This document shows positions 1 through 64,000 of a DNA stretch of 64,000 nt, in pieces; positions within the stretch are counted from its first letter, which is position 1, and each line of letters starts with the position of its first letter. This DNA comes from Salmonella phage vB_SenS-3. The stretch lies in the sequence record OR896822.1; one strand, given 5' to 3'. The position numbers were made by a program, and so were the translations under genes. The notes beneath the pieces were generated by a model. It had not been told where the DNA came from. It worked only from the letters and a program-made list of their open reading frames with translations, and ran no database searches.

Positions 1-1317
1 ATGAAAGTCTCTAGAGACTATATTAACACCACAGATGTTATTGACTTTGGTATTGACAAACGATTCTTTCGTCTACCAGTCTCTAGCATCCTAGCACAAG
101 AGGGAATTACACCTAATGCCCCTCAAATTGCAATTATTAATGCGTTGGAAGACCCAAGACACCGTTTCGTGACCGCATGTGTATCACGTCGTGTAGGTAA
201 GTCATTCATCGCATATACACTTGGGTTCCTAAAGCTTCTGGAGCCTAATGTGAAAGTGCTAGTAGTTGCACCTAACTACTCACTGGCTAACATCGGTTGG
301 TCTCAGATTCGTGGTCTTATTAAGAAATATGGGCTACAGACTGAACGTGAGAACGCCAAAGATAAGGAGATTGAACTAGCGAATGGTTCTCTCTTTAAGC
401 TGGCTTCTGCGGCACAGGCTGACTCCGCGGTTGGTCGTTCGTATGACTTCATCATCTTTGACGAAGCAGCTATTTCCGATGTTGGTGGTGCAGCTTTCGA
501 TATTCAGTTACGTCCTACCCTAGATAAACCAAACTCTAAAGCTCTATTTATTTCTACACCTCGTGGTGGTAACTGGTTCAAAGAGTTCTACGAGAAAGGA
601 TTTAATGAAACGTTACCTAACTGGGTATCTATTCATGGTACATATCGTGATAACCCACGTGCTGACCTGAACGATATCGAAGAAGCGCGTCGTACTGTTA
701 GTAAAAACTACTTCCGTCAAGAATATGAGGCTGACTTCTCTGTATTCGAAGGTCAGATCTTTGACACCTTCAATGCTATCGAACATGTTAAAGACCTCAA
801 AGGTATGCGTCACTTCTTTAAAGATGATGAGGCTTTCGAAACATTACTTGGTATCGACGTTGGTTATCGTGACCCTACAGCAGTTCTTACTATCAAGTAT
901 CACTATGATACTGATGTTTATTACGTACTAGAAGAGTATCAGCAGGCTGAAAAGACTACAGCCCAACATGCTGCTTATATCCAACACTGCATAGATCGTT
1001 ATAGTGTTGATCGTATATTTGTAGACTCCGCTGCTGCTCAGTTCCGTCAGGACTTAGCATATGAACATGAAATCGCTTCTGCTCCTGCTAAGAAATCTGT
1101 CCTAGATGGTTTGGCATGCCTGCAAGCACTGTTCCAGCAAGGTAAGATCATCGTAGATGCTTCATGTACCTCACTGATCCACGCCCTAGCGAACTACAAG
1201 TGGGACTTCCAGGAAGGCGAAGAGAAATTATCACGTGAAAAACCACGTCATGATGCGAACTCTCACCTTTGTGACGCACTGCGTTATGGAATTTACTCAA
1301 TTTCCCGTGGGAAATAA
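1..1317 (+). CDS. terminase large subunit
   Basis: 438-aa ORF starting at window base 1; P-loop-like RRVGKSF near N-terminus; sits immediately upstream of portal, protease and capsid genes; size matches T5-type TerL from memory. Confidence 0.85.
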   Translation: MKVSRDYINTTDVIDFGIDKRFFRLPVSSILAQEGITPNAPQIAIINALEDPRHRFVTACVSRRVGKSFIAYTLGFLKLLEPNVKVLVVAPNYSLANIGWSQIRGLIKKYGLQTERENAKDKEIELANGSLFKLASAAQADSAVGRSYDFIIFDEAAISDVGGAAFDIQLRPTLDKPNSKALFISTPRGGNWFKEFYEKGFNETLPNWVSIHGTYRDNPRADLNDIEEARRTVSKNYFRQEYEADFSVFEGQIFDTFNAIEHVKDLKGMRHFFKDDEAFETLLGIDVGYRDPTAVLTIKYHYDTDVYYVLEEYQQAEKTTAQHAAYIQHCIDRYSVDRIFVDSAAAQFRQDLAYEHEIASAPAKKSVLDGLACLQALFQQGKIIVDASCTSLIHALANYKWDFQEGEEKLSREKPRHDANSHLCDALRYGIYSISRGK

Positions 1318-1344
1318 ATAAGTATAGGATGGGATACTACTCAG

Positions 1345-1869
1345 TTGGTATCCCATTCCTGCATTTTAAAATCCCCTTTACAAATTCGACATGATTATGT
1401 ATACTATATTCATACAGTTGAGGAGAATACTGTGGCAGGAAATGTAAAATATAAACGTGATGCTATATCACTAATGCGAGACGGTATAAAAAGTCAATAT
1501 AAAAAAGCCAATCGCTGCGAAATCTGTGGTAATGGTGAAGAATTAGAGCTTCATCATTACCATACAGTGTCTCTACTAGTTAAAAAATTTGCTAAAGAAC
1601 TCCAGTTGGATTTCACTGACGAAGAAACAGTCCTCTCAAATAGGACGGCATTCTATGAAAGATATAGGCATGAGCTAGTAGATGACACTGTTACCCTTTG
1701 TGTCCACCATCACCAACTATTACACAAGGTGTACACTAAAGAACCTCCCCTTTTCTCTGCTAATAAGCAGAAGGTATGGGTTCTTAAACAAAAGGAAAAG
1801 CTACAGAATCCTCAAGAAAAGACACAAGTCAAGACTGAAATTAAATCAGGATTCGCAAGGTTCTTATAA
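1345..1869 (+). CDS. HNH endonuclease (free-standing, between terminase and portal)
   Basis: Motifs CEICG...ELHHYH...N...CVHHHQLLH (C-x2-C, HH, CxHHHx3H). Likely true start is GTG at 1432 preceded by GAGGAG RBS; possible own promoter TTTACA-17-TATACT at about 1385-1415. Confidence 0.65.
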   Translation: MVSHSCILKSPLQIRHDYVYYIHTVEENTVAGNVKYKRDAISLMRDGIKSQYKKANRCEICGNGEELELHHYHTVSLLVKKFAKELQLDFTDEETVLSNRTAFYERYRHELVDDTVTLCVHHHQLLHKVYTKEPPLFSANKQKVWVLKQKEKLQNPQEKTQVKTEIKSGFARFL

Positions 1870-3086
1870 TGGGTTTAAAAAGCTGGATTACTGAAAAGCT
1901 AAATCCGGGTCAACGTATTATAAGAGACATGGAACCCGTTAGTCATCGCACTAACCGTAAGCCATTTACCACTGGACAAGCCTACAGTAAGATTGAGATT
2001 CTCAACCGAACTGCTAACATGGTTATCGATAGTGCGGCGGAGTGTTCTTATACTGTCGGAGATAAATATAATATTGTCACGTACGCTAATGGCGTCAAGG
2101 CAAAGACTCTAGACACTCTCTTAAATGTACGACCTAATCCATTCATGGATATAAGCACATTCCGTAGACTTGTAGTCACTGACCTACTTTTTGAGGGTTG
2201 TGCATACATCTATTGGGATGGCACAGCACTTTACCATGTCCCTGCTGCACTAATGCAAGTAGAGGCAGATGCCAATAAGTTTATCAAAAAATTCATATTT
2301 AATAACCAGATAGACTATCGCGTAGATGAGATTATCTTTATAAAGGATAACAGTTACGTGTGTGGCACAAACTCCCAAATTTCTGGACAATCTCGTGTTG
2401 CTACAGTTATTGACTCTCTTGAGAAGCGTTCTAAAATGCTTAACTTTAAAGAGAAGTTCCTCGATAACGGCACAGTGATTGGTCTTATTCTTGAGACGGA
2501 TGAAATCCTGAACAAGAAATTGCGTGAGCGTAAACAAGAAGAATTACAACTCGATTATAATCCTAGTACTGGTCAGTCTACTGTCCTGATTCTAGATGGT
2601 GGTATGAAAGCAAAACCGTACTCCCAAATATCCTCTTTTAAAGATCTAGACTTCAAGGAAGATATCGAAGGATTTAATAAATCCATCTGTCTTGCCTTTG
2701 GTGTTCCGCAAGTGTTACTTGATGGTGGTAATAATGCTAACATTCGACCAAACATCGAATTGTTCTATTACATGACTATCATTCCTATGCTGAACAAGCT
2801 GACTAGTTCTCTTACTTTCTTCTTTGGCTACAAGGTTACTCCTAATACTAAGGAAGTAGCTGCACTGACGCCAGATAAAGAAGCTGAGGCTAAACATTTA
2901 ACCTCTTTGGTTAATAACGGTATCATGACTGGTAACGAAGCTCGTGAAGAGCTTAACCTTGAACCTTTAGATGATGAGCAGATGAATAAGATTCGTATTC
3001 CTGCTAACGTTGCTGGTTCTGCAACAGGTGTATCTGGTCAAGAAGGTGGTAGACCGCAAGGCACTGCCGATGGGGATAAAGAATGA
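1869..3086 (+). CDS. portal protein
   Basis: 405-aa ORF directly after terminase in the head module; start overlaps upstream stop (TAATG); size matches T5 pb7-type portal. Confidence 0.8.
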   Translation: MGLKSWITEKLNPGQRIIRDMEPVSHRTNRKPFTTGQAYSKIEILNRTANMVIDSAAECSYTVGDKYNIVTYANGVKAKTLDTLLNVRPNPFMDISTFRRLVVTDLLFEGCAYIYWDGTALYHVPAALMQVEADANKFIKKFIFNNQIDYRVDEIIFIKDNSYVCGTNSQISGQSRVATVIDSLEKRSKMLNFKEKFLDNGTVIGLILETDEILNKKLRERKQEELQLDYNPSTGQSTVLILDGGMKAKPYSQISSFKDLDFKEDIEGFNKSICLAFGVPQVLLDGGNNANIRPNIELFYYMTIIPMLNKLTSSLTFFFGYKVTPNTKEVAALTPDKEAEAKHLTSLVNNGIMTGNEAREELNLEPLDDEQMNKIRIPANVAGSATGVSGQEGGRPQGTADGDKE

Positions 3087-3565
3087 TTGATTATAATGGT
3101 CTAAAGGCCATTTTTGGTGAAAAGCTGCCAGAATCTCATATCTTCTTTGCTACGGTTGCAGCACACAAGTTCGTTCCAAACTACGCTACTCTACGTAAAG
3201 AGTTTGGAATGACCACTGCACATACCAACCGCAAGGTTTGGAATAAGTTCAAAGAAGCATACGAAGTTACTGCTCCGGTTGTTCCGGCTCTAGCTTTCAC
3301 GAAGAATCTGGCTAAAACTCTAGCTGTTGATACTAGTGCAGCAATTAATCTGGGCGTAACAGTTACTGGTGGTACTGCACCATATACTTATGCTTGGACT
3401 AAAGACGGTTCTCCACTTAGTGGTGTTACTGGCCCTAATTTCAACAAAGCTACAGCTGCTGCAGAAGATGCTGGTACTTACAAAGTTGTTGTAACGGATA
3501 GTAAATCTACTTCTATTACTTCTAACGAGTGCGTAACAACTATCAACCCTGCGCCGGAGGCTTAA
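3083..3565 (+). CDS. head decoration protein with C-terminal Ig-like domain (pb10-like)
   Basis: 160 aa; C-terminal segment GVTVTGGTAPYTYAWTKDGSPLSGVTGPNF...DAGTYKVVVTD looks like an Ig-like domain; located between portal and protease. Confidence 0.6.
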   Translation: MIDYNGLKAIFGEKLPESHIFFATVAAHKFVPNYATLRKEFGMTTAHTNRKVWNKFKEAYEVTAPVVPALAFTKNLAKTLAVDTSAAINLGVTVTGGTAPYTYAWTKDGSPLSGVTGPNFNKATAAAEDAGTYKVVVTDSKSTSITSNECVTTINPAPEA

Positions 3566-3568
3566 TAA

Positions 3569-4201
3569 ATGACAAATGCTGCTATTGACTATAACAAGTT
3601 AAAATCAGCACCGGTTCATTTAGACGCTTACATTAAGTCTATTGATAGCGAATCCAAAGAGGGTGTTATAAAAATCCGTGGATTCGCTAATACAATTAGT
3701 AAAGATCGTGCTGGTGACGTAATTCCTGCTTCGGCATGGAAAACGTCTAATGCACTTGCTAACTACATGAAAAACCCGATTATTCTTTTCGGCCACGACC
3801 ATCGTCGTCCAATCGGCAAGTGTATTGATCTTAACCCTACTGAAATGGGTCTCGAAATTGAATGCGAGATTTATGAAAGTTCTGATCCAGCTATCTTCTC
3901 ACTAATTAAAAACGGTGTACTGAAAACCTTCAGTATCGGATTCCGCTGCCTAGACGCAGAATGGGATGAAGCTACTGACATATTTATTATTAAAGATTTA
4001 GAACTATACGAAGTTTCGGTAGTTTCTGTACCTTGTAATCAGGACTCAACGTTCAACCTCGCTAAGAGTATGAATGGCCACGATTACACTGAATGGCGCA
4101 AATCTTTTACTGCAACAAGTTCTAAGGCTGTCCCAGCTCAAGAACGTAATCTTTCTGAACTAGAAAAACTTGCGATAGCTTTAGGCTACGTTAAAGAATA
4201 A
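3569..4201 (+). CDS. prohead maturation protease (HK97 family)
   Basis: 210 aa immediately upstream of the major capsid gene; His-containing segment LFGHDHRRPIGK; size and position as in T5 pb11. Confidence 0.75.
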   Translation: MTNAAIDYNKLKSAPVHLDAYIKSIDSESKEGVIKIRGFANTISKDRAGDVIPASAWKTSNALANYMKNPIILFGHDHRRPIGKCIDLNPTEMGLEIECEIYESSDPAIFSLIKNGVLKTFSIGFRCLDAEWDEATDIFIIKDLELYEVSVVSVPCNQDSTFNLAKSMNGHDYTEWRKSFTATSSKAVPAQERNLSELEKLAIALGYVKE

Positions 4202-4218
4202 CGGAGAATTATTTAAAA

Positions 4219-5595
4219 ATGACTATTGATATTAATAAGCTGAAGGAAGAACTTGGTCTGGGTGATCTGGCTAAATCTCTGGAAGGTCTGACTGCTGCTC
4301 AGAAAGCTGCGGAAGCTAAGCGTCTGCGTGAAGAGCAGGAAGAAAAAGAACTGGCTCGTATGAACGACCTAGTATCTAAAGCTGTTGGTGAAGACCGTAA
4401 GCGTCTGGAAGAAGCTCTGGATCTGGTTAAGAACCTGGACGAGAAGTCTAAGAAGAGCGCAGAACTGTTTGCACAGACTGTAGAAAAGCAACAGGAAACC
4501 ATCGTTGGTCTTCAGGACGAAATCAAGTCTCTGTTGGCAGCTCGTGAAGGTCGTTCCTTCGTTGGTGATAGCGTAGCTAAAGCTCTTTATGGCACTCAGG
4601 ATGCTTTCGAAGATGAAGTTGAGAAACTGGTTCTTCTGTCTTATATGATGGAGAAGGACGTATTCGAAACTGAACATGGTAAGGCTCACGTTAAAGCTGT
4701 TAACGGTTCTTCTTCCGTTTCCATGTCTAGCGAAGCATACGAAACTATCTTCTCTACCCGTATTATCCGTGACCTGCAGAAGGAACTGGTAGTTGGTGCA
4801 CTGTTCGATGAACTGCCAATGTCCAGCAAAATCCTTACTATGCTCGTTGAACCAGAAGCTGGTCGTGCTACTTGGGTAGATGCTTCCAAATTCGGTACTG
4901 ACGAAACTGTTGGTGACGAAGTTAAAGGTCAACTGACTGAAATCAGCTTCAAAACTTACAAGCTGGCTGCTAAGTCCTTCATCACTGATGAAACTGAAGA
5001 AGATGCAATCTTCTCCCTGCTGCCTCTGCTGCGTAAGCGTCTGATCGAAGCACACGCTGTTTCTATCGAAGAAGCTTTCATGTCCGGTAATGGTACTGGT
5101 CAGCCTAAGGGTCTGCTGAAACTGGCTGCTGATGATGGTGCTAAGGTTGTTACCGAAGCTAAAGCTGACGGTTCTGTTCTGGTAACTGCTAAAACTATCT
5201 CCAAGCTGCGTCGTAAACTGGGCCGTCACGGTCTGAAACTTAGCAAACTGGTACTGATCGTATCTATGGATGCTTACTACGATCTGCTGGAAGATGAAGA
5301 ATGGCAGGATGTTGCCCAGGTTGGTAACGATGCTGTTAAACTGCAGGGTCAGGTTGGTCGTATTTACGGTCTGCCGGTTGTAGTTTCTGAGTACTTCCCA
5401 GCTAAAGCTGCTTCCGCTGAATTCGCAGTTATTGTTTATAAAGATAACTTCGTAATGCCGCGTCAGCGTGCCGTTACTGTTGAACGTGAGCGCCAAGCTG
5501 GCAAACAGCGTGACGCATACTACGTTACCCAGCGTGTTAACCTGCAACGTTACTTCGAAAACGGCGTTGTATCTGGTGCTTACGCTGCATCTTAA
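4219..5595 (+). CDS. major capsid protein with N-terminal coiled-coil scaffolding (delta) domain
   Basis: 458 aa; N-terminal about 160 aa is charged and coiled-coil-like (EELGLGDLAKSLEGLTAAQKAAEAKRLREEQEEKELARM); strongly optimised codon usage; followed by a strong terminator; size equals T5 pb8. Confidence 0.85.
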   Translation: MTIDINKLKEELGLGDLAKSLEGLTAAQKAAEAKRLREEQEEKELARMNDLVSKAVGEDRKRLEEALDLVKNLDEKSKKSAELFAQTVEKQQETIVGLQDEIKSLLAAREGRSFVGDSVAKALYGTQDAFEDEVEKLVLLSYMMEKDVFETEHGKAHVKAVNGSSSVSMSSEAYETIFSTRIIRDLQKELVVGALFDELPMSSKILTMLVEPEAGRATWVDASKFGTDETVGDEVKGQLTEISFKTYKLAAKSFITDETEEDAIFSLLPLLRKRLIEAHAVSIEEAFMSGNGTGQPKGLLKLAADDGAKVVTEAKADGSVLVTAKTISKLRRKLGRHGLKLSKLVLIVSMDAYYDLLEDEEWQDVAQVGNDAVKLQGQVGRIYGLPVVVSEYFPAKAASAEFAVIVYKDNFVMPRQRAVTVERERQAGKQRDAYYVTQRVNLQRYFENGVVSGAYAAS

Positions 5596-5614
5596 TACAG
5601 GCTTTTCAGCCGAT

Positions 5615-5641
5615 AAGGAGAGCTTCGGCTCTCCTTTTTTA
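5615..5641 (+). terminator. rho-independent terminator after major capsid gene
   Basis: Hairpin GGAGAGC-TTCG-GCTCTCC followed by TTTTTT. Confidence 0.75.
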
Positions 5642-5654
5642 TTGGGAAAAATAA

Positions 5655-6167
5655 ATGCAAATCATCACTGTTGAAGATTATAAACTATATGGGAACTTAA
5701 AACGTCCTGATATGGAAACTCAGGTTGAGATGATGATTAAAGCTGCCAATACGCTGATTACAAGCCTTCTAGGTATGGATGATGCAGACGCGGTAGATCA
5801 ATTAATCACCACAAAACCTAGCCGTAGGAAATATTTTCTGAGTTCCCCCTCAGCCACATCTATTACAAAGATTACTATTAACGAGAAAGAAATAGACCCG
5901 GAACAGTTTAAACTGTATCCTGATGGTGTTATTCTTCTTAAGTTTAATCCTCCTGAAGGGTATATGGATGTAGAGTATACTCAAGGTGGTTTCAATCCAA
6001 TGCCTGAAGATCTTAAACTGGCAGCATGTCTGTTAGTAGACCACTGGCATAAGCAAGATTATCGTCAAGCCAAGACTATTGGTGGTGAGACAGTTACGTT
6101 TAACAATACTAAGTCTGGTATTCCAGAGCATATTCGTACAATCATCGAAGTCTACAGGAGAGTATAA
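5655..6167 (+). CDS. head completion / head-tail adaptor protein (p144-like, by synteny)
   Basis: 170-aa ORF directly after capsid terminator; position matches connector genes of T5-like phages; no motif evidence. Confidence 0.45.
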   Translation: MQIITVEDYKLYGNLKRPDMETQVEMMIKAANTLITSLLGMDDADAVDQLITTKPSRRKYFLSSPSATSITKITINEKEIDPEQFKLYPDGVILLKFNPPEGYMDVEYTQGGFNPMPEDLKLAACLLVDHWHKQDYRQAKTIGGETVTFNNTKSGIPEHIRTIIEVYRRV

Positions 6168-6934
6168 TGGCTCTTTCTGATCTAGCCACACAAATTATTA
6201 AAGAGCAGCTAGATACTGCAGGACGATCTGAGAATAATAAGAATACTGTTGTGTATACAGTTGAGACAGGTTTGAAAGATCCTACAAGAGATGGTACAGT
6301 TGCACAGGCATCTTTCAAATTCTCAAAACCAGTATCTCAAGACTTATTAAACGTTAGGACAGCATCTATACTGAAGGCTGTTTCTTCTAATTTAGATTTT
6401 TCTGGTGATTTAGGCGCTCTAGAGAATTTAATTCAAGCAACAGCAGGTAAACGTTCTGCTGTTGGTAAAAAACGTTCTACCGGTAGAGTTCAGGTAAACT
6501 TTGGAGATCCTAGAGATACTGAAGATGGCTATTCTGGTGTAGTAACAGGTGCTTCCGGTCGTTTCGTATCGAACAGTAACATGCGTGCTATTCTTGAGAT
6601 AGTTGCTAAGGAATATTTAATCAAGGATATGAAAAAAGCAGGGGCACCATTGAAGTTCAGAACTGGTCGCTTTGCTAACTCCTTAAAGATTAAAGACGTT
6701 ATGCTACGTGATGTAGAAACTAGTAAAGGTGCTCCAGAGCTGAATGTGACGTATAACTATATGGTTCGTCCTTACTCTGTGTTCAACCCCGCAGTTTCTA
6801 CATATCGAAGACTTTCTCTACGACCTTACCCTGGCGCTCGAAACCCTCAAAAACTTATTGGGGAGGCAATCGCAAAAGCTGCAAGAGACCTGATTCACTC
6901 TAGATATAAAATCAAGGTTAATCAAGGAACCTAA
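6167..6934 (+). CDS. head-tail connector protein (p143-like, by synteny)
   Basis: 255-aa ORF, start overlaps previous stop (TAATG); synteny only. Confidence 0.4.
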   Translation: MALSDLATQIIKEQLDTAGRSENNKNTVVYTVETGLKDPTRDGTVAQASFKFSKPVSQDLLNVRTASILKAVSSNLDFSGDLGALENLIQATAGKRSAVGKKRSTGRVQVNFGDPRDTEDGYSGVVTGASGRFVSNSNMRAILEIVAKEYLIKDMKKAGAPLKFRTGRFANSLKIKDVMLRDVETSKGAPELNVTYNYMVRPYSVFNPAVSTYRRLSLRPYPGARNPQKLIGEAIAKAARDLIHSRYKIKVNQGT

Positions 6935-6937
6935 TAA

Positions 6938-7423
6938 ATGGATCACAGAACAAGTATTGCACAAGCAGTGGTTGACCGAATCGCCACACAAATGGATGGT
7001 TCACAACCTGACGAGTATTTCAATAACCTTTATGGAAACGTTTCTCGTCAAACTTATAAATTCGAGGAAATCCGAGAATTTCCTTTCGTGGCAGTTCATA
7101 TCGGAACTGAAACTGGGCAGTATCTTCCTTCAGGCCAACAGTGGATGTTTTTAGAACTTCCAATCCTCGTGTATGACAAAGAGAAAACAGATATTCAAGA
7201 GCAACTTGAAAAACTCGTAGCTGACATAAAAACCGTCATTGACACAGGTGGAAATTTAGAATATACTGTTAGTAAACCTAATGGATCGACCTTCCCATGT
7301 GAGGCAACTGATATGAGCATCACCTCAGTAGCTACAGATGAGGGTCTACTGGCCCCATATGGTTTAGCGGAAATAAATGTAACAGTGAGGTATCAGCCAC
7401 CTCGTAGGGCGCTTCGCAGATAA
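6938..7423 (+). CDS. tail terminator / tail completion protein (p142-like, by synteny)
   Basis: 161-aa ORF immediately before tail tube gene; synteny only. Confidence 0.4.
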   Translation: MDHRTSIAQAVVDRIATQMDGSQPDEYFNNLYGNVSRQTYKFEEIREFPFVAVHIGTETGQYLPSGQQWMFLELPILVYDKEKTDIQEQLEKLVADIKTVIDTGGNLEYTVSKPNGSTFPCEATDMSITSVATDEGLLAPYGLAEINVTVRYQPPRRALRR

Positions 7424-7449
7424 GTTACAGATTAGGAGAATATAAATAA

Positions 7450-8859
7450 ATGTCTTTACAACTATTACGTAATACTCGAATCTTCGTGTCTACGGTTAAG
7501 ACTGGTCACGATAAGACCAACACGCAAGAGATTCTAGTTCAAGATGATATTTCTTGGGGTCAGGACAGTAACTCAACCGATATTACTGTTAACGAAGCTG
7601 GTCCGCGTCCAACTCGTGGTTCAAAACGTTTCAACGACTCCCTGAATGCAGCTGAGTGGAGTTTCTCTACTTACATCCTGCCTTACTTAGATAAGACTAC
7701 TAGTAAGCAGATCGTTCCGGACTACATGCTGTGGCATGCTCTTTCTAGTGGTAAGCCTATCAACCTAGATGGTGATACAGGTGCTCACACTAACGAAACT
7801 AACTTCATGGTTAACTTTAAGGATAACGCATACCACGAGCTGGCAATGCTACATATTTACATCCTTACTGATAAAGCATGGAGCTACATCGATTCCTGTC
7901 AGATCAACCAGGCTGAAGTAAACGTTGATATCGAAGATATCGGTCGTGTAACTTGGTCAGGTAATGGTAACCAGCTGATTCCTCTGGATGCTGCTCCATT
8001 TGATCCTGATACTGTAGGTATTGATGATGAAACTTACATGACTATCCAGGGTTCTTACATCAAGAACAAACTGACTATCCTCAAAATTAAGGATATGGAT
8101 ACTGGTAAGGCGTATGACATTCCGATCACTGGTGGTAGCTTTACAATCAACAACAACATCACCTATCTGACTCCGAACGTCATGTCCCGCGTTAACATCC
8201 CAATCGGTTCATTTACTGGTGCATTCGAGTTAACTGGTTCTCTAACTGCTTATCTTAACGATAAAGCTCTAGGTTCTATGGATCTGTACAAAGATCTGAT
8301 TAAGACTCTTAAAGTAGTTAACCGTTTCGAAATCGCCCTAGTACTTGGTGGTGAATATGATGATGAGCGCCCAGCTGCTGTTCTAGTTGCTAAGCAAGCT
8401 CATGTAAACATCCCAACTATTGAGACTGATGATGTACTTGGTACTTCTGTAGAATTCAAAGCAATTCCTACTGATCTGGATACTGGTGACGAAGGTTATC
8501 TTGGTTTCTCTAATAAGTACACCAAAGCTACTATTGCAAATCTGATTGCAACTGGTGACGGTGGTAAAGCAGCTCCGGTTAAGGTAACAGGTATTACTGT
8601 TAAATCTGCGGGCGATGCAACTTCCGTTGAGAATAGCGCAACTCTTCAGATGACTGTAGACGTTTTACCTGCTGAAGCTACTAATAAGGAAGTAACTTGG
8701 TCTATTTCCTCTGGTACTGCTGCTACTATTGATGCAACTTCTGGTTTACTGACCGCTGATGCTTCTAAGACTGGTGCAGTTACTGTGAAAGCTGTAGCTA
8801 AAGATGGTTCTGGTGTAGAAGGTACTAAGAGCATTACAGTTACTGCTTCTGGTGGCTAA
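7450..8859 (+). CDS. tail tube protein with C-terminal Ig-like (Big_2-type) domain
   Basis: 469 aa; AGGAG RBS upstream; C-terminal VKVTGITVKSAGDATSVENSATLQMTVDVLPAEATNKEVTWSISSG...VTVKAVAKDGSG resembles a bacterial Ig-like domain; size close to T5 pb6. Confidence 0.75.
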   Translation: MSLQLLRNTRIFVSTVKTGHDKTNTQEILVQDDISWGQDSNSTDITVNEAGPRPTRGSKRFNDSLNAAEWSFSTYILPYLDKTTSKQIVPDYMLWHALSSGKPINLDGDTGAHTNETNFMVNFKDNAYHELAMLHIYILTDKAWSYIDSCQINQAEVNVDIEDIGRVTWSGNGNQLIPLDAAPFDPDTVGIDDETYMTIQGSYIKNKLTILKIKDMDTGKAYDIPITGGSFTINNNITYLTPNVMSRVNIPIGSFTGAFELTGSLTAYLNDKALGSMDLYKDLIKTLKVVNRFEIALVLGGEYDDERPAAVLVAKQAHVNIPTIETDDVLGTSVEFKAIPTDLDTGDEGYLGFSNKYTKATIANLIATGDGGKAAPVKVTGITVKSAGDATSVENSATLQMTVDVLPAEATNKEVTWSISSGTAATIDATSGLLTADASKTGAVTVKAVAKDGSGVEGTKSITVTASGG

Positions 8860-8863
8860 TTAA

Positions 8864-9763
8864 ATGTACTACTCTCTAATGCGAGAGTCAAAAGTTATAG
8901 TTGAGTACGATGGCAGGGCTTATCATTTTGATGCCCTGTCAAATTACGATATCAATACGTCCTATGAGGAATTTAAAACTCTTCGTAGGACTATCCATCG
9001 TAGAACCAACTATGCTGACTCTATTATTAATGCACAAACTCCATCTTCAATATCGCTGGCTATAAATTTTAGTAATACCCTTACTGAGGCTAACTTCTTT
9101 GAATGGATGGGCTTTGATAGAGAGGGTAACACATTCTTACTACCACTTTATAGTACAAATATTGAGCCAACAATGTTTAATATATACATAGTTAATAAAG
9201 ATAATAACTGTGTGTACTTTGAGAATTGCTATGTATCTACTGTAGACTTTTCTCTAGACAAAAGCGTTCCTATCCTAAACGTAGGAATTGAATCTGGTAA
9301 GTTCTCTGAGGTGTCTACTTTTACTCCTGCTGGTTCTATTGTTCAGGGTGAAGTTATGTCATATAGTCCTCCTAGAGTATCTACCAACAGTAATGTTTTA
9401 CCAGCTCTTTTATCCGCTTCTATGTCATTCCAGCAACAATGTTCTTGGAGAGAAGATAAAAGCGTATTTGACATAAACAAAATATATAATAATAAGAGAG
9501 CTTATGTTAATGAAATGAATGCTTCGGCAACAATTGCATTTTACTACACTAAGCGATTTGCTGGTGATATGTTTTATAATATTGAACCCGAAACTGACAT
9601 ACCATTAACCATCCGAAATGAACATATTTCGATTGACTTTCCTTCAGCACGTATAACAAAACGCCTACAATTCTCGGATATATACAGAGTTGAATGGGAT
9701 GTAATCCCTACTGCAGACTCTGATCCGGTAAGAATCGACTTCTTTGGAGAAATAAAGAAATGA
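8864..9763 (+). CDS. tail-associated protein (possibly collar protein p140-like)
   Basis: 299-aa ORF between tail tube and chaperone genes; assignment by synteny only. Confidence 0.35.
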   Translation: MYYSLMRESKVIVEYDGRAYHFDALSNYDINTSYEEFKTLRRTIHRRTNYADSIINAQTPSSISLAINFSNTLTEANFFEWMGFDREGNTFLLPLYSTNIEPTMFNIYIVNKDNNCVYFENCYVSTVDFSLDKSVPILNVGIESGKFSEVSTFTPAGSIVQGEVMSYSPPRVSTNSNVLPALLSASMSFQQQCSWREDKSVFDINKIYNNKRAYVNEMNASATIAFYYTKRFAGDMFYNIEPETDIPLTIRNEHISIDFPSARITKRLQFSDIYRVEWDVIPTADSDPVRIDFFGEIKK

Positions 9764-10164
9764 TCAATTTAAAAGATATTACCCTTGAAACTCGTACTAT
9801 TGAGCTGGCTTACCCAGGTATGCCTAACTTCAAGCTGCAACTGAACTACATGTCTCGTGCTGCATCTAAGCGTGTTATCTCTTCCGCTAAGCGTGATGAG
9901 TGGGTTAACGGTACTATGATTCAGGTTCAGGACGATGATAAGTTTATTGAAGCTTTCGTTGATACTGCAATTGCTGGCTGGACTGGCTTGACGATTGGAG
10001 ATGTTGAGAAGCTGATGCTTATCGAAACTGAAGCTGATCCTACTACTGAAGTTCCGTTTAGTCGCGATAACGCTATCATGCTTATGCAGAACTCTGCTGC
10101 GTTTGATTCTTGGATCAACCAGACAGTGTTCCACTTAGACACTTTTCGTAGCTCAAAAGCGTAA
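9760..10164 (+). CDS. putative tail assembly chaperone (upstream ORF)
   Basis: 134-aa ORF located just before the tape measure gene, the usual chaperone position. Confidence 0.4.
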   Translation: MINLKDITLETRTIELAYPGMPNFKLQLNYMSRAASKRVISSAKRDEWVNGTMIQVQDDDKFIEAFVDTAIAGWTGLTIGDVEKLMLIETEADPTTEVPFSRDNAIMLMQNSAAFDSWINQTVFHLDTFRSSKA

Positions 10165-10225
10165 GCAGTTACTAGATGCTGTTGCCGATTTTGCAGATAA
10201 ATGCATTAAATCCTCAGCATCTAAA

Positions 10226-10594
10226 ATGACAAAACAACAATATTTAATGCTTTGCGAGTCTCTAGGTATTGAACCTGATCCTAAGGCAATGCCTGTTGAA
10301 CTCGAAGATTTTCCACCTATTGTATCTACTAGTATGAATATTTATAATAGTCTTATTGACTGTTTCATACCAGGTGACTTTCCTATCTTTATAGGAAAAG
10401 ACAAAAGTGCATTAGGTGTTTTATTTGATATCTATGGGATTACTGATCCTATAGAGAAAGAGTTTGTTCTACACATCATCAATATATTTGATTCGAAAGC
10501 TGTAGATGCAGCTCGTAAGAGAGCCGAGAAGCATAGTAAACCTAATGGTCGTACCCCGAACATTAAACCACATGCTAGATCTCGAGCTCAGTAA
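10226..10594 (+). CDS. putative tail assembly chaperone (downstream ORF; frame open from 10139)
   Basis: 122-aa ORF in the +1 frame relative to 9760..10164; its frame is open from 10139 and overlaps the end of the upstream ORF; no clear SD before the ATG at 10226. Confidence 0.35.
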   Translation: MTKQQYLMLCESLGIEPDPKAMPVELEDFPPIVSTSMNIYNSLIDCFIPGDFPIFIGKDKSALGVLFDIYGITDPIEKEFVLHIINIFDSKAVDAARKRAEKHSKPNGRTPNIKPHARSRAQ

Positions 10595-10628
10595 AAGTTT
10601 CCTCCAATGGGCGTTCCACGATGAGGCT

Positions 10629-10662
10629 TGGCTCTGGGTGATTTGCCCAGAGCCTTTTTTAT
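10629..10662 (+). terminator. rho-independent terminator immediately upstream of tape measure gene
   Basis: Hairpin GGCTCTGGG-tgatttg-CCCAGAGCC followed by TTTTTT. Confidence 0.7.
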
Positions 10663-10674
10663 TGGGAAAAATAA

Positions 10675-13600
10675 ATGACTGATAAGCTAATACGAGAACT
10701 ACTTATAGATGTAAAGCAGAAAGGGGCAACCCGTACTGCAAAATCTATTGAGAACGTTTCCGATGCGTTAGAAAATGCTGCTGCCGCTTCCGAACTGACT
10801 AATGAGCAGTTAGGAAAAATGCCCAAAACTCTTTACTCCATTGAGAGGGCAGCGGATAGAGCAGCTAAAAGTCTAACTAAAATGCAGGCTAGCAGAGGTA
10901 TGATAGGTATCACCAAATCTATGGATAGTATTGGTGCTAAGTTAGATGACCTTGCTATTGCTATGATTGAGGTATCCGATAAGCTAGAGTCTGGATTTAC
11001 ACATGTTGGTAAATCTGTTAAGGCGATGGGTAACGATGTAGCTGCTGCAACTGAAAAAGTTCAAGATAGATTATACGATACAAACCGTGTTTTGTCGGGT
11101 ACTACTAGAGGCTTCAATGATACTACCACATCCGCAGGTCGTGCTAGTCGTGCTCTAGGTAATACCTCTGGTTCTGCACGGGGTGCAACTCGTGACTTCG
11201 CAGCAATGGCTAAAGTTGGTGGTTCTCTACCTCTTATGTATGCTGCTATCGCATCTAACGTGTTCGTTCTACAATCTGCATTCGAACAACTTAAGATGGG
11301 TGACCAGTTAAACCGTCTGGAGAAGTTCGGTACTATTGTAGGTACTCAAACAGGTACTCCGGTACAAACTCTAGCTAGATCTCTACAAGAGGCTGCTGGT
11401 TATGCAATCTCCTTCGAAGAAGCAATGAGACAGGCATCCTCTGCTTCTGCATATGGATTCGATGCCGAACAACTTAATAAATTTGGTCTAGTAGCCCGTC
11501 GTGCTGCTGCTGTTCTTGGTGTTGATATGACTGATGCACTTAACCGTGTAATCAAAGGTGTATCTAAACAAGAAATCGAACTTCTGGACGAACTTGGTGT
11601 TACTATTCGTCTTAATGATGCTTACGCTGACTACGTTAAACAGTTAAATGCTGCTAACACAGGTATCACATATAACGTCAATAGTCTTTCCACTTTCCAA
11701 AAGCAACAAGCATATGCTAACGCAGTTATTGCTGAATCTACTAAACGTTTCGGCTACTTGGATGACGTACTCCGTGCAACTCCATGGGAACAGTTTGCTG
11801 CTAACGCTGATGCTGCACTAAGAAAGGTTCAACAGGCTGCTGCTAAGTATTTAGGGCCAGTAATTGATTCTATCAACGCAGTGTTCTATACTTCTCAAGC
11901 ATCTATCTCGGCCTCTGCTGCTAGAGCACAGGAAGAAACTAACCGCCAGATTGACCCAGCTAACATTGGTGCTGTAGCTTTAAGTCTTTCCGCTTCTGAG
12001 GAGGGATATAATAAAGCTCTTGATATGTATAAAGAGTCTCTGGATAAGCGTAATAAACTAAAGACTGAGTTTGATAAACGTATGTCCCAAGCAGATGCTA
12101 GTACTGCTGCCGCTATTAGATTAGTGGGTGAGGGAATGCCTGTTGGATTAGCTGCTGGGGGGTTTGAAGTAGGGGGAGTGCGCATAGGTTCTTCCGAAGC
12201 TAACAAAAAGTTTGTAGAAGAAACCGCAGCTATGGGACTACAGGTAGCAAGGTTAGGTAAAGAAGTTGATGATTCTACTGAAAACCTTAATGCTTGGAAA
12301 TCTGCGTATCAAGCTGCTGGTGCTGCGGCTGCTAAGACTAATCCAGAATTTCAGAAGCAGATTAATCTGCAGAAGGATATGAATGACCCTGATGCGGTTT
12401 ATGACTTTAACTCCGCAACTCTGAAAGGACTGACGGAACAGCAGAAAGCATATGATCAGGCTAAGAAAACTGCTAGTGATTTAGCTAACGATATCCAGAA
12501 CATCGCTCAGAATACTAATACTGCGGCTAAAACTAGTGCATCCCTATCAGATACGATTAAAACTATTGAGTCTCTTTCTGCTGGTACTGGTAAAAATGCT
12601 GATGAGTATGTTAAGAGTCTGAACTTAGGATATAATACTCTTAGTGAGATGAAGACTGCTTCACAAGCTCTTGCTGGTTACGTAAAATTAACTGGTAATG
12701 AGACTAAGAATCAGTTAGAAGTTCAGCAGAAGATTGCAGAAGTATACAACCAGACTAAGGACAAAGAGAAAGCACAGGAAGCTGGTAGACGTCTGGAAAT
12801 CCAACAGTTAGAAGAACAGGAAGCAGCTCTTAAACGTGTCCTAGAAACTAACAAGGGTAATAAAGCAATCGAGAATGAAATAGCTAAGATTCAGTTAGAA
12901 CGTATCAAAGTTACTAACCAGGGTATGGAAGCCCAGAAGAAGGTTAAGGACTATACGGATAAGATTCTTGGTGTTGATCGTGAAATTGCTCTCCTGAATA
13001 ACCGTACTATGACAGATACTCAGTATCGTTTAGCTCAGTTGAACCTTGAACTGACTGTCGAGAAAGAGAAATACACATGGTATACTAAGCAAGCAGATAA
13101 GCAGAAAGAAGCAGAACAGTCAAGACGTGCTCAGGCACAGATTGAACGTGAAATCTGGAAATTCCGTCAAGATCAGCAGATGGAAATGGCTTCTGGACGC
13201 GAAAGAGCTCTTAATATTTCACAGACTAGCAGAAACGTTACTGGGGAATCTCAGAGACTAACTGAACAGCAAGCTCTGTACCAAAGTTTACTGGAAATTA
13301 CAAAAGGAAATGCACAAGCTCAGGAAGAGTATAAGCGTAAAATCCAAGAAACTTCGGCAGCTCTAGCACAGCTTAAGATGCAACGCGATGCTCAGATGCA
13401 GCAGCAAGTCACTTCTTCTGTTGGTGGTGTTTACACTCCAACAACTGGACTGGAAGGAGATGATAAAGCAAATATGGATATGCAGAATAGAATGGCATCC
13501 TATGACCAGGCTATCTCTAAACTATCCGAGCTGAACTCTGAAGCAACTGCAGTGGCACAAAGTATGGGTAACCTAACTAATGCTATGATTCAGTTCTCTC

Positions 13601-14382
13601 AGGGATCTCTGGATACTACATCTTTAGTTGCTGCTGGTATGCAAACTGTGTCTTCAATGATTCAGTATAGTGTTGGTCAACAGGTAAGTGCTATTGATGC
13701 AGCTATTGCAGCAGAACAGAAACGTGATGGTAAATCTGAGCAATCCAAAGCTAAGATCAAGAAGTTAGAGGCTGAAAAGCTCAAGATCCAGCAAGATGCA
13801 GCTAAGAAGCAAATCATTATCCAGACGGCAGTAGCGGTGATGCAAGCAGCAACAGCTGTTCCATACCCATTTTCTATTCCTCTGATGGTTGCGGCTGGTT
13901 TAGCAGGTGCTATGGCTCTTGCTCAAGCATCCTCTGCATCTGGTATGTCTTCTATTGGGGACTCTGGTGCTGAGACAGCTGGTTACTTAACTCTTGGAGA
14001 GCGCCAGAAGAACGTAGACGTTTCTATGTCGGCTAACGCAGGAGAACTTTCTTATATTCGAGGGGACCAAGGGATTGGTAATGCTAACTCTTTCGTACCT
14101 CGTGCAGAAGGTGGTAATATGTATCCTGGAGTTAGTTACCAGATGGGTGAGCATGGTACCGAAGTAATCACTCCTATGGTTCCGATGAAGGCTACTCCTA
14201 CTGATGAACTCAAAGGATCTTCAAAGGGTACATCGGGTAGACCTATTGTGCTGAACATCAGTACGATGGATGCGGCTAGCTTCCGAGACTTTGCTTCGAG
14301 CAACAGTGCTGCTTTCAGGGATGCCGTGGAACAGGCTCTTAATGAGAATGGAACCACCCTGAAATCACTTGGTAATTCTTAA
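10675..14382 (+). CDS. tape measure protein (pb2-like)
   Basis: 1235-aa ORF, Ala/Gln/Lys-rich and coiled-coil-like throughout; hydrophobic segment near C-terminus (IIQTAVAVMQAATAVPYPFSIPLMVAAGLAGAMALAQA); located between chaperones and distal tail protein. Confidence 0.85.
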   Translation: MTDKLIRELLIDVKQKGATRTAKSIENVSDALENAAAASELTNEQLGKMPKTLYSIERAADRAAKSLTKMQASRGMIGITKSMDSIGAKLDDLAIAMIEVSDKLESGFTHVGKSVKAMGNDVAAATEKVQDRLYDTNRVLSGTTRGFNDTTTSAGRASRALGNTSGSARGATRDFAAMAKVGGSLPLMYAAIASNVFVLQSAFEQLKMGDQLNRLEKFGTIVGTQTGTPVQTLARSLQEAAGYAISFEEAMRQASSASAYGFDAEQLNKFGLVARRAAAVLGVDMTDALNRVIKGVSKQEIELLDELGVTIRLNDAYADYVKQLNAANTGITYNVNSLSTFQKQQAYANAVIAESTKRFGYLDDVLRATPWEQFAANADAALRKVQQAAAKYLGPVIDSINAVFYTSQASISASAARAQEETNRQIDPANIGAVALSLSASEEGYNKALDMYKESLDKRNKLKTEFDKRMSQADASTAAAIRLVGEGMPVGLAAGGFEVGGVRIGSSEANKKFVEETAAMGLQVARLGKEVDDSTENLNAWKSAYQAAGAAAAKTNPEFQKQINLQKDMNDPDAVYDFNSATLKGLTEQQKAYDQAKKTASDLANDIQNIAQNTNTAAKTSASLSDTIKTIESLSAGTGKNADEYVKSLNLGYNTLSEMKTASQALAGYVKLTGNETKNQLEVQQKIAEVYNQTKDKEKAQEAGRRLEIQQLEEQEAALKRVLETNKGNKAIENEIAKIQLERIKVTNQGMEAQKKVKDYTDKILGVDREIALLNNRTMTDTQYRLAQLNLELTVEKEKYTWYTKQADKQKEAEQSRRAQAQIEREIWKFRQDQQMEMASGRERALNISQTSRNVTGESQRLTEQQALYQSLLEITKGNAQAQEEYKRKIQETSAALAQLKMQRDAQMQQQVTSSVGGVYTPTTGLEGDDKANMDMQNRMASYDQAISKLSELNSEATAVAQSMGNLTNAMIQFSQGSLDTTSLVAAGMQTVSSMIQYSVGQQVSAIDAAIAAEQKRDGKSEQSKAKIKKLEAEKLKIQQDAAKKQIIIQTAVAVMQAATAVPYPFSIPLMVAAGLAGAMALAQASSASGMSSIGDSGAETAGYLTLGERQKNVDVSMSANAGELSYIRGDQGIGNANSFVPRAEGGNMYPGVSYQMGEHGTEVITPMVPMKATPTDELKGSSKGTSGRPIVLNISTMDAASFRDFASSNSAAFRDAVEQALNENGTTLKSLGNS

Positions 14383-14389
14383 TACTGGA

Positions 14390-14417
14390 GGAGGACTTTA
14401 TGTCCTCCTTTTCTTTA
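14390..14417 (+). terminator. rho-independent terminator after tape measure gene
   Basis: Hairpin GGAGGAC-tttat-GTCCTCC followed by TTTTCTTT. Confidence 0.65.
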
Positions 14418-14435
14418 TGGAAAAATAAAAATTTC

Positions 14436-14464
14436 TTGATAAAATTTTCCAATCCTATTATAAT
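14436..14464 (+). promoter_or_regulatory. sigma70-like promoter upstream of distal tail protein gene
   Basis: TTGATA at 14436-14441, 17-nt spacer, TATAAT at 14459-14464, then AAGAGGAG RBS and ATG at 14491. Confidence 0.5.
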
Positions 14465-14490
14465 ATTGTTATTAAGAGGAGAAATTAACT

Positions 14491-15105
14491 ATGAGACTAC
14501 CAGACCCATACACGAACCCAGAGCTATCAGGGTTAGGTTTTGAAAGCGTTAACTTAGTAGACAATGACCCTATGATTCGTGATGAATTACCTAATGGTAA
14601 AGTTAGGGAGGTTAAGGTGTCTGCTCAATATTGGGGTATTAATATCTCTTATCCAGAATTATTCCCAGATGAATTTGCTAAATTAGACTCATTCATTCTA
14701 GATTATAAAAGAACAGGTAGCTATATTGATGTGTTATTACCACAATATGAAGCTTTCCGAGTTCGTGGTGATACTAGTGCTGTAAATATTCCTGCTGGAC
14801 AAAAAGGTTCAACAGTTATTATGGACACTAAAGGTACACTTCGTGGACTGCCTAAACCAGGCGATTTATTTAAATTGTCCAACCATCCAAAAGTGTATAA
14901 AATCACTTCTATCAACACAGCAGGAAATACTTGGAATATAAGTGTTTATCCTGATCTATTCATTACTACTACGGGTAGTGAGAAACCGGTATTTAATGGT
15001 ATTCTGTTTAGAACTAAATTAATGAACGGAGACAGTTTTGGCTCTACGTTAAATAGTAATGGTACATATACTGGTATTTCACTTTCCTTGAGGGAAAGTC
15101 TATGA
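14491..15105 (+). CDS. distal tail protein (pb9-like)
   Basis: 204-aa ORF immediately after tape measure and before the baseplate hub; size equals T5 pb9. Confidence 0.6.
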   Translation: MRLPDPYTNPELSGLGFESVNLVDNDPMIRDELPNGKVREVKVSAQYWGINISYPELFPDEFAKLDSFILDYKRTGSYIDVLLPQYEAFRVRGDTSAVNIPAGQKGSTVIMDTKGTLRGLPKPGDLFKLSNHPKVYKITSINTAGNTWNISVYPDLFITTTGSEKPVFNGILFRTKLMNGDSFGSTLNSNGTYTGISLSLRESL

Positions 15106-17951
15106 AGAAAATTCTTGACAGTGCAAGAGAGTATTTAAGAACCAATAATAAAATAAAAACTGCATGCCTTATTACTCTTGAATTGCCAAGCTCTACCGGA
15201 TCAAGTTCTGCGTACATTTATCTTACAGACTATTTTAGGGATGTAATTTATAATGGTATTCTTTACACATCTGGTAAAGTTAAGTCTATAACAACACATA
15301 AACAAAATAGAAAACTTTCCATTGGTAGCCTTTCTTTTACTATCACAGGTACTGCTGAAGATGAAGTATTAAAACTAGTCCAAAATGGTGTATCCTTCCT
15401 AGATAGATCCATCTCAATCCATCAAGCGGTTATTGATGAAGAAGGTAACATTCTTACTGTAGATCCAGACACTAATGGTCCTTTACTTTACTTCCGTGGT
15501 AAAATCACTGGTGGTGGTATTAAGGATAACATTGGTACTTCTGGAGTTAGTACATCTGTTATTACATGGAACTGTTCAAACCAATTCTATGACTTTGATA
15601 GAGTAAACGGACGTTTCACAGATGATGCTGACCATAGGGGACTTGAGATTGTTGCTGGCCAATTAGTTCCATCTAATGGTGCTAAACGACCTGAATATCA
15701 AGAGGACTACGGATTCTTCCACGCTAACAAGAGTATTTCTATTCTTGCTAAGTATCAGGTTCAGGAAGAACGTTATAAGTTACAATCTAAGAAAAAGTTA
15801 TTTGGTCTTTCTAGAAGCTATAGCCTAAAGAAATACTATGAGACTGTAACTAAGGAAGTCGATCTTGATTTTAACTTAGCAGCTAAATTCCTTCCAGTAG
15901 TATACGGAGTTCAGAAAATTCCTGGAATCCCAGTATTTGCAGATACTGAACTGCATAACCCTAATATCGTATATGTAGTATACGCTTTCTGTGAGGGTGA
16001 GATTGATGGATTTCTAGATTTCTACTTTAGTGATGTACCAATGATCTGTATTGATCCTAATGATAGTAAGTCTCGTACTTGTTTTGGTACTAAGAAAGTA
16101 GCTGGTGATACCATGCAACGTATTGCTTCTGGTCAACCAAGCTCTGAACCTTCTGTTCATGGACAGGAATATAAGTATAATGATGGTAATGGCGATATCC
16201 GTATCTGGACTTATCATGGTAAGGCTGATCAATCTGCTGCTGATGTTCTAGTTAACATTGCAAAAGAGAAAGGTTTCTATCTACAGAACATGAATGAGAA
16301 TGGACCGGAATACTGGGACTCTCGTTATAAACTGTTAGATACTGCTTATGCTATCGTTCGCTTTACTATTAATGAAAACAGAACAGAAATTCCAGAAGTT
16401 AGTGCTGAAGTTCAAGGTAAGAAGATTAAGATCTATCATTCAGATGGTAGAGTAACTGCTGATAAGACCAGCTTAAATGGTATATGGCAAACTCTGGACT
16501 ACCTAACCTCTGATCGCTACGGTGCTAATATCACTATCGATCAGTTCCCACTCCAGCAACTTATTCAAGAAGCAGCTATTTTGGATATCATTGATGAATC
16601 CTACCAGGTTTCTTGGCAACCCTATTGGAGATACGTTGGATGGACTGATGCTGTAGGAGAGAATAGACAAATAGTTCAAATGAACACTATTCTCGATACC
16701 TCTGAGTCCGTATTTAAAAACGTGCAGGGATTAATAGAGTCTTATGGTGGTGCTATCAACAACTTATCTGGTCAATATAGAATAACTGTTGAGAAGTTCT
16801 CAAACACCCCATTAGAGATTGACTTCTTAGATACCTACGGTGATTTGGAGCTATCAGATACCACAGGTAGAAATAAGTTCAACTCAGTACAAGCCTCCAT
16901 ATTAGATCCTGCATTAAGCTGGAAGACTAACTCCATTACATTCTTTAACTCTATATTTAAGGAACAAGATAAAGGATTAGATAAAAAACTTCAGCTTTCT
17001 TTTGCAAATATCACTAACTACTATACTGCACGTAGCTTTGCAGATAGAGAACTGAAAAAGTCTCGTTACTCACGAACTCTCACATTCTCATTACCATATC
17101 ATTTCATAGGCATTGAGCCTAACGATCCGATTGCTTTTACATATGGTCGTTATGGTTGGAATAAGAAATACTTCCTAGTTGATGAGGTTGAAAACTCTAG
17201 AGAAGGTAAGATTAATATTACACTGCAAGAGTATGGTGAGGATGTATTTATTAACTCCGAGCAGGTTGATAATAGTGGTAACGATATCCCTGATGTTAGT
17301 AATAATGTACTGCCTCCTAGAGACTTTATGTATACACCAACACCGGGTGGACAAGTAGGATCTATTGGTAAGAATGGTGAGTTATCTTGGCTTCCTAGCT
17401 TAACTAATAACGTTGTTTACTACTCCATTGTTCATTCTGGACATGCTGATCCTTACATCGTACAGCAATTAGAAACTAATCCAAATCTACGAATGATCCA
17501 AGAAATTATTGGAGAACCTGCTGGTTTAGCAGTCTTTGAGATTAGAGCTGTAGATATTAATGGTAGACGAAGTTCTCCTGTAACACTATCGGTAGAACTT
17601 AACTCTGCTAAAAACTTAAGCGTCGTTAGTAATTTCAGGGTTACTAATACAGCTTCAGGAGATGCATCGGAGTTTGTAGGACCAGACGTTAAGTTGGCCT
17701 GGGATAGAATTCCAGAAGAAAATATCATTGATGGAATCTTCTACACTCTCGAAATCTACGATAACCTAGATCGTTTATTAAGAAGTGTACGAATTGAAGA
17801 TCAGTATGTCTACGATTATCTACTGATATACAATAAGGCAGACTATGCTCTTCATAACGAGGATGCTCTAGGTATTAATAGGAAGTTACGCTTCCGTATA
17901 AGAGCAGAAGGTGATAATGGCGAGCAATCTGTGGATTGGGCATCTATTTAA
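15102..17951 (+). CDS. baseplate hub / tail tip protein (pb3-like)
   Basis: 949-aa ORF following the distal tail protein; size equals T5 pb3; synteny. Confidence 0.65.
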   Translation: MKKILDSAREYLRTNNKIKTACLITLELPSSTGSSSAYIYLTDYFRDVIYNGILYTSGKVKSITTHKQNRKLSIGSLSFTITGTAEDEVLKLVQNGVSFLDRSISIHQAVIDEEGNILTVDPDTNGPLLYFRGKITGGGIKDNIGTSGVSTSVITWNCSNQFYDFDRVNGRFTDDADHRGLEIVAGQLVPSNGAKRPEYQEDYGFFHANKSISILAKYQVQEERYKLQSKKKLFGLSRSYSLKKYYETVTKEVDLDFNLAAKFLPVVYGVQKIPGIPVFADTELHNPNIVYVVYAFCEGEIDGFLDFYFSDVPMICIDPNDSKSRTCFGTKKVAGDTMQRIASGQPSSEPSVHGQEYKYNDGNGDIRIWTYHGKADQSAADVLVNIAKEKGFYLQNMNENGPEYWDSRYKLLDTAYAIVRFTINENRTEIPEVSAEVQGKKIKIYHSDGRVTADKTSLNGIWQTLDYLTSDRYGANITIDQFPLQQLIQEAAILDIIDESYQVSWQPYWRYVGWTDAVGENRQIVQMNTILDTSESVFKNVQGLIESYGGAINNLSGQYRITVEKFSNTPLEIDFLDTYGDLELSDTTGRNKFNSVQASILDPALSWKTNSITFFNSIFKEQDKGLDKKLQLSFANITNYYTARSFADRELKKSRYSRTLTFSLPYHFIGIEPNDPIAFTYGRYGWNKKYFLVDEVENSREGKINITLQEYGEDVFINSEQVDNSGNDIPDVSNNVLPPRDFMYTPTPGGQVGSIGKNGELSWLPSLTNNVVYYSIVHSGHADPYIVQQLETNPNLRMIQEIIGEPAGLAVFEIRAVDINGRRSSPVTLSVELNSAKNLSVVSNFRVTNTASGDASEFVGPDVKLAWDRIPEENIIDGIFYTLEIYDNLDRLLRSVRIEDQYVYDYLLIYNKADYALHNEDALGINRKLRFRIRAEGDNGEQSVDWASI

Positions 17952-20009
17952 ATGATTTCGAATAATGCACCAGCCAAGATGGTCTTAAATAGTATTATGA
18001 CTGGATATACTATGGCGTATATCCAGCATTCTATCTATACCGACTACGATGTTATCGGTAGATCATTCTGGCTTAAACTTGGCGAAGAAGTGGATAGAAG
18101 AGATTTCACTGGAATCGACACTTTCTTTGTTATGATCAATAACTTAACTCCCTCAACTACCTATCAGGTTCAGGGAGCTTTTTATGACTCAATTATTGAC
18201 TCAGAACTTTTAAATGCAAAAATTGGTATTAACCTCTCTAATGAAACTAACTTTAAAACAAAAGAGAAGCCAATAATTGTTACAGCAAGGTCTGAGTCAG
18301 AACCAGTGGATGTTGGGGTGGGCGCACCGATAGTTGTTGTGGAAACTACTGGTGAAGCAAGTTACTGTACTATTGAGTTAAAAAGTACAGCCACGGAAGA
18401 TAGTCCTTGGACTAAGTATTACATTGGGGCTTTAGGTTCTACTATTAAATTTGGTGGAGTTCCTATCGGAGATTATAAGATCAGAATATCTGGTCAAGTA
18501 ACTATGCCTGATGGTGTTACAGTTGATTCTTCTGGTTACTATGAGTTCCCTAGTATTCTAACTGTAGCTTATAATTTTGTTCCTCCTACTGCACCTATCG
18601 ATATTGTTTTTAAAGCTGCACGAATTGCTGATGGTAAAGAACGATATGATGTTAGAATTGAGTGGGATTGGGAACGCGGTGCTGGTGCTAATGTTCGTGA
18701 GTTCTTGGTTACTTATATAAACTCCGAAGAATACGCTAAGACTGGCTGGGCTAAAGCTCAAAAGATAAACGTGGGGGCTGCTAGAGCTGCAACGATTATA
18801 TCATTCCCCTGGAAAGTTGAACATACCTTTAAGGTTTCATCAATTGCCTGGGGACCAAATAAGCAAGATATAACAGAATCAGCTCCTGTAACATTTATTC
18901 TGAATGAGGATACTCCTCTAGATAACAGTTTTGTCAATGAGACGGGTATTGATGTTAACTATGCCTTTATTAAGGGTAGTATGAAAGATGGGGAAATCTG
19001 GAGACAGACATTCTTAATTGATGCAGCTACTGGTGCTATTAACATTGGTCTGCTCGATGAAGAAGGAAAAGCACCTATTTCTTTCGACCCTATAAATCGT
19101 GTTGTTAACGTTGATGGTAAAGTAATTACTAGAGATATTAATGCTGCGAACTTTATCATGACTAACTTGTCTGGTAAAGATAATCCAGCAATTTACACTC
19201 AAGGTAAATCTTGGGGAGATAATAATTCTGGTATTTGGATGGGTATGGATAATACCTCTGCCAAAGCGAAACTAGACATTGGTAATGCTACACAATGGAT
19301 ACGTTATGATGGTACTACTCTGCGCATCTCTAGTGGTGTAGTAATTGGAACGCCAAATGGTGACGTAGATATTGGAACTGGTTTACAAGGTAAGCAAACA
19401 GTATTTGTTTATAAGTTAGCAACATCTTTACCGGCCAAACCGCTAGAACAAGATTATCCGCCTCCTGGTTGGTCAAAAACTCCACCTAATCGTACAGATA
19501 TGACACAAAATATCTATGCTACTACGGGTACACTTGATCCAGTTACTAACAAACTTCTTGAAGGTACTAGCTGGTCTGATGTGGTTCAGTGGAGTGGTAC
19601 TGAAGGTACTATAGGGCATGATGGACAGCGTGGTCCTGGGATGTACTCCATGGGTATTCCTGGATTAGGTGGTTGGGATGATGGACAGGCTAATGCATTC
19701 TTCCAAAATAACTTTGGAAAACCTCCAGTTAAATACGATGTCTTAACACAATTTAACAGTAATGCTCCACAAACAGCATTTACCCGCCAATGGAACGGGG
19801 GTGGATGGATTAACCCTGCAATGGTTCTTCATGGCAATATGATTGTTAATGGAACTGTTACTGCGGATAAGATTGTGGCAGGAAATGCCTTCTTATCACA
19901 AATCGGTGTTAATATAATCTACGATAGAAATGCTGCGTTATCAGGGAACCCTGAAGCATACTACAAGATGAAGATAGACCTAAATAGTGGGTATATCCAT
20001 ATAAGGTAA
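17952..20009 (+). CDS. tail tip central fibre protein (pb4-like)
   Basis: 685-aa ORF after the hub gene; close to T5 pb4 in size; synteny. Confidence 0.55.
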
Positions 20010-20014
20010 TTATA

Positions 20015-20437
20015 ATGAGTACAGAAAACCGAGTTATTGATATTGTTGTTGATGAGAAAGTACCTTATGGTCTTATCATGCAGTTTATGGATGTTGATGA
20101 CAGTGTATATCTACCAACAGAAGTTCCTGTTAACTTAACCGGATATTCACTCCGAGGAACTATTAAATCTAGTCTAGATGAGAACGCCGAGGTTCTAGCT
20201 AATTTTAAAACTCATATTATTGATGCTACTCAAGGTGCTGCTGCAATTAGTCTTTCCATTGCAGACACTACTAATATTAGTGAAAAAGCATCTAAAGAAC
20301 GTGATAAGTATAACCCAAGACAACGTTTTGCTGGTTATTATGATATCATAATGACTCGTGATGTAATTGGCTCTGAAGTCAATTCTTTCCGTATTATGGA
20401 AGGTAAAGTATACATCAGCGATGGAGTAACTCAATAA
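20015..20437 (+). CDS. tail collar protein (p132-like)
   Basis: 140-aa ORF between pb4-like and fibre genes; same size as T5 p132. Confidence 0.45.
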
Positions 20438-22704
20438 TGGCACTTAAAACTAAAATTATTGTACAGCAGATTATGAACATAGATGACACTACAACTACTG
20501 CTAGTAAATATCCTAAGTACACAGTAGTTTTAGGTACTTCTATTAGTTCTATTACTGCTAGCGAACTAACAGCGGCTGTTGAGGTCTCTGCTGCTTCTGC
20601 TGCGGCAGCAAAAGATTCTGAAATTGCAGCAAAAGAATCTGAAATAAATGCTAAGGACTCTGAGAACCTATCTGCAAATTATGCTAACTCTTCAGAAGCT
20701 TCTGCAACTCAATCTGCTACTTCTGCTACTGAAGCGAAGAGACAAGCTGATTTATCTAAAGATAGTGCTGATGCCTCTGCTATTTCTGCTTCTCAATCTG
20801 CTGCGTCCGCTACTAAAGCTGCAGAATCATCAGCTGCAGCAAAAACTAGTGAGACTAACACTCTAGAATCATCAGCTGCAGCAAAAACTAGTGAGACTAA
20901 TGCAAAAACTAGTGAGACTAATGCAAAAACTAGTGAGACTAATGCAGCAGCATATGCAGCAGCAGCAAAAACTAGCGAGACTAATGCTGCTGATTCCGCT
21001 GCCTCTGCTTCTGACTCCAAAGGATTCAGGGATGAAGCAGAAGCATTCGCTGCACAAGCCTCCACATCAGCATTAGCAGCAAAAAACTCAGAAACTAATA
21101 CAAAGACTAGCGAAATTAACTCAAAAGCTAGTGAAGACGCTGCTAAGCTAGCTCAGCAAGGTGCATCAGATAGCGCGAACACAGCTACGCAAGCGATGAC
21201 CACAATACAGGGTCTTAAGTCCGATGTTGAACAGCTTAAAGCTGACACTCAGACCATTAAAGAAGGTGCGGCGACAGAGATTAGAGCAGCTAAGACGGAG
21301 GCAGTAGGAGCAATTGACACAGCTAAGGTAAACGCAATTGCTGAAATCACCCCGTTAAAACAAGCTGCGGAAGACGCTGCCACCTTAGCTGGACAAAAGG
21401 CAGTAACGGCTACAGAACAGGCTACAGCCGCGGCTGGAAGCGCTACAACCGCAGGAGAACAAGCCGTAGCAGCATCCAGTTCCGCAACTCGAGCTGAGAC
21501 CGCAGCAAACAAAGCTGAACAAACTTTGAGCATATCTTTGTTAAAGGATCAGAACCTTGCAGACTTAAGTGACAAGGTACAGGCTCGTATAAACCTAAGT
21601 GTGGATCGTCTTAAACAGAGCGCTGATAGTTCCCGCATTTATGACCCGACAAACCGCTACAACTTAGTTGTAATGGATACAGGGTCTTGGGGTGTCTATG
21701 ACGATACTAGTAATGTATTTAAACCTTTAGGAGTAGGACAGGGCGGCACGGGAGCTTGGGACGCAGAGGGTGCTCGCAACAACATCGGGGCGCTGTCCAA
21801 AGGTGGTGACACTGCGACCGCCATGATTGCTACTAAACATTCTTATCCTGCTGGCTCAACAGGGCAAATTTTGGGTTGGTCGTGGCGATCAATTGTAGAA
21901 GGCTATGGTATCGGAACGGCGACTGCTGATTTTTACGTAAACCACACAGTAGGAAGCGTCACATATGCCTGCATTAAGCCTACTCGAGTGACCGGTGAAA
22001 GCTGGGAGTATCTTTTTAGCGACTTTGGCGAAATGTCTAATATTAGAAGCCTGATTATTAGTCGTAACACAGGTGCGGCAGGAGAGGCGTCCGGTAACAT
22101 GGAGTTGAGTTATGGGGCGGGGCAGGTGACACAGTACGCCGCTCGTGTAGATTTTTACGATGGAACTGCACGATCTGTTTTAGATACCTACGATGCTACT
22201 CGCTTAACAACTCTCTTACCCTCGGCAGGTGTCATTTGCCGTAGAGGTATTGGTGGTAATTACCAAGCAAATAGCTATTCTTTCTCGTGGGAAAATCCTG
22301 GAGTAGATGTATGGATTGATAGTACTCGTATTGGGCGAGTAACGCTGGATCCTACAAGCGACATTGATTATAAAGAACAGGTTGAGCCATGGGACGGTAA
22401 GAGTGCGTTAAACAATATCAATCAGTTAGAGCTCGTGACGTTTATCTTCAAAGATGATATAAAGCGTCGGGTACGTCGTGGAATCATTGCACAGCAAGCG
22501 GCAACCATAGACCCTGAATACACACACTCAAGCGAGGATAAGGAGGGAAATACAATTCTTTCGCTTGATACTAACGTGCTGTTACTGGATGCGCTTGCTG
22601 CTATCCAGGTGCTAAGCGCCCGTGTCAGTAAATTAGAGTCTTTGTTAGAAGATAAACCAACCACTCTACCTGAAGACCCCGCTCCAAATCAAGACCTTCC
22701 TTAA
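20437..22704 (+). CDS. L-shaped tail fibre protein with C-terminal intramolecular chaperone domain
   Basis: 755 aa; Ala/Ser/Thr-rich shaft with perfect tandem repeats (AKTSETN); C-terminal segment GIIAQQAATIDPEYTHSSEDKEGNTILSLDTNVLLLDALAAIQVLSARVSKLESLL resembles the self-cleaving chaperone domain of T5 pb1 and endosialidases. Confidence 0.7.
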   Translation: MALKTKIIVQQIMNIDDTTTTASKYPKYTVVLGTSISSITASELTAAVEVSAASAAAAKDSEIAAKESEINAKDSENLSANYANSSEASATQSATSATEAKRQADLSKDSADASAISASQSAASATKAAESSAAAKTSETNTLESSAAAKTSETNAKTSETNAKTSETNAAAYAAAAKTSETNAADSAASASDSKGFRDEAEAFAAQASTSALAAKNSETNTKTSEINSKASEDAAKLAQQGASDSANTATQAMTTIQGLKSDVEQLKADTQTIKEGAATEIRAAKTEAVGAIDTAKVNAIAEITPLKQAAEDAATLAGQKAVTATEQATAAAGSATTAGEQAVAASSSATRAETAANKAEQTLSISLLKDQNLADLSDKVQARINLSVDRLKQSADSSRIYDPTNRYNLVVMDTGSWGVYDDTSNVFKPLGVGQGGTGAWDAEGARNNIGALSKGGDTATAMIATKHSYPAGSTGQILGWSWRSIVEGYGIGTATADFYVNHTVGSVTYACIKPTRVTGESWEYLFSDFGEMSNIRSLIISRNTGAAGEASGNMELSYGAGQVTQYAARVDFYDGTARSVLDTYDATRLTTLLPSAGVICRRGIGGNYQANSYSFSWENPGVDVWIDSTRIGRVTLDPTSDIDYKEQVEPWDGKSALNNINQLELVTFIFKDDIKRRVRRGIIAQQAATIDPEYTHSSEDKEGNTILSLDTNVLLLDALAAIQVLSARVSKLESLLEDKPTTLPEDPAPNQDLP
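20824..20990 (+). repeat. perfect tandem DNA repeats inside tail fibre gene
   Basis: 35-nt block gaatcatcagctgcagcaaaaactagtgagactaa occurs twice (20824 and 20866), followed by three exact 21-nt units gcaaaaactagtgagactaat and a degenerate copy. Confidence 0.85.
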
Positions 22705-22712
22705 TCCTAAAA

Positions 22713-22738
22713 TACGCGGCTTCGGCTGCGTATTTTTA
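22713..22738 (+). terminator. rho-independent terminator after tail fibre gene
   Basis: Hairpin TACGCGGC-TTCG-GCTGCGTA (one G-U pair) followed by TTTTT. Confidence 0.75.
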
Positions 22739-22860
22739 TCACTTTTAACTTTACAAAACTTTACATCAGATGCCAGGTAAACTTTTTGTTATGCACTATG
22801 CTTAACTCGTAATATGCGTGTTACATGTGTTTAACAATCAACTCTCAGGAGTGTTTACTA

Positions 22861-23189
22861 TGTCTGACAGGACTCTTTTACCGACCAACATGGGCGGGCT
22901 CGGTGGTGACGGTGTTATGCCTGGTATCGCTGCTTTTAGTGGTGCGCTGATTGATTCCTGGTTAGGTAATGGTGCGGGTGGTCGTGGTGTTGGTGCGGGT
23001 GGTGTGGATGGCGCGGTTTCCGTTGCTAGTACTGCTGCAAACATGCTGACTACTTCACTGGTAAGCGATATCGAATCCATTCAGAGCGGACTGAACAATC
23101 TGGGCCTAACTGTTGTACAGGGTCAGGGTACAACCAATCTGGCAATCGCTAACACAGGCGCAATGAACCTGAACGCTATTACCCAATAG
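22861..23189 (+). CDS. glycine-rich hypothetical protein (moron-like); in-frame TAG at 23187-23189 followed by a 65-codon open extension
   Basis: ATG at 22861 with AGGAG RBS 8 nt upstream; GC-rich Gly/Ala-rich ORF (GGLGGDGV...GNGAGGRGVGAGGVDG); frame stays open after the TAG to TGA at 23385-23387. Confidence 0.45.
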
Positions 23190-23334
23190 AATACTCAAAA
23201 CCTGTTGGCGTCTGTCCAGGGTTTTGTAGAGCTGAACACTGCGATCACCTCCAGCACTAGTACCATCGCTGGCGCGATCTCTGCTCAGTCGTTTGATCAA
23301 CAGCGTACAGCATTCCAGGAGCAACTTGCCACTG

Positions 23335-23358
23335 AAAAAAAAAAAAAAAAAAAAAAAA
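23335..23358 (+). repeat. 24-nt poly(A) homopolymer tract
   Basis: Uninterrupted run of 24 A, in frame within the open extension downstream of the TAG (would encode Lys8). Confidence 0.9.
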
Positions 23359-23554
23359 TATTGCTGCGAAACAAGCCTGAGTCTTGATTATCCTAGCAAC
23401 GCAATGCATGTTCTACTGTATTAACAGTTCGCTGATTCTTAGGCTGTTCTTATGTACAATATGAAAACACAAAATGCAAGAGGTTCGTTTTGCACCCTCT
23501 CAGAAAAAAAATTAATAAAATAAAGGAATTAGTAAAACAACTCCTTACTAAATA

Positions 23555-23592
23555 AGAGAAAACCCCAGTGGATTGTTCACTGGGGTTTTTTA
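23555..23592. terminator. bidirectional rho-independent terminator between convergent late (+) and early (-) units
   Basis: Hairpin CCCCAGTG-gattgtt-CACTGGGG flanked by an A-run upstream and T-run downstream. Confidence 0.75.
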
Positions 23593-23769
23593 TTACTCTT
23601 TACCTCCTGCGATAATACCTAAGTTATACACGGCAAGCATATCACTAATGGTAGGATCTTGAGACTCAGAACACAGTTTAATAAACCCTTCTTCATCCCA
23701 TTGCTCTACATTGCCAAACATATCCACTTTTAGTACTACCTTATCAAGGGTAGGGGGTGCTATAATCAT
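23593..23769 (-). CDS. small hypothetical protein (58 aa)
   Basis: ORF MIIAPPTLDKVV...GIIAGGKE lying between the dUTPase stop and the bidirectional terminator; no convincing SD. Confidence 0.2.
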   Translation of the reverse strand: MIIAPPTLDKVVLKVDMFGNVEQWDEEGFIKLCSESQDPTISDMLAVYNLGIIAGGKE

Positions 23770-23831
23770 ATCATAGAAATTCGGGTGTTGATTAGCATCA
23801 ATCTCTATTTGATTAGGATCAACAAAATTAC

Positions 23832-24278
23832 TTACTTACTTCCTGAGCTTCCAAAGCCGCCTTCTCCACGATCAGTCTCCTCTAGTTCGTCAACGATTTC
23901 AAAATGATTAATTGAGTAGTGTGGTAGTACTACTAGCTGACAAAGTCTCTCGAAATTCTCTAGAGTTTGCATTTCAGAACCGTAGTTAAACAGGTTCATC
24001 TTAATAGTACCACGGTAGTCTGAGTCGATCACTCCTGCGGTATTTGCGATCATTAGTTTACGCTTACCTAAAGAGCTGCGAGGAACTACCAAACCAAACC
24101 AACCTCGCGGAATTTCCACCGCGACACCGGTGTCTATCATAAGGGATTTGCCTGGTGCAATAGCACGTAAATCTGCTGCAAGGTTAGTACCGAAGAATGC
24201 ACGCAGATCCATACCTGCAGCATCATCAGAACCAATCTTTGGCATGCAATCTGGATGGGTTAGTTTAATTTTAATCAT
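23832..24278 (-). CDS. dut: dUTP diphosphatase (dUTPase)
   Basis: 148 aa with dUTPase motifs AGMDL, RSSL, GVIDSDYRG and C-terminal GGFGSSG. Confidence 0.85.
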   Translation of the reverse strand: MIKIKLTHPDCMPKIGSDDAAGMDLRAFFGTNLAADLRAIAPGKSLMIDTGVAVEIPRGWFGLVVPRSSLGKRKLMIANTAGVIDSDYRGTIKMNLFNYGSEMQTLENFERLCQLVVLPHYSINHFEIVDELEETDRGEGGFGSSGSK

Positions 24279-25150
24279 TGTCCTGCGATCTCCAAAATAT
24301 CTTTCGTAAACTTATCTAATACGTCTTGACCTACAGCAGCAATAGCATCTATACAATAGGTCGGTAAATCAACCAGAATCAGATTTCGGAAAAGCAACTC
24401 CTCCGATGCGTTCAGATTCTGTATATATTTCTGTTTCCCAGGCAGAGGGAGTTGATCAATAATATCCAGAACATTACCAAATTCACGGATAATATTATAA
24501 CCACGTTTTGCACCGATGCCTTCAACACCACGGATGTTATCACCAAGATCTCCCATAATTGCTTTCAGAGAGATAAACTGATCTACATCATCAACGTTAT
24601 GATGTTCATACATATCACGAAGATGGTACTCACGACGTGTGGTGAAGGAGAAGCGAGAAACTCGATCAGTTAATAGAGTATCCCAGTCACCATCAGTAGA
24701 GATCAGCCAAACGTGATCATATAAATGACCAATGAGCTTAACAATATAAGCTGCCATATCGTCTGCTTCTACACCACGAATAGTGAAAGTTGGGAATGTG
24801 GTTTCACACAACTCGAAAGCATCACGAAGATACTCAAAGAACTGTTCATCTAGTGCTTTCTCTTCTTCTGTACGTTGTGCATACTTTTCGTCACGGTTCC
24901 CTTTGTAATCAGGAAGATGTTCTAAACGGAATACAGACTTTCCTTTATCGCCTAGAACGATTGTAGTTCTAGCTGAATAGGATTTTGCTAAAGATTGAAT
25001 TGTAGAAACATAACTTGAAGCGAATGGTTTCTTACTATTATTATGTTTGAAGCGGAAGCCTAAGTTAGTTCCATCAACAATCATTAGGTTGCGACGAGAA
25101 GCCAGCTCAGCTTCTTCCTCTTCAATAAATTTTCCCCAGGATTTACTCAT
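24275..25150 (-). CDS. 5'-3' exonuclease / flap endonuclease (T5 D15-like)
   Basis: 291 aa, same length as T5 D15; N-terminal MIVDGTNLGFR and acidic clusters typical of FEN/5'-nuclease family. Confidence 0.85.
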   Translation of the reverse strand: MSKSWGKFIEEEEAELASRRNLMIVDGTNLGFRFKHNNSKKPFASSYVSTIQSLAKSYSARTTIVLGDKGKSVFRLEHLPDYKGNRDEKYAQRTEEEKALDEQFFEYLRDAFELCETTFPTFTIRGVEADDMAAYIVKLIGHLYDHVWLISTDGDWDTLLTDRVSRFSFTTRREYHLRDMYEHHNVDDVDQFISLKAIMGDLGDNIRGVEGIGAKRGYNIIREFGNVLDIIDQLPLPGKQKYIQNLNASEELLFRNLILVDLPTYCIDAIAAVGQDVLDKFTKDILEIAGQ

Positions 25151-25632
25151 TATTTAATTAAGTCCTCAACAGATGCGTGATGTAACCACGGTTCGAATAA
25201 CCCGATTACGATTTCCATGTCTTTCTTATTTAACACCATATGGGTACGACTCATTAAGTTGTCAACCATCGGGTCTGAGCTATCCAAAGCAATTAACCAC
25301 TGTCCTCTGTCTTTCTTGAATATTAAAGCTGGTTTGGAGTTCATCTGTTCACCCTCACGGGAACACTGCTGCCACCATTTCTCTAGAGTGGATTCACCAA
25401 CGTTAAATAAATTACTTGATATGTTATCATCTTTATACCACTTAACTTCGAAGCAGTATTTACTAATGTGTCCGCTTTGTGGTGGAAGGTAGATGTCGCC
25501 CTTCAGTCCATGGCTCTGGCCAAAAGCACCAGAACCTGGAACACGTTCCCACTCAAGACCTGTACGTTCACGTAGTATATCTCTTACCTGATATTCACCA
25601 CGTTTACCTTTCTCTCTACTATCTACGGCCAT
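25150..25632 (-). CDS. hypothetical protein (D14-like; possible nuclease)
   Basis: 160-aa ORF between flap endonuclease and Rad50-like gene; N-terminal EKGKRGEYQVRDIL is reminiscent of Hjc-type resolvases (weak). Confidence 0.4.
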   Translation of the reverse strand: MAVDSREKGKRGEYQVRDILRERTGLEWERVPGSGAFGQSHGLKGDIYLPPQSGHISKYCFEVKWYKDDNISSNLFNVGESTLEKWWQQCSREGEQMNSKPALIFKKDRGQWLIALDSSDPMVDNLMSRTHMVLNKKDMEIVIGLFEPWLHHASVEDLIK

Positions 25633-25635
25633 GTT

Positions 25636-27474
25636 TTATTCTAAGTAGGAAAATCCTTCTGCATCTTTTTTGACAGTAATCTTATGAGCTAATGGATGCG
25701 TATGCCCATGAGAAACAATGATAGAATTCAGACTATCTTCTTCATTTAATAATTCAACGAGAGTATCAAGTCCTTTCGTATCAATAAAGCTAATAACTTC
25801 GTCAAGGAACAGAAGATTAATATTAACTTTACTAATAGATGTTAACAGCATTCGAATAGCTAACAGAGTTGCTAGGTTAATTCTACTCTGCTGACCAGTA
25901 GAGCAGTTCTCCATACTGGTGCGGTTTCCATCATTGAAGATTACTACTTGTAATTTAGTTTCATCAAGTTCAAATCCAAGTGCGAACTTACCACCAGTCA
26001 TAATAGAAAGATATTTATTAATCAATTCCTCAAATACTTTCACACTATGCTCTAGTTTATATCCTACCAGATTTTTCAATGCAGCGATCAGAATATCAAG
26101 ATCAGCAACAGCTTCTGATACTCCATCCAGTTTGGACGTTATCTCAGACATTTCTGCCTCAGCTTTTTCAATCTGTTCTAGTTTCGCTTTATATTTTGCA
26201 TTGGCTAATTCGACATTTGCATTATGCTCTTTGGCAATTGCAACTTTAGAACGGCCATCAGCGATTTCCTGTTCTAATTGTCGGATTTGCACCTGTAGGA
26301 TCTGCACATTGAGTTCTTCAAAAGAAGCATCACTCATTGAATTTTTGAACTCGTCTCTAGCTGCTACTGCCTTATCCAAAGCATCCTTAGCTCTAGTATA
26401 TGCAGTGTACTCGACTTGTTCTTTCTTCAACTGCTCTAGTGTAGCTTCAAGGGATTGTTTCTCTTTAAACAGAGGATCATACTCTGTTCTAGCCATATCC
26501 ATTGCTTTTTGAGCAGCAGTTGTATCAAGGTGAGTACCACAAGTAGGACATTCAGTATTTGAAGCCTCTTGCTTGAACTTCTGATAACGTTTCTTGACTT
26601 CTCCCGCACGTGAGGTAACAATCGTTAGGTCACGCGTAACACTTGAGATCTCTTCAGATTGGTCAGTGGGCGCAGGGAAATTTTTGAAAGGCTCGAAAGA
26701 TTGTTCGGCAACTTGTACAGCTTTGTCCAAATTACGAAGTTTAGTAATATTAGCCTCTTGTGACTTGGCTAATGCCGCCTTAATTTTCGATTCAGTAAGT
26801 TCTTGTGCTAACGGTTCTTCATCAAACTCTGGAATTTCGACTGGCTCCTGTAAACTTCCGAGATTACCTTTTCCATTGAGGATCTTCGTAATTACGGCCA
26901 TCTGGCCTTGCAAATTACTTAACGTACTTGCCACTTCTTTACGATCAGCCTTAATAGTTTCTGACATCTCTTTATACTGTTCCTGATTGAACAGGTTAAC
27001 AAGAAAAGCTTTACGTGTTGCATCAGTTGCTTTGAGGAAGTCTAGATTGGAACCGACAGATTGATAGATCAGCTTAGTGAATGTTTGGAAGTCACCACCC
27101 ATAATCTCTTCAATCATCTTGTACGTTTGAGTTGCTGTGTGTCCACTGATATCTTCTCCATTCTTAATCAGTGTAACCTTAGCAGTTGATTTAACTACTT
27201 TATGTAACTCATACTCATCTTCATCTTTCGAGAAGTAAGCGTGCATATCGTACTCTTTCTTCGGAGAACCCCAAGAGAATAAGGCGTCCTTCTTGATACC
27301 ACGTGAGTTCTTGTTATAAAACAATTCCTCAATAACAGTAGCAATAGTGGACTTCCCTAGACCGTTTCCTCCGATTAACTGAGTAACTGGATTTTTATCG
27401 AAATGAATTACGATATCCTTACCATAAGACATAACGTTGCTGAATTTTAGTGTCTTAATTATAATCTTTGACAT
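25636..27474 (-). CDS. SbcC/Rad50-like recombination ATPase (D13-like)
   Basis: Walker A GGNGLGKST; zinc hook CPTCGT; long coiled-coil middle; D-loop/Walker B LLFLDEV near C-terminus. Start moved to ATG at 27474 (MSKIIIKTLKF), which limits overlap with the upstream gene to 20 nt; ORF track gives 27549. Confidence 0.8.
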   Translation of the reverse strand: MSKIIIKTLKFSNVMSYGKDIVIHFDKNPVTQLIGGNGLGKSTIATVIEELFYNKNSRGIKKDALFSWGSPKKEYDMHAYFSKDEDEYELHKVVKSTAKVTLIKNGEDISGHTATQTYKMIEEIMGGDFQTFTKLIYQSVGSNLDFLKATDATRKAFLVNLFNQEQYKEMSETIKADRKEVASTLSNLQGQMAVITKILNGKGNLGSLQEPVEIPEFDEEPLAQELTESKIKAALAKSQEANITKLRNLDKAVQVAEQSFEPFKNFPAPTDQSEEISSVTRDLTIVTSRAGEVKKRYQKFKQEASNTECPTCGTHLDTTAAQKAMDMARTEYDPLFKEKQSLEATLEQLKKEQVEYTAYTRAKDALDKAVAARDEFKNSMSDASFEELNVQILQVQIRQLEQEIADGRSKVAIAKEHNANVELANAKYKAKLEQIEKAEAEMSEITSKLDGVSEAVADLDILIAALKNLVGYKLEHSVKVFEELINKYLSIMTGGKFALGFELDETKLQVVIFNDGNRTSMENCSTGQQSRINLATLLAIRMLLTSISKVNINLLFLDEVISFIDTKGLDTLVELLNEEDSLNSIIVSHGHTHPLAHKITVKKDAEGFSYLE

Positions 27475-28432
27475 ATTTAGCAGCTCTAGCCAAGATTCTA
27501 TCGATGTCGTCTTGAGACAGCTTTTCAACTTCACGGAAGTAAAGTTCAAGTTCGCCTAACATATCAAGATCAACAAGATTTAACTTAGCATCTTTAGTAA
27601 CTCGATGGTTAATCTTTTTATCTAAGAGATCGGAATCTTTAATAGACTTTAACTGAACAACGTCACCAGTGACTTCATAAATTACACGGTCATAGTCACT
27701 AGGCTCCATTTCCTCACCAACTCCGATTGTTTTACGAATCAGTTGAGGTAAGTCACCAAGTTCAATCCATTCTACTTTTAATGTGTCGGTATCAATGATA
27801 AAACAACCATTTGTACCTTTTGTGCGTTCTCTATGGAACGATGTAGTTAATGGAGATCCTGGATATAGAAGTTTAGTAGAGCCAACAGTTTGACTATTAG
27901 TATAAGAATGTAAATCGCCAGCAATTACAGTGTCATAACAGTTATACCTCGTTAGATCAATCTCTGGTTTTACATGTGGAGGGATTTCACCACGAACATG
28001 CGTGAAACATAATTTTGATTCAGATGGTTTCCACTTTGGTTTGTGGATTTCATCATAGGGGATAATATCAAATTCAGGAGAACGATATGGTTTAGTAATG
28101 ACTTCCCAATTTCCGTTTGTTACTTTATTAATAACTCCTGCATAATGATATAGGCATGAAATAGTTTTAGTTAACATTTCATGGTTCCCTGTGAAGATCT
28201 TGCCTGGATGGTCAAGTCTTGACATGAACTGTTCAAGAAGTTCTATTTCTTCCGACGATGGGTCGGCAACATCAAGAATATCACCACCAGCAATATGCAG
28301 ATCACAGTTATGATTATGGAATATGTCATTTAACCGTTCTCCTAGCATCAGGAAGCGACGCTTCTGCCACTCCTTTGGAACTTTATCTTGTCCTAGTTTG
28401 ATATGATGATCAGCACTAAATAGTATTCTCAT
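27455..28432 (-). CDS. SbcD/Mre11-like nuclease (D12-like)
   Basis: N-terminal MRILFSADHH phosphoesterase motif, GDILD, GNHE motifs of calcineurin-like phosphoesterases; paired with Rad50-like gene. Confidence 0.8.
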   Translation of the reverse strand: MRILFSADHHIKLGQDKVPKEWQKRRFLMLGERLNDIFHNHNCDLHIAGGDILDVADPSSEEIELLEQFMSRLDHPGKIFTGNHEMLTKTISCLYHYAGVINKVTNGNWEVITKPYRSPEFDIIPYDEIHKPKWKPSESKLCFTHVRGEIPPHVKPEIDLTRYNCYDTVIAGDLHSYTNSQTVGSTKLLYPGSPLTTSFHRERTKGTNGCFIIDTDTLKVEWIELGDLPQLIRKTIGVGEEMEPSDYDRVIYEVTGDVVQLKSIKDSDLLDKKINHRVTKDAKLNLVDLDMLGELELYFREVEKLSQDDIDRILARAAKYVKDYN

Positions 28433-28471
28433 AAGTTAAAAAGAAAGGGAGCCGTAGCTCCCCTTGGTTTA

Positions 28472-29245
28472 TTAGTCGTCCAGATCGCTAGCAGCTTCAG
28501 CGTCGATGCCTTTCTGAGAACCAGCATCTCCACCAGACTTAGCGTCACCGCCGTCTTGCTTCTCACGACCTTCCATGAAGGCGAGAATAGCTTCTTTCTG
28601 CTCTTCATAGGACGGAACCGGGTAGGTTTCTTCCAGAGAAGGAACTTTTTCGAACTTGATGAACTCACCAGTATCATCACACATAGCTTCACCGAGGATA
28701 TCAACATCAGCGGCGTGCAGTTTAGACTCAGCACTGGTAGGATCTTTCAGTTTCATCTGGAACTGCATTGCTGCGATCTGCTGTACATCGTACTCAGTAT
28801 CGAAGCCTTTACCTTTCTTCTCGATAGAAATATCGATATCGAATGGATCTGCCAGTTCAAGCTGCTTCATGATAGACTGGATGCCTTTCAGGATAGTAGC
28901 TTTAACTTCCATAACTTTCAGTTTGTTATCGGAACGGTCGATAACGAAGGCGATGTAGTTTTTCTTCGGTTTCAGCGGAACACGATTACCATCTTTGTCC
29001 AGCTCTTTCTCGAAGAAGCCCATTTCGTGAATCGGGTCAGCTTTACCGCGAACGAAGCTCTCTTTAGTACGGTTGAAACGCAGACACTCAAACGGAGCTG
29101 CATTACCATCTTTGTTAGTCAGCCAGTAGACATAACGTGGAAGAACACCAGAAACGATACGAACACGAGTTACACCGTTGTTGAATTTCAGGAAGTCGAT
29201 TTTATCGTTAGAACCGCCAGTAGTTTCGCCCCAAGACTTAGCCAT
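28472..29245 (-). CDS. putative ssDNA-binding protein (D11-like; acidic C-terminal tail)
   Basis: 257 aa; AAAGAGGAAA RBS; C-terminus DAEAASDLDD is acidic as in SSB-type proteins; weak inference. Confidence 0.4.
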   Translation of the reverse strand: MAKSWGETTGGSNDKIDFLKFNNGVTRVRIVSGVLPRYVYWLTNKDGNAAPFECLRFNRTKESFVRGKADPIHEMGFFEKELDKDGNRVPLKPKKNYIAFVIDRSDNKLKVMEVKATILKGIQSIMKQLELADPFDIDISIEKKGKGFDTEYDVQQIAAMQFQMKLKDPTSAESKLHAADVDILGEAMCDDTGEFIKFEKVPSLEETYPVPSYEEQKEAILAFMEGREKQDGGDAKSGGDAGSQKGIDAEAASDLDD

Positions 29246-29600
29246 ATTTTATTTCCTCTTTAAAGATTATCTTCGATTTATTGATTGCAATTAGTGGGTT
29301 AGTGTCGATTACAGAACGTGGTATCCATATGGGAACATATTGCATGTCCAAACTCGGATCGTTTGTAACCTTATATTCGGCATAATTTCGTAGACTTAGA
29401 ATTCCTAGATATTCTGCCAGTTGTCTATTAGACAATTTGTAAGGGTTATCAACAATAGTTGATTCATTCAAGATGAATGAAGAACCGACCAGTAGTTGGT
29501 GAGCATCAGGCTCTGCAAGCATTCTATTAAATAGCTTGACAATCAGGTCGGAGTTTCCTCTAGCTAAGAGGTAAATTCTCTCGTAATCAAAGAATTTCAT
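29238..29600 (-). CDS. hypothetical protein
   Basis: 120-aa ORF downstream of two tandem T5-type promoters on the minus strand. Confidence 0.4.
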   Translation of the reverse strand: MKFFDYERIYLLARGNSDLIVKLFNRMLAEPDAHQLLVGSSFILNESTIVDNPYKLSNRQLAEYLGILSLRNYAEYKVTNDPSLDMQYVPIWIPRSVIDTNPLIAINKSKIIFKEEIKYG

Positions 29601-29627
29601 TTTTGTCTCTCATCAATTTATGTATAT

Positions 29628-29657
29628 ATTATACATTAAATCGGGAGGATTTGACAA
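29628..29657 (-). promoter_or_regulatory. T5 early-type sigma70 promoter (proximal of tandem pair)
   Basis: Minus strand TTGTCA-18-TATAAT followed by ATATACATAAATTGATGAGAG element. Confidence 0.6.
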
Positions 29658-29728
29658 GTACAATTTTTATTTTTCTGCCTCGGACTTTCTTATCAATCCG
29701 AAACTTTCTCTCTCAAATTTATGTATAT

Positions 29729-29757
29729 ATTATACAATAATTATGAGTAGTTGCCAA
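29729..29757 (-). promoter_or_regulatory. T5 early-type sigma70 promoter (distal of tandem pair)
   Basis: Minus strand TTGGCA-17-TATAAT followed by ATATACATAAATTTGAGAGAG; shares an exact 21-nt block with the proximal promoter. Confidence 0.6.
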
Positions 29758-29765
29758 ATGCAATT

Positions 29766-30296
29766 TTACTTATCTAAGTCCTCACGTCGGCAAATATATC
29801 CTTTAAATAGTTCTTGCCTGGAATCCATACCTAGATGCTGTACTCTAAGTTCATTAGCTTTATTTATAGCTAATTCTAATTCCTCATAAGGGAATAATCC
29901 ACCATATATTTTAACACCTATACAGTTAGTTATTTCTACCTTCCATTTAGAAGAATTAGTATCCCAATGTACGCCTAAGTATCCAGAAGTACTTCTAGTG
30001 TTTCTATTTCTGCAGTTTTGCTGATGTGTGGTCTCTCGCAAGTTACTCCACCTATTATCCCACCTTATACGATTAATATGGTCTATCTCTTCTGGAAACC
30101 TGCCTTCCATATATAGGAAGGCAAGCCTATGTGCAGGATAAGATATTTTATCTATTTTTATATAGACATAATCATTAGAGTTACGAGATCCAGCAATACT
30201 TCCCTTTGCAGCTCTACCTTTAGCTACTCTACGAGTAAAATCACCTGTATCTGGATTATACTCGAAAAGTTCTTTGAGCTTATCTTGTGTTATCAT
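29766..30296 (-). CDS. HNH homing endonuclease
   Basis: 176 aa; motif YPAHRLAFLYMEGRFPEEIDHINRIRWDNRWSNL; N-terminus MITQ...FEY shared with the HNH at 42416..42874. Confidence 0.7.
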   Translation of the reverse strand: MITQDKLKELFEYNPDTGDFTRRVAKGRAAKGSIAGSRNSNDYVYIKIDKISYPAHRLAFLYMEGRFPEEIDHINRIRWDNRWSNLRETTHQQNCRNRNTRSTSGYLGVHWDTNSSKWKVEITNCIGVKIYGGLFPYEELELAINKANELRVQHLGMDSRQELFKGYICRREDLDK

Positions 30297-30297
30297 T

Positions 30298-31644
30298 TTA
30301 TACCTTAAATACTTCCTGGGCTAATCTAACTGCTTTCTCCGGAGTCATAGTAATAGTTTTCCATGCGTTATTGCGATATACGGCCATACGTCCAGAAGCC
30401 TGTCTTAAACCAGTACCTCCTTTCATAATTAAATCTACAACAATCGGATCTAGTTTTCCGTCAACAATACGTTGAACGCGACCTGCTAGCTGTTCTATGA
30501 GAGATTCATTATTAATGAGACTTCCCATTATTAAACAAGATAGCTCGTTAAGAGAAATACCTTCTGAGAAGATACTCTGAGCTGATGCAAGTACACAAGG
30601 TCCGCCCTCCGCTACATCTTTCTGGATTCTCAATCGATCATCCAAAGGAGTTGCACCTATAATCTCATAGGTTGTAACACCACGTTGTGCGAGAGCTTCT
30701 AGTATTGTTTGAATTAGTTCTGTTCTATCACTTACAAAGAGAACCTTATGCCCCATAGACACATATAAATGAGCTAGATTTATAATAGTCTCTCGATATT
30801 CAGGATGGTTATACACATCGTTAGCACGTAATGCCCACGGTACGTTCTGGTTTCCTGATAACTCAACAGGCACGGAGTACCTATGGATTGTGGGTGGAAT
30901 AGTGTTATTGACAGGTGGACTAAAGATCTTATATCCAAAGAAATCTTTGAACATAACTTGTAGGCCATCTTTACGTTTTAACGTACCCGATAAACCAATC
31001 TTGTAGCGAGCACATGAGATCTCTAGGAAATTAGTGAAAGTTGTAGCTACACAGTGGTGAACTTCATCAACTATAACAGTACCGAACACCTTAGAAAGAT
31101 TATTCGCATGTTTGTTCACTGTTTGTATATTACTGACCACGATTGGTGGATCAGTGTTATACTTTCCAGAACCTATAATACCAGGCTCAAATCCAAACCA
31201 TTTACGAACTTCTGCAGCCCACATTTCACGAATGGATGTGTTGGTACAGATTACCAGAGTTTTCTGGCCAAACTTATATGCAAGAGCTAGCGCTAAGATA
31301 GTTTTACCAAATCCAGGCTTACCATTAATAATACAAGTATCATCACACTCTTCATATATAGGAAGCTGATCTTCTTCACGTAGCTTGAACTGAGGTTCTG
31401 GTATTTCTACAGGAGCTAACGTGCGTTTATCAACTAATTCGTATTTCACTCCCTTAGCATCTAGTAAATCCAGACGCGTAATGGGGATCCACTTAATCTC
31501 TTTAGCAACAACACCACTATTCTTATACATAATAGGGTATTTACTAGTCATTGTCTCAATGTGATAAGTGGTTTGCTTACTACAATAATCCCAGAGTTCA
31601 TCATCGGGCTTGAAATAGGCTTTATTAGATATAACAACCTTCAT
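30298..31644 (-). CDS. SF2 DNA helicase (D10-like)
   Basis: 448 aa; Walker A GKPGFGKT; DEVH box VIVDEVHH; helicase C-terminal domain motifs. Confidence 0.75.
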   Translation of the reverse strand: MKVVISNKAYFKPDDELWDYCSKQTTYHIETMTSKYPIMYKNSGVVAKEIKWIPITRLDLLDAKGVKYELVDKRTLAPVEIPEPQFKLREEDQLPIYEECDDTCIINGKPGFGKTILALALAYKFGQKTLVICTNTSIREMWAAEVRKWFGFEPGIIGSGKYNTDPPIVVSNIQTVNKHANNLSKVFGTVIVDEVHHCVATTFTNFLEISCARYKIGLSGTLKRKDGLQVMFKDFFGYKIFSPPVNNTIPPTIHRYSVPVELSGNQNVPWALRANDVYNHPEYRETIINLAHLYVSMGHKVLFVSDRTELIQTILEALAQRGVTTYEIIGATPLDDRLRIQKDVAEGGPCVLASAQSIFSEGISLNELSCLIMGSLINNESLIEQLAGRVQRIVDGKLDPIVVDLIMKGGTGLRQASGRMAVYRNNAWKTITMTPEKAVRLAQEVFKV

Positions 31645-32138
31645 AATTTTATTCTAAGTCTAGGAATTTCAGGCTCCTCTTGATGGACTTGATAAATAAC
31701 AGGGCTATTATTTACCAGAATATAGCTTATATAAGCTGGAACGTAGGATAGCACGAATGGGTATGGGACTTTAGCCACATAACATTGATACTTTCCATTA
31801 TAAATTCTTGCAGAATGCAGAACTTTAGACGTGATAACATCGTAGAACGTAGTTTTCTTCCAGTTAATGAGATTTCCATCAGAATCTATGAACTGGCTAC
31901 GCTTTGACCCAACTAATTGGGACAACATTGATATTCTACCACGAATAGGGTAGAGCTTATACGGTAATTCTTTCCGCTTCTCAAATAAGGCTAACCTACG
32001 TTGAGAGAATGTGCCAGGCAACTCCCTGTTATCTAGCACATATTTATTATATCTTGTTGTAATTACGGAATAATCACCTTCCTGCTCAATTGATACAAAC
32101 GCCCGTAAAGCATATACGGGCAATTTGAAATCAAGCAC
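31641..32138 (-). CDS. hypothetical protein
   Basis: 165-aa ORF between DNA polymerase and helicase genes, overlapping both by a few nt. Confidence 0.45.
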   Translation of the reverse strand: MLDFKLPVYALRAFVSIEQEGDYSVITTRYNKYVLDNRELPGTFSQRRLALFEKRKELPYKLYPIRGRISMLSQLVGSKRSQFIDSDGNLINWKKTTFYDVITSKVLHSARIYNGKYQCYVAKVPYPFVLSYVPAYISYILVNNSPVIYQVHQEEPEIPRLRIKL

Positions 32139-34698
32139 CTAAAATCCTTTTCACATTATCCAGATCTTTACATACAGCAATAAACTTATCATCCTTGTAC
32201 TTGCTGTGGTCTGGATGCTCTTTATCCATTGCAGCTAACTTCTTATACTCGAAATCTGCATCGAGTAATACACCCTTAACATAACGAGTATATTCATCAT
32301 CATCAATACAAGCGATTGATGGGTGCTGTTTCTTCATCTTACCACAAGAGTAGTCGCGAGAACCACCTTTCTCAGAATCAGAATCAATACCGATTGGGCA
32401 ACCAGGGATACTAATACCACGATCCTTCTGGATGTTACGAATCAGAATCTCGTTATACTGATCGATCAGATCTTCACGTACAATGGCAACCACGGAGTCG
32501 TGAACCAACATGACGATCTTCATCTCTTTTCCTAGACCCAGTGACAGGATTTCTTCATCAGCATCAATAGCACCTAACAACAGGCTATCAGAAGATGCAG
32601 ACTGAATGATTGCGTTAAATCCAGAACGGATTTCTTCACCTTGAACACCACGATCTTCGGAATGGATGTTGTGCAGACGACGCTTACGACCAAAGTGACT
32701 ATAGATGAATCCAAAGTTCTTGATCTGATCGTGGCACTTATCAATCCAACGCTTAAGCTGAGGGAACTGACCGAAGTAAGTTTCGATATAGTCCTTAGCA
32801 TCTGCAACGGTACATTCAACAAACGGTTCGCCTGTCTTAGCAGCCTGTTCCAGAAGAGCTTCGTTAACAGAATGAGCTACTTTCGCTGGGCCAGAACCAT
32901 ACAGAATACCGAAGGTAATTGCCTTAGCAGCCTGACGCAGAGCTGGGAACAGCTTTTTAACATCACGTGGTTCACAGGTCAGTTTAAATACCATGTGTGC
33001 GATGTTTGAGTGGAAGTCAGGGTATTTATCCGGCTCATTCTTCATGTTGATAAATACTTGTTGCATGTTTCTGTCACCAGACAGTACAGCAGCGTAATAA
33101 ACTTCCGCAGTTGTTAAGTCCCATGCGATTACACGATATCCAGGGGGAGCTACTACACAACCCTTGATAATAGATTCATCACGTGGTAACTGTTGCAGGT
33201 TTAGCTTACCAGAAGAACTCAGACGACCAGAAGTAGTCATGTGTTCGTGGAAACCGGTACGAATGCAACCATCTGCATCGATGCTCAGAAGAATCTTCTC
33301 AACATAAGTAGAGATCAGCTTAGTCAGCTTACGAATCTCTAGCAGAGTTTTAGCAATCGGGTGCTGAGTAGCCAGTTCATTCAGAGCTTCTGCATTTGTA
33401 GAATCTGCACCTGTATCCGTCAGTTTACCAGTTGGAGTCAAACCAACATAATCAAACAGAAGAACACGGAGTTGCTTAACAGAGTTCGGGTTAAACGCCT
33501 CGTTCTGATTCTTCTCCAGCTGAACGACTTCTGGATAAGTATACAGCTTCTCACGAGCCATATTTAATCGATGTGTCAACTGATACTGAGCTTCTTTCAA
33601 GCGATCAACGGAAATCGGTACACCACGATCTTCAACACGTTGCAGGAATACACAACCAGGCATCAGAACTTCGTAGTATAGACTGCAAAGCTTTTCGTTC
33701 TTCTCAATTTTTGGTAAGAAGAAGTTATGCAGACGCAGAGTAGCATCGGTATCTTTTGCAGCATATGGCCACATAATATCAAAAGGAATCAGATCATAGC
33801 TGAAATCCTCTTTTTTGATCTTATGTGCCTTGCAATAATCATCCTTGAACTTATCCAGTTCAAAGTCATAATCGCCCATGTCAGTATACTTCATAGCCAG
33901 AGATTTCAAGCCGTGAGTACCACGACGTTCATCAAGAACATAGTGTTGCAACATGGTATCATGAAGTCTACGCTCTTTATGTGCTTTCTCGAAGGAAAGT
34001 CTTAGATGATAGGAGTAAAAGTGCATATCGAACTTCAAGTTATGAAAAACGATCTGATGATTCTTGCTATCCAGAATTTTCTGGAGATAATGTACAGCTA
34101 CTTCGGTAATGCTGTCAGAGTCAATATAGACACCCTGATACTCTTGGTGAGACATAGAAACACCAAGAAGATAACCATCACGAGCATACAGAGCTGAGGT
34201 TTCGGAGTCGAATGCGATAGGTCCGATAACCATGTTATACACCATCTTGATGTATTCTTCAGCTTCGTCTGGATCAGTAATAGGACGATAATCACCAGCT
34301 TTTGCAATCTTCTCACGACCATTAATAATGTCGTGAATACTTTCAACAGTAGCATCGAAAACTGGTTTCATTTCAGGTTTAAAGTGTAGCTGAGCTGGAC
34401 TAATACTTGCAATCCAGTTGGCATAGCCACCATGCTCTACACGTTTACCAGTATAATCACCGATACCTTTCTTACCTGCGAAGTACAGGAAAGGTTCAGC
34501 ACCGACTAGCACAACAAAATCGTAATCGTTCGGATCGAACGGGTTATCTGGAGTTCCGATTGTAATATGCTTTTTCAGCAAACGACCAGATAACTTCTCG
34601 TTACACATATGGAATACATCAACTTCCTCACCATAAAGCTGGAAGTGTTTATCATAACGAGTGTTATTTAGAGCTTTATCAACTACTGCAATTTTCAA
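32131..34698 (-). CDS. DNA polymerase (family A, with 3'-5' exonuclease domain)
   Basis: 855 aa; exo motif IAFDSETSAL; motif B-like KAITFGILYGSG; motif C-like LVHDSV; apparent TTG start with AAAGGAGA RBS; same length as T5 polymerase. Confidence 0.9.
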   Translation of the reverse strand: MKIAVVDKALNNTRYDKHFQLYGEEVDVFHMCNEKLSGRLLKKHITIGTPDNPFDPNDYDFVVLVGAEPFLYFAGKKGIGDYTGKRVEHGGYANWIASISPAQLHFKPEMKPVFDATVESIHDIINGREKIAKAGDYRPITDPDEAEEYIKMVYNMVIGPIAFDSETSALYARDGYLLGVSMSHQEYQGVYIDSDSITEVAVHYLQKILDSKNHQIVFHNLKFDMHFYSYHLRLSFEKAHKERRLHDTMLQHYVLDERRGTHGLKSLAMKYTDMGDYDFELDKFKDDYCKAHKIKKEDFSYDLIPFDIMWPYAAKDTDATLRLHNFFLPKIEKNEKLCSLYYEVLMPGCVFLQRVEDRGVPISVDRLKEAQYQLTHRLNMAREKLYTYPEVVQLEKNQNEAFNPNSVKQLRVLLFDYVGLTPTGKLTDTGADSTNAEALNELATQHPIAKTLLEIRKLTKLISTYVEKILLSIDADGCIRTGFHEHMTTSGRLSSSGKLNLQQLPRDESIIKGCVVAPPGYRVIAWDLTTAEVYYAAVLSGDRNMQQVFINMKNEPDKYPDFHSNIAHMVFKLTCEPRDVKKLFPALRQAAKAITFGILYGSGPAKVAHSVNEALLEQAAKTGEPFVECTVADAKDYIETYFGQFPQLKRWIDKCHDQIKNFGFIYSHFGRKRRLHNIHSEDRGVQGEEIRSGFNAIIQSASSDSLLLGAIDADEEILSLGLGKEMKIVMLVHDSVVAIVREDLIDQYNEILIRNIQKDRGISIPGCPIGIDSDSEKGGSRDYSCGKMKKQHPSIACIDDDEYTRYVKGVLLDADFEYKKLAAMDKEHPDHSKYKDDKFIAVCKDLDNVKRILGA

Positions 34699-34760
34699 AT
34701 TTAGTCTCCTTTTGGTAAGTAAGTATAACTTCAGTGTTTCTTCTCTAACTTACCAATATA

Positions 34761-35651
34761 TTATACCAAATCTTTGAGCGATTCGGCAACTAAAATTTCA
34801 ATACGTTGAGCCAACATATCGATCTCTTCTTTATTTAAATCACCTGGGTCTTTGCCTTCTGGAAGAAGGAAGTTACCAACTATAGGTGTTAAACGTGTTT
34901 TTGTACGAATTAGCTTCGCTAGTGCTTGGGCAGCTTTATTACCAGAGGCATCATTATCTAGCAAGATAACAACTACTCTTACTCCAGCAATAATGTAAGG
35001 ACTAAACTTATCCGCAATGTTATCAGATGTAAACTGATGTGTACCAAAGCAGCAAGAAGCATAATCTACACCATTGTCTTCTAGATTTAACATATCAAAG
35101 ATACCTTCAACTAGAACAAGAACTGGTGTATTATATCGTACAGGGAAAATCGGTGGTGAAACTTGTTTTGGTTTTACTAAGTATTTAGGAGGGGCAGAAC
35201 TGTTTATAGAACGTCCCAGGAATAGGATATTGCGTCCAACAGCATCTGTTATTGGGAATACAATTCTGCCTTCCCAGTCTGCTTGATGTTGGAAAGCAAA
35301 ATATTTCTTCAAGGTCTTAGAACTGATACCTCGGAAATCACCTTCGAAAAGGTAAGCAGATTCAGGAATTGCAAGATTCGTAGATCCATTCCTAATCTCT
35401 GAAATCTTTTTACGTACTTGTGACAATCTTGGGGACTGTCTGTACTGAGTCTCATTAAAATAATGGTAAATGCTCGGTATTCCTCTACCGAAGCCACAGC
35501 TCAAGCAATGCATAATACCTGATTCAGGATCAATACGCAAGCTTGGGTGTTTATCATCATGATCTGGATTGAGACAACAGATGAGGATGTCCCCACCTGT
35601 GTCTTTGTATTCAATGCCTTTCAGATCAAGTAGTTCTGTTATTCTACTCAT
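34761..35651 (-). CDS. DNA primase (DnaG-like, zinc finger + TOPRIM)
   Basis: 296 aa; zinc ribbon CLNPDHDDKHPS...CLSCGFG; TOPRIM-like LVEGIFDMLNL and acidic DNDASG. Confidence 0.75.
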   Translation of the reverse strand: MSRITELLDLKGIEYKDTGGDILICCLNPDHDDKHPSLRIDPESGIMHCLSCGFGRGIPSIYHYFNETQYRQSPRLSQVRKKISEIRNGSTNLAIPESAYLFEGDFRGISSKTLKKYFAFQHQADWEGRIVFPITDAVGRNILFLGRSINSSAPPKYLVKPKQVSPPIFPVRYNTPVLVLVEGIFDMLNLEDNGVDYASCCFGTHQFTSDNIADKFSPYIIAGVRVVVILLDNDASGNKAAQALAKLIRTKTRLTPIVGNFLLPEGKDPGDLNKEEIDMLAQRIEILVAESLKDLV

Positions 35652-37120
35652 ATATCGCTGGCCTGTTCACCTGTTGAATTTTCAGCTTTGTCTTTCTTAG
35701 CACGTTTAGGTTGAGCTGGTTTATCCTTTTCAATAGGAATAACGAACTCAGCTTCCATTTGCGCAATATCTTCCATTGCTAGGTTGGTAGTGTTATCCAT
35801 TCGCAGAGTTTCCCAGTTCATCTTAGGCATAAACTTCACACTATCAGAGGAACGAGTCTTAACGAAGTCAAACATAATAGCACCTTGACCATTATCAGCT
35901 TTTGCAGCATTAAGATTAGCAGCCATATCTGCGGAATCAAGAATCCCTTTAGACATACGCGTTCTACCATCTTGGTCAATCTGATAAGGAGCAACACCAG
36001 CCACGTTATGTTTCTGGCAGATAGATTTGAAAGACGAACTAACAACCATCTGTTCTTTCCAGTCATACATGTCAATGGTCTTTGAATCTGGAAGTCTTGT
36101 TTGGTTAATATAGTCTAGAAGAGCTACAGTAACCTTATCACCATACTTAGCAACTAGTTTATTTAATTCTACGTCAACCGTCGTAATAGACAGTTCAGGA
36201 TCGTAAACGATGATCATAGGAGTGTGAAGTTCATAGCTTTCAAGGAGTTTACTTTCCATATCATAGAAGTCACTCATTTTAGCCATAGTGTACTGCTTAA
36301 CGAAACTATCGAAAAGCTCTTCACCACCATTAAACATTCTAGCCCTAGTTCTGGCTAATCTCAACAGAGCAGCACCTTCAAGAGTGTTATTACGCATTGC
36401 TAATGCAGATACTCCAGCTAACATAGCCAGATTACGTCTAAACACTTCGTGCTCTTTCATCTCAATTGAGAAATATGGAGCAATGTCTCCATTCAAATAT
36501 TGCTGAACCTGTATGTTTGAACAGATAATGGATTTACCAGTACCACGCCAACCACCAAGCAGTAACGTTTCTGTGCGAGCTAAACCAATTTGAGCGTCGA
36601 ACTCATTACAAATACCAAGAGCGATCAAGTTCAGTTTGGTATCTTCTTCTCTCTGGAAAATACGCATTGTGTCCGCGTTGAATACCTTTCCAGTATTCGT
36701 TACTTTCTCTTCTAATTTTAAGTGAAGGGAGGCAACTCGATTGAGAATTTCTCCCTGATCCAGCATTGTTAAATCTTGAAGCACGTCTGTTTCTAGAAGT
36801 TTCAGGAATAGATCCTGTGTATATTCAGCTTCTAGGACTTCAAGTGCCTGTTCCATGCTCACTTCTGGAATTTGAGTGTTAGCTAAGACGACAAGAGCTT
36901 GAGAAAGGCGGGCGTTCCTATTGGCCTCAAGCATCAGTGCGTCAATGGACGGCATTGCGTTATATTTCTTATAATAATTCTGGACGGCTTGGTAAATTGA
37001 GGAGAAAGCGTCATTAAAATGATCTTTATGCAGTTTTGAGAATGTTTCCAATGCTATTTGCTTCTGTTCAGAAGCGAGAAGCATCTTCAACACTACAGCT
37101 TGCACGTTAAACAAGGTCAT
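35648..37120 (-). CDS. replicative DNA helicase (DnaB-like)
   Basis: Walker A GGWRGTGKS; RecA-like core. Start moved to ATG at 37120 with AAAGGAGA RBS; ORF track gives 37171. Confidence 0.75.
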   Translation of the reverse strand: MTLFNVQAVVLKMLLASEQKQIALETFSKLHKDHFNDAFSSIYQAVQNYYKKYNAMPSIDALMLEANRNARLSQALVVLANTQIPEVSMEQALEVLEAEYTQDLFLKLLETDVLQDLTMLDQGEILNRVASLHLKLEEKVTNTGKVFNADTMRIFQREEDTKLNLIALGICNEFDAQIGLARTETLLLGGWRGTGKSIICSNIQVQQYLNGDIAPYFSIEMKEHEVFRRNLAMLAGVSALAMRNNTLEGAALLRLARTRARMFNGGEELFDSFVKQYTMAKMSDFYDMESKLLESYELHTPMIIVYDPELSITTVDVELNKLVAKYGDKVTVALLDYINQTRLPDSKTIDMYDWKEQMVVSSSFKSICQKHNVAGVAPYQIDQDGRTRMSKGILDSADMAANLNAAKADNGQGAIMFDFVKTRSSDSVKFMPKMNWETLRMDNTTNLAMEDIAQMEAEFVIPIEKDKPAQPKRAKKDKAENSTGEQASDI

Positions 37121-37202
37121 TCTCCTTTGCACGCTTTCGTGCCTTCTAAATGCAAAAAGGGGAAGGAGCATAGCCCCCTCCCCTTAGGTTTAATTTACCA
37201 GA

Positions 37203-37970
37203 TTATTCAGCAGCCGCAGCTTTTGCATCCAGTTTAGCACGCTTAGCGGCACCATCATAGTCCTTAGCAACCAGACCACGACGAGACAGCATAGATTTAA
37301 CACCGCGCTCAGACTTACCAGTTTTCTCAGCGATCTCAGCAACAGTCATGTTAGCCAGATCCAGACCTTCTAACAGATCTTCACGAGTTTTAGCACTTGA
37401 AGTTTCCTGTACCGGCATAGCAGCGATACGACCTTCACGAAGCAGGCTCAGAGCTTTACCACGGATCTGCTTAATATTGCGACCGAAGTGAGCAGCGATA
37501 GCTTCAATAGTAGCACCAGCAACAACCTGATTAACGAAATCAGTTTCTTCGTCAGGAGTGAAGGAACGAACAGCAGCAGTTTTTTCAGTTGGCTTAACAG
37601 AAGCAGTCATTTCCAGACTCAGGATCTTACCCTGTACCTGCTTAGCACCGAACTGACCACCAGCTACAGCAGCAGCGATTTCAGCGTAAGTATACTGACC
37701 AGCATGAGCGTTCAGGAAATCAACCAGTTCAGCTTCCTGTTCAGGAGTCCACGGGGATTTCTGTACTTCGTTAGCTTTCTGTACTTCGAAACCTTCTTTA
37801 CGCAGCTTAGAGCCAACAGAGCGAGCGGTAACGTCTTTACCAGTCTCGGTAGCCAGTTCAGCAGCGATAGCAGCTACTTGTTCTTGAGAGATTACAGCAA
37901 CACCCAGAGCAGTGGCTTTTGCTTTCAGAGACTCGGTTACACCTTCTACGTTCCAGTTCAGTTTAGACAT
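37203..37970 (-). CDS. DNA-binding protein with four HTH-like repeats (possibly D5-like)
   Basis: 255 aa; repeated units AEIAAAVAGGQFGAKQVQGKILSL / IEAIAAHFGRNIKQIRGKALSL / VAEIAEKTGKSERGVKSMLSRRGL; optimised codon usage; GGAG RBS. Confidence 0.5.
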   Translation of the reverse strand: MSKLNWNVEGVTESLKAKATALGVAVISQEQVAAIAAELATETGKDVTARSVGSKLRKEGFEVQKANEVQKSPWTPEQEAELVDFLNAHAGQYTYAEIAAAVAGGQFGAKQVQGKILSLEMTASVKPTEKTAAVRSFTPDEETDFVNQVVAGATIEAIAAHFGRNIKQIRGKALSLLREGRIAAMPVQETSSAKTREDLLEGLDLANMTVAEIAEKTGKSERGVKSMLSRRGLVAKDYDGAAKRAKLDAKAAAAE

Positions 37971-38745
37971 TATTATTTTTCTCCAATAGTTCTTTAATCG
38001 ACAGGATTTCTATCCCATTCGTTTCGGCTTTCTTATAAGATGAGGAAGAACGTTTTGATTCATCCTCACAGATTAGGTATTTGACGTCTTTGGTAACGGA
38101 CTTCTTGACCGTATATCCTAGACTTTCTAAATAGTTTGTTGCATCCGTTCGATTTGCAAAATCTTGCAAAGATCCGGTAATACAGATCGTGATTCCATTT
38201 GGCTGGGCAACTAAATCATCCGTAATGATGATATCAGCTTTAGTACCTCGAATACCAGTTGAGAATTTCCATGGTAATTCAATAACATCCTTGCCTTGTG
38301 GGGAATTTAGCCAGGTTTTGTAATTTTCTCCAGCCTTGCCGTCAGCCTTCACATCGTGGAAGCTAGTGCAATTTTGGGACAGTTTCTTTGCTGCAACCTC
38401 TCCAATAAGAGGAATTCCTAAAGAACCGAGAACCGAACCAAAGTCAATGTCTCCGCGAACCTTAGTATTTAACTCGCTAATCAACTTAGCGGCAACCTTG
38501 CTACCAACAGCTCCGACCAAATCTTCTTCGGTCAGGTAAAACAGTTCTGAGATCTTAGTCAGTTCCAGCTTCTCAATAGTTTTCGGGCCAAAGCCCTTTA
38601 ACTTCATTTTTGTGCAGAAGTTCTCGATTAACTTACTTGATTGCGCTGGACAGTTGGACTTATTCCTACAGAATAATTGCCCGTTGACAAGATCTAGCTT
38701 AGAACCACAAGAGGGACATTGTGTTGGAATTTCGATTTTCATCAA
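37963..38745 (-). CDS. NAD-dependent DNA ligase, C-terminal part (zinc finger, HhH, BRCT; subunit B)
   Basis: 260 aa beginning with zinc finger CPSCGSKLDLVNGQLFCRNKSNCPAQ, then HhH-like GFGPKTIEKL; own promoter upstream. Confidence 0.75.
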   Translation of the reverse strand: MMKIEIPTQCPSCGSKLDLVNGQLFCRNKSNCPAQSSKLIENFCTKMKLKGFGPKTIEKLELTKISELFYLTEEDLVGAVGSKVAAKLISELNTKVRGDIDFGSVLGSLGIPLIGEVAAKKLSQNCTSFHDVKADGKAGENYKTWLNSPQGKDVIELPWKFSTGIRGTKADIIITDDLVAQPNGITICITGSLQDFANRTDATNYLESLGYTVKKSVTKDVKYLICEDESKRSSSSYKKAETNGIEILSIKELLEKNNNV

Positions 38746-38772
38746 ATTTCTTCCTTATCAATTTATATAAAT

Positions 38773-38801
38773 ATTATAGCAAGTATTTAAGCATTTAGCA
38801 A
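38773..38801 (-). promoter_or_regulatory. T5 early-type promoter for ligase B part
   Basis: Minus strand TTGCTA-17-TATAAT followed by ATTTATATAAATTGATAAGGAAG and ATG. Confidence 0.6.
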
Positions 38802-38865
38802 CTACAATTTTAACTAACTTTGCTTACCCTCGCCATAACTTTCTATCCCTCAACTGAATGATAAT

Positions 38866-38894
38866 AGTATATACCTAAGCGGCGAAAATGTCAA
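38866..38894 (-). promoter_or_regulatory. second sigma70 promoter between ligase parts
   Basis: Minus strand TTGACA-17-TATACT. Confidence 0.45.
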
Positions 38895-38944
38895 TAACCA
38901 CTTTATAATTCCGACATGGTAAACGGGTAGCAAAGGGTTACGAA

Positions 38945-39919
38945 TTAGTCGTATACTCGCTCTACTATACAAGGGATTACACCACCAGCACGAATCACTC
39001 GAATCTGGCAACCGATCTCTAAATCGAGAGCGTTAATATAATCAACGTTATTAAGAGTTGCTTTAACGATTGTGGCATCATCAATAATCACCGGCTCGAA
39101 ATAACCAACTGGAGTTACTTTACCAGAAGCCCCTACTTGCCATTCAACTTTAACAAGTGTGGTAATTTCGCCTTCTTCATCCTCTTTAATAGCAAATGCA
39201 CCGCGAGGAAATTTATTAGTCCAACCTTCACGGAAGAATTTGTTGTTATCATTAATACGAACAACTTTACCATCCGTCGGAATCCACTTAAAGAAGGAAC
39301 GAACATTAACAACTGTCAAGAAGTTCTCATTCTCTAGCCAAAGCATATCTTTTAAATAGGCTTCTGTAATACCGACTGTTTCCGCTGAACACTGGATACC
39401 ATATGCAACGAAGATTAAACCACCTTCACCAATACGTTGCATGAAATCATCACTATCTTTCAGGTTAATAGCACCAGAAGCATAGTTACGTTTGTTCTCT
39501 ACTTCTTTAGTAATGAGAACTTCACCAGTGATTTGAGTTGGTACTTTTTGGGAAATAGTTTTGGGGATGTTCAGCATTTTAACATTATGCGTTACATCAT
39601 TCCCTAGAATACCGTTACCACGAGTTAACGCTTGAACAAACTCACCATTAATATATAATAGAGAAATCGCACAACCATCTAACTTATCAGTTTCAACCTG
39701 ACCAAGTGGGTTGAATGGAGCTTTATCACCACGATCGTAATAGACTTTCTGCAAAGAATACATACGATACAAATGAGGGATATCACCTTTCGGTCCGATT
39801 TCTTCCTCTAGTGGGAATCTTTTAATCAGACGATCATATTCTTCATCGGAAATAAGACTCATTCCCTGGTAGTACGCTTCTTGACAACGTTTAATAAAGT
39901 CTTTTACATTATTCATCAT
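38945..39919 (-). CDS. NAD-dependent DNA ligase, N-terminal part (adenylation + OB domains; subunit A)
   Basis: 324 aa; adenylation active-site motif KLDG (DKLDGCAISLLYING); ends exactly after the OB-fold region, where the zinc finger would follow. Confidence 0.8.
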   Translation of the reverse strand: MMNNVKDFIKRCQEAYYQGMSLISDEEYDRLIKRFPLEEEIGPKGDIPHLYRMYSLQKVYYDRGDKAPFNPLGQVETDKLDGCAISLLYINGEFVQALTRGNGILGNDVTHNVKMLNIPKTISQKVPTQITGEVLITKEVENKRNYASGAINLKDSDDFMQRIGEGGLIFVAYGIQCSAETVGITEAYLKDMLWLENENFLTVVNVRSFFKWIPTDGKVVRINDNNKFFREGWTNKFPRGAFAIKEDEEGEITTLVKVEWQVGASGKVTPVGYFEPVIIDDATIVKATLNNVDYINALDLEIGCQIRVIRAGGVIPCIVERVYD

Positions 39920-40109
39920 CTGCGATTTCCATTTTGAGTTCTTTATTATACTGAGCAGCCATACCAGCTAAATCAGCAGCTTCTTTTAACCACGCATCTT
40001 TGTACGCTTTCTGGTTTGGAGTGCCAGTATTGTCCTGATAATTGATCTTTGCTATGGAAAGCAAATTAAGTTTTGCTTGAATCTTTGGAAGTGTTATTGT
40101 CATTGCCAT
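39909..40109 (-). CDS. small hypothetical protein
   Basis: Start placed at ATG 40109 (MAMTITLPK) with GAGAGGA RBS directly after a T5-type promoter; ORF track start is 40127. Confidence 0.35.
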   Translation of the reverse strand: MAMTITLPKIQAKLNLLSIAKINYQDNTGTPNQKAYKDAWLKEAADLAGMAAQYNKELKMEIADDE

Positions 40110-40138
40110 AATTGATCCTCTCATCAATTTATATAAAT

Positions 40139-40167
40139 ATTATATATGAAAACTGAGTCGAAAGCAA
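40139..40167 (-). promoter_or_regulatory. T5 early-type promoter
   Basis: Minus strand TTGCTT-17-TATAAT followed by ATTTATATAAATTGATGAGAGG. Confidence 0.6.
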
Positions 40168-40194
40168 GTACATTTATAAAGAAAAAGCCAAGAA

Positions 40195-40503
40195 CTAGGC
40201 ATTCTTGGCTTTGAGTTCTTCAGCTCGTTTCTGTACTTCATGCAAGACCTCGGATTCACTGAGGATTTGCGTAAAAGCGTAGAATAGCTGTGACGTAGTT
40301 TCTAGGGTATAAGGAAAAGAGAAGCCGGATTTCGTTGGAAACCACTCTCCAGTAATATCTTGGAGCCAGTAACGAATTCCCATGTATAGATTCCCACGAA
40401 ATTCAGATACGGTTAGTCTTACTTGTTCTCCCTCCTTCTCCCAAAGCATGATGGACTGGTCGTCAACGTGTCCTTCATAGTTTTGATTTACCTGATCGCT
40501 CAT
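40195..40503 (-). CDS. small protein, possibly PC4-like ssDNA-binding fold
   Basis: 102 aa; segment VRLTVSEFRGNLYMGIRYW resembles the PC4/YdbC-type motif (vs...EFkGk.yidiReyw); from memory, unverified. Confidence 0.4.
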   Translation of the reverse strand: MSDQVNQNYEGHVDDQSIMLWEKEGEQVRLTVSEFRGNLYMGIRYWLQDITGEWFPTKSGFSFPYTLETTSQLFYAFTQILSESEVLHEVQKRAEELKAKNA

Positions 40504-40553
40504 TTACATATCCCAAATACACAAAAAGCCCCATATAGGGGCTAATTGGTTTC

Positions 40554-40850
40554 TTATCGGCCTACTGGAGAAGCACGATCTAACTCTGACTGGAGGCTCG
40601 TCACACGGCGAACTTTCGCAACAGGAATGAAACGGAAGCTATCATTAGTACGAGAGAAAACGAGGATTTCATCTTCTTTCGGCTTACGGATGCGCTCACG
40701 TTTAATACGCTCAGCCAGGTATTTATCCTGAGCTGGATCAAATTCCATCGTACCCTGAAGGTACGTGGTTCCTTTCTGACGAAGTTTTTCGTAATGAAGA
40801 TAAAACTCACCAAATTTTTCGCATTGAGCAATAATTTCAGCTTTATTCAT
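40554..40850 (-). CDS. hypothetical protein
   Basis: 98-aa ORF in early minus-strand operon. Confidence 0.4.
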   Translation of the reverse strand: MNKAEIIAQCEKFGEFYLHYEKLRQKGTTYLQGTMEFDPAQDKYLAERIKRERIRKPKEDEILVFSRTNDSFRFIPVAKVRRVTSLQSELDRASPVGR

Positions 40851-40886
40851 AACTGTATTCCTTGTGTTGGTGGATTTATCTAAGAA

Positions 40887-41297
40887 TTACTTAGTGATAG
40901 CTCGGATAGCTTCTGCCAGATGAGCAGCTGCTTTACCGGTCAGCTTGTCGATGATTGCGTAGTCCAGGAAGTCCGGGGCTAAGCCAGCATCAGAGAATGC
41001 AGAGCGAAGATCGGAGTGAGCCTGAGCTTTGGAAGTACGAGAACCACCAGAAGCTTTTTCTCCAGTAGATGCGCTTGATTTAGAAGTAGAGCCAGCAGCT
41101 TTCTTGATATACAGACCTGCTTTGGTCAGCTTCATACGAAAACCGTTCGGAGTTACACCATTTTCCTGAGCAATTTCGCTAACAATTTCCATGCTAACGC
41201 CCGGACGCTCATCCTCTGGGAATTGCTCCATACGAGCAACGTAGTCGGAAGACATTTTTTCGAACAGTTCATCAGTCCACTGAGTTGGAGTAGTCAT
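40887..41297 (-). CDS. hypothetical protein
   Basis: 136-aa ORF with a low-complexity Ser/Thr/Ala linker in the middle. Confidence 0.4.
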   Translation of the reverse strand: MTTPTQWTDELFEKMSSDYVARMEQFPEDERPGVSMEIVSEIAQENGVTPNGFRMKLTKAGLYIKKAAGSTSKSSASTGEKASGGSRTSKAQAHSDLRSAFSDAGLAPDFLDYAIIDKLTGKAAAHLAEAIRAITK

Positions 41298-41404
41298 ATT
41301 TTTCGATTTCCTTAATTAAGAATTAAACAGAATAGTTCTTTCAAACTATGAGAATATTATATCAATAATTACAGGATTAAGCAACTGAAATTTTTCAGTA
41401 ACTG

Positions 41405-41650
41405 CTACACATCTAGTTCAACGATCTCCCAATCGTCAGCCAGGGCTTCGTCTAGGGAGAGTTCTACCTCTTGCTTATACGCTCGCTTTACATCCTCAGC
41501 CGTATCGTTAGGTAATGGCACAAACCTTTTAACAGTATCGGCATCAACGTTAAACTCGAAAAGCATAGTAAATGTTTTACTATTTTCCCAGCAATCTCGC
41601 TGGAGATATTTTACGTCTCCAGCTTTTAACAGATCAGTTAGTTTACTCAC
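41405..41650 (-). CDS. hypothetical protein
   Basis: 81-aa acidic ORF overlapping upstream gene stop by 8 nt. Confidence 0.35.
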   Translation of the reverse strand: MSKLTDLLKAGDVKYLQRDCWENSKTFTMLFEFNVDADTVKRFVPLPNDTAEDVKRAYKQEVELSLDEALADDWEIVELDV

Positions 41651-42347
41651 GGCGTTTTCCTTTCTCTTTATCGAGTTTTAGGGCAGCTTTAACAGCTTCA
41701 TTAACCAACGTGATAACTTCTTCACGACTCCATTTAAAGCCCAGAGCCTTAACATCAACTCCCAGCTTTTCCAGATGTTTAACAGAGGCTAATTCGTAGT
41801 GCATATAGTGAACGTTCTGTTGTTTACCTTCTGATAACAACCAAACACGATAGCAACCAACTGGATTAGTCATTGCTTTCTTGATTTCACCAATACACTG
41901 ATAGCCAGGAACCCAAACAAGTTCACCAACTTCAAATTCTTCTGCCATCGCATCATCAGGAATCAGCGGTGGATTCAATGGATCAACAATATCGTTTAAA
42001 CGAAGCAAAGCACCATAACGTTCCAGAACAGATTTAATCATCGCTACAGAACGATAATTACGATCTGCGATTTCTTCAAAAGAATCACCAGAAAGATACT
42101 GTTCAATTACGTTTGCAAGCTCAACACCTTCAATCAGTGTTCCACGCTTCTTCTTTTTCATTTCCGCAACCTGAACCTGACGATCTCTCCATTCTTCAAT
42201 CATTCGTTCCATAGTTGGGTTAGAAGAAACACCGAGCATTTCACATGCTGCTTTCTTAGTACCACCATTCTCTAGATGTTCAATAACCTTTTTAAAGGTT
42301 TCATCAGGGATTTCATGGATAAGTTTCTTTCTACGAGAACCAGCCAT
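41643..42347 (-). CDS. putative HTH DNA-binding protein
   Basis: 234 aa; HTH-like segment GTKKAACEMLGVSSNPTMERMIEEW; driven by a promoter near-identical to the classical T5 PN25 promoter; GAGGAG RBS. Confidence 0.45.
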   Translation of the reverse strand: MAGSRRKKLIHEIPDETFKKVIEHLENGGTKKAACEMLGVSSNPTMERMIEEWRDRQVQVAEMKKKKRGTLIEGVELANVIEQYLSGDSFEEIADRNYRSVAMIKSVLERYGALLRLNDIVDPLNPPLIPDDAMAEEFEVGELVWVPGYQCIGEIKKAMTNPVGCYRVWLLSEGKQQNVHYMHYELASVKHLEKLGVDVKALGFKWSREEVITLVNEAVKAALKLDKEKGKRRE

Positions 42348-42378
42348 ATTTAAACTCCTCTCTCAAATTTATGAATCT

Positions 42379-42407
42379 ATTATACAGAAAAATTTTCCTG
42401 AAAGCAA
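42379..42407 (-). promoter_or_regulatory. T5 PN25-like strong early promoter
   Basis: Minus strand TTGCTTTCAGGAAAATTTTTCTGTATAATAGATTCATAAATTTGAGAG, matching the PN25 promoter as I recall it. Confidence 0.7.
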
Positions 42408-42415
42408 ATAAATTT

Positions 42416-42874
42416 TTAAGCTGGATATAGCTCGGCTTTGAAAGCAGCTCTAACTTCTATGGCCTCTTCTAACGAATTGCATTGTTGGTACTTACGAGTA
42501 TTTCCTTTTTGCATAAGTACACAGTATTTTTCACCGCGCATATAGATATTAGATTCTCCTAACTTATTGTCCTTTCTCACATCTATATTATGCATTTGAT
42601 CAGATCTATTGGAATCTTCTAGATTCTCTATGAAATTACAATCCTTAATTCTGTTATTATGGTCTATCTCTTCAGGAATATATCCTTTATGATACAGAAA
42701 GACTAACTGATGTTCTCCCCATTTCTTGCCTTTGAAACCAATCCTGATATACCCTTTGTGCTTCCCACCCGCAAACTGCCCTATTAACCTCTTTTGGTTA
42801 GTTTTCCTCCATTTGAGGTGGCCAGTTTCTGAATCATATTCAAAGGCTTCTCTAACCTCTTCTTGAGTTATCAT
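42416..42874 (-). CDS. HNH homing endonuclease (paralog of 29766..30296)
   Basis: 152 aa; N-terminus MITQEEVREAFEYDSETGHLKW and HQLVFLYHKGYIPEEIDHNNRIKDCN align with the other HNH. Confidence 0.7.
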   Translation of the reverse strand: MITQEEVREAFEYDSETGHLKWRKTNQKRLIGQFAGGKHKGYIRIGFKGKKWGEHQLVFLYHKGYIPEEIDHNNRIKDCNFIENLEDSNRSDQMHNIDVRKDNKLGESNIYMRGEKYCVLMQKGNTRKYQQCNSLEEAIEVRAAFKAELYPA

Positions 42875-43103
42875 CTTCTTTAATTAATTCTCCTAATTCC
42901 TTATAAACACGTTCTAACTCAAAAGGGATACGTAAGGATATTCGTACCTTACGTTGTTTTAACAGCCATATAGATACGTTCGGAATACCAGCCAATCTGG
43001 GAGGGACCACTCGGCATAGTTTCTCCGCAGTATCGTAAACAGAAGTTTTCCGTTCTTTTACTGAAAACTTCCTTGTTTCCCACTTTTTATTCTTCGCTGT
43101 CAT
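42852..43103 (-). CDS. small hypothetical protein
   Basis: ATG at 43103 (MTAKNKKWETRKF...) overlapping the 3' end of the upstream gene; weak RBS. Confidence 0.2.
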   Translation of the reverse strand: MTAKNKKWETRKFSVKERKTSVYDTAEKLCRVVPPRLAGIPNVSIWLLKQRKVRISLRIPFELERVYKELGELIKEDDNSRRG

Positions 43104-45876
43104 TTCTAGCCCCCAATTCAGCAAGAGCTTCCTCATGCATCTGACGTTCTTCATCTGTCATAAACTTAACTGGAATCGGCATACATTCGATCTTACAGTA
43201 AGTTCTGTACCAGTCCACAATCTTTTCCGTATCCAGATCTTTACCGATACCCATCATGCCAAGATACATACGAGCATATTTTGGGTTAGCGCTCTGACCT
43301 GTCTTAAGGAAGAAATCCTTCTTCTTATTCTTAAGAGCTTCGATAAACGGTTTGATTGTTACGTTTGAACACTTTTTAATATCTTCCCAGAACATGTCGT
43401 GCATCTTATGGAAGAATGCAGCTCTATCGTTTGGTTTATCCTTGATATACTGTTCAACGTGTTCCACTGTTACATCTTTAATAGAATCCAGATGATAATA
43501 GCGAACCAGAAGTAACTTGGCTTCATAGGCATCTGCATGACGTGGTGCACAATATTCAGGAGTTGAGTGCAAAATAGCTTTGATTCGCTCTTCTGTATAC
43601 TCTTTGCCTGCACCTTCGATAGTCCCCCAGCTTTCACTGAAGATATCAATAGTTGCACCTTGATCGAGAAGATAATAACGCAAAGTACTGGTATAGTTTC
43701 TAGATTCCAGCTCACGACGGCGTGCGTACAGTTGCTGAGCTAACTCAATCCAACCCTCGTCAATATTATATTGCTCGGAACCAGCAGAGAATCCACTCGT
43801 AGATTTATCAATAAAATAATAAATGTTCTGAGCACCACGGTCGCGCCTGATTGCTTGAAAACGCATGTTTGGCGCTTGGTTTGAGGTTCTAGTGATTACG
43901 AATACGTTATCAAAATAGTTAAAGTCAACACCACTCGTTACAGATGGACTACATAACAAACAATCAATCTGTTGATCAATTAGCTCATTAGTTGTATAAT
44001 CCAGAATACGTCGGATATCTACATCAGACGTAGAGTTTGAGTGAATTTCTTTAACTAACGCACCAGTATTACGACGTAATGCCATTCCCTTCTCATTCAG
44101 TTCATCCGGGCCACAGTCAGATACTAGGATTGATTTCTCCCCCATCTCTAAAGATGTTTGAAGTGCAACCCAAATACTGGATTCATCAGGGAACTCATAT
44201 GCATGAGCTTTTGCCAGCATTTTACGGTGATGATTATAGAACGCGACCGGTTTATCAAAATCAATCAAAGAACCATAGGCTTCAATCGTTTCTGCACTGA
44301 TATCACCATCAGATAAGATAACCGTTTTTGCAGTAATAAGAATATCGCGAAGAACCTGAATACATTCACGACGGTTTTTAACAACCGGGGCGAATAACAG
44401 ATCATTCATTACTGCGTCACATTCATCAATAAAGATCGTATCAATCTGACCCACAAAGCTCTTGAACTTATGGATAGAGTGAATAGTTGAAGACATACGA
44501 TCAATAGCACCACGTTTGAAGTTCAGCATATCAACTGACTTATCATACTGACCAGCACCGAATTTCTTCGCGTTTGAAGATACAAGTGCCCTAGTATTTG
44601 TGATTGCAATAAAGTTTCCTGGAAGAACACCTGCATCTAGCCACTTAGTTACTGCTGTGGTTTTACCTGTACCAAGACTTGCCTTAACAAATGTTAAATG
44701 TCCTTTTGGGGGTACAATGTTAATCTTCAAGTATGGAACTTCTGGCGGTGAATCTGTGTCCAGACGCTTTAGTGGTACACCTTTTAAGTTGGGTGGAATC
44801 TCACGTTTGGAGTTATTCACAAAGGCTTTTAGAGCCTGCTTACGACCGTTATTAAAGTAATCTTGAATATTACGACTATTATCTTTAGTTGCAATATATT
44901 CAGATAAAGCTGGTTTAATCTCACGTTCTAACCACGTAAAGTCAACACCATCTTCTAACGCTCTGTGATAAAGTTTTGGGATAATACGCAGGTACACCCC
45001 ATCCTCAGCTTCTTCTAGTTCGCTGATGGTTTCTTCCACTTTATCAGATGCAGCTTTCTTGCCTTTAATTTGGTCAAGTAAGGAGTAGAATTCTTCTTTA
45101 AACTCACCTCTAGTTGTTTCAAAGTCAACTAGGTTATTGGGTAGATTCACTTTCGAACCCTTAACATACACAAGACGTGGTTTATTCTCCGCTTTAAACG
45201 GATCGACTATACCATCATCAAACAAGGGATCTGCGAAATAGTGAAGCTGAACAGAAGAATAATAAGCTAAGTCAGCAATATCAAAGCCATACTTTTGCTT
45301 ACTACTGTCATTGATAGATGTAAATAAGAACTTTAACTGTCCCTGCGTTACCTTGACATTAGATTCTAGCATTAAGTGCATTCGGATACCTGGTTTTAAT
45401 CCAGCCGAAGACGATGCATGGGCAATAAACCCTGCATCAAGAGGAAACATATCCTCACTAATACTATTCAACATCTTAATAATATGACGTGCCATGCCAA
45501 CAAGATTAAACTTGTCATAGCCACCAGTATCTACAATACCATCCACGTCCATAGCGATAATATGACTAGGATTGGATACGTTAAAGTTTCCTCTGGTACG
45601 ACGCACATTATCTTTTGGAGCTAGACATTTACCACGAATAGCTACAATATGCGGGTCTTTGGTAAGACGACGCATGATAGATAACATTTCAGCAAGGTTT
45701 TGCGGGTCAAGTTCTTCAAGTACATCAAATTTGAAGGGCATGGAAGCTGGTTTACCTTCTGGATGCTCTTTAGAGAATCGCTTTGCAAAGGTATAATCTT
45801 CCACTTTGATCTCTTTCCAGATGCCAGTGGCTTTATCTCTGGAAAATCCTGCGTGACCTTGTAGGATTGAGAACAC
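43087..45876 (-). CDS. putative primase-polymerase (AEP-like) / P-loop helicase fusion protein
   Basis: Start moved to GTG at 45876 with AGGAG RBS 7 nt upstream (ORF track ATG at 45999 has no RBS); N-terminal D-x-D motif HIIAMDVDG resembles AEP primase motif I; central Walker A SLGTGKTT and DExD-like IFIDECD. Confidence 0.6.
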   Translation of the reverse strand: MFSILQGHAGFSRDKATGIWKEIKVEDYTFAKRFSKEHPEGKPASMPFKFDVLEELDPQNLAEMLSIMRRLTKDPHIVAIRGKCLAPKDNVRRTRGNFNVSNPSHIIAMDVDGIVDTGGYDKFNLVGMARHIIKMLNSISEDMFPLDAGFIAHASSSAGLKPGIRMHLMLESNVKVTQGQLKFLFTSINDSSKQKYGFDIADLAYYSSVQLHYFADPLFDDGIVDPFKAENKPRLVYVKGSKVNLPNNLVDFETTRGEFKEEFYSLLDQIKGKKAASDKVEETISELEEAEDGVYLRIIPKLYHRALEDGVDFTWLEREIKPALSEYIATKDNSRNIQDYFNNGRKQALKAFVNNSKREIPPNLKGVPLKRLDTDSPPEVPYLKINIVPPKGHLTFVKASLGTGKTTAVTKWLDAGVLPGNFIAITNTRALVSSNAKKFGAGQYDKSVDMLNFKRGAIDRMSSTIHSIHKFKSFVGQIDTIFIDECDAVMNDLLFAPVVKNRRECIQVLRDILITAKTVILSDGDISAETIEAYGSLIDFDKPVAFYNHHRKMLAKAHAYEFPDESSIWVALQTSLEMGEKSILVSDCGPDELNEKGMALRRNTGALVKEIHSNSTSDVDIRRILDYTTNELIDQQIDCLLCSPSVTSGVDFNYFDNVFVITRTSNQAPNMRFQAIRRDRGAQNIYYFIDKSTSGFSAGSEQYNIDEGWIELAQQLYARRRELESRNYTSTLRYYLLDQGATIDIFSESWGTIEGAGKEYTEERIKAILHSTPEYCAPRHADAYEAKLLLVRYYHLDSIKDVTVEHVEQYIKDKPNDRAAFFHKMHDMFWEDIKKCSNVTIKPFIEALKNKKKDFFLKTGQSANPKYARMYLGMMGIGKDLDTEKIVDWYRTYCKIECMPIPVKFMTDEERQMHEEALAELGARNDSEE

Positions 45877-46372
45877 AACAATACTCCTATGTTGGTTATT
45901 CGAATATCTTTCTTTAGGACTATTCAAAAGAATAGAACAACTATTACTACCATTTACACAAACATTAATCATCATCAAGCAGTATGAATAAGTTATCATA
46001 CCTCAGTGCTGCGCTCTCTTAACTCTTATCCAGATCAGAACCTAGGTCATTGGCCGCTAAGCCGATTCTGATTGCCCTCACTATCCTATTGGTAGGTGGC
46101 TACTGGACGTGTCACCATTCGCTGCTCTTTTCGTTCGCACCCCCATATAAAGCTCTGCCTATATAACGAGCTAAATATGCACGGTTTGGATTTACCTTTC
46201 CGAATTCAGGGTACGCAGATCACTTAATTGATAATTAACTAATGCAGTATAAACACTAGTAATAGTTAAAACAACCCTTAATGGGGCAGCCTAACTGTTC
46301 CGTATTGCGGACTGTAAACAAGAAAAATTAGCAAAATCAATTTTTACTAATGTCTCTCAATTCAATATAAAT

Positions 46373-46401
46373 ATTATATCAAGATTTTGAGCATCCTGCA
46401 A
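46373..46401 (-). promoter_or_regulatory. T5 early-type promoter about 480 nt upstream of primase-helicase start
   Basis: Minus strand TTGCAG-17-TATAAT followed by ATTTATATTGAATTGAGAGACA. Confidence 0.55.
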
Positions 46402-46440
46402 GTAAAATTTTTCCGAAGGTGCTATCAGTGTCCTTGAGCA

Positions 46441-46468
46441 CAGAGAAAACCGAGTCAAAATGACTCGG
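46441..46468 (-). terminator. rho-independent terminator (minus strand)
   Basis: Minus strand hairpin CCGAGTC-atttt-GACTCGG followed by TTTTCTCTG. Confidence 0.6.
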
Positions 46469-46492
46469 TAATCAGGATTGAGCTAATGAAAA

Positions 46493-46816
46493 TCAATCAT
46501 CATTTAGGCCTGGGACATAGATTCCAATGCGATTTAATTGACCTTTAGCTTCTTCGAGAATATCTTCGGTGTACTCCCAAATATCATCTTCTACTTGCAA
46601 AAGATAAGGGGATTCACCAGTTTCGGGCTCACGTGTAATGGCTAAGCCACGTGGATGGAATATAGAGAAGTTGAGGGCAACAATCAAGCCCATGCTGGAC
46701 AATTCATTCCAGTCAGCTTCCCAGCCATCATCTTCATCTTCGTCCACAAATACACCTACACTAGGGTCTGTTACAGAAGTAAACGGAAATGTTACACTAA
46801 CCTTGTCAACCCCCAA
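46493..46816 (-). CDS. hypothetical protein, paralog of 46898..47326; N-terminus interrupted by in-frame TAG (possible pseudogene)
   Basis: C-terminal 70 aa align with the neighbour (DWNELSSMGLIVALN...GIYVPGL vs DWKELDEMGLVFALN...GYMIPGL); an in-frame ATG at 46888 with TAAGGAGG RBS gives MEQVFWRQIDPSLV, then TAG at 46844-46846. Confidence 0.4.
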   Translation of the reverse strand: MGVDKVSVTFPFTSVTDPSVGVFVDEDEDDGWEADWNELSSMGLIVALNFSIFHPRGLAITREPETGESPYLLQVEDDIWEYTEDILEEAKGQLNRIGIYVPGLNDD

Positions 46817-46897
46817 CCAACGTGCAAGGAGCCCCTCAGCACGCTATACCAAACTAGGATCTATCTGACGCCAAAATACTTGTTCCATTCTGCCTCC

Positions 46898-47326
46898 TTA
46901 AGCAGTTAAACCTGGGATCATATACCCGAAACGACGAAGTTTCTGAATCCCCTCATTTACTTCCTCGGGCGAATATGACCAGCCCTCACGTTCATTTACC
47001 TGGAAAGCAGGAGCTTCACCAGTGCGATAGTTTACAATAAGACGGTGATTTGCAGGCATAAACAGCTTATGGTTCAAGGCAAAAACCAGACCCATTTCAT
47101 CGAGTTCTTTCCAGTCTACAATTTCTTCTACTCCCCCACCTAAATCCACGCTAACTCCAATACACGGAGCTTCCTCTAGTGGGCCTTTAAAAGACAGGAA
47201 GATATCGTTATTCTCACACCAAATCTTAAGCAGATTGATGGTTTCATTGTACATACCATTAGGGAGAGAACGCCAGAAGTTGAGGAGCATAGGATTTACC
47301 TCTTTCATGAAAATATTATTGAACAT
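46898..47326 (-). CDS. hypothetical protein (paralog pair member A)
   Basis: 142-aa ORF; start 2 nt after upstream stop; homologous to the downstream ORF. Confidence 0.5.
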   Translation of the reverse strand: MFNNIFMKEVNPMLLNFWRSLPNGMYNETINLLKIWCENNDIFLSFKGPLEEAPCIGVSVDLGGGVEEIVDWKELDEMGLVFALNHKLFMPANHRLIVNYRTGEAPAFQVNEREGWSYSPEEVNEGIQKLRRFGYMIPGLTA

Positions 47327-47328
47327 GC

Positions 47329-47868
47329 TTATACCTTAAGTTTCTGAAGAGCCTTACACATTTCAAGATCTGGACTAAATTCCAGCATATAGCTTATAGC
47401 ATTTAAATCTTGAAGGTTTATTCCAGTCCTGCCATTTACAATAACAGTAGGAAATTGGTACATCATAGCACCAGCATCATCTAGGACGCACCAATGCTTG
47501 AGCTTATGTTTTTCTACGAAACGTAAGACAGAATTACCTCGAGATAAACCACCTCCAGTAAAATCTGTTGTACCAAGAAAACGATCGATCAAACCGAGTC
47601 CGGTCATAATCTGAACGTTCTCCATTTCATTTCGTACAGAAAACCATGAAGATACCCCAACAATCATTATTGGGGATGGCTTAAGAAAGTTCTGAAAAGC
47701 CTGGAGTAATGGCTTGTAAACCCAATCACCACCAAAGAATAGCTTTTCACTATCTGGAGCATGATGGTGAGAGATGCTCGAATTGAGCACCCCATCAATA
47801 TCCGGGAAAATCACAGGAGTATTACTTATTTCCACCAGTAGCATCCCACGTCCAGACTTTAACTTCAT
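47329..47868 (-). CDS. HAD-superfamily phosphatase, 5'(3')-deoxyribonucleotidase-like
   Basis: Motif I FPDIDGVLN (DxDGxL) near N-terminus as in NT5C-type nucleotidases; true start may be the internal Met (MLLVEIS). Confidence 0.5.
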   Translation of the reverse strand: MKLKSGRGMLLVEISNTPVIFPDIDGVLNSSISHHHAPDSEKLFFGGDWVYKPLLQAFQNFLKPSPIMIVGVSSWFSVRNEMENVQIMTGLGLIDRFLGTTDFTGGGLSRGNSVLRFVEKHKLKHWCVLDDAGAMMYQFPTVIVNGRTGINLQDLNAISYMLEFSPDLEMCKALQKLKV

Positions 47869-48007
47869 CAGTAAAAGGAACTGGAACCTTCAATTCACCT
47901 TTACCCCACATAACAGATAGGAACAGAGAATAAATGGTAATCATACCGATTAGGTTGACAAACCATACTAGACCTTTCCAGATACCCTTAAAAATCTTCT
48001 TCACCAT
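47822..48007 (-). CDS. small membrane protein (61 aa)
   Basis: ATG at 48007 with AAGGAGG RBS; single hydrophobic helix GLVWFVNLIGMITIYSLFLSVMW. Confidence 0.35.
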   Translation of the reverse strand: MVKKIFKGIWKGLVWFVNLIGMITIYSLFLSVMWGKGELKVPVPFTDEVKVWTWDATGGNK

Positions 48008-48170
48008 ATTCTCCCTCCTTAATAAGGAACTCTTTCCATTCTGCTGTATCCTCATAGATAACGCAGAAATCATCACTCTTCCATGAGAAGTCATCAGTAG
48101 CAAATTCGAAACGGTAGCACCAACTACCGTCTGGCCATACTAAAAGATCACACATGCTTTTCTGGGACAT
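47988..48170 (-). CDS. small acidic protein (60 aa)
   Basis: ATG at 48170 with GGAGGG RBS; acidic C-terminus EGEYGEEDF. Confidence 0.3.
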   Translation of the reverse strand: MSQKSMCDLLVWPDGSWCYRFEFATDDFSWKSDDFCVIYEDTAEWKEFLIKEGEYGEEDF

Positions 48171-48999
48171 AAATATTTCCCTCCATAAAAGCTTCAACTT
48201 GATCAATAAAGTGTTTATTACCAAAAACTTCGGCAGCTCCAGCACGCCATACAGTAACACCACGTTTCTCATATTCAAGCTGTTCATCATAGCGAACTTG
48301 AGGGTTAACAACCATCATCTTAGTTCCACGACATACAGCAGGGAATAGTTCCCAGTTGAAGTCAATCACTTGGTTGCTACAACCTACTACAATAACCATA
48401 TCATTGCTAGTAAGTGTATCAAACAGGTTAATCTGACCCATATACCACGGAGCCGTCTCACCAAAGAATGTTACGTTTGGTTTTACCCATTCGTAATCTT
48501 CAGGAACAATTGCAGTGTATCCAACATCTTCGATGATTTGATTGCGACCCCGACGATAGATCACCTCTTTCAAGTACCCGTGAGCGTGAATGATTTCATC
48601 ACGAGGGATACCAGCACGTTCCAGAAGGTCATCAACGTTAGTAGTGAAGTTCTTCACGCTATCCGCACCATAACGCTGGAACCATTCTGCAATTCGCAGA
48701 TGGGCAATGTTAGGCTCAACAGTCTGTAATTCCTGACGACGCATGTTGTAGAACTCATGAGTCTTGAGATACAGATCGTTACCCTCTTCATCAATGCCAG
48801 GGAAACGAGCACTGAAGTAGTTAGGATCATCTTCACCACAGAAGCGACGGAAGCCAGCTTCAAAGTTAGGCAAGCTACATACTTCCTCTAGATCGTACTC
48901 ATCCCACAAAGATTTTCCACTAGCAGTATCAGTACGGAAAGCACGAACACCACTATCAACACTTAAACCAGCACCACTAACAATGATTAGTCTACGCAT
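48148..48999 (-). CDS. Sir2-family (sirtuin-like) NAD-dependent protein
   Basis: 283 aa; N-terminal Rossmann motif IIVSGAGLSVDSGVRAFR (cf. GAGIS..SGIP.FR); His-containing IIHAHGYL; C-terminal VVNPQ; no obvious zinc ribbon. Confidence 0.65.
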   Translation of the reverse strand: MRRLIIVSGAGLSVDSGVRAFRTDTASGKSLWDEYDLEEVCSLPNFEAGFRRFCGEDDPNYFSARFPGIDEEGNDLYLKTHEFYNMRRQELQTVEPNIAHLRIAEWFQRYGADSVKNFTTNVDDLLERAGIPRDEIIHAHGYLKEVIYRRGRNQIIEDVGYTAIVPEDYEWVKPNVTFFGETAPWYMGQINLFDTLTSNDMVIVVGCSNQVIDFNWELFPAVCRGTKMMVVNPQVRYDEQLEYEKRGVTVWRAGAAEVFGNKHFIDQVEAFMEGNIYVPEKHV

Positions 49000-49193
49000 T
49001 ATACGATTCCTTGCTTGAATCCTTCGATGATATTTTGGAGCAGAATTGCTTCTTCTGGGCGAACCTTCTCTTGCTTAATAAGCATATCCAAACCAGCAAT
49101 ACAGGTAGCTACTCCAGCATTATACCCAGCATTCCACTGCTCCATAAGCATATTTTCTAAATTACTTTTTAGATTCTGATTCAAGAAGTCCAT
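48999..49193 (-). CDS. small hypothetical protein
   Basis: ATG at 49193 (MDFLNQ...) with GGAGGA RBS; ORF track start 49277 lacks RBS. Confidence 0.35.
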   Translation of the reverse strand: MDFLNQNLKSNLENMLMEQWNAGYNAGVATCIAGLDMLIKQEKVRPEEAILLQNIIEGFKQGIV

Positions 49194-49365
49194 AAAGTTT
49201 TTCCTCCAATTCCATAATACGATTTTCGTAAGAAGCACGCAGCTTCTCGATGGACAAAGCACGAACTGTAACTTCATCTGAATTGATCGCTAGCTGAGCT
49301 AGATCTTCTGTTTCCATACGTCCGTTGTAAATTAAGCGATATTTAAGATGTTTTACGTTTTTCAT
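49162..49365 (-). CDS. small hypothetical protein
   Basis: 67 aa, ATG with TAAGGAAC RBS; overlaps next gene start by 32 nt. Confidence 0.35.
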   Translation of the reverse strand: MKNVKHLKYRLIYNGRMETEDLAQLAINSDEVTVRALSIEKLRASYENRIMELEEKLYGLLESESKK

Positions 49366-49374
49366 TCTTGTTCC

Positions 49375-49656
49375 TTAGTTCTGTACTGTAAATTCATTCT
49401 TATCACAGTGAGCATAATAATACCCATACATACGATAAATTTTCACAGCCTTAGTAGACCCCTTCGATTCTTCATAATCAATCCAGAGCCACTTGTCTTT
49501 ACCTACATAATGTACCCGAAACTTCTTAACTTTCTTATCATTCCATGTTGCAACAACACGACGATAATCAAATCCGCCCAACCAATCTAGAGCCTTACGT
49601 TCTTCACTAGGCTCTCCAAGATGGGAAACATCTACTTTCGGAAGCAATTCGCTCAT
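49375..49656 (-). CDS. hypothetical protein
   Basis: 93 aa; first gene downstream of a T5-type promoter; GAGGAG RBS. Confidence 0.45.
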   Translation of the reverse strand: MSELLPKVDVSHLGEPSEERKALDWLGGFDYRRVVATWNDKKVKKFRVHYVGKDKWLWIDYEESKGSTKAVKIYRMYGYYYAHCDKNEFTVQN

Positions 49657-49684
49657 AGCTTTCTCCTCTCAAATTTATAAATCA

Positions 49685-49713
49685 ATTATACATAAGTTTT
49701 AGCTCGAAAGCAA
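49685..49713 (-). promoter_or_regulatory. T5 early-type promoter
   Basis: Minus strand TTGCTT-17-TATAAT followed by TGATTTATAAATTTGAGAGGAG. Confidence 0.6.
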
Positions 49714-49747
49714 ATAAAATAAAAGCCAGGTCGACTAGCAACCTGGC
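49712..49747 (-). terminator. rho-independent terminator after nrdD (minus strand)
   Basis: Minus strand hairpin GCCAGGT-tgctagtcg-ACCTGGC followed by TTTTATTTTATTT. Confidence 0.65.
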
Positions 49748-49754
49748 TGATTCA

Positions 49755-51629
49755 TTATTTAGCGCGAATGTCTTGATGTTTCACTCGACCCATAACCTCA
49801 TGTTGTTTACCTGGGTTAAACGGACGAGCACCTGGATTTCCAAGATATCCACAAACTCGACGAGTTACCTCAAGAGTCTCAGGATCATGATTGCCACAAA
49901 TTGGGCATTTGAAACCATCCTCAGAAGCTATAGTTTCACCCAAGAACCCACATTCCCCACAAGAGTCTACTGGAGTATTAATACCGAAGTAATGAACTTT
50001 ACTTGCAGCATAGTTAATAACCCATTCCAGTGCATCAGGGAATCGTTTCATATCAGGCAATTCCACATAGGAAATGCACCCACCAGAAGCAATTGGGGTA
50101 AAGTTAGACTCATAATCGAACTTCACGTTCGGAGCAACCTTACGCTCCACATCAAGGTGATGAGAGTTAGTGTAATATCCTTTAACCAGAATATCTTCAT
50201 GCTCTGGGAAATACTCACGATCTAGACGACAGAAGCGATCACATAGAGATTCAGATGGTGTAGCATACAGACTATACCCTAATTGAGTCTCTTCCTTCTT
50301 CTGATCAGCACGATCACGCATGTATTGTAGCACACGTTGAACGAACTTGATACAGGATTCAGACATTGTATCTACATCTTTACCAAACATGAACTGTAAC
50401 ATTTCGTGGCAGCCAATATATCCTAGAGATACAGAAGCACGCTTGTAGAAATGATCAAATACATATTCATCTGGCCCCAGACGTAATCCAAAGGCTCCTG
50501 ACATATAGAGGATGGGCGCAGCTTTAGCTTGAATGTACTTTAAGCGATCAACCCTCCACTCCAATGCTTTTAACGCGGTATCCACACGCAGCTCAAGCAG
50601 ATCGAAGAATAGATCAATATTACCTTCCGCTTCGATAGCAATTCGAGGTAGGTTTACAGAAACAACGCCTAAGTTGTTACGACCAGAAGTTTCACCATCT
50701 TCCGCAGCAGCCAGGAATGAACGACAGCCCATAGAGACTTTGTAGTCTCCCGTAACTTCTACAACCTTATCATAACTGATGTAGTCAGGATACATACGTT
50801 CAGCAGTACATTTCATAGCTAACTTCTTGATATCATAGTTAACATCACCAGGTTTCATGTTTACGCCATCACGCAAAACAAATACCAGTTTAGGGAAGAT
50901 AGCTGTACGTTTATTGATACCCAAACCATCCATACGCACTTCTAGGATTGCTTTCTGTACAAGACGTGCTTCCCAAGAAGTTCCTAGACCAAACCCAAAG
51001 GTAATAAACGGACTTTGACCATTAGAGTTGAACATCGTATTGATTTCATACTCCAGGCCCTGACAGGCATCGTAAACTTCTTTCTCAGTCATTTCCGTAG
51101 CCATTACAGATGCTTTAGCTTCATCCTTAGTCCAACGCTTTGCAAACGCATGATTCTTATCATAAGACTTACGAACATAAGGAGCCAATACTTCATCTAA
51201 TCGGTCTACAGAAGTACCCCCATATTGATGTGAACTAACCTGAGTGATAATCTGAGCTGTGATAGCAGCCGCAGTAGTAATAGAGTTTGGTGTACTGATT
51301 TCAGCATTACCAACCTTCATACCATTCTTCAACATATCTTCCAAAGCAACCAGGCAACAGTTAGTCATACCTAACGCAGCGTAATCAGCATCATGGAAGT
51401 GAATATCACCAATCATGTGAGCATTTCGAATCTGGATTGGCATTTCTTCCAGAATCAGATGTTTACTCAATTCCCCTGCAAGCATGTCCCTTTGTGTAGG
51501 GAAACGTTCGCTTGGTTTGTTCGCATTATTAAAGAGTAGCTCTTCATCTGCTGATCCTTCGATAATTTCTTTGCAGTTTCGAATTAAGGACTGCACTCCT
51601 TTATACTTTAGTTCTTCATTGCGATTCAT
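49755..51629 (-). CDS. nrdD: anaerobic ribonucleoside-triphosphate reductase (class III)
   Basis: 624 aa; C-terminal glycyl-radical motif RVCGYLG; zinc ribbon CGECGF...CPICGN; GAAGGAGGG RBS. Confidence 0.85.
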   Translation of the reverse strand: MNRNEELKYKGVQSLIRNCKEIIEGSADEELLFNNANKPSERFPTQRDMLAGELSKHLILEEMPIQIRNAHMIGDIHFHDADYAALGMTNCCLVALEDMLKNGMKVGNAEISTPNSITTAAAITAQIITQVSSHQYGGTSVDRLDEVLAPYVRKSYDKNHAFAKRWTKDEAKASVMATEMTEKEVYDACQGLEYEINTMFNSNGQSPFITFGFGLGTSWEARLVQKAILEVRMDGLGINKRTAIFPKLVFVLRDGVNMKPGDVNYDIKKLAMKCTAERMYPDYISYDKVVEVTGDYKVSMGCRSFLAAAEDGETSGRNNLGVVSVNLPRIAIEAEGNIDLFFDLLELRVDTALKALEWRVDRLKYIQAKAAPILYMSGAFGLRLGPDEYVFDHFYKRASVSLGYIGCHEMLQFMFGKDVDTMSESCIKFVQRVLQYMRDRADQKKEETQLGYSLYATPSESLCDRFCRLDREYFPEHEDILVKGYYTNSHHLDVERKVAPNVKFDYESNFTPIASGGCISYVELPDMKRFPDALEWVINYAASKVHYFGINTPVDSCGECGFLGETIASEDGFKCPICGNHDPETLEVTRRVCGYLGNPGARPFNPGKQHEVMGRVKHQDIRAK

Positions 51630-51658
51630 TACACCCTCCTTCTCTAATTAAGACTACT

Positions 51659-51687
51659 ATTATAACTCATTCGAAGGCGGATGTCAA
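51659..51687 (-). promoter_or_regulatory. consensus sigma70 promoter for nrdD
   Basis: Minus strand TTGACA-17-TATAAT (perfect consensus hexamers). Confidence 0.7.
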
Positions 51688-51737
51688 CAATATTTTACCA
51701 TAAAGTTCTGTAACATGATCTGAGTCAAAAAATTTTA

Positions 51738-51766
51738 TTTGCCAACCTCTATTAAAAATAGTATAA
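51738..51766 (+). promoter_or_regulatory. sigma70 promoter (plus strand, divergent from nrdD promoter)
   Basis: TTGCCA-17-TATAAT. Confidence 0.5.
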
Positions 51767-51879
51767 TCACACGCCCGTGTACGCGATATAAAATGATTAT
51801 CTAGTACCATACATCTCCCAATAAAAGCAAGTAAATTTTTTATTTAAAAGCAATATCATGGGTTTATTTAAAATTATAC

Positions 51880-51908
51880 TTGCTTTTTGCTGTAAACCTT
51901 GTTATAAT
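51880..51908 (+). promoter_or_regulatory. T5 early-type promoter upstream of phoH
   Basis: TTGCTT-17-TATAAT followed by ATATTTGTAAGTTGAT. Confidence 0.6.
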
Positions 51909-51984
51909 ATATTTGTAAGTTGATAAACAAGATCTCTTTGTTGATCCTCTGTTAGAAGCGAAGTACACTATAGGAGTGTTATTT

Positions 51985-52737
51985 ATGGGAAAAGCACGTC
52001 AAAAAAGAGAGAACCGCAATGGTTCAAGAAAGCGTGGCAACAAGTATGATAGTAACGTAATTCAAGCAGATTTCTCTGGTGATTACGCCAATCCAGTTGC
52101 TAAATCCCTAGTTGGTAAAAACCGTGAGCAAAAATCATATATCAATATGATCAAGAACAACACAGTGACTGTTGGTATTGGTGAACCAGGTACTGGTAAA
52201 ACCTTTATTCCGTCCGTTCTTGCAGCTCAGGAACTCGTAGACATTCACTCAGATATTGAGCAAGTGATCCTCGTGCGTCCGAACGAACCTCTAGGTAAAT
52301 CTCTTGGTATGCTCCCAGGTGATCTGGCAGAAAAGCTAGAGCCTTGGTTGGAACCAATAGCCGATGGCATGAAATGGGCAATCGGTGATCACGCCTACAA
52401 AGGATATGTCGAACGTCAGAAAATTAAATTCCTGGCTATCGAACATGCCCGTGGCCGAACTTTCAACAACTCCTATGTAATTGTCGATGAAGCTCAGAAT
52501 ATCTCCGTTGAAGCAATGATCTGTCTCCTGACTCGTGTAGGACAAGATTGTCGTTTAATTATCTGTGGGGATATAGCGCAGAAAGACATCAAGGGTGATT
52601 CAGGTCTAGCACTTCTTATGGAAGTCTATGAGAAGTATGAAAACTCTCCTTTCTCTATGATCGAACTGATCGACAACGTTCGCTCACCAGAGTCTAAAGC
52701 ATTCTACGATATCTTTAAGGATATGGGGAAGGTGTAA
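51985..52737 (+). CDS. phoH: PhoH-like ATPase
   Basis: Walker A GEPGTGKT; Walker B YVIVDEAQN; ATG at 51985 with TAGGAG RBS (ORF track GTG 51976 sits within the RBS). Confidence 0.8.
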   Translation: MGKARQKRENRNGSRKRGNKYDSNVIQADFSGDYANPVAKSLVGKNREQKSYINMIKNNTVTVGIGEPGTGKTFIPSVLAAQELVDIHSDIEQVILVRPNEPLGKSLGMLPGDLAEKLEPWLEPIADGMKWAIGDHAYKGYVERQKIKFLAIEHARGRTFNNSYVIVDEAQNISVEAMICLLTRVGQDCRLIICGDIAQKDIKGDSGLALLMEVYEKYENSPFSMIELIDNVRSPESKAFYDIFKDMGKV

Positions 52738-52738
52738 T

Positions 52739-52981
52739 ATGGGAAACGTCGTACATCTGCACCGCAAAACTAAGATTCACCGTACTTCACTGAGTGCTGC
52801 TAATATGATTACACGTAAGGAAGGGGAAGAAAGTCCTAAGACTACCCTAGCGTGGAAAATTGTAGCCTCTAATCCAAATCGGCCTTTTAATTATAACGAA
52901 TTGAGTACTTCTATAGACATTCTTATGGCTAAGGAAATACGACAGAAACTAACTGATATGACCGATAAACTTAAATGGTAA
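52739..52981 (+). CDS. hypothetical protein
   Basis: 80-aa ORF between phoH and a terminator. Confidence 0.4.
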   Translation: MGNVVHLHRKTKIHRTSLSAANMITRKEGEESPKTTLAWKIVASNPNRPFNYNELSTSIDILMAKEIRQKLTDMTDKLKW

Positions 52982-52989
52982 GACAGACG

Positions 52990-53023
52990 AGCCTGGGTAT
53001 GAAAATATCCGGGCTCTTTTTAT
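52990..53023 (+). terminator. rho-independent terminator
   Basis: Hairpin GAGCCTGG-12 nt-CCGGGCTC followed by TTTTTAT. Confidence 0.6.
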
Positions 53024-53037
53024 CTGTAAAATTGTAC

Positions 53038-53066
53038 TTGCAAAATGACCCAAAACAAAGTAGAAT
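53038..53066 (+). promoter_or_regulatory. sigma70 promoter for nrdA
   Basis: TTGCAA-17-TAGAAT; overlaps the ORF-track N-terminal extension, supporting the later start. Confidence 0.55.
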
Positions 53067-53104
53067 ATTTCCTAAATCCTGATAACTACAAAAAGGAAAG
53101 CCAA

Positions 53105-55435
53105 ATGAGCCATCGCATCGAAAAAGTAATTAAACGTGACGGTACTGTTCAGGACTTTGCTCCTGAAAAACTCAATGATTGGGCTGCATGGGCATGTAAA
53201 GATACTGACGTAAGTTGGTCTGCCGTAGTTATGGCTGCCCTGAAAAATCTACCCAAAGGTGTTGTAGACTCCGATACACTCCAAGATGTGTTAATTAAAG
53301 CCGCTGAAGGTCTTATCAAAGACAACCCAGCATATGATACTGTAGCAAAGGAATTACGTCTTGCGCAGATGCGTAAACGCCTATATGATTCCTTTGAACC
53401 TCCTTCTCTGCGTTTCTTCCACGATCATATGATTCGTGTTGGCGCCTGGGAAGACATGAGTGCATGGATTAGCGATGATCAGTTTGATGCTCTGAATCAA
53501 GTTATTGATCATGATCGCGATCGTTTATTCACCAGTGGTGGACTGAAACAGTTCTTCGACAAGTATTCCCGTCGTAATATTGCAACTGGTGAAATTTATG
53601 AAACCCCGCAGTTTGCCTACATGGGTATGGCAATGGCGATGTTATCTCAACCTAACTGGACAATTCTCGATGCAATCGACCTCTACAACGCAATGTCACT
53701 CCATAAAATCAACGTGCCGACTCCACCTCTCGTGGGTCTTAGGAGCAGCGACCGCGGTTTTGCTTCTTGTTGTCTTGTTGATAGTACTGATACCCTCGAT
53801 TCAATCGACACAGCCGAGCACATCGTCTTCAAAATGGTCGCAGCCAGAGCGGGAATCGGGTATCATCTTGAAAGCCGATCAATTGCTGATCCGGTGCGAA
53901 ATGGGGCATTCCCGCATTCCGGAAAACTGCCATATTATCGACACATTGACCGATCAGTAAAAGCTAACACTCAGCAAACCCGTGGTGGTTCTGCTACTGT
54001 GTCTTACCCATACTTCGATCCTGAAATCATTCAGTTGATGCAGGTTAAGCAGCAACGTGCTACAGACGAGAATAAAATCGATAAGATGGATTACTCTCTG
54101 AGCTTTAACAACCTTCTGTTAAAACGTTACCTGAAAAATGAAGATATTACGCTAATGTCCTACTTCTACGCACCAGAAGTTCATGAAGCGTTTTATGGCG
54201 AAGATGAGGCTAAGTTTGAAGAAATCTACGTGGCAGCGGAGAAACGTGTGGCATCTCTTACAAAGATCGACCACGAAGGAAAAACAATTCCAGCAGCTCC
54301 TAGAATCTCTGCAAAAGAAATCCTAGATACTTGGTTACGTATCCGTATGGAAACAGGGCGTATGTATGCTCATCACATTGGTGAATCTAACCGTCATGGT
54401 AACTTCCTTGACCCGATTCGTATGACCAACCTTTGTGTTGAAATTACTCAGCCAACCCGTCCATTCCATCACATTACGGAGCTGTATAAGACCCAAGATC
54501 AGTTAGACGATATGCGTCCAGAAGATATTGGTGAAGTATCTCTGTGTAACTTAGGTGGTGTTGTACTAGGTCGTATGGAATCTCTGGCTGAATGGGAGAA
54601 AACTTGCTACATTCTTCTGAAATTCGTTGATACAATCATCGAGATTCAGGATTACCCATTCCCAACTATGGAGTACACGGCTAAGAAACGTCGTAACGTT
54701 GGTATTGGTCTGATGAACGCAGCAGGTGCAATGGCAGCAGAAGGTTTGGCTTACGAAGGTGTTGAAGCCCGTAACTGGATTCACCGTGAAGCTGAAAAGC
54801 TGTCCTACTTCCTACATAAAGCCTCTGTACGTCTGGCTAAAGAACAAGGTGCATGTGACTGGTTTAATCGTACTAAGCCTTCGCAAGGAACTCTGGTAAT
54901 CGACACGTACAAGAAAACTGTTGATGAACTGGTAACTGTAGGTCTAGAAATGGATTGGGAATCTCTGCGTGCAGATATTCTGAAATATGGTATGCGCAAC
55001 TCTGTTCTGACTGCTCAGATGCCAGGTGAAAGTTCCTCTGTACTGCTAGGTGTTACTAACTCTATCGAACCGCCCCGTAAGATCGTATCTATCAAGGGTA
55101 GTGCAGTGAATAAAGTAATTGCAATTGCTCCAGGTGCAACTGATTGGGATACATTAATGAGCTATAAACTGGCTTATGATGTAGATCGTATCGAGTGGAT
55201 CAAATGGGTAGCAACCATGCAGAAATTATTCAGCCAGTCTATCAGTACGAATATGTACTATGACTACACCAAGTTCGAGAATGAAATCATTCCCGGCCCA
55301 GTAGTAGTTCGTGACTTTATGACTGCTGTTAAGTACGGTTGGAAAACTTGGTACTACGCTAACTTCAACACTGAAAATGGTGGTGGAGCTGGTGAAGAAG
55401 CAGCAGGTTGTGCATCAGGTGGTTGTAACCTATAA
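53105..55435 (+). CDS. nrdA: ribonucleoside-diphosphate reductase alpha subunit (class Ia)
   Basis: ATP-cone start MSHRIEKVIKRDG; uninterrupted 776-aa frame; AAGGAAAG RBS; C-terminal Cys/Gly-rich tail. Confidence 0.85.
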   Translation: MSHRIEKVIKRDGTVQDFAPEKLNDWAAWACKDTDVSWSAVVMAALKNLPKGVVDSDTLQDVLIKAAEGLIKDNPAYDTVAKELRLAQMRKRLYDSFEPPSLRFFHDHMIRVGAWEDMSAWISDDQFDALNQVIDHDRDRLFTSGGLKQFFDKYSRRNIATGEIYETPQFAYMGMAMAMLSQPNWTILDAIDLYNAMSLHKINVPTPPLVGLRSSDRGFASCCLVDSTDTLDSIDTAEHIVFKMVAARAGIGYHLESRSIADPVRNGAFPHSGKLPYYRHIDRSVKANTQQTRGGSATVSYPYFDPEIIQLMQVKQQRATDENKIDKMDYSLSFNNLLLKRYLKNEDITLMSYFYAPEVHEAFYGEDEAKFEEIYVAAEKRVASLTKIDHEGKTIPAAPRISAKEILDTWLRIRMETGRMYAHHIGESNRHGNFLDPIRMTNLCVEITQPTRPFHHITELYKTQDQLDDMRPEDIGEVSLCNLGGVVLGRMESLAEWEKTCYILLKFVDTIIEIQDYPFPTMEYTAKKRRNVGIGLMNAAGAMAAEGLAYEGVEARNWIHREAEKLSYFLHKASVRLAKEQGACDWFNRTKPSQGTLVIDTYKKTVDELVTVGLEMDWESLRADILKYGMRNSVLTAQMPGESSSVLLGVTNSIEPPRKIVSIKGSAVNKVIAIAPGATDWDTLMSYKLAYDVDRIEWIKWVATMQKLFSQSISTNMYYDYTKFENEIIPGPVVVRDFMTAVKYGWKTWYYANFNTENGGGAGEEAAGCASGGCNL

Positions 55436-55444
55436 TAAAAACAA

Positions 55445-55470
55445 GGAGATCTTCGGGTCTCCTTTTTTCT
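55445..55470 (+). terminator. rho-independent terminator after nrdA
   Basis: Hairpin AGGAGATC-TTCG-GGTCTCCT followed by TTTTTT. Confidence 0.7.
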
Positions 55471-55482
55471 TTGAAATTTTAC

Positions 55483-55511
55483 TTGCTAATCTCTACCAGA
55501 TTTGCTATAAT
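55483..55511 (+). promoter_or_regulatory. T5 early-type promoter for nrdB
   Basis: TTGCTA-17-TATAAT with TG extension (TGCTATAAT). Confidence 0.65.
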
Positions 55512-55542
55512 ATTCCTGAAATAGTGAGAAAGAGGAAAATCA

Positions 55543-56688
55543 ATGACTACTTTACTAAACCTGAATTGGGATCATACTAACGCTGACCTTTTCCTGGGCG
55601 ATTCTCTTGGTATCGCAGATTACGTTCGTGTAGCACATCCTGAACTTGAGCGTCTAGCACTTCTGCAACGTTCTCAATTTTGGACTGAAACTGAAATCAG
55701 TCTGGAAGCTGATAAGAAACAATGGCCAAACCTCCCGCGTGATATCCAGGAAATTACTCTCCTGAACTTAGCATGGCAAACTCAAACAGATTCTTTCATT
55801 AGTCGTGCTCCTGAGGCAGCTATTATGCCACTTGTAAGCCGTCCTGAATTGGAAGGTATGCTCAAGCAGTGGAGCTACTTCGAAGATCTACATAGCCGTG
55901 CGTATAGTAACATTATTCGTAACGTTCTGACTGACCCAGCAGAATTTATTGATTCTGTAACTAAAAACCAAGAAGCATTTGCACGTATCGCAGATTCTGT
56001 TGAACTGTTTGATGAATTGTATCTGTTAGGTCAGTATTTCCTTGCAGTACGTGATCATCGTGGTGATAATACTTATCCAGAAACTGAGTTCCCTGAAGTT
56101 AAACGTGAAACTCAGGCTAAACTGTTAGACGCTTACTTTGCAATCTACGGTCTGGAAGCAATGCAGTTCTACGCATCCTTTGCATGTACCTTTGCTCTAG
56201 CAGAGAACGATATTCTGCAAGGTATTGCTAAGAACCTGCAATTAATCGCTAAAGATGAAGCTCTACATACTCAAATGTCTAAAGCTATCATCCAGATTAT
56301 GTTCCAGCAGTTTGATAAAGATCTGGTAGATGAAGCATTAGCTAAAGCACCAGCACAACTCCTAAAAACTCTGAAAACTGAGATTGAATGGGGCCACTTT
56401 ATCTTTAAAGGCCGCAGTCTGATTGGTTTGAACGCAGAATTGCTTGAAGAATACCTTTACTTTGTAGGACGTAACGCATTTATGCACATTGGTGTAGAAT
56501 GGCCAAGCCACTTACCTGTAATTACTAAGAACCCTATTCCGTGGATTATGAACTGGTTGGATACTACATCTTTACAACCTGCTCCACAAGAGATTCAGAT
56601 TGGTGCAGCGTACCGTGTAGGTCAAGTAACTGAAACCTCTGCTGATACTCTGAAAGATCTTGGCAACGAATTTGAGGATATGTTCTAA
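55543..56688 (+). CDS. nrdB: ribonucleoside-diphosphate reductase beta subunit
   Basis: 381 aa; di-iron ligand motifs (E..H pairs, e.g. DEALH) and size typical of NrdB; AGAGGAAA RBS. Confidence 0.85.
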   Translation: MTTLLNLNWDHTNADLFLGDSLGIADYVRVAHPELERLALLQRSQFWTETEISLEADKKQWPNLPRDIQEITLLNLAWQTQTDSFISRAPEAAIMPLVSRPELEGMLKQWSYFEDLHSRAYSNIIRNVLTDPAEFIDSVTKNQEAFARIADSVELFDELYLLGQYFLAVRDHRGDNTYPETEFPEVKRETQAKLLDAYFAIYGLEAMQFYASFACTFALAENDILQGIAKNLQLIAKDEALHTQMSKAIIQIMFQQFDKDLVDEALAKAPAQLLKTLKTEIEWGHFIFKGRSLIGLNAELLEEYLYFVGRNAFMHIGVEWPSHLPVITKNPIPWIMNWLDTTSLQPAPQEIQIGAAYRVGQVTETSADTLKDLGNEFEDMF

Positions 56689-57218
56689 TGATAGCAGCAA
56701 TCTATGCAACTGGGCCGAATGGGGAGTTCGGCCTCAATGGTAAGCTCCCCTGGGGTTCTTTCAAAGAAGAACTAGATATCTTCTATGCTACATTGGATTC
56801 TCTGGCACCTGACAATATTATTGTAGGAGCAGGAACTTGGTTAGCATTCCCTGAGACTCTGCAAAAAAGAATACTAGGAGATTCTGACCTATTTATTTAT
56901 GCAAATAGACCACTACCGAACTCTATAAGATCAGCTACACGCATAAGCAACATTGGATACCGTCTGCCTGATTTTCTCAAGGAAGAGGTAACTGTAGTAT
57001 TAGGGGGAGCAACTCTGCTTCTTGAAATGTATGTCAAAAATCATCTAGATATGGCGTATATCTCTACTGTTACTTCAGCCACACCATTATCTGCTGATGT
57101 ACATCTGCATCATCATATTACTTTAACTAATTCAATGGCAACTAGAATGGACTATGTGGCAGGACAGAATGCAGATAAAACGCTTTCATTCTTACAAGAA
57201 TTGGTGATATTTAAATGA
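56688..57218 (+). CDS. dihydrofolate reductase
   Basis: 176 aa; N-terminal [22 protein letters not shown] resembles DHFR N-terminus (MISLIAA...IGMENAMPW); start overlaps nrdB stop (TAATG); precedes thymidylate synthase. Confidence 0.7.
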
Positions 57219-58069
57219 AGCAATATATTGAAACTGGAAAACGTATTCTTGAAGAGGGTGTATGGGTAACGAATCCTAGAACAGGGGTTCGTTGCCTAAC
57301 CATTATTGATGCAGACTTTACCTTTAACGTAGGAGCAGGAGAACTGCCGCTAGTAACTACTCGTAAAGCATTTGCTAAACAAGCAATAATGGAAATGATC
57401 GGATATCTACGTGGGTACGACTCAGCAGCACAATTCCGCGCTATTGGTGTTAATACATGGAATGCTAATGCAAATGAAAATATTGCCTGGCTAGGTAATC
57501 CATTCCGTAAAGGCGAGGATGATATGGGACGAGTCTATGGTGTTCAAGGACGTCATTGGACTAATTCTGATGGTATGGTATTTGATCAGTTAGCCAAAGT
57601 CTACCATAATTTGAAAAGAGGGATTGACGATCGTGGAGAAATTTTAACTTTTTGGAACCCTGGGGAATTTCGTAAAGGATGCCTACGTCCGTGTATGCAT
57701 ACCCATCAATTCTCTATTTTAGGTGATACACTATACCTAAACTCTTTCCAGAGGTCTAATGATTTCTTGCTGGGCCAAGTATTTAATATGGTGCAATGCT
57801 ATGCACTTCTAGCTATTATGGCACAGATTACAGGTCTTAAGCCAGGTATTGCTCGTCAAAAGATTATTAATCTTCATATCTATGAAGATCAGTATAATGT
57901 TCTGATGGAGCACAAGCAATTCGATCGTGAACCTTTTGCACCTCCTACTTTAGAAATCAATCCAAATATTAGAACTTTGGATGATGTATTAACGTGGGTA
58001 AGTAAGGATGATTTTACTGTTCGTGGCTATGAACACCATCCTGCTATTGCATATCCATTTACGGTGTAA
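57215..58069 (+). CDS. thyA: thymidylate synthase
   Basis: Motifs RPCMHTHQF (catalytic Cys) and [21 protein letters not shown] (RSxD...LG.PFN..SYALL). Confidence 0.8.
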
Positions 58070-58072
58070 CAT

Positions 58073-58426
58073 ATGTTAATTATACTATTATTTGTCATAT
58101 TCTTTCTAAAACATTTTATGGCCGATTATCCACTCCAAACACCATATATGCTAAGAAAGACGCATAAAATAGGGTGGAAACTTCCATTATTAACCCATTC
58201 GCTAGTACATGCTGGATTAACATTTGCAATTCTAATCCTATTCACATCACCAGGAATGTCTATAGCTTTAGCTATTATGGAATTAATTCTACACTTTATT
58301 ATAGATTATTGGAAAGCACAACGCTGTAAATACGCTATAAGCGATGCTAAGTTTTGGATAGCTTTAGGATTTGATCAGTTACTGCATTATCTGACATACG
58401 CCCTAATAATCTTGATTATAATCTAA
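58073..58426 (+). CDS. hydrophobic membrane protein
   Basis: 117 aa with at least three hydrophobic helices. Confidence 0.45.
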   Translation: MLIILLFVIFFLKHFMADYPLQTPYMLRKTHKIGWKLPLLTHSLVHAGLTFAILILFTSPGMSIALAIMELILHFIIDYWKAQRCKYAISDAKFWIALGFDQLLHYLTYALIILIII

Positions 58427-58431
58427 TTCAA

Positions 58432-58456
58432 ATAGCCCTTCGGGGCTATTATATTT
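58432..58456 (+). terminator. rho-independent terminator
   Basis: Hairpin ATAGCCC-TTCG-GGGCTAT followed by TATATTT. Confidence 0.6.
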
Positions 58457-58465
58457 AAATTTCAT

Positions 58466-58494
58466 TTGCTTACTGAGTGAAATTCAAATATAAT
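58466..58494 (+). promoter_or_regulatory. T5 early-type promoter
   Basis: TTGCTT-17-TATAAT. Confidence 0.6.
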
Positions 58495-58524
58495 ATACTT
58501 CTAATTTGACAGAAGGATTTAATA

Positions 58525-59103
58525 ATGACAGCCATAGTAGCATTTAAATATAAAGATAAAGTATACTTAGCTGGTGATCGTATGGGTTCTAATGGCTATA
58601 CGAAACTGCTGGTTAAAAATCCGAAAGTATTCAAAATCTCTGATGATTTGTACTTCGGATACACTAGTTCCTTCTACATGGGACAATTACTAGAGCATAG
58701 CTTTACTGTACCACCACGTTTAGCAGATATTTCCGATGATAAATATTTATATACGGAAATAGTACCTAAATTACGTGATATGTTTAACCAGAAAGATTTT
58801 GGCGAAAAGAAAAATGAAAAATATGCTGAACCTAATCTGGGACAATTTATTATGCTCTACAAAGGAAGAATCTTTATTTTCCAATCTAATGCTTCTATTC
58901 TAGAAGTTGAATATGCCGGTGTAGGCTGTGGAGGAGAAGATGTACTTTCCAGTATTCGTACAGGTTTAGCTATTGCGGATTGTCGAGCCACAGATTTAGA
59001 TGTAGATGATATATTTGAAATCATTGATCTGGCTTTTACGCATTGTGCAGATTATATGTGTGGTGTATCTTCCCAACATGATGTTTTAGTAATTGGAGAA
59101 TAA
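58525..59103 (+). CDS. HslV/proteasome-beta-like Ntn-hydrolase family protein
   Basis: 192 aa; N-terminus MTAIVAFKYKDKVYLAGD (Thr at position 2, cf. HslV MTTIVSV...AGD); GVGCGGEDV resembles HslV GSGG motif; from memory. Confidence 0.5.
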   Translation: MTAIVAFKYKDKVYLAGDRMGSNGYTKLLVKNPKVFKISDDLYFGYTSSFYMGQLLEHSFTVPPRLADISDDKYLYTEIVPKLRDMFNQKDFGEKKNEKYAEPNLGQFIMLYKGRIFIFQSNASILEVEYAGVGCGGEDVLSSIRTGLAIADCRATDLDVDDIFEIIDLAFTHCADYMCGVSSQHDVLVIGE

Positions 59104-59105
59104 AT

Positions 59106-59375
59106 ATGTCTATTCTTTTATCTGCTTTAGAAGCAAAACAAAATACTATTGCTAGCATTAAAAAGGAAGTAATTGACCTAGAATCACTTATTGCCGTAGA
59201 GATTGACAAAGCTATTAAAGATAAAGAATTTAACTGTCACATCCAGGGATTAACTGAATACTCAGAAAACGCTAGAAATAGCGTCATGCAAAAACTTAGC
59301 AAACTAGGTTATGTTGTAGAAGCTAAGTATGAACAGCGTGAAGGTTTTTGGCTTGAAATTGATTGGAGCAAATAA
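59106..59375 (+). CDS. hypothetical protein
   Basis: 89-aa ORF, stop overlaps RNase H start (TAATG). Confidence 0.4.
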   Translation: MSILLSALEAKQNTIASIKKEVIDLESLIAVEIDKAIKDKEFNCHIQGLTEYSENARNSVMQKLSKLGYVVEAKYEQREGFWLEIDWSK

Positions 59376-59851
59376 TGTCGGTTTTCCACATATATACAGA
59401 TGGTGCATGTAAGGGCAATCCTGGTTTAGGTGCGTGGGGATTCGTTGTCTATAATGATAATGATGATCGTATTGGCTCTAAATCTGGCTTCAGCCATAAA
59501 ACTACTAATAACGAAATGGAACTTACTGCAATTGTTGAAGTTCTTCGTTGGTCTACTAAGAAAGATAATCGTCCAGTAATTATCTACACTGATTCTGCTT
59601 ACTGCAAAAATGGTATGGAAAGCTGGATGTGGTCTTGGCAGAAGAAAGGATGGAAGAAAGGAGATGGTGAAACTCCTCTTAATCTAGAACTCTGGCAAGA
59701 AGCGTTTAAACTAACTCAACAGTATATTAATTTCCATGATACTAACCCAACCTTTGTTAAGGTTAAAGGTCACTCAGGTATTCGTGGTAATGAAGAAGTT
59801 GATGCTCTATGCAATACTGTAATTACTGAGCAAGAACTTGCTGAGATGTAA
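59375..59851 (+). CDS. rnhA: ribonuclease H (RNase HI)
   Basis: N-terminal IYTDGACKGNPG; TDS, and GHSG..GNEEVD motifs of RNase HI; ATG at 59375 with GGAG RBS (ORF track TTG 59363). Confidence 0.8.
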   Translation: MSVFHIYTDGACKGNPGLGAWGFVVYNDNDDRIGSKSGFSHKTTNNEMELTAIVEVLRWSTKKDNRPVIIYTDSAYCKNGMESWMWSWQKKGWKKGDGETPLNLELWQEAFKLTQQYINFHDTNPTFVKVKGHSGIRGNEEVDALCNTVITEQELAEM

Positions 59852-59871
59852 TAAATAAATTAAAAATTCAC

Positions 59872-59900
59872 TTGCTTAAAGCCCTCGAATTTATTATAAT
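59872..59900 (+). promoter_or_regulatory. T5 early-type promoter
   Basis: TTGCTT-17-TATAAT; a 9-bp inverted repeat (AAAGCCCTC at 59878-59886 / GAGGGCTTT at 59917-59925) spans the promoter and the downstream RBS. Confidence 0.6.
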
Positions 59901-59927
59901 ATTCGTATTGAAAGTGAGGAGGGCTTT

Positions 59928-60206
59928 ATGCGAATTTACAACTCAAATTCATTAGGATTTAAACCTTTGAGAAAACGCGCACAATCTCCGCGTCAGATCA
60001 GAAAGGCAAATATTGGTGAGCCAGAAACTAGGCTTCCACCACCTCCGGAGCAACGTCTAGTTTACTTAGACGAAGAATTAGCCGAAAGGGAACGTAAAGC
60101 TCAAGAAGAAATTGAGCGTAAGAAACTGTGTACTGCTCCTGCATATAATAAGGGTGGTTATCAGTACGTTTCCAGTGAGGAACAAGCTAAGATGATCGGC
60201 AGATAA
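59928..60206 (+). CDS. hypothetical protein
   Basis: 92-aa ORF with GAGGAG RBS. Confidence 0.4.
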   Translation: MRIYNSNSLGFKPLRKRAQSPRQIRKANIGEPETRLPPPPEQRLVYLDEELAERERKAQEEIERKKLCTAPAYNKGGYQYVSSEEQAKMIGR

Positions 60207-60222
60207 TTTTTAAAAAATTCAT

Positions 60223-60251
60223 TTGCTAAACGCTTCAAAATTTCGTATAAT
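60223..60251 (+). promoter_or_regulatory. T5 early-type promoter
   Basis: TTGCTA-17-TATAAT followed by ATATCTCATAAATTGATCAAC. Confidence 0.65.
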
Positions 60252-60289
60252 ATATCTCATAAATTGATCAACAAAAAGGAAAACAAATA

Positions 60290-60805
60290 ATGGCTAAGCA
60301 GAAAAACGCAAAAACTCAGGCAGCTCCGGCAGTTAAAACTTTCGCTCAGACCGAAGCCAATCGTAAGGCTCGTCTGGAACGTCATCTGCGTAAGCATCCT
60401 ACTGATGCTCAGGCTCAGACTGCCCTGAAGTCTGCGGCTCCGGTTCGCCAGAAGCCGAAGGCCAAGAACTCTACTCGCGCAACTGCTAAGCAGGTTGTGT
60501 TCATCAAGGGTGAAGGTCATAAGTCTGTACCGGTAACTCTGAGCTTTAACGGTGGTGCTGAGATGTTCGCCCGCAACGGTATGGCTCTGAAAGACTACGA
60601 AAAAGCAGTCAATCAGAAGCGTAAGCCAATGGCTGACGTAATGCGTGAATCGCGTGGACAGTTTGGCTCCGTTAAACCGAATATCTTCGGTGTAGAGTAC
60701 AGCCGTGACAACGTTCGCGCTCTGTGCTACGGTATCGGTATTAAGTTTACTGGTGCTTCTGATCGTAAATCCGCTAAACCTACTCGTAAGCGTAAAGCGA
60801 AGTAA
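60290..60805 (+). CDS. basic Lys/Arg/Ala-rich protein, possibly abundant nucleic-acid-binding protein
   Basis: 171 aa; strongly optimised codon usage; own promoter and downstream hairpin; function inferred only from composition. Confidence 0.5.
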   Translation: MAKQKNAKTQAAPAVKTFAQTEANRKARLERHLRKHPTDAQAQTALKSAAPVRQKPKAKNSTRATAKQVVFIKGEGHKSVPVTLSFNGGAEMFARNGMALKDYEKAVNQKRKPMADVMRESRGQFGSVKPNIFGVEYSRDNVRALCYGIGIKFTGASDRKSAKPTRKRKAK

Positions 60806-60813
60806 TGATTGAT

Positions 60814-60827
60814 GGGGCGAAAGCCCC
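60814..60827 (+). terminator. GNRA-tetraloop hairpin (GGGGC-GAAA-GCCCC), weak terminator or RNA-stability element
   Basis: Perfect 5-bp GC stem with GAAA loop; downstream U-tract is poor. Confidence 0.4.
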
Positions 60828-60866
60828 ATATACTAACTCTTTCTCTGACTAATCAAGGATATTTTT

Positions 60867-61082
60867 ATGTTCTCTAAGAAACCACGTTCCGTTACTGAAA
60901 TCGTTGCTTCCTTTACCACTATTACTGATGAACTTCAAGCTCGTATTGAAGCTGACCAGAAAACTGCTGCTGATATTCAGAAACAGCAGGAAGAACTCGC
61001 TCTGAAACTGGCTGAAACCAATAAGAGTGAAAAATCTGCTCAAACTATTAAGGAAAATATCCTTAAACTGCTGGGCAAGTAA
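60867..61082 (+). CDS. hypothetical protein
   Basis: 71-aa ORF, coiled-coil-like. Confidence 0.4.
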   Translation: MFSKKPRSVTEIVASFTTITDELQARIEADQKTAADIQKQQEELALKLAETNKSEKSAQTIKENILKLLGK

Positions 61083-61091
61083 TTTAAATCA

Positions 61092-61112
61092 GGGGGCGAA
61101 AGCCCCTCTTAT
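61092..61112 (+). terminator. hairpin GGGGGC-GAAA-GCCCCT plus U-rich tail
   Basis: Same GGGGCGAAAGCCCC core as at 60814; followed by CTTATTT. Confidence 0.45.
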
Positions 61113-61123
61113 TTGGAGAAACT

Positions 61124-61336
61124 ATGCGTAACTTCGTTGCAAAGAATGATTTTAACCGTGCTAGCACTCACAAGTCTGCTAGAGACTACACTCGTCTTTC
61201 TAAACATGAGCTTCTAGAAGAAATCATGGAAGAAAACTGGGATGTTAGTGAAAATGGAACAGACCTGTTTGAAGAAGAGGAACTTCCTCTGAAAGACCCC
61301 AAACAGTGGGAGTCTATTAAAGAGACAGCTCTTTAA
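61124..61336 (+). CDS. hypothetical protein
   Basis: 70-aa ORF. Confidence 0.4.
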   Translation: MRNFVAKNDFNRASTHKSARDYTRLSKHELLEEIMEENWDVSENGTDLFEEEELPLKDPKQWESIKETAL

Positions 61337-61366
61337 TAGTTTTCTACAACAATAAAGGACATAATT

Positions 61367-62068
61367 ATGAAATTCAAGCCCTTTGGTATGCTGGACATTG
61401 AATCTCTAGGTACTCCAGGAAATTGCGGTACTACTCATATTGCAATGCCTTCTTTCGCTTTTGTAGCGATGCACGGAATTGATAAAGATCCTGATCTGGT
61501 ATTCGTTACTCTAGACGTTCAAGATCAGCTTAATGCGGGTGCTAAGGTAACTGCCTCTACTATTGCATTCTGGATGGATCAAGCTAAAAACAGTCCATCT
61601 GCGCTCCATATTATGGAGGCTCTAAATGGTCGTAATCCTAAACTGATTGCCTTCCGTGATGGTAAGCATCACTGCACTAATGACGTAGGCTCTAATTATG
61701 CTGCCTTCTCTATGGCTCAGAACATTATGGAATTGTCTCTAGGAGATAATGCTCTGTATTATGGCAATGGCCCAGAGTTTGATATGACAATCTACTCTGC
61801 AAATACGTTCCATGCCGGAACCCATGAAGAAATAGTTCCGTGGAAATTCTGGAACTTAGGTAACGTTCGATCTTTCCGTAATCAGTGGATGCAAGCTGGT
61901 TATAGCTATAAAGATCTAGAAGCCGAAGGTGCTAGCTGGGCAAAAGCTAAAATGGAAAAGATGGACACCATTCGTTATGGAATCTATCCTGTGAAGCATG
62001 ATCCAGCATTCGATGCTTTAGTTGAAAGTTATTGTGTAGCCGTCATGATCGAAAAAATCAAAATTTGA
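61367..62068 (+). CDS. putative DEDDh-type 3'-5' exonuclease-like protein
   Basis: N-terminal MLDIESLGT (Exo I DxE motif) and C-terminal KHDPAFDALVESY (Exo III H-x4-D motif); middle motif less clear. Confidence 0.45.
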   Translation: MKFKPFGMLDIESLGTPGNCGTTHIAMPSFAFVAMHGIDKDPDLVFVTLDVQDQLNAGAKVTASTIAFWMDQAKNSPSALHIMEALNGRNPKLIAFRDGKHHCTNDVGSNYAAFSMAQNIMELSLGDNALYYGNGPEFDMTIYSANTFHAGTHEEIVPWKFWNLGNVRSFRNQWMQAGYSYKDLEAEGASWAKAKMEKMDTIRYGIYPVKHDPAFDALVESYCVAVMIEKIKI

Positions 62069-62069
62069 T

Positions 62070-62098
62070 TTGCTTTCAGCTCCAAAATTCTGTATAAT
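62070..62098 (+). promoter_or_regulatory. T5 PN25-like early promoter
   Basis: TTGCTTTCAGCTCCAAAATTCTGTATAAT followed by ATATTCATAAATTTGAGAGAAC. Confidence 0.65.
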
Positions 62099-62138
62099 AT
62101 ATTCATAAATTTGAGAGAACAACAAAAGGAAAATAATT

Positions 62139-62321
62139 ATGCCAGTATCTAAAAACGTCCGTAAAAATGGTAAAGTAGCAAAACGTAACCTGGGTCTGCG
62201 TCGTATGGCTGAGCGTCAGTCCGGCATCCAGAAAATCTTTAATGTGCTGAATCGCGCCAACCCGAATATTGATAACAGTTCTGATACTGTTCTGCGCACT
62301 CTGCTGGCAATCGGTCTGTAA
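62139..62321 (+). CDS. hypothetical protein
   Basis: 60-aa basic ORF with optimised codons, first gene after promoter. Confidence 0.35.
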   Translation: MPVSKNVRKNGKVAKRNLGLRRMAERQSGIQKIFNVLNRANPNIDNSSDTVLRTLLAIGL

Positions 62322-62374
62322 TAGACCATTTTTAAAACAAATTCAAATCTCAAACTTCATATAAGGAAGAAATA

Positions 62375-63013
62375 ATGACTACTCGTATCTCTAAAACTCG
62401 TGCTCTGGCAACTATCAAGTCTCTAGAAGCTAAAATCCGTAAAGCTACTGAACAACAGCTTTTGATTGCTGTTGGTGAAGGTAAGGATAAGAACCAAGTT
62501 GTAGTTGGCGCTGCAATCGAAGTAGATGCTCTGTCTACTCGTATTAAGACTGATTTCCAGTCTCTGTTGGATATGATGTCCCAGCGTGATCATCTGAAAG
62601 CAGCGCTGATCAAGAGCAATGCTGAAACTGTTGTAGAGATCGGTTCCCGATCTATGACTGTTGCGGAAGCAATCGAAGCTAAGCGTTCTATGGAACTCAA
62701 AGCTCAGTTGCTGGCTAACATGCGTAAGCAGTTCCATGCTGCTACTGTTAAGTTTAACACTCAGAAGGCTCAGTTTGATAACAAGTATGAGCGTTTGCAG
62801 GATACCATGGCTACCCGCGACAAGAAGACTTCTGAGGATGAAGTTAAGATGCAGCTTAACCTGCTGGAACTCAAGAACACTCCGTTCCTGATCGATCCGC
62901 TGGAGCTGGAAAAGCTGATCAAGCAACACGACGAAGAATACCAGGATTTTGCAACCAACGTTGACTTTGTTATGTCTGAGTCCAACGCCTCTACTTTTAT
63001 CGAAGTAGAGTAA
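62375..63013 (+). CDS. hypothetical protein
   Basis: 212-aa ORF, optimised codon usage, AAGGAAGA RBS. Confidence 0.45.
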   Translation: MTTRISKTRALATIKSLEAKIRKATEQQLLIAVGEGKDKNQVVVGAAIEVDALSTRIKTDFQSLLDMMSQRDHLKAALIKSNAETVVEIGSRSMTVAEAIEAKRSMELKAQLLANMRKQFHAATVKFNTQKAQFDNKYERLQDTMATRDKKTSEDEVKMQLNLLELKNTPFLIDPLELEKLIKQHDEEYQDFATNVDFVMSESNASTFIEVE

Positions 63014-63403
63014 TGATTTAAAAGACTAGTAAATCGGTAGACGAAAGCCCAAGCATCTTACCTCGCAGCAGCGGTTGAAATACGAGGTTAAATAAGACCG
63101 CTGACCATACTATAAAGTATAATCTATTGGAGATTATCTTAATTTATTTTTCGGCAGATGTTGCATCTGTCAAAATAAAACAAGACGTCGTTGGTAGTAC
63201 CAACACAACTTCAAAGATCAACGCTCAAGTATGAAAGCTGAAAAGTTAAAAGCACTCAAACTTCTAACCTTCTAAAGCTAAAAGATGCAAAGTATTCGTT
63301 GATGATTCAAACCCTAGATCAAAGGTACATGGCTCATAAGATATGGCCTGTGGCGCCTCTAGGCTATTTATCGGTTTACTAGTTTCACAATTTAAAAATG
63401 TAT

Positions 63404-63432
63404 TTGCTAATTAGTTTAGTTTTCTGTATAAT
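63404..63432 (+). promoter_or_regulatory. T5 early-type promoter
   Basis: TTGCTA-17-TATAAT followed by ATATTTTTAAATTGATGAGACGAGG. Confidence 0.65.
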
Positions 63433-63462
63433 ATATTTTTAAATTGATGAGACGAGGCTATT

Positions 63463-63780
63463 ATGATTTTTCATATTCTTATTGATGATGTGCGTAACCT
63501 TCATGGAATGGACATTATAATTCGAACCCCCGAAGCCGCTGTTGAGTTTCTGAATAAAACCGATACCACAGGTCATTTCGTTTATATGGATAACGATCTG
63601 GCTGTAGATGATATGGAAGGTTATCAAATTCTTCGTTTACTCCTAGAATTTGGTCAGAGACCCAAGAAAGTGGTACTAGTAACCTCGAACCCAGTAGCTA
63701 AAGAGACCATGCGTAATGATCTCTTAGACGAAGGGTATCAAGAAAGCCCTAATCGTATTGAGTACGATTGGCCGGAGTAA
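63463..63780 (+). CDS. hypothetical protein
   Basis: 105-aa ORF with GAGG RBS; spacing of acidic and Ser/Thr residues is faintly receiver-domain-like, not supported. Confidence 0.4.
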   Translation: MIFHILIDDVRNLHGMDIIIRTPEAAVEFLNKTDTTGHFVYMDNDLAVDDMEGYQILRLLLEFGQRPKKVVLVTSNPVAKETMRNDLLDEGYQESPNRIEYDWPE

Positions 63781-63785
63781 ATAAA

Positions 63786-64000
63786 ATGAAGGCAGCTTTG
63801 CTTTTAATAGCTGCCCTAACCTATAGCTTCAATAGTCATGCTACCTACGACGCTAAACAGATTGATTGCATTGCAAAAAATGTCTATTTTGAGAGCCGAG
63901 GTGAGGGCACGAAGGGAATGGTTGCAGTTGCACAGGTCACCAAAAACCGTGTTAACTCTGGTACATTCCCGGATTCTTACTGTAAAGTAGTATATCAGTC
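63786..64000 (+). CDS. secreted cell-wall hydrolase, SleB/CwlJ-like (3' partial at window edge)
   Basis: ATG at 63786; signal-peptide-like MKAALLLIAALTYSFNSHA; motif AKNVYFESRGE...GMVAVAQVTKNRV...FPDSYCKVVYQ resembles the Hydrolase_2 (SleB) family; truncated by window end. Confidence 0.5.
   Translation, partial: MKAALLLIAALTYSFNSHATYDAKQIDCIAKNVYFESRGEGTKGMVAVAQVTKNRVNSGTFPDSYCKVVYQ

What the first reader, a model, noticed from the sequence alone, without database searches (positions are those of the whole stretch)
22713..23592. GC-rich glycine-rich moron-like gene between tail fibre gene and early module, interrupted by an in-frame TAG
A short unit bounded by two rho-independent terminators (22713-22738 and the bidirectional one at 23555-23592) holds a single gene with its own sigma70-like promoter (around TTGTTA...TAATAT, 22770-22810) and AGGAG RBS. 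The ORF (22861-23189) is much more GC-rich than its surroundings and encodes a Gly/Ala-rich product (GGLGGDGV, GNGAGGRGVGAGGVDG), reminiscent of bacteriocin-like glycine-rich peptides. It ends at TAG 23187-23189, but the same frame stays open for 65 more codons with matching composition (NTQNLLASVQGFVELNTAITSSTSTIAGAISAQSF...) to TGA 23385-23387. A 65-codon stop-free continuation in AT-rich DNA is unlikely by chance. So this is either a recently inactivated gene, a readthrough-regulated gene, or a sequencing error. Promoter plus terminator plus atypical composition is the classic signature of a horizontally acquired moron.
Basis: partly seen in the sequence, partly recalled or inferred. Interest (0 to 1): 0.7.

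Follow-up and report, generated by a model that had tools for sequence, protein, structure and literature searches.

The report
Decayed phage gene with expanding poly-A
The "glycine-rich gene with an in-frame TAG" is the broken remnant of a conserved but uncharacterised ~235-residue gene that other phages carry intact at this position, so it is an ordinary pseudogene rather than a readthrough-regulated gene or a bacteriocin-like moron.

Summary
The core observation is real. The ORF starts at ATG 22860 (not 22861) and runs 109 codons to TAG 23187-23189. The same frame stays open for 65 more codons to TGA 23385-23387, and the unit is flanked by two terminators.

The whole stretch 22860-23556 is collinear with one uninterrupted ~235-aa gene (PHROG family phrog_9288, function unknown). 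That gene is intact in Drexlerviridae, Queuovirinae and Sashavirus phages, mostly just downstream of the lateral tail fibre gene. In the closest intact homologues the TAG position is Gln (AITQQNTQNLL).

The window copy carries several lesions:
- CAG->TAG at 23187-23189.
- A frameshifting A-run expanded to A24 (23335-23358). It is 6 to 15 bases in 11 close relatives.
- A further TAA and a further TAG.
- A deletion, a second frameshift, lost conserved cysteines and a lost C-terminus.

The TAG is identical in all 11 relatives examined, so it is not a sequencing error. Substitutions within the clade look neutral. A close relative encodes no amber-suppressor tRNA. Other T5-like phages keep only other fragments of the same gene at this locus.

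Verdict: a stepwise-decayed pseudogene at the tail-fibre module border. Readthrough, sequencing error and bacteriocin-like moron do not. Interest is low.

The parts
22709..22736 (+). Intrinsic terminator of the lateral (L-shaped) tail fibre gene (20437-22704). It forms the left border of the unit.
   Evidence: 12-pair stem, T tail. Invariant in 11 relatives. An equivalent hairpin precedes the intact homologues.
22750..22859 (+). Conserved upstream region of the gene. It contains the direct repeat TTTACA..TTTACA (22750-22765), a -10-like TATGCT (22797-22802), an imperfect inverted repeat GTAATA..TGTTAC (within 22808-22828) and RBS AGGAG (22847-22851).
   Evidence: Only 2 of 155 intergenic columns vary among 12 genomes. 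Blocks are shared with the upstream regions of intact homologues in Seuratvirus, Nonagvirus and Sashavirus. No site passed the sigma-70 consensus scan, so promoter activity is inferred, not shown.
22860..23186 (+). ORF1, 109 codons. It is the N-terminal part of the pseudogene (Gly-rich segment plus the start of the long helix) and aligns to phrog_9288 profile positions 1-101.
   Evidence: (E = 3.5e-17).
23187..23189 (+). In-frame TAG replacing a Gln codon (CAG->TAG).
   Evidence: Intact homologues have Q here: AITQQNTQNLL in P0029 and P0092, ITNQNTQNLL in PaulSarasin. The TAG is invariant in 11 relatives.
23190..23334 (+). Post-TAG segment, 48 codons in the ORF1 frame. It aligns to phrog_9288 positions 103-152 and is the best-preserved part of the copy.
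   Evidence: E = 7.3e-13. Proportion of nonsynonymous differences 0.13 against PaulSarasin.
23335..23358 (+). A24 homopolymer. It is a runaway expansion of the GAA AAA (Glu-Lys) codons that precede the conserved Cys-Cys-Cys-Glu motif, and it shifts the frame.
   Evidence: Run lengths are 6,6,6,6,7,8,9,10,14,14,15 in relatives and 24 here, and 5 or 6 in other Epseptimavirus relics. Intact genes read GAAAGA, GAAAAG or CAGAAG followed by TGTTGCTGCGA. It is the only homopolymer of 9 or more bases in the window.
23359..23556 (+). AT-rich C-terminal relic of the same gene, in shifted frames (YCCETSLSLDYPSNAMHVLLY*QFADS*AVLMYNMK..KINKIKELVKQLLTK*). It carries TAA 23422-23424 and TAG 23440-23442, a roughly 7-codon deletion with a second frameshift at the A8 run 23504-23511, lost conserved Cys residues and a lost PTPPTPPTGCC end.
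   Evidence: DNA match to Drexlerviridae genes up to 23503; proportion of nonsynonymous differences 0.41-0.46, against 0.08-0.15 between intact genes; GC 0.338.
23557..23591 (.). Bidirectional intrinsic terminator. It forms the right border and is shared with the convergent early-gene block (58-aa ORF, dUTPase, flap endonuclease).
   Evidence: Conserved across T5-like phages, with G-run length variation in some.

Best explanation
Window 22860-23556 is a pseudogene. It is the decayed copy of a phrog_9288-family gene, about 235 aa when intact. The intact protein has a Gly-rich N-terminus, one roughly 160-residue helix, a CCCE motif and a Pro/Cys-rich C-terminus. Its function is unknown.

In Drexlerviridae and Queuovirinae this gene sits as its own small transcription unit just downstream of the lateral tail fibre gene or genes. 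In Sashavirus it has the same downstream neighbours, but a homing endonuclease gene lies upstream.

Inferred order of decay in this T5-like (Epseptimavirus) lineage:
1. The C-terminal third was lost first. Its TAA, its TAG and the Cys-to-Tyr change are shared with Epseptimaviruses that carry other tail-fibre modules.
2. A G->A change made GAA AAA. That A5 run slipped to A6 (a frameshift) and then, free of selection, drifted to between 7 and 24 bases.
3. In the clade with this tail-fibre type, the surviving 5' two-thirds acquired CAG->TAG.

Nothing functional can be made across the TAG. At most a 109-aa N-terminal fragment is translated from the retained RBS and ATG.

Shown: homology, collinearity, the lesions, their distribution among relatives and the substitution pattern. 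Inferred: the order of events, the absence of function and the slippage mechanism.
For: Family membership and collinearity:
- ORF1 and the continuation hit consecutive parts of one PHROG profile (positions 1-101 and 103-152 of 234).
- DNA-level homology of 70-74% to single 711-bp genes downstream of the lateral tail fibre gene in phages PaulSarasin and DanielBernoulli.
- A 7-sequence alignment shows collinearity to the end of the relic.
- 194 homologous protein clusters were found, and the 120 listed are mostly 225-255 aa.

The lesions:
- The closest intact homologues, P0029 and P0092 (71% identity), have Gln at the TAG position.
- Lesion coordinates were verified.
- A-run lengths of 6 to 24 fall in all three frame classes, and phage bux has an extra TAA.

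Loss of constraint:
- The relic's proportion of nonsynonymous differences is 0.41-0.46, against 0.08-0.15 between intact genes.
- Its GC has fallen to 0.338, against a uniform 0.476 in an intact homologue.
- Within-clade changes in ORF1 are about 9 nonsynonymous to 2 synonymous events. Binomial p is about 0.001 against family-typical constraint.

Other evidence:
- No amber-suppressor tRNA in the close relative PMBT36.
- Independent decay states sit at the same locus in other T5-like phages: Gostya9 keeps 47 N-terminal codons plus a C-terminal stub, while bobsandoy, SuperGirl and KKP_3822 keep only the C-terminal relic with the same TAA and TAG.
- The family is also broken or truncated repeatedly in Seuratvirus.
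Against: - ORF1 has stayed open in all 12 genomes, and its two indels (-6 in SP_Thor, +3 in rokbiter) are in frame. They lie in a GGT/GCG repeat, where slippage in multiples of three is expected anyway.
- The upstream region, RBS and ATG are better conserved than the ORF: 2 of 155 variable columns against 16 of 327. This could mean the unit is still transcribed.
- The post-TAG 48 codons are well preserved relative to intact homologues (proportion of nonsynonymous differences 0.13).
- Substitution counts are small, and no expression data exist.
Confidence: 0.8

Rival explanations
1. Truncated but functional gene. The 109-aa N-terminal fragment (a Gly-zipper-like segment plus a short helix) is still expressed from its own signals and has a function of its own, for example a small membrane-active protein. 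Only the sequence downstream of the TAG is junk.
For: - The RBS, ATG and upstream region are retained and highly conserved.
- ORF1 is open in 12 of 12 genomes, with in-frame indels only.
- N-terminal fragments with the same upstream region also persist in Gostya9 and in the TAG-interrupted SeppeHuegi and Skure.
Against: - Within-clade substitutions in ORF1 are about 9 nonsynonymous to 2 synonymous, which looks neutral.
- The proportion of nonsynonymous differences against intact homologues in the Gly-rich part is about twice that between intact genes.
- C-terminal-only relics are just as common in other phages, as expected from random breakpoints.
- The Gostya9 fragment is nearly identical to Seuratvirus DNA, which points to a recent transfer rather than long retention.
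Confidence: 0.14
2. Recoding. The TAG is read through (near-cognate tRNA-Gln, leaky TAG-A context), and the A-run gives transcriptional or translational slippage. A minor fraction of longer products is therefore made in a regulated or phase-variable way.
For: - The TAG is followed by A in both independent cases, TAG AAT here and TAG AAC in SeppeHuegi.
- The close relative PMBT36 encodes tRNA-Gln(CUG).
- The post-TAG 48 codons are well preserved.
- From general knowledge, long A-runs cause RNA polymerase and ribosome slippage.
Against: - Even with readthrough and any frame choice at the A-run, the product ends at TGA 23385 or TAA 23422, and the rest carries a further TAG, a deletion and a second frameshift.
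- A-run lengths fall in all frame classes, and bux has a TAA at the run.
- The TAG is confined to one shallow clade, while every intact homologue uses CAG.
- No suppressor tRNA is found.
Confidence: 0.03
3. Horizontally acquired moron encoding a glycine-rich bacteriocin-like peptide.
For: - Terminators lie on both sides.
- GC is 0.52 against a window mean of 0.40.
- The Gly/Ala-rich hydrophobic N-terminus looks, from memory, like class II microcins.
- The family and its upstream region do move between phage families.
Against: - There are no Pfam, NCBIfam, PADLOC or PDB matches, and no leader, immunity or export genes nearby.
- The intact protein is about 235 aa and is dominated by a roughly 160-residue helix.
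- It is a resident gene of lytic siphoviruses at a fixed position, not an insertion between otherwise adjacent genes.
- Here it is broken.
- The high GC follows from Gly and Ala codons, and the intact homologues are about 0.48 GC throughout.
Confidence: 0.02
4. Sequencing or assembly artefact, affecting the TAG and/or the A24 run.
For: Homopolymer lengths are error-prone on several platforms, and 24 is the longest value among the 12 genomes.
Against: - The TAG is identical in 11 independently sequenced genomes.
- The A-run is expanded to between 7 and 15 bases in seven other genomes. A second A-run and a G-run nearby also vary, so the instability is a property of the locus.
Confidence: 0.01

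Closest known systems
PHROG family phrog_9288 (unknown function). Examples: Escherichia phage PaulSarasin bas09_0032 'putative sugar-binding protein' (QXV83677.1), DanielBernoulli bas08_0030, CAjan AJT60506.1, JenK1 gp25, Sasha gp07.
   Same: - Clear sequence homology over the whole length, with the same order of segments.
- The same position in most carriers, directly after the lateral tail fibre gene or genes and before a terminator.
- Similar upstream DNA blocks.
   Different: Those genes are single intact ORFs of 231-237 aa with all conserved cysteines and the PTPPTPPTGCC end. The window copy has two TAGs, a TAA, two frameshifts at A-runs, a deletion and no C-terminus. The published names ('sugar-binding', 'tail fiber chaperone') are untested annotations. 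I found no domain support for them.
Gene remnants at phage module junctions. Mosaic boundaries left by tail-fibre cassette exchange are described in general terms for lambdoid and T-even phages. For T5-like tail-fibre loci see the BASEL collection paper PMC8594841, S-figure legend.
   Same: - The locus lies exactly where identity between T5-like genomes drops at the lateral tail fibre genes (PMC8594841).
- Different T5-like lineages keep different fragments of the same gene.
- In Seuratvirus the gene is truncated at either end or fused to the tail fibre's chaperone domain.
   Different: I have not shown that crossovers actually occur inside this gene. The tail fibre genes next to the closest intact homologues are only distantly related to the window's (30-42% identity over parts).
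Morons of temperate phages (promoter, gene and terminator inserted between conserved neighbours). This is my recollection of the concept from Hendrix and colleagues.
   Same: A small unit bracketed by terminators, with composition different from the genome mean.
   Different: It is not an extra insertion, not intact, not in a temperate phage, and has no identifiable host-benefit function. The promoter is unconfirmed.
Homopolymeric-tract contingency loci and programmed slippage sites (general knowledge).
   Same: An A-run whose length differs between near-identical genomes (6 to 24 bases) and switches the reading frame.
   Different: In a contingency locus the gene is intact on both sides of the tract, so one length class gives a functional product. 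Here both sides are already broken, and all length classes occur.
Programmed stop-codon readthrough or stop-codon reassignment in phages, such as Q-beta A1 and TAG-recoded phages with suppressor tRNAs (general knowledge).
   Same: An in-frame stop codon followed by homologous coding-like sequence in the same frame.
   Different: There is no intact downstream domain, no suppressor tRNA in the close relative, and no deep conservation of the TAG. Homologues use CAG.

Membership tests
phrog_9288 protein family | Significant sequence match to the family profile over its length | tested here: met
   ORF1 E = 3.5e-17 (profile positions 1-101) and continuation E = 7.3e-13 (positions 103-152). The C-terminal part aligns in shifted frames.
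phrog_9288 protein family | One uninterrupted ORF of about 225-255 aa | tested here: not met
   TAG 23187, frameshift at A24, TAA 23422, TAG 23440 and a second frameshift at 23504-23511. Most of the 120 listed homologues are 225-255 aa.
phrog_9288 protein family | Invariant CCC-E-T-N motif, further conserved Cys residues and the C-terminal KLPTPPTPPTGCC | tested here: not met
   The window reads YCCETS out of frame, the C at 'LIC' and the C at 'NCK' are lost, and the C-terminus is absent.
phrog_9288 protein family | Position downstream of the lateral tail fibre gene or genes, with its own upstream region and terminator | tested here: met
   The same arrangement is seen in PaulSarasin, DanielBernoulli, SeppeHuegi, CAjan, JenK1 and contig L024. 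Sasha is an exception on the upstream side.
Moron | Own promoter and terminator | tested here: inconclusive
   Terminators are found. No promoter passes the consensus scan, although upstream blocks are conserved across families.
Moron | An extra gene inserted between genes that are adjacent in related phages | tested here: not met
   Relatives without ORF1 still carry relics of the same gene at the same place. In other families the gene is a constant resident.
Moron | Intact, expressible gene | tested here: not met
   Multiple disabling lesions.
Programmed TAG readthrough or recoded gene | Downstream region intact and under purifying selection | tested here: not met
   The frame is broken by an A-run of variable length. 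bux has an extra TAA. The relic's proportion of nonsynonymous differences is 0.41-0.46.
Programmed TAG readthrough or recoded gene | Suppressor tRNA (anticodon CUA) available | tested here: not met
   No tRNAs in the window. None of the 28 tRNAs in the tRNA region of the 98%-identical phage PMBT36 has anticodon CUA. The window phage's own tRNA region is outside the window and was not tested.
Programmed TAG readthrough or recoded gene | Stop codon conserved across divergent members | tested here: not met
   The TAG occurs only in one clade of 94-99% identity. Intact homologues have CAG. A second TAG, in SeppeHuegi (probably shared by Skure, whose record annotates two ORFs), is at a different Gln codon.
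Glycine-rich bacteriocin / class II microcin | Small secreted peptide with a leader and linked immunity and export genes | tested here: not met
   No family hit in Pfam, NCBIfam or PADLOC. The neighbours are the tail fibre and dUTPase genes. The ancestral product is about 235 aa and mostly one helix.
Phase-variable homopolymer (contingency) locus | Tract length varies between isolates | tested here: met
   6 to 24 A in 12 genomes.
Phase-variable homopolymer (contingency) locus | One tract length restores a complete functional ORF | tested here: not met
   The in-frame lengths (5, 8, 11, 14 and so on) only reach TAA 23422, and upstream there is already a TAG.

The most novel reading that the evidence does not exclude
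The phrog_9288 gene and its relics may act as the shared right-hand homology arm of the lateral-tail-fibre cassette. This would let unrelated siphovirus families (Drexlerviridae, Queuovirinae, T5-like Demerecviridae) swap tail-fibre modules.

On this reading the window copy is a recombination scar. A GC-rich, little-decayed 5' two-thirds is joined to an old AT-rich relic at the most conserved DNA block of the family (TGTTGCTGCGAAAC, next to the A-run).

Observations that fit:
- The sharp break in GC and in decay falls at the A-run.
- Other Epseptimaviruses are homologous only to the right of it.
- The Gostya9 fragment is near-identical to Seuratvirus DNA.
- The gene has many end-truncated or fused versions in Seuratvirus.

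Stepwise in-situ decay explains the same data.
Probability: 0.3. Interest if true: 0.45.

Novelty: new member of a known kind. Interest (0 to 1): 0.22.

Why it matters
- **Annotation.** The 109-aa 'hypothetical protein' and the small ORFs called after it in dozens of Epseptimavirus records are fragments of one dead gene. The S113 annotators hinted at this with the labels orf22a and orf22b.
- **Recoding screens.** An in-frame TAG with an open downstream frame in a tRNA-rich phage can look like recoding. Comparison with intact homologues resolves it quickly.
- **A lead worth following.** A widespread, completely uncharacterised ~235-aa phage protein family sits at the tail-fibre module border. 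It appears dispensable and is repeatedly broken. This may help in mapping where tail-fibre cassettes recombine, which is useful for host-range engineering.
- **Marker.** The A24 run is a natural example of runaway homopolymer expansion once selection is lost, and it could serve as a strain-typing marker.

Tried and rejected
- Pfam, NCBIfam, PADLOC and PDB-sequence searches of window fragments and intact homologues gave nothing significant.
- Rfam on 22600-23700 gave only sub-threshold hits around the terminator.
- An AlphaFold model of an intact member had mean pLDDT 58 and was a single long helix with a disordered Gly-rich N-terminus. That is too uninformative for a fold search, so none was run.
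- Co-transfer of the gene with the tail fibre gene was tested. The window tail fibre matches those of PaulSarasin and contig L024 only at 30-42% over parts, so there is no evidence for a shared cassette with these donors.
- A search for a sense-codon (CAG) variant of this exact gene type found only phage H8 itself in IMG/VR and nothing in the metagenome contigs. A pattern spanning the A-run found nothing in IMG/VR.
- No amber-suppressor tRNA was found.
- Literature searches for the family, for Epseptimavirus homopolymers or pseudogenes, and for Seuratvirus virion proteomics found nothing specific.
- Antisense ORFs over the region (80, 72 and 50 aa) were considered. They were dismissed as the Pro-rich complement of Gly codons, with no homology support.
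- Synonymous sites between the window and intact homologues are saturated (proportion of synonymous differences 0.5-0.9), so the lesions could not be dated.
Full report
**What the window is.** The region matches Salmonella T5-like phages of the genus Epseptimavirus at 94-99% identity (for example vB_SenS-3, PMBT36, bux, S113 and Escherichia phage H8). This holds for 43 GenBank/RefSeq records over the full 1 kb. The gene order on the + strand is tail genes, then the lateral (L-shaped) tail fibre gene at 20437-22704, then the unit in question. After it comes a convergent early block on the - strand: a 58-aa ORF, dUTPase, flap endonuclease and D14.

**Checking the observation.** Most elements are there.
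- Terminator-like hairpins lie at 22709-22736 and, bidirectionally, at 23557-23591.
- AGGAG is at 22847-22851.
Translating from 22861 gives stops.
- 109 Gly/Ala-rich codons run to TAG 23187-23189, and the same frame stays open for 65 more codons to TGA 23385-23387.
- GC is 0.52 in the ORF against 0.40 for the window. The tail fibre gene upstream is itself 0.46.
- The proposed sigma-70 promoter did not pass the consensus scan.
It supplies eight of the 65 continuation codons.
- A stop-free run of 65 codons occurs in 2% of shuffles, so it is only mildly unlikely by itself.

**What it is.**
- Sensitive DNA comparison showed that window 22855-23503 is 70-74% identical to a single 711-bp gene. That gene lies directly downstream of the lateral tail fibre gene in the Drexlerviridae phages PaulSarasin and DanielBernoulli.
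- The promoter-proximal part also matches Seuratvirus phages and the T5-like phage Gostya9.
- Those genes encode uninterrupted 236-aa proteins.
- Against PHROGs, ORF1 matches positions 1-101 and the post-TAG continuation positions 103-152 of one 234-position family, phrog_9288, of unknown function. E-values are 3.5e-17 and 7.3e-13.
- A protein alignment shows collinearity right to the end. After the A-run the homology continues in another frame: YCCETSLSLDYPSNAMHVLLY*QFADS*AVLMYNMK aligns with CCCETNLNIERQGNATRDLMRQQFADSQAVLICDMK.
- The family is large. There are 194 clusters at E of 1e-5 or better, the 120 listed are mostly 225-255 aa, and all are 'hypothetical' with no Pfam domain.
- The closest intact homologues are P0029 (245 aa, on a Drexlerviridae-like contig with the same gene order) and P0092. 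They are 71% identical to the window copy, share its 9-residue insertion, and read AITQQNTQNLL where the window reads AITQ*NTQNLL.
- The TAG is therefore a CAG->TAG nonsense mutation.

**The full list of lesions** (coordinates verified).
- TAG 23187-23189.
- A frameshift at the A-run. The YCCE frame needs 5, 8, 11 (and so on) A's.
- Cys->Tyr at the first Cys of the invariant CCC motif.
- TAA 23422-23424 (Glu->stop).
- TAG 23440-23442 (Gln->stop).
- Loss of further conserved Cys residues.
- A deletion of about 7 codons and a second frameshift at the A8 run 23504-23511.
- Loss of the conserved C-terminal PTPPTPPTGCC.

**Comparison with relatives.** I aligned 11 close relatives from Denmark, Germany, Poland, Canada, China and an old E. 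coli phage.
- The TAG is invariant, so it is not a base-calling error.
- The A-run is 6, 6, 6, 6, 7, 8, 9, 10, 14, 14 and 15 in the relatives, and 24 here. All three frame classes occur.
- Phage bux additionally has TAA at the start of the run.
- The second A-run varies from 7 to 17, and a G-run in the terminator also varies.
- Other Epseptimaviruses with different tail fibre genes (bobsandoy, SuperGirl, KKP_3822) are homologous only from about 20 nt before the A-run onwards. Their run is A5 or A6, and they share the same TAA and TAG.
- Intact genes read GAAAGA, GAAAAG or CAGAAG before the invariant TGTTGCTGCGA block. The run therefore began as the Glu-Lys codons GAA AAA and expanded by slippage.
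- Gostya9 keeps only 47 N-terminal codons fused to a short C-terminal stub.
- No intact copy was seen on any T5-sized contig.

**Selection.**
- Between intact family members, the C-terminal third is the most constrained part. Its proportion of nonsynonymous differences is 0.08-0.15. The window relic shows 0.41-0.46, and its GC has dropped to 0.338 against a uniform 0.476 in an intact homologue.
- The post-TAG 48 codons are still well preserved (0.13 against PaulSarasin).
- This fits a stepwise history. The C-terminal third died first, since its lesions are shared across the genus. The TAG arose later, in the clade that retains the 5' part.
- Within the clade, ORF1 shows about 9 nonsynonymous against 2 synonymous events. 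That is compatible with neutrality and unlikely (p of about 0.001) under the constraint typical of intact members. The numbers are small.

**Readthrough.**
- The window has no tRNA genes.
- The tRNA region of PMBT36 (98% identical in this region, with the same coordinates for the tail-fibre gene and ORF1) has 28 predicted tRNAs, none with anticodon CUA.
- Even if the TAG were read through, every frame ends within 66 to 78 codons, and the conserved C-terminal half cannot be made.
- A second in-frame TAG in the family (SeppeHuegi, probably shared by Skure, whose record annotates two ORFs) is at a different Gln codon. The gene carrying it is otherwise 98-99% identical to intact neighbours such as CAjan. 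It is therefore another recent knockout, not a conserved signal.
- In Seuratvirus the gene is also found fused to the tail fibre's chaperone domain (KurtStettler) or truncated at either end (SHIN8, PLYYY01, WildeMaa, phiG7, VogelGryff).
- The family thus appears dispensable and often damaged.

**The ancestral protein.**
- Nothing in Pfam, NCBIfam, PADLOC or PDB sequences matches.
- A low-confidence AlphaFold model (pLDDT 58) gives a disordered Gly-rich N-terminus (residues 1-55), one continuous helix (56-219) and a Pro/Cys tail.
- GenBank names such as 'putative sugar-binding protein' or 'lateral tail fiber chaperone' are unsupported by anything I could compute.
- My inference only: it is an oligomeric, probably disulfide-linked coiled-coil protein, with a Gly-zipper-like N-terminus that may associate with membranes or fibres.

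**Moron and bacteriocin reading.**
- The unit is bracketed by terminators and is GC-richer than the genome. However, it is the resident occupant of this module border in several lytic phage families, and it is broken here.
- Its GC follows from Gly and Ala codons and from a family-wide GC of about 0.48.
- No bacteriocin-type features are present.
- The upstream region is well conserved (2 of 155 variable columns) and shares blocks with intact homologues, including an inverted repeat GTAAC-N6-GTTAC. Residual transcription and a 109-aa product remain possible. I give that rival about 0.14.

**Verdict.** This is a real feature, correctly spotted, and its best explanation is ordinary: a multiply disabled pseudogene of an uncharacterised phage gene family, carrying a runaway poly-A tract. 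The most interesting reading not excluded is that this gene serves as the recombination border for tail-fibre cassette exchange between phage families. On that reading the window copy is a crossover scar at the conserved CCCE-motif DNA.

Noticed in passing
window 23335-23358 and 23504-23511; relatives L001, L013, L017, L019-L021: The whole tail-fibre-to-dUTPase intergenic relic is a hotspot of simple-sequence instability. A-run 1 varies from 5 to 24 bases and A-run 2 from 7 to 17. A G-run in the 3' arm of the bidirectional terminator is expanded in H8, S147 and KKP_3822. bobsandoy and SuperGirl have AAAATGC x3 repeats, and bobsandoy also has a roughly 100-bp duplication.
   Followed up: partly
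window 22808-22828; L005 about 3066-3086; L007, L008, L009 upstream regions: A conserved inverted repeat GTAAC-N6-GTTAC lies between a -10-like TATGCT and the RBS. It occurs upstream of phrog_9288 genes in Seuratvirus, Nonagvirus, Sashavirus and Tlsvirus. The window has an imperfect version (GTAATA..TGTTAC). It could be an operator or a 5'-UTR hairpin. PMBT26 has an 11-bp duplication at this spot.
   Followed up: no
L022:1712-1785 (phage PMBT36, outside the window): ARAGORN predicts a tRNA with anticodon TCA (reported as tRNA-SeC, which would read UGA). The GenBank record does not annotate it. It lies between a homing endonuclease gene and a hypothetical gene. It would not read TAG.
   Followed up: no
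L006:481-2013 (phage KurtStettler): A 510-aa ORF joins the C-terminal intramolecular-chaperone (peptidase S74-like) end of a tail fibre protein directly to residue ~20 of the phrog_9288 protein. This is probably the source of the 'lateral tail fiber chaperone' annotation.
   Followed up: partly
L005:3359-3361 (SeppeHuegi); Skure MK672798.1: An independent in-frame TAG at a different Gln codon (IQG*NGTN) sits in an otherwise intact Seuratvirus copy. It is probably shared by Skure, a phage isolated in a different laboratory, whose record annotates two ORFs here.
   Followed up: partly
window 20700-21100 (inside the tail fibre gene 20437-22704): The N-terminal third of the lateral tail fibre protein is a low-complexity Ala/Ser/Thr/Glu repeat (..AAKTSETNAKTSETNAKTSETN..) with strong AT skew.
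   Followed up: no
L003 3763-4833, L004 3452-4555, L005 3892-5077, L009 2068-3212, L024 6794-7901: In Drexlerviridae, Queuovirinae and Sashavirus the intact gene is followed by the same three small genes: one of ~110-120 aa annotated as a putative pyrophosphatase, one of ~165-175 aa and one of ~85-95 aa. None of this trio is present downstream in the T5-like window.
   Followed up: no

What the first reader, a model, noticed from the sequence alone, without database searches (positions are those of the whole stretch)
23335..23358. 24-nt poly(A) homopolymer tract in frame with the glycine-rich gene extension
An uninterrupted A24 run is extremely unusual in a phage genome. It lies in frame in the post-TAG extension (encoding Lys8), about 200 nt upstream of the bidirectional terminator. 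Runs of 9 or more A are known to cause transcriptional slippage by RNA polymerase and translational frameshifting, and are hypermutable for length during replication. It could act as a phase-variation or expression switch, or be an assembly artefact.
Basis: seen in the sequence. Interest (0 to 1): 0.6.

Follow-up and report, generated by a model that had tools for sequence, protein, structure and literature searches.

The report
Unstable poly(A) run in dead gene
The 24-A run is real and changes length very fast between sister phages, but it sits inside a broken, non-functional remnant of a tail-fibre-associated gene, so it is most likely a neutral slippage-prone repeat and not a genetic switch.

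Summary
The A24 run at 23335-23358 is there exactly as described and cannot be chance (about 1e-8 expected; the next longest run in 64 kb is A8).

The window is a T5-like Salmonella phage (Epseptimavirus). The stretch 22860-23555 is a decayed copy of a roughly 236-aa gene (phrog_9288). That gene is intact just downstream of the lateral tail fibre gene in T1-like and 9g-like phages.

The window copy carries five lesions:
- Three Gln-to-stop changes: TAG 23187, TAA 23422 and TAG 23440.
- Two frameshifts, each caused by expansion of a short Glu-Lys A-run: tract 1 (A5 to A24) and tract 2 (A6 to A8, 23504-23511).

Undoing these five lesions restores a 224-aa ORF colinear with the intact protein (51% identity, E 2e-72).

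Genomes identical over 706 flanking columns carry tract 1 lengths of 7, 8 and 14. Across 21 clade genomes the range is 6-24 with no frame preference. Tract 2 ranges from 7 to 22 in other lineages.

All three frames close within 21 codons after tract 1, no promoter is predicted, and a close relative has no amber-suppressor tRNA.

Verdict: a hypermutable mononucleotide repeat drifting in a pseudogene. Hypermutability is supported; a phase-variation or expression switch is not. The exact length of 24 cannot be verified without reads. Interest is low.

The parts
23335..23358 (+). Tract 1: the A24 homopolymer. It is an expanded Glu-Lys A-run (ancestral GAA AAA followed by TAT, i.e. A5).
   Evidence: Searches show the sequence. 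Searches give lengths of 6-24 in 21 clade genomes. Searches show A5 (A6 in KKP_3822) in Shivani, SE7, EPS7, BD13 and bobsandoy. One search shows that the protein alignment changes frame across the tract.
23504..23511 (+). Tract 2: an A8 homopolymer and second hypervariable A-run in the same gene relic.
   Evidence: Searches give lengths of 7, 8, 9, 14 and 17 in the clade. One search gives EPS7 A11, BD13 A22 and bobsandoy A12 plus A15 in a local duplication. In Shivani and SE7 the run is interrupted (TAAAAAG).
22860..23189 (+). 5' fragment of the decayed phrog_9288 gene (109 codons, glycine-rich), ending at nonsense codon TAG 23187-23189, which aligns with Gln110 of intact homologues.
   Evidence: One search matches phrog_9288 (E 3.5e-17 alone; 4.5e-38 when read through the TAG). 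(tblastn) gives 54% identity to DanielBernoulli bas08_0030. One search shows the TAG in all 21 clade genomes. One search counts variable sites at codon positions 1/2/3 as 4/9/11 and synonymous/nonsynonymous variants as 7/14, a relaxed pattern.
23190..23334 (+). Post-TAG continuation of the same gene relic, up to tract 1.
   Evidence: Searches show that homology continues through the TAG to residue 153 of the intact protein. One search counts variable sites at codon positions 1/2/3 as 1/5/5.
23359..23503 (+). Gene relic between the two tracts, in a frame shifted relative to the 5' part, with stops TAA 23422-23424 and TAG 23440-23442 (both aligned with Gln in intact homologues).
   Evidence: Searches find 70-78% DNA identity to the 3' part of the intact gene in Drexlerviridae. 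One search counts variable sites at codon positions 1/2/3 as 5/8/5. One search gives 91% identity to Shivani and SE7, against 96.4-97.6% for the adjacent dut and D15 genes.
23512..23555 (+). C-terminal end of the gene relic, up to the ancestral stop TAA at 23553-23555.
   Evidence: the sequence with five lesions reverted gives a 224-aa ORF colinear with residues 1-219 of the 236-aa protein (51% identity, E 2e-72).
23557..23591 (.). Bidirectional intrinsic terminator between the late (+) and early (-) transcription units.
   Evidence: predicts a 16-pair stem with a T-run on the + strand and a 12-pair stem on the - strand.
22709..22736 (+). Terminator-like hairpin directly after the tail fibre gene (20437-22704). 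The relic therefore lies between two predicted terminators.

Best explanation
The A24 run is a hypermutable mononucleotide repeat drifting neutrally inside a pseudogene.

Shown:
- The segment 22860-23555 is a colinear, decayed copy of a roughly 236-aa gene of unknown function (phrog_9288; annotated elsewhere as 'putative sugar-binding protein' or 'putative lateral tail fiber chaperone'). The gene is intact immediately downstream of the lateral tail fibre gene in T1-like and 9g-like siphophages.
- In this T5-like Salmonella phage it is inactivated by three Gln-to-stop changes and by frameshifts at two short A-runs that were originally Glu-Lys codons.
- Both runs vary widely in length between genomes whose flanks are otherwise identical.

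Inferred:
- Once the gene was dead, indels in these runs were no longer purged.
- Replication slippage, whose rate rises steeply with run length, let the runs random-walk upward: tract 1 from A5/A6 to 24 here, tract 2 from 7 up to 22 elsewhere.
- The tract has no role in expression. It is the only kind of place in this compact genome where a long homopolymer can persist.
For: 1. Pseudogene. phrog_9288 matches at 132 bits when the ORF is read through the TAG, against 64 bits without. tblastn with the intact DanielBernoulli and KLB26 proteins aligns residues 1-153 including the TAG, then resumes after the tract in another frame with two more stops. Reverting the three stops and resetting the tracts to A5 and A6 gives a 224-aa ORF colinear with residues 1-219 of the intact protein (51% identity, E 2e-72). 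In Drexlerviridae the intact gene follows the lateral tail fibre gene.

2. No selection on the relic. Variable sites at codon positions 1/2/3 are 4/9/11, 1/5/5 and 5/8/5 in its three parts, against 3/0/7 in the adjacent tail fibre gene end. The relic is 91% identical to Shivani and SE7, while the neighbouring dut and D15 genes are 96.4-97.6% identical.

3. Hypermutability. vB_SenS-3, vaffelhjerte and RA40 are identical over 706 non-tract columns but carry (tract 1, tract 2) = (14,7), (8,7) and (7,9). S113 and PMBT26 are also identical to each other and carry (6,7) and (10,8). The window differs from the first group by 1 nt and carries (24,8).

4. No frame preference. Tract 1 lengths of 6, 7, 7, 8, 8, 9, 10, 10, 14, 14, 15 and 24 fall in all three frame classes.

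5. No rescue possible. All three frames stop 7-21 codons after the tract. No CUA-anticodon tRNA is found among the 28 tRNAs of the close relative PMBT36.

6. No other long runs. There is no other homopolymer of 7 or more in the window or in the remaining 47.7 kb of PMBT36.

7. Precedent. Phage simple-sequence repeats of 6 or more bases mutate by slippage at high rates (Gomez, Barrick & Waters 2025, PMC12633550).
Against: - Slippage rate and direction were not measured. Expansion to 24 and 22 A is larger than usually tolerated in bacterial or phage genomes, and deletion bias would be expected to cap run length.
- Nine sub-clade B genomes all keep A6, so instability is not uniform. This may be a length-threshold effect, but that was not tested.
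- A roughly 700-bp dead gene retained across a genus of compact virulent phages is itself somewhat unexpected and could hint at a non-coding role.
- Whether the 109-aa N-terminal fragment is still made and useful is unresolved (syn/nonsyn 7/14, small numbers).
- The length of 24 rests on one assembly.
Confidence: 0.8

Rival explanations
1. Contingency locus or phase-variation switch: changes in A-tract length by slippage reversibly turn a full-length or extended glycine-rich protein ON and OFF.
For: The tract is hypermutable. It lies in a gene next to the tail fibre gene, a typical place for phase-variable genes. Phage contingency loci at A-runs have been reported for T2 and T4 (PMC12633550).
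Against: A TAG conserved in all 21 genomes lies 145 nt upstream. The ancestral downstream frame has TAA and TAG stops, and all three frames close within 7-21 codons. A second frameshift sits at tract 2. No amber-suppressor tRNA is present in PMBT36. Lengths show no frame preference. Codon-position patterns show no purifying selection.
Confidence: 0.04
2. Length-tunable cis element: the poly(dA:dT) run acts as a promoter spacer or UP element, a DNA-structure or insulator element at the late/early convergence zone, or an Hfq/S1-binding A-stretch in RNA. Length variation would tune its strength.
For: TTGCCA lies 3 nt upstream of the tract and AATATT spans its 3' end, which would make a 9/12 sigma-70-like match if the tract were 15-17 A (read directly from the sequence). 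Two variable A tracts lie in the same 170 bp on the same strand. The relic is retained across the genus.
Against: The promoter scan finds 0 sites on either strand in 22600-23900, against 2.7 expected in shuffles. At n = 24 the spacer is about 25 nt. Nothing but the dead relic and a terminator lies downstream. TTGCCA is absent in lineages with other tail fibre modules. Observed lengths do not cluster at 15-17. The surrounding sequence evolves about 3 times faster than the neighbouring genes. No Rfam family reaches its threshold.
Confidence: 0.08
3. Assembly or sequencing artefact: the true tract is short and the 24 A reflect homopolymer miscalling.
For: Homopolymer lengths are error-prone on most platforms, and the population is probably heterogeneous, so the consensus length is soft. 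No reads are available.
Against: The tract sits exactly at a pre-existing A-run with perfectly colinear flanks. Independent records from different laboratories and countries carry 14, 14 and 15 A here, and 11, 12, 14, 15, 17, 17 and 22 A at tract 2. Platform errors are usually plus or minus 1-2 bases, not a four-fold expansion.
Confidence: 0.08

Closest known systems
Mononucleotide simple-sequence repeats (microsatellites) that expand and contract by replication slippage in non-coding DNA or pseudogenes
   Same: The run is a homopolymer that arose from a short proto-repeat (A5 in GAA AAA). Its length differs between otherwise identical genomes, shows no frame or length conservation, and sits in flanks evolving at a relaxed rate.
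   Different: Runs of 22-24 are unusually long for a virulent phage genome. Two such runs sit in one roughly 700-bp relic, while the rest of the roughly 112-kb genome has none of 7 or more.
Phage contingency loci: T2 agt and T4 rIIA A-runs (Gomez, Barrick & Waters 2025, PMC12633550); hypermutable polyG tracts in Campylobacter phage genes (own knowledge: Sorensen et al. 2021)
   Same: Both are homopolymer runs in phage DNA that mutate by plus or minus n through polymerase slippage far faster than point substitution.
   Different: Those runs (typically 6-12 nt) lie in intact genes, so a frameshift toggles function. Here the host gene is already dead (three stops and two frameshifts) and no frame is open past the tract.
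Promoter-spacer repeats in phase-variable bacterial genes (own knowledge: Mycoplasma hyorhinis vlp poly(A), Neisseria porA/opc polyG/C)
   Same: A poly(A) run of variable length lies with a TTGCCA hexamer just upstream.
   Different: No promoter is predicted, there is no downstream gene, and the hexamer is not conserved outside this clade.
phrog_9288 gene downstream of lateral tail fibre genes in Drexlerviridae, 9g-like phages and Yersinia PY100-like phages (e.g. DanielBernoulli bas08_0030)
   Same: The segment 22860-23555 is colinear with it (51% identity after five lesions are reverted) and has the same position after the tail fibre gene.
   Different: The window copy is a pseudogene. It also lacks the Pro/Cys-rich C-terminal tail of the T1-like proteins.

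Membership tests
Neutral mononucleotide microsatellite in a pseudogene | Length polymorphism between genomes with identical or near-identical flanks | tested here: met
   there are 0 flank differences among vB_SenS-3, vaffelhjerte and RA40, whose tract 1 lengths are 14, 8 and 7. The window differs by 1 nt and has 24.
Neutral mononucleotide microsatellite in a pseudogene | Host sequence is non-functional (disabled ORF, no purifying selection) | tested here: met
   There are three in-frame stops and two frameshifts. Variable sites at codon positions 1/2/3 are 4/9/11, 1/5/5 and 5/8/5, against 3/0/7 in the tail fibre gene end. Identity to Shivani/SE7 is 91%, against 96.4-97.6% in the neighbouring genes.
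Neutral mononucleotide microsatellite in a pseudogene | No conservation of tract length or reading frame | tested here: met
   Lengths of 6, 7, 7, 8, 8, 9, 10, 10, 14, 14, 15 and 24 fall in all three frame classes.
Contingency locus (phase-variable repeat) | Hypermutable simple-sequence repeat | tested here: met
Contingency locus (phase-variable repeat) | Repeat lies in the coding region or promoter of a functional gene, so that a length change switches expression | tested here: not met
   A conserved TAG lies upstream. All frames stop within 7-21 codons downstream. No promoter is predicted.
Contingency locus (phase-variable repeat) | Reversible switching with a phenotypic consequence | not testable with these tools
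   This needs passaging and phenotyping of tract-length variants.
Programmed transcriptional slippage or ribosomal frameshift site | Slippery run at the overlap of two open, conserved frames, with the run length conserved among relatives | tested here: not met
   No open downstream frame exists, and length varies from 5 to 24.
Promoter-spacer repeat | Repeat lies between functional -35 and -10 hexamers upstream of a gene | tested here: not met
   One search finds 0 promoter-like sites. The spacing would fit only at 15-17 A. Only the relic and a terminator lie downstream.
phrog_9288 (gene associated with the lateral tail fibre) | Significant profile match and position after the tail fibre gene | tested here: met
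   One search gives E 4.5e-38. Searches show the same position in intact loci. One search gives E 2e-72 for the reverted sequence.
phrog_9288 (gene associated with the lateral tail fibre) | Intact open reading frame | tested here: not met
   Searches show three stops and two frameshifts.

The most novel reading that the evidence does not exclude
The two length-variable poly(dA:dT) runs are not just tolerated but maintained. They would form a tunable, non-coding element at the junction between the converging late and early transcription units of T5-like phages, for example a rigid DNA-structure or insulator element, or an A-rich RNA site for Hfq/S1. Alternatively, T5-type replication has an unusual expansion bias at A-runs, which would make this locus a natural reporter of polymerase slippage. 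An even less likely variant is that the three stops, all at Gln positions, and the two runs are read through or slipped to make a protein.
Probability: 0.07. Interest if true: 0.5.

Novelty: new member of a known kind. Interest (0 to 1): 0.22.

Why it matters
The main value is as a caution and a tool. The 'glycine-rich gene with a post-TAG extension' and the small ORFs annotated across it in many GenBank records are fragments of one dead gene, not separate genes. The A-run is not a regulatory switch.

The pair of tracts is the fastest-evolving site in these otherwise near-identical Salmonella phages. It could therefore serve as a fine-scale strain marker and as a natural read-out of slippage by T5-type replication.

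It also documents that a lateral-tail-fibre accessory gene shared with T1-like and 9g-like phages was acquired by T5-like phages and is now decaying. That bears on how host-range modules move between phage families.

Tried and rejected
- Exact-pattern scans of IMG/VR and of metagenome contigs with the tract flanks returned only phage H8 and unrelated chance matches. They added no tract-length samples.
- The Rfam search of 22600-23900 at E up to 10 gave nothing near a gathering score.
- The sigma-70 promoter scan found no site on either strand. The TTGCCA-A(n)-AATATT promoter-spacer idea was dropped for that reason, and because it fits only n = 15-17 and is specific to this clade.
- RNA folding of 23359-23595 gave z = -2.7 (+ strand) and -3.1 (- strand), but this is dominated by the terminator hairpin. 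The conserved-RNA idea was dropped once the region proved to be a colinear gene relic that evolves faster than its neighbours.
- Pfam gave no family for the intact or the reverted protein.
- Amber suppression was checked and rejected: there is no CUA-anticodon tRNA in PMBT36.
- A literature search for 'Epseptimavirus' plus 'homopolymer' found no paper.
- My first codon-position count used a start coordinate off by one. It was redone correctly.

Full report
**Observation.** The window holds an uninterrupted A24 at 23335-23358, flanked by G and T. With 30.1% A, about 1.4e-8 such runs are expected in 64 kb. The next longest homopolymer is A8 at 23504-23511, 146 nt downstream, and nothing else exceeds 6. 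A bidirectional terminator is predicted at 23557-23591, 199 nt downstream, and another terminator-like hairpin lies at 22709-22736 directly after the tail fibre gene. In the frame of the ORF that starts at 22860 and continues past TAG 23187-23189, the run reads Glu-Lys7-Ile, not Lys8.

**Identity of the window.** The region 22700-23620 matches 130 phage records, almost all of them T5-like Salmonella phages of the genus Epseptimavirus. The best match is vB_SenS-3 at 98.7%. The gene order is tail fibre genes on the + strand, then dUTPase, flap endonuclease and others on the - strand. The tract therefore lies in the convergence zone between late and early genes.

**What the surrounding sequence is.**
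- The glycine-rich ORF matches phrog_9288, a 234-position profile of unknown function. The score is 64 bits alone and 132 bits when read through the TAG.
- A sensitive DNA search with 23325-23600 unexpectedly hit T1-like phages (Drexlerviridae) over query positions 30-179, which is exactly the stretch between the two A-runs. The hits fall inside an annotated 236-aa gene that directly follows the lateral tail fibre gene.
- tblastn of that intact protein against the window aligns residues 1-153 to 22860-23334 at 54% identity, with the TAG opposite Gln110. After the A-run the alignment resumes in a different frame (ERCCCETNLNIE vs KKYCCETSLSLD), with two further stops opposite Gln residues. These are TAA 23422-23424 and TAG 23440-23442.
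- I reverted the three stops to Gln codons and reset the runs to A5 and A6. This gives a 224-aa ORF colinear with residues 1-219 of the intact protein (51% identity, E 2e-72). It ends at TAA 23553-23555, just before the terminator.
- The whole stretch 22860-23555 is therefore one dead gene with five lesions, and two of the lesions are the A-run expansions. Both runs began as Glu-Lys codons (GAA AAA).
- The family is intact in Drexlerviridae, 9g-like phages and Yersinia PY100-like phages. There it is annotated as hypothetical, 'putative sugar-binding protein' or 'putative lateral tail fiber chaperone'. Pfam has no model for it.

**No selection on the relic.**
- Among 21 clade genomes, variable columns fall at codon positions 1/2/3 as 4/9/11 (before the TAG), 1/5/5 (after the TAG) and 5/8/5 (between the tracts).
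- The last 300 nt of the tail fibre gene give 3/0/7.
- Against Shivani and SE7 the relic is 91% identical, while the adjacent dut and D15 genes are 96.4-97.6% identical.
- The TAG is present in all 21 genomes. The TAA and TAG stops are also present in lineages that carry a different tail fibre gene and keep only the 3' relic from 'CACTG-A5-TATT' onward. The inactivation is therefore old.

**Hypermutability.**
- Tract 1 lengths in the 12 genomes of the closest sub-clade are 6, 7, 7, 8, 8, 9, 10, 10, 14, 14, 15 and 24. Nine genomes of a sister sub-clade all have 6.
- Tract 2 is 7 (six genomes), 8, 8, 9, 14, 17 and 17 in the close sub-clade.
- In other lineages tract 2 is 11 (EPS7), 22 (BD13) and 12 plus 15 in a local duplication (bobsandoy).
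- vB_SenS-3, vaffelhjerte and RA40 are identical over all 706 non-tract columns, yet carry (tract 1, tract 2) = (14,7), (8,7) and (7,9). S113 and PMBT26 are identical to each other and carry (6,7) and (10,8). The window differs from the first group by one base and carries (24,8).
- Tract length therefore changes far faster than point substitution, and the lengths fall in all three frame classes.
- Long tracts appear in records from several laboratories and countries. This argues against a pure assembly artefact, although the exact value of 24 is unverifiable here.

**Functional readings tested.**
- Switch. All three frames close 7-21 codons after tract 1. A conserved TAG lies upstream and a second frameshift lies downstream. 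The close relative PMBT36 has 28 tRNAs, none with a CUA anticodon.
- Promoter. No sigma-70-like site is predicted on either strand in 22600-23900. A TTGCCA...AATATT pair around the tract would have promoter-like spacing only at 15-17 A, is specific to this clade, and has no gene downstream.
- RNA. No Rfam family approaches its threshold. The folding z-scores of -2.7 and -3.1 are explained by the terminator hairpin.
- The rest of the genome avoids such runs. There is none of 7 or more in the window outside this relic, or in the other 47.7 kb of PMBT36.

**Mechanism.** Shown: the tract is an expanded codon-derived A-run in a pseudogene, and its length is hypervariable between near-identical genomes. 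Inferred from established knowledge of slipped-strand mispairing, and consistent with the measured instability of runs of 6 or more bases in T2, T4 and other phages (PMC12633550): after the gene died, indels in the runs were no longer purged. Slippage rate rises with run length, so the runs random-walk upward. The uniform A6 in sub-clade B may reflect a length threshold, but this was not tested.

**Comparison and novelty.** The tract behaves like a contingency-locus repeat in its mutability. It fails the defining requirement that the repeat control a functional gene. It is best filed as a neutral mononucleotide microsatellite, a new instance of a known kind. I found no description of this locus in the searched literature. 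It matters mainly for three reasons:
- It corrects the annotation, because several records split the relic into 'hypothetical proteins'.
- It offers a fast strain marker and a natural slippage reporter.
- It shows a tail-fibre accessory gene shared with T1-like and 9g-like phages decaying in T5-like phages.

**Scores.** Interest is 0.22. Confidence in the neutral-pseudogene explanation is 0.8.

Noticed in passing
window 23504-23511; L043 563-584 (BD13); L044 563-573 (EPS7); L033 763-873 (bobsandoy): A second hypervariable A-run (tract 2) lies 146 nt downstream of the reported one. It is A8 here, A11 in EPS7 and A22 in BD13. In bobsandoy the surrounding roughly 100 bp is duplicated, with A12 followed by T9, and then A15.
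   Followed up: yes
L033, L043, L044 around 520-545 (equivalent to window ~23465-23480): A heptamer repeat (GCAAAAT) is present in 3 tandem copies in EPS7, BD13 and bobsandoy, in 1 copy in Shivani, SE7 and KKP_3822, and in 0 exact copies in the window. It is another slippage-type polymorphism in the same relic.
   Followed up: partly
window 22860-23189 and 23205-23387; annotated CDSs in L003, L004, L007, L011, L034 and L036: GenBank records annotate the dead gene as two to four separate 'hypothetical proteins' (e.g. S113 orf22a/orf22b). These are fragments of one phrog_9288 pseudogene. Whether the 109-aa N-terminal fragment is still expressed is unresolved.
   Followed up: partly
window 23187, 23422, 23440: All three in-frame stops align with Gln in intact homologues (CAG/CAA to TAG/TAA, C-to-T transitions). 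This would resemble stop-to-Gln recoding, but no suppressor tRNA was found in a close relative and the frameshifts remain.
   Followed up: partly
L042 1711-1784 (PMBT36 65711-65784): ARAGORN calls a tRNA with anticodon TCA ('tRNA-SeC', UGA-reading) that is not annotated in the record. It overlaps the start of a CDS just downstream of a homing endonuclease gene. It could be an opal-suppressor-like tRNA or a false positive.
   Followed up: no
L018 1733-1744 (KKP_3822): A G12 run replaces the 3' arm and T-run of the bidirectional terminator in phage KKP_3822. It may be a sequencing artefact or another unstable homopolymer.
   Followed up: no
window ~23330-23334 ('CACTG'); L018-L020 ~1496: Homology between phages carrying different tail fibre modules begins within a few bases upstream of tract 1. 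The module-exchange junction therefore lies inside the dead gene, right next to the A-run.
   Followed up: partly

What the first reader, a model, noticed from the sequence alone, without database searches (positions are those of the whole stretch)
29766..30296. Paralogous HNH homing endonucleases inserted within the replication module (second copy at 42416..42874; third, different HNH at 1345..1869)
The two minus-strand HNH proteins share N-terminal MITQ...FEY and the EIDH(I/N)NRI motif, and sit between conserved replication genes (D11-like/D10-like, and HTH-protein/primase-helicase). The third HNH, of a different subtype (CxxC...HH...CxHHH), lies between terminase and portal with its own candidate promoter. 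Free-standing homing endonucleases mark insertion hotspots and may drive marker exclusion in co-infections.
Basis: partly seen in the sequence, partly recalled or inferred. Interest (0 to 1): 0.4.

Follow-up and report, generated by a model that had tools for sequence, protein, structure and literature searches.

The report
Two mobile HNH genes, one nickase
In this T5-like Salmonella phage, two small nuclease genes in the replication region are ordinary selfish "homing endonuclease" genes that come and go between close relatives, while the third is the conserved T5 DNA-nicking enzyme, so the finding is real but already known.

Summary
The window is an Epseptimavirus (T5-like) genome about 99.9% identical to Salmonella phage PMBT36. 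All three ORFs exist.

**HNH1 (29766-30296, minus strand) and HNH2 (42416-42874, minus strand)**
- Both are I-HmuI-type HNH_3 proteins. They share only 28% identity, so they are family members, not recent duplicates.
- Both behave as free-standing homing endonuclease genes. About 64 of ~440 T5-like records carry HNH1 and about 35 of ~450 carry HNH2.
- Each insertion sits at the very 3' end of a host gene: the D10 helicase for HNH1, a small ORF upstream of D2 for HNH2.
- All four presence/absence combinations occur among relatives.
- PMBT36 has an empty HNH2 site. It differs from the window by a ~3 kb SNP-dense tract centred on HNH2, against a background of about 1 SNP per 1-2 kb. This looks like co-conversion.
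- HNH2 is under purifying selection (pN/pS 0.11).

**Third ORF (true CDS 1432-1869)**
- It is not a homing gene. It is 80% identical to the phage T5 nicking endonuclease, whose structure is solved (PDB 9QGV/9QGX).
- It sits between terminase and portal across Demerecviridae.

Relatives already annotate all three this way. Cleavage and homing were inferred, not tested. Interest is low.

The parts
29766..30296 (-). HNH1: free-standing I-HmuI-type HNH (HNH_3) homing endonuclease gene, 176 aa. The start codon lies 1 nt after the new D10 stop.
   Evidence: ORF. Pfam HNH_3 E=3.8e-15 and PHROG 99. Annotated 'homing endonuclease' in PMBT36, bux and gmork. Full-length DNA copies at >=90% identity in about 64 records only.
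29769..30319 (-). The 551-nt HNH1 insertion relative to empty sites. It replaces the last 8 codons of D10 (KIAFGNCS) with 6 new ones (QEVFKV). It also carries the HEG's weak Shine-Dalgarno sequence and its ORF up to the TAA shared with the empty-site sequence.
   Evidence: Alignment with empty sites of rokbiter and DT57C. BLAST block boundaries 29768/30320. Translations of D10 C-termini. Sequence read.
30326..30328 (-). Three adjacent substitutions (codons GTT AGA in the window, GTA CAA in rokbiter; the second codon changes Gln to Arg in D10), 6-8 nt from the HNH1 junction. They are linked to HEG presence and are a candidate target-site immunity change.
   Evidence: In IMG/VR, CAA+empty 24 contigs, AGA+filled 2, AGA+empty 0, CAA+filled 0.
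30298..31644 (-). D10-like superfamily-2 helicase, the host gene whose 3' end carries HNH1.
   Evidence: Pfam ResIII and Helicase_C. Annotations in relatives.
29729..29757 (-). Early-type sigma-70 promoter match (TTGGCA-17-TATAAT) starting 9 nt after the HNH1 stop. It is retained in empty sites, where it overlaps the D10 3' end.
   Evidence: Leader motif copy at 29710-29734.
29009..32000 (.). SNP-dense patch around HNH1 relative to rokbiter (empty site). It is bordered by near-identical DNA at 12.5-29 kb and 32-34 kb.
   Evidence: 57 differences in this ~3 kb, against 0-2 per 500 bp in the neighbouring stretches.
42416..42874 (-). HNH2: free-standing HNH_3 homing endonuclease gene, 152 aa. Its start overlaps the extended end of the upstream small ORF by 23 nt.
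   Evidence: ORF. Pfam HNH_3 E=1.9e-9 and PHROG 99. Present in 35 records only. pN/pS 0.11 against the S124 copy.
42875..43025 (-). Divergent 3' part of the small ORF (42852..43103, PHROG 5291) that travels with HNH2. Differences from HEG-less alleles fall mostly at third codon positions. Candidate immune target allele.
   Evidence: Alignment A1. SNP list. This allele at >=98.7% identity occurs in 8 records. Seven are listed among the closest-clade (>=98.9%) HNH2 carriers; the eighth, Ob_P, has an annotated 459-nt CDS at the HNH2 position that matches the window at 97-99%.
41366..44389 (.). ~3 kb mosaic tract centred on HNH2 relative to the otherwise ~99.9% identical PMBT36, which has an empty HNH2 site. 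Inferred co-conversion tract.
   Evidence: about 90 SNPs plus an unalignable 41455-41578 segment inside the tract, and 100% identity outside it. The core 42350-42950 matches KFSSM, gmork and Sw2 at 99-100%.
42360..42410 (-). Promoter and leader of the D2 gene immediately downstream of HNH2. The 3' junction of the insertion lies just upstream of it.
   Evidence: Sharp junction at TAAAAA|TTTATTTGCTTTCAGG in alignment A1. Leader motif at 42360-42384.
1432..1869 (+). Orthologue of the phage T5 nicking endonuclease (T5.153): a zinc-finger HNH, 145 aa, GTG start. A core gene, not a homing element.
   Evidence: PDB 9qgv/9qgx 'Nicking endonuclease' E=1e-75. The PDB chain matches the translated 94-aa N-terminal part of T5.153 apart from the mutated His. 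80% identity over 145 aa. Conserved in about 440 records plus other Demerecviridae.
1327..1405 (+). Terminator-like hairpin after the terminase gene (1327-1358), then a promoter match TTTACA-17-TATACT (1377..1405) upstream of the nickase gene.

Best explanation
HNH1 and HNH2 are two distinct free-standing homing endonuclease genes of the I-HmuI-like HNH_3 family. Each is inserted at the extreme 3' end of a replication-module gene and directly upstream of the next early promoter.

The inferred mechanism runs as follows. In a mixed infection with a relative that lacks the gene, the enzyme nicks or cuts the HEG-less allele near the insertion point. Recombinational repair from the HEG-carrying genome then copies in the HEG together with up to 1-1.5 kb of flanking DNA on each side. 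The carrier allele is protected in two ways: the insertion itself disrupts the site, and linked substitutions alter it. For HNH1 these are three adjacent substitutions changing Gln to Arg in D10 (codons GTT AGA versus GTA CAA). For HNH2 it is a diverged 3' end of the small ORF.

What is shown here: family membership, precise presence/absence junctions, independent assortment of the two genes, flanking mosaic tracts, linkage of flank alleles, and purifying selection on HNH2.

What is inferred: the actual cleavage, its site, and biased inheritance.

The third ORF (1432-1869) is a different thing. It is the conserved T5-type site-specific nicking endonuclease encoded between terminase and portal. 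By homology to T5 it introduces the strand-specific nicks typical of T5-like virion DNA.
For: Family:
- Pfam HNH_3 and PHROG 99 match both proteins.
- A profile of six family members hits only I-HmuI (1u3e) in the PDB, E=2e-5, across the D-H...N...N motif. D72, H73, N85 and N97 are invariant in that alignment.

Mobility:
- HNH1 DNA occurs in about 64 records out of 442 that match the flanks-only query.
- HNH2 DNA occurs in 35 records out of 451 that match its region.
- Junctions are exact against the empty sites of rokbiter, DT57C and Sepoy.
- All four combinations exist. Both genes: window, gmork, Sw2. HNH1 only: PMBT36, bux. HNH2 only: atrejo, MSP1. Neither: rokbiter.

Co-conversion:
- Window versus PMBT36 shows a 3 kb SNP-dense tract only around HNH2.
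- There is a similar patch around HNH1 versus rokbiter.
- Two further SNP-dense patches lie where PMBT36 has HEG-like genes that the window lacks.

Linkage of flank alleles:
- The HNH2 flank allele occurs only in HNH2 carriers.
- The AGA/CAA codon state is perfectly linked to filled/empty HNH1 sites in IMG/VR.

Selection: HNH2 has pN/pS 0.11 with saturated synonymous sites, the same as the neighbouring D2 gene.

Literature: homing endonuclease genes are reported as the main source of differences among T5-like genomes (PMC10644984). Intronless homing with co-conversion is established for T4 Seg enzymes (PMC2330249).

Nickase.
Against: - No cleavage or homing was tested, and no target site was mapped.
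- The exact donor of the 3 kb HNH2 tract is not in the collection. Outside the 600-bp core, the tract is only 95-99% like any carrier. It could therefore reflect several ordinary recombination events rather than one homing event.
- Rokbiter is mosaic elsewhere too, so the HNH1 patch is less clean.
- Neither HEG has its own promoter match, and both have weak ribosome-binding sites, so expression is unproven.
- The C-terminal DNA-binding domain was not confirmed: no Pfam AP2 hit and an unusable AlphaFold model.
- Records in the collection are phylogenetically non-independent and include GenBank/RefSeq duplicates, so the counts are approximate.
Confidence: 0.85

Rival explanations
1. HNH1 and HNH2 are accessory nucleases kept for a phage function, such as recombination-primed replication, degradation of competitor or host DNA, or anti-defence. 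Under this view their patchy distribution comes from ordinary homologous recombination and deletion among co-infecting T5-like phages, not from endonuclease-driven homing.
For: - Strong purifying selection on HNH2.
- Both sit inside the replication/recombination module and are co-transcribed with it.
- T5-like genomes are generally mosaic.
- The donor of the whole HNH2 tract was not found.
Against: - They are absent from most relatives, including the ~99.9% identical PMBT36, so they are dispensable.
- The family is the classical homing-endonuclease family and occurs at many different sites, up to 7 copies per T5-like genome and 4729 places in 2920 phage records.
- SNP-dense tracts coincide with every HEG presence/absence difference between the window and PMBT36.
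- Flank alleles are tightly linked to HEG presence.
Confidence: 0.08
2. The two HNH genes are inactive remnants of past invasions. They no longer cleave and simply hitch-hike.
For: - Homing endonuclease genes are expected to cycle through invasion, fixation, inactivation and loss (as summarised in PMC3326045).
- Weak ribosome-binding sites and no promoter of their own.
- HNH2 has non-consensus residues in the motif region (DCN and NLE where relatives have DNR and NLR).
Against: - Both ORFs are intact.
- The invariant D-H...N...N residues are retained.
- All 33 full-length HNH2 copies listed align over the whole 459-nt query (one spans 460 nt) despite identity as low as 77%, with pN/pS 0.11.
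- The near-isogenic window/PMBT36 pair implies a recent gain or loss with a flanking tract.
Confidence: 0.07
3. The third ORF (1345/1432-1869) is a third free-standing homing endonuclease marking an insertion hot spot between terminase and portal.
For: - It is an HNH-type nuclease with its own promoter match.
- The terminase/nickase junction is indeed an insertion hot spot in other phages. T5 carries an extra T5orf172-domain gene there. IrisVonRoten, ESCO30 and SB9 carry about 720 extra bases annotated as a homing endonuclease.
Against: - The ORF itself is conserved at this position in about 440 close records and in Klebsiella, Vibrio and Proteus T5-like phages.
- It is 80% identical to the T5 nicking endonuclease, which has solved structures.
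- It is unrelated to HNH1 and HNH2 by phmmer.
Confidence: 0.02

Closest known systems
Phage T5 H-N-H endonucleases F-TflI/II/IV (characterised) and F-TflV/F-TflVI (hegE, hegF; annotated)
   Same: Same phage group and the same HNH_3 architecture, with the MITQ...(F/L)EY N-terminus and the (I/V)DHxNR motif. HNH1 is 53.5% identical to F-TflV and HNH2 is 34% identical to F-TflVI. All are free-standing genes between phage genes.
   Different: The insertion sites differ. The T5 genes lie in the early region next to the tRNA cluster, whereas HNH1 and HNH2 lie at the D10 3' end and upstream of D2. The targets of HNH1 and HNH2 are unknown.
I-HmuI (Bacillus phage SPO1; PDB 1u3e), a nicking HNH homing endonuclease
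   Same: It is the only solved structure hit by the family profile, E=2e-5, covering the catalytic HNH(N) region. It belongs to the same His-Me finger group 2 (HNH_3) as described in PMC5714182. This suggests, but does not show, that HNH1 and HNH2 nick one strand.
   Different: I-HmuI is encoded in a group I intron, whereas HNH1 and HNH2 are free-standing. The DNA-binding C-terminal parts are not alignable.
T4 free-standing homing endonucleases SegE/SegF/SegG and MobE (intronless homing, marker exclusion)
   Same: The genetic behaviour inferred here is the same: an intergenic or gene-end HEG, cleavage of the HEG-less allele in co-infection, and co-conversion of flanking markers (PMC2330249).
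   Different: The Seg enzymes have a GIY-YIG catalytic fold. Their homing is experimentally demonstrated, whereas here it is inferred from comparative genomics only.
Phage T5 nicking endonuclease (T5.153; PDB 9QGV/9QGX)
   Same: The third ORF is its orthologue. It is 80% identical over all 145 residues, keeps the CxxC...LELHHYH...CxHHH residues, and has the same position between the large terminase and portal.
   Different: 29 substitutions. In T5 an extra T5orf172-domain gene (T5.154) separates it from the terminase gene. Nick sites in this phage are not known.
Terminase-associated HNH proteins of cos phages (HK97 gp74 type)
   Same: A small HNH nuclease encoded within the packaging module next to terminase and portal. 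This resemblance comes from general knowledge and from the mention in PMC5714182.
   Different: There is no Pfam PF01844 HNH match. The T5 enzyme is described as a nicking enzyme rather than a terminase cofactor. Membership was not established.

Membership tests
I-HmuI-like HNH endonucleases (Pfam HNH_3, His-Me finger group 2): HNH1 and HNH2 | Match to the HNH_3 profile above Pfam's gathering score | tested here: met
   55.7 and 37.4 bits against a cut-off of 24.8. PHROG 99 E=2.6e-59 and 2.5e-41.
I-HmuI-like HNH endonucleases (Pfam HNH_3, His-Me finger group 2): HNH1 and HNH2 | Catalytic and metal-binding residues D-H ... N ... N retained | tested here: met
   D72, H73, N85 and N97 (HNH1 numbering) are invariant in the six-sequence alignment. 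The profile alignment to I-HmuI 1u3e covers the same motif region.
I-HmuI-like HNH endonucleases (Pfam HNH_3, His-Me finger group 2): HNH1 and HNH2 | Beta-beta-alpha-metal fold plus a C-terminal sequence-specific DNA-binding module (AP2/NUMOD type) | tested here: inconclusive
The single-sequence AlphaFold model has mean pLDDT 43 and is unusable. No Pfam AP2 hit even at E<=10.
Free-standing homing endonuclease genes | Presence/absence polymorphism at one precise site between otherwise colinear genomes | tested here: met
   HNH1: a 551-nt insertion, with empty sites in rokbiter and DT57C and in most of the 442 records. HNH2: a 457-nt insertion, with empty sites in Sepoy, PMBT36 and rokbiter and in most of the 451 records.
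Free-standing homing endonuclease genes | Not inside an intron or intein; located between genes or at gene ends | tested here: met
   HNH1 replaces the last 8 codons of D10. HNH2 replaces the last codon of the small ORF. The host genes stay intact.
Free-standing homing endonuclease genes | Co-conversion of flanking markers with the gene | tested here: met
   A 3 kb SNP-dense tract centred on HNH2 versus PMBT36, with 100% identity outside it. A patch around HNH1 versus rokbiter. Flank alleles linked to the HEG. These patterns are consistent with co-conversion, which was not observed directly.
Free-standing homing endonuclease genes | Site-specific cleavage or nicking of the HEG-less allele, and immunity of the HEG-carrying allele | not testable with these tools
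   Requires enzyme assays on DNA from PMBT36 or Sepoy (HNH2) and from rokbiter or DT57C (HNH1).
Free-standing homing endonuclease genes | Super-Mendelian inheritance in mixed infections | not testable with these tools
   Requires phage crosses.
T5-type nicking endonuclease (third ORF) | Sequence orthology to T5.153 / PDB 9QGV, with the catalytic His and the Cys/His zinc ligands retained | tested here: met
   E=1e-75 against the PDB. 80% identity over 145 aa. The His mutated to Q or A in the PDB entries is His in the window, and the CxxC and CxHHH motifs are retained.
T5-type nicking endonuclease (third ORF) | Conserved synteny between the large terminase and portal across Demerecviridae | tested here: met
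   439 records cover >=80% of the ORF, with portal annotated adjacent. Klebsiella, Vibrio and Proteus T5-like phages also match. The T5 layout is shown.
T5-type nicking endonuclease (third ORF) | Introduces site- and strand-specific nicks in phage DNA | not testable with these tools
   Inferred from the name of the PDB entries and from the record annotations 'nicking endonuclease' and 'SciA'.
Terminase-associated HNH (HK97 gp74 type; third ORF) | Match to the classical HNH profile (PF01844) and functional coupling to terminase | tested here: not met
   No Pfam family at E<=0.01. The only match is a 9-bit hit to AI2M-like_HNH at E=1.4. Functional coupling cannot be tested here.

The most novel reading that the evidence does not exclude
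The window phage and PMBT36 may form a natural near-isogenic pair that captures a single recent HNH2 homing event. In that case the ~3 kb tract 41366-44389 would be its co-conversion footprint. The diverged 3' end of the small ORF, and for HNH1 the three adjacent substitutions next to the rewritten D10 helicase C-terminus, would be the immunity determinants. If true, this would give a ready-made system for measuring homing tract length and target immunity for uncharacterised T5-like HNH enzymes. It would also allow asking whether rewriting the D10 tail affects helicase function.
Probability: 0.3. Interest if true: 0.3.

Novelty: already known. Interest (0 to 1): 0.15.

Why it matters
- It fixes the annotation of three genes. 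Two are selfish homing endonuclease genes and one is the core T5 nickase, which should not be treated as mobile.
- It gives exact insertion junctions and linked flank alleles that can guide target-site assays.
- It shows that local SNP clusters between nearly identical T5-like phages coincide with differences in homing endonuclease gene content. This is relevant when typing or engineering therapeutic or biocontrol Salmonella phages.
- It does not reveal a new kind of system.

Tried and rejected
- **More paralogues in the window.** phmmer of each protein against all six-frame ORFs found only the HNH1-HNH2 pair.
- **C-terminal AP2 domain.** Pfam at E<=10 found none.
- **Structure of HNH1.** The single-sequence AlphaFold2 model had mean pLDDT 43 and was discarded, so no fold search was run. 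Using the six-sequence alignment was not possible, because sequences from fetched loci cannot be submitted.
- **Direct phmmer of HNH1 against the PDB.** Only chance hits. The family profile was needed to reach I-HmuI.
- **Literature on the T5 'sci' (single-chain interruption) genes and on PDB 9QGV.** Nothing usable turned up: one search failed on a short search term, and searches returned only spurious matches. The nickase function therefore rests on the PDB molecule name, record annotations and my recollection of the 1970s sci-mutant work.
- **Exact donor for the HNH2 tract.** Looked among KFSSM, gmork, Ob_P and Sw2. None matches beyond the 600-bp core.
- **Promoter/leader pattern.** A first pattern with the wrong spacing found nothing. 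The corrected pattern found six copies.
- **Recent intragenomic duplication of HNH1 and HNH2.** Rejected, since they share only 28% identity.

Full report
**What the window is**

Megablast of three parts of the window against the phage collection shows a T5-like Salmonella phage of the genus Epseptimavirus (Demerecviridae). The closest record is Salmonella phage PMBT36, PP926504.1. A full comparison gives 99.9% identity over window positions 1-41455. Background differences run at about one per 1-2 kb, except in a few sharply bounded patches.

**The observation**

All three ORFs exist.
- HNH1 (29766..30296, minus strand, 176 aa) and HNH2 (42416..42874, minus strand, 152 aa) both pass Pfam's HNH_3 threshold. 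Both match PHROG 99, 'HNH endonuclease'.
- They align over the first 101 residues at 36% identity, E=3e-18. Full-length identity is only 28%.
- HNH1 is closer to T5 F-TflV (53.5%), which sits at a different locus in T5 next to the tRNA region. They are therefore members of one large family, not a recent duplication.
- No further relative of either is encoded in the window.
- A profile built from six family members hits a single solved structure, the nicking homing endonuclease I-HmuI (1u3e, E=2e-5). The match runs across the D-H...N...N motif, whose residues are invariant in the alignment.
- The family is very widespread. tblastn with HNH1 finds 4729 places in 2920 phage records, with up to seven copies per T5-like genome.

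**HNH1 is an insertion at the 3' end of the D10 helicase gene**

- The HNH1 DNA is found at >=90% identity in about 64 records.
- A synthetic flanks-only query matches 442 records. In the sampled rows, most are a single uninterrupted piece of about 1300 bp, which means an empty site. Carriers span 1851 bp.
- Alignment with the empty sites of rokbiter and DT57C defines a 551-nt insertion at window 29769-30319.
- In empty genomes D10 ends ...EKAVQLAKIAFGNCS. In the window it ends ...EKAVRLAQEVFKV. The element therefore replaces the last eight codons with six of its own, and the HEG start codon follows the new stop by one base.
- The downstream early promoter (TTGGCA-17-TATAAT) is retained.
- Six to eight bases from the junction, three adjacent bases differ: carriers read GTT AGA where empty genomes read GTA CAA, changing the second codon from Gln to Arg. 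In IMG/VR contigs the four possible combinations occur as follows:

| Codon state and site | Contigs |
|---|---|
| CAA + empty | 24 |
| AGA + filled | 2 |
| AGA + empty | 0 |
| CAA + filled | 0 |

- Relative to rokbiter, which is nearly identical to the window over 12.5-29 kb, differences pile up between about 29.0 and 32.0 kb, around HNH1.
- Phage Shivani carries a different intact HNH gene at the same site. It shares only the last ~47 codons with HNH1.

**HNH2 is an insertion at the end of a small ORF upstream of the D2 promoter**

- HNH2 DNA occurs in 35 records: 9 at >=95% identity and 26 at 77-83%. The region as a whole matches 451 records.
- Alignment of the window and Sw2 (filled), S124 (filled, distant clade) and Sepoy (empty) shows a sharp 3' junction immediately upstream of the D2 promoter. 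The 5' junction lies after the penultimate codon of an 83-aa ORF (PHROG 5291).
- The last ~140 nt of that ORF differ strongly between filled and empty alleles, mostly at third codon positions.
- This flank allele is found at >=98.7% identity in only eight records. Seven are listed among the closest-clade HNH2 carriers; the eighth, Ob_P, carries an annotated 459-nt CDS at the HNH2 position that matches the window at 97-99%.
- PMBT36, the near-identical relative, has HNH1 but an empty HNH2 site. Against it the window shows about 90 SNPs plus an unalignable 120-bp stretch, confined to 41366-44389. Identity is 100% on either side.
- Only the central ~600 bp (HNH2 plus the linked flank) matches known carriers (KFSSM, gmork, Sw2) at 99-100%. 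The rest of the tract has no exact donor in the collection.
- Between the two HNH2 clades, synonymous sites are saturated (pS 0.77) while pN is 0.084. The ratio of 0.11 equals that of the neighbouring D2 gene, so the protein is under purifying selection.

**Independent assortment and other polymorphisms**

All four combinations of the two genes are seen among close relatives:

| HNH1 | HNH2 | Phages |
|---|---|---|
| present | present | window, gmork, Sw2 |
| present | absent | PMBT36, bux |
| absent | present | atrejo, MSP1 |
| absent | absent | rokbiter |

The other SNP-dense patches between the window and PMBT36 coincide with two genes that PMBT36 has and the window lacks. One is an unnamed gene at the nrdA/nrdB junction and the other is an annotated homing endonuclease after RNase H. 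This matches published statements that homing endonuclease genes are the main source of differences among T5-like genomes (PMC10644984; PMC8594841; PMC3326045).

**Mechanism**

The best-supported reading is intronless homing, as shown experimentally for T4 SegE, SegF and SegG (PMC2330249).
1. In a mixed infection the enzyme cuts the HEG-less allele near the insertion point. By analogy with I-HmuI it probably nicks one strand.
2. Recombinational repair copies in the gene and its flanks.
3. The carrier is immune because the insertion and the linked substitutions alter the site.

The comparative signatures are shown here. The cleavage, its position and the biased inheritance are inferred. Neither gene has its own promoter match, and both have weak ribosome-binding sites. 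Low expression by read-through or coupling is therefore likely but untested.

**The third ORF is something else**

- Its real CDS is 1432..1869 (GTG start, 145 aa), as annotated in PMBT36 and rokbiter.
- It matches PDB entries 9QGV and 9QGX, named 'Nicking endonuclease', at E=1e-75.
- Translating the 94-aa N-terminal part of T5.153 held in the fetched T5 region shows that the PDB chain matches it over that part, apart from a His-to-Gln or His-to-Ala change in the LELHHYH motif; that His is intact in the window.
- Identity to the T5 protein is 80% over all 145 residues.
- The ORF is present at >=80% coverage in 439 records, with portal annotated adjacent. It is also detectable in Klebsiella, Vibrio and Proteus T5-like phages. 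Records call it 'nicking endonuclease' or 'SciA'.
- The terminase/nickase junction is an insertion site in other phages. T5 has an extra T5orf172-domain gene there, and IrisVonRoten, ESCO30 and SB9 have about 720 extra bases annotated as a homing endonuclease. In this window the site is empty.

**Verdict**

Everything found belongs to well-known categories, and relatives are already annotated this way. The only modest added value is the exact junctions, the linked candidate immunity changes, and the near-isogenic window/PMBT36 pair. Interest is low.

Noticed in passing
window 55513/55535 and 59852/59853, with flanks 55001-57000 and 59001-60000: PMBT36 carries two extra genes that the window lacks: a 678-nt unnamed gene at the nrdA/nrdB junction and a 513-nt 'homing endonuclease' after RNase H. 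Each empty site in the window is flanked by an SNP-dense patch, for example 74 differences in 55501-56000 and 58 in 59501-60000.
   Followed up: partly
window 58497-59095 (ORF 58525..59103, plus strand, 192 aa): The window has about 330 more bases than PMBT36 here. They include a 192-aa ORF where PMBT36 has an 85-aa ORF. This looks like a cassette replacement, and its function was not examined.
   Followed up: no
window 41455-41578 (inside ORF 41405..41650, minus strand): A ~120-bp stretch inside the HNH2 tract is only 43-57% identical to all six compared relatives (PMBT36, KFSSM, gmork, Ob_P, Sw2, rokbiter). It appears to be a divergent allele of the small ORF downstream of D2, of unknown origin.
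   Followed up: partly
window 23001-23500: A cluster of 17 differences from PMBT36 and 23 from rokbiter lies in the region between the late (tail) genes and the early genes read from the other strand. Two gap openings in the first ~41 kb shift PMBT36 coordinates by 16 bases; their position was not located.
   Followed up: no
L011 (T5 AY543070) 274-1107; compare window 1318-1431: T5 has an extra 277-aa gene (T5.154) between the large terminase and the nickase. It carries T5orf172/MUG113, CapR and treble-clef zinc-finger domains. IrisVonRoten, ESCO30, SB9 and EC100 have about 720 extra bases here, annotated as a homing endonuclease in IrisVonRoten. The site is empty in the window.
   Followed up: partly
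L005 (Shivani KP143763) 960-1510, homologous to window 29766-30320: A different intact 177-aa HNH gene occupies the HNH1 site in Shivani. It is about 64% identical to HNH1 overall, but nearly identical over the last ~47 codons. This suggests a chimeric gene or replacement of one HEG by another. The record annotates a shorter ORF starting from an internal Met.
   Followed up: partly
window 29609-29633, 29710-29734, 40120-40144, 42360-42384, 49666-49690 (all minus strand), 62093-62117 (plus strand): There are six copies of a -10 box plus leader motif (TATAAT-N5-CATAAATT-N-RRGAG), against 0.01 expected by chance. Two of them lie immediately downstream of HNH1 and HNH2. The copy after HNH2, with its upstream TTTATTTGCTTTCAGGAAAA, resembles the classical T5 PN25 promoter; that resemblance is from memory and was not checked.
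   Followed up: partly
window 43087-45999 (minus strand): The origin-binding/primase-like ORF is 970 aa here and in PMBT36, but it is annotated as 929 aa (2790 nt) in rokbiter, Sepoy and Ob_P. The N-terminal 41 codons overlap the small ORF and may be an over-extension.
   Followed up: no
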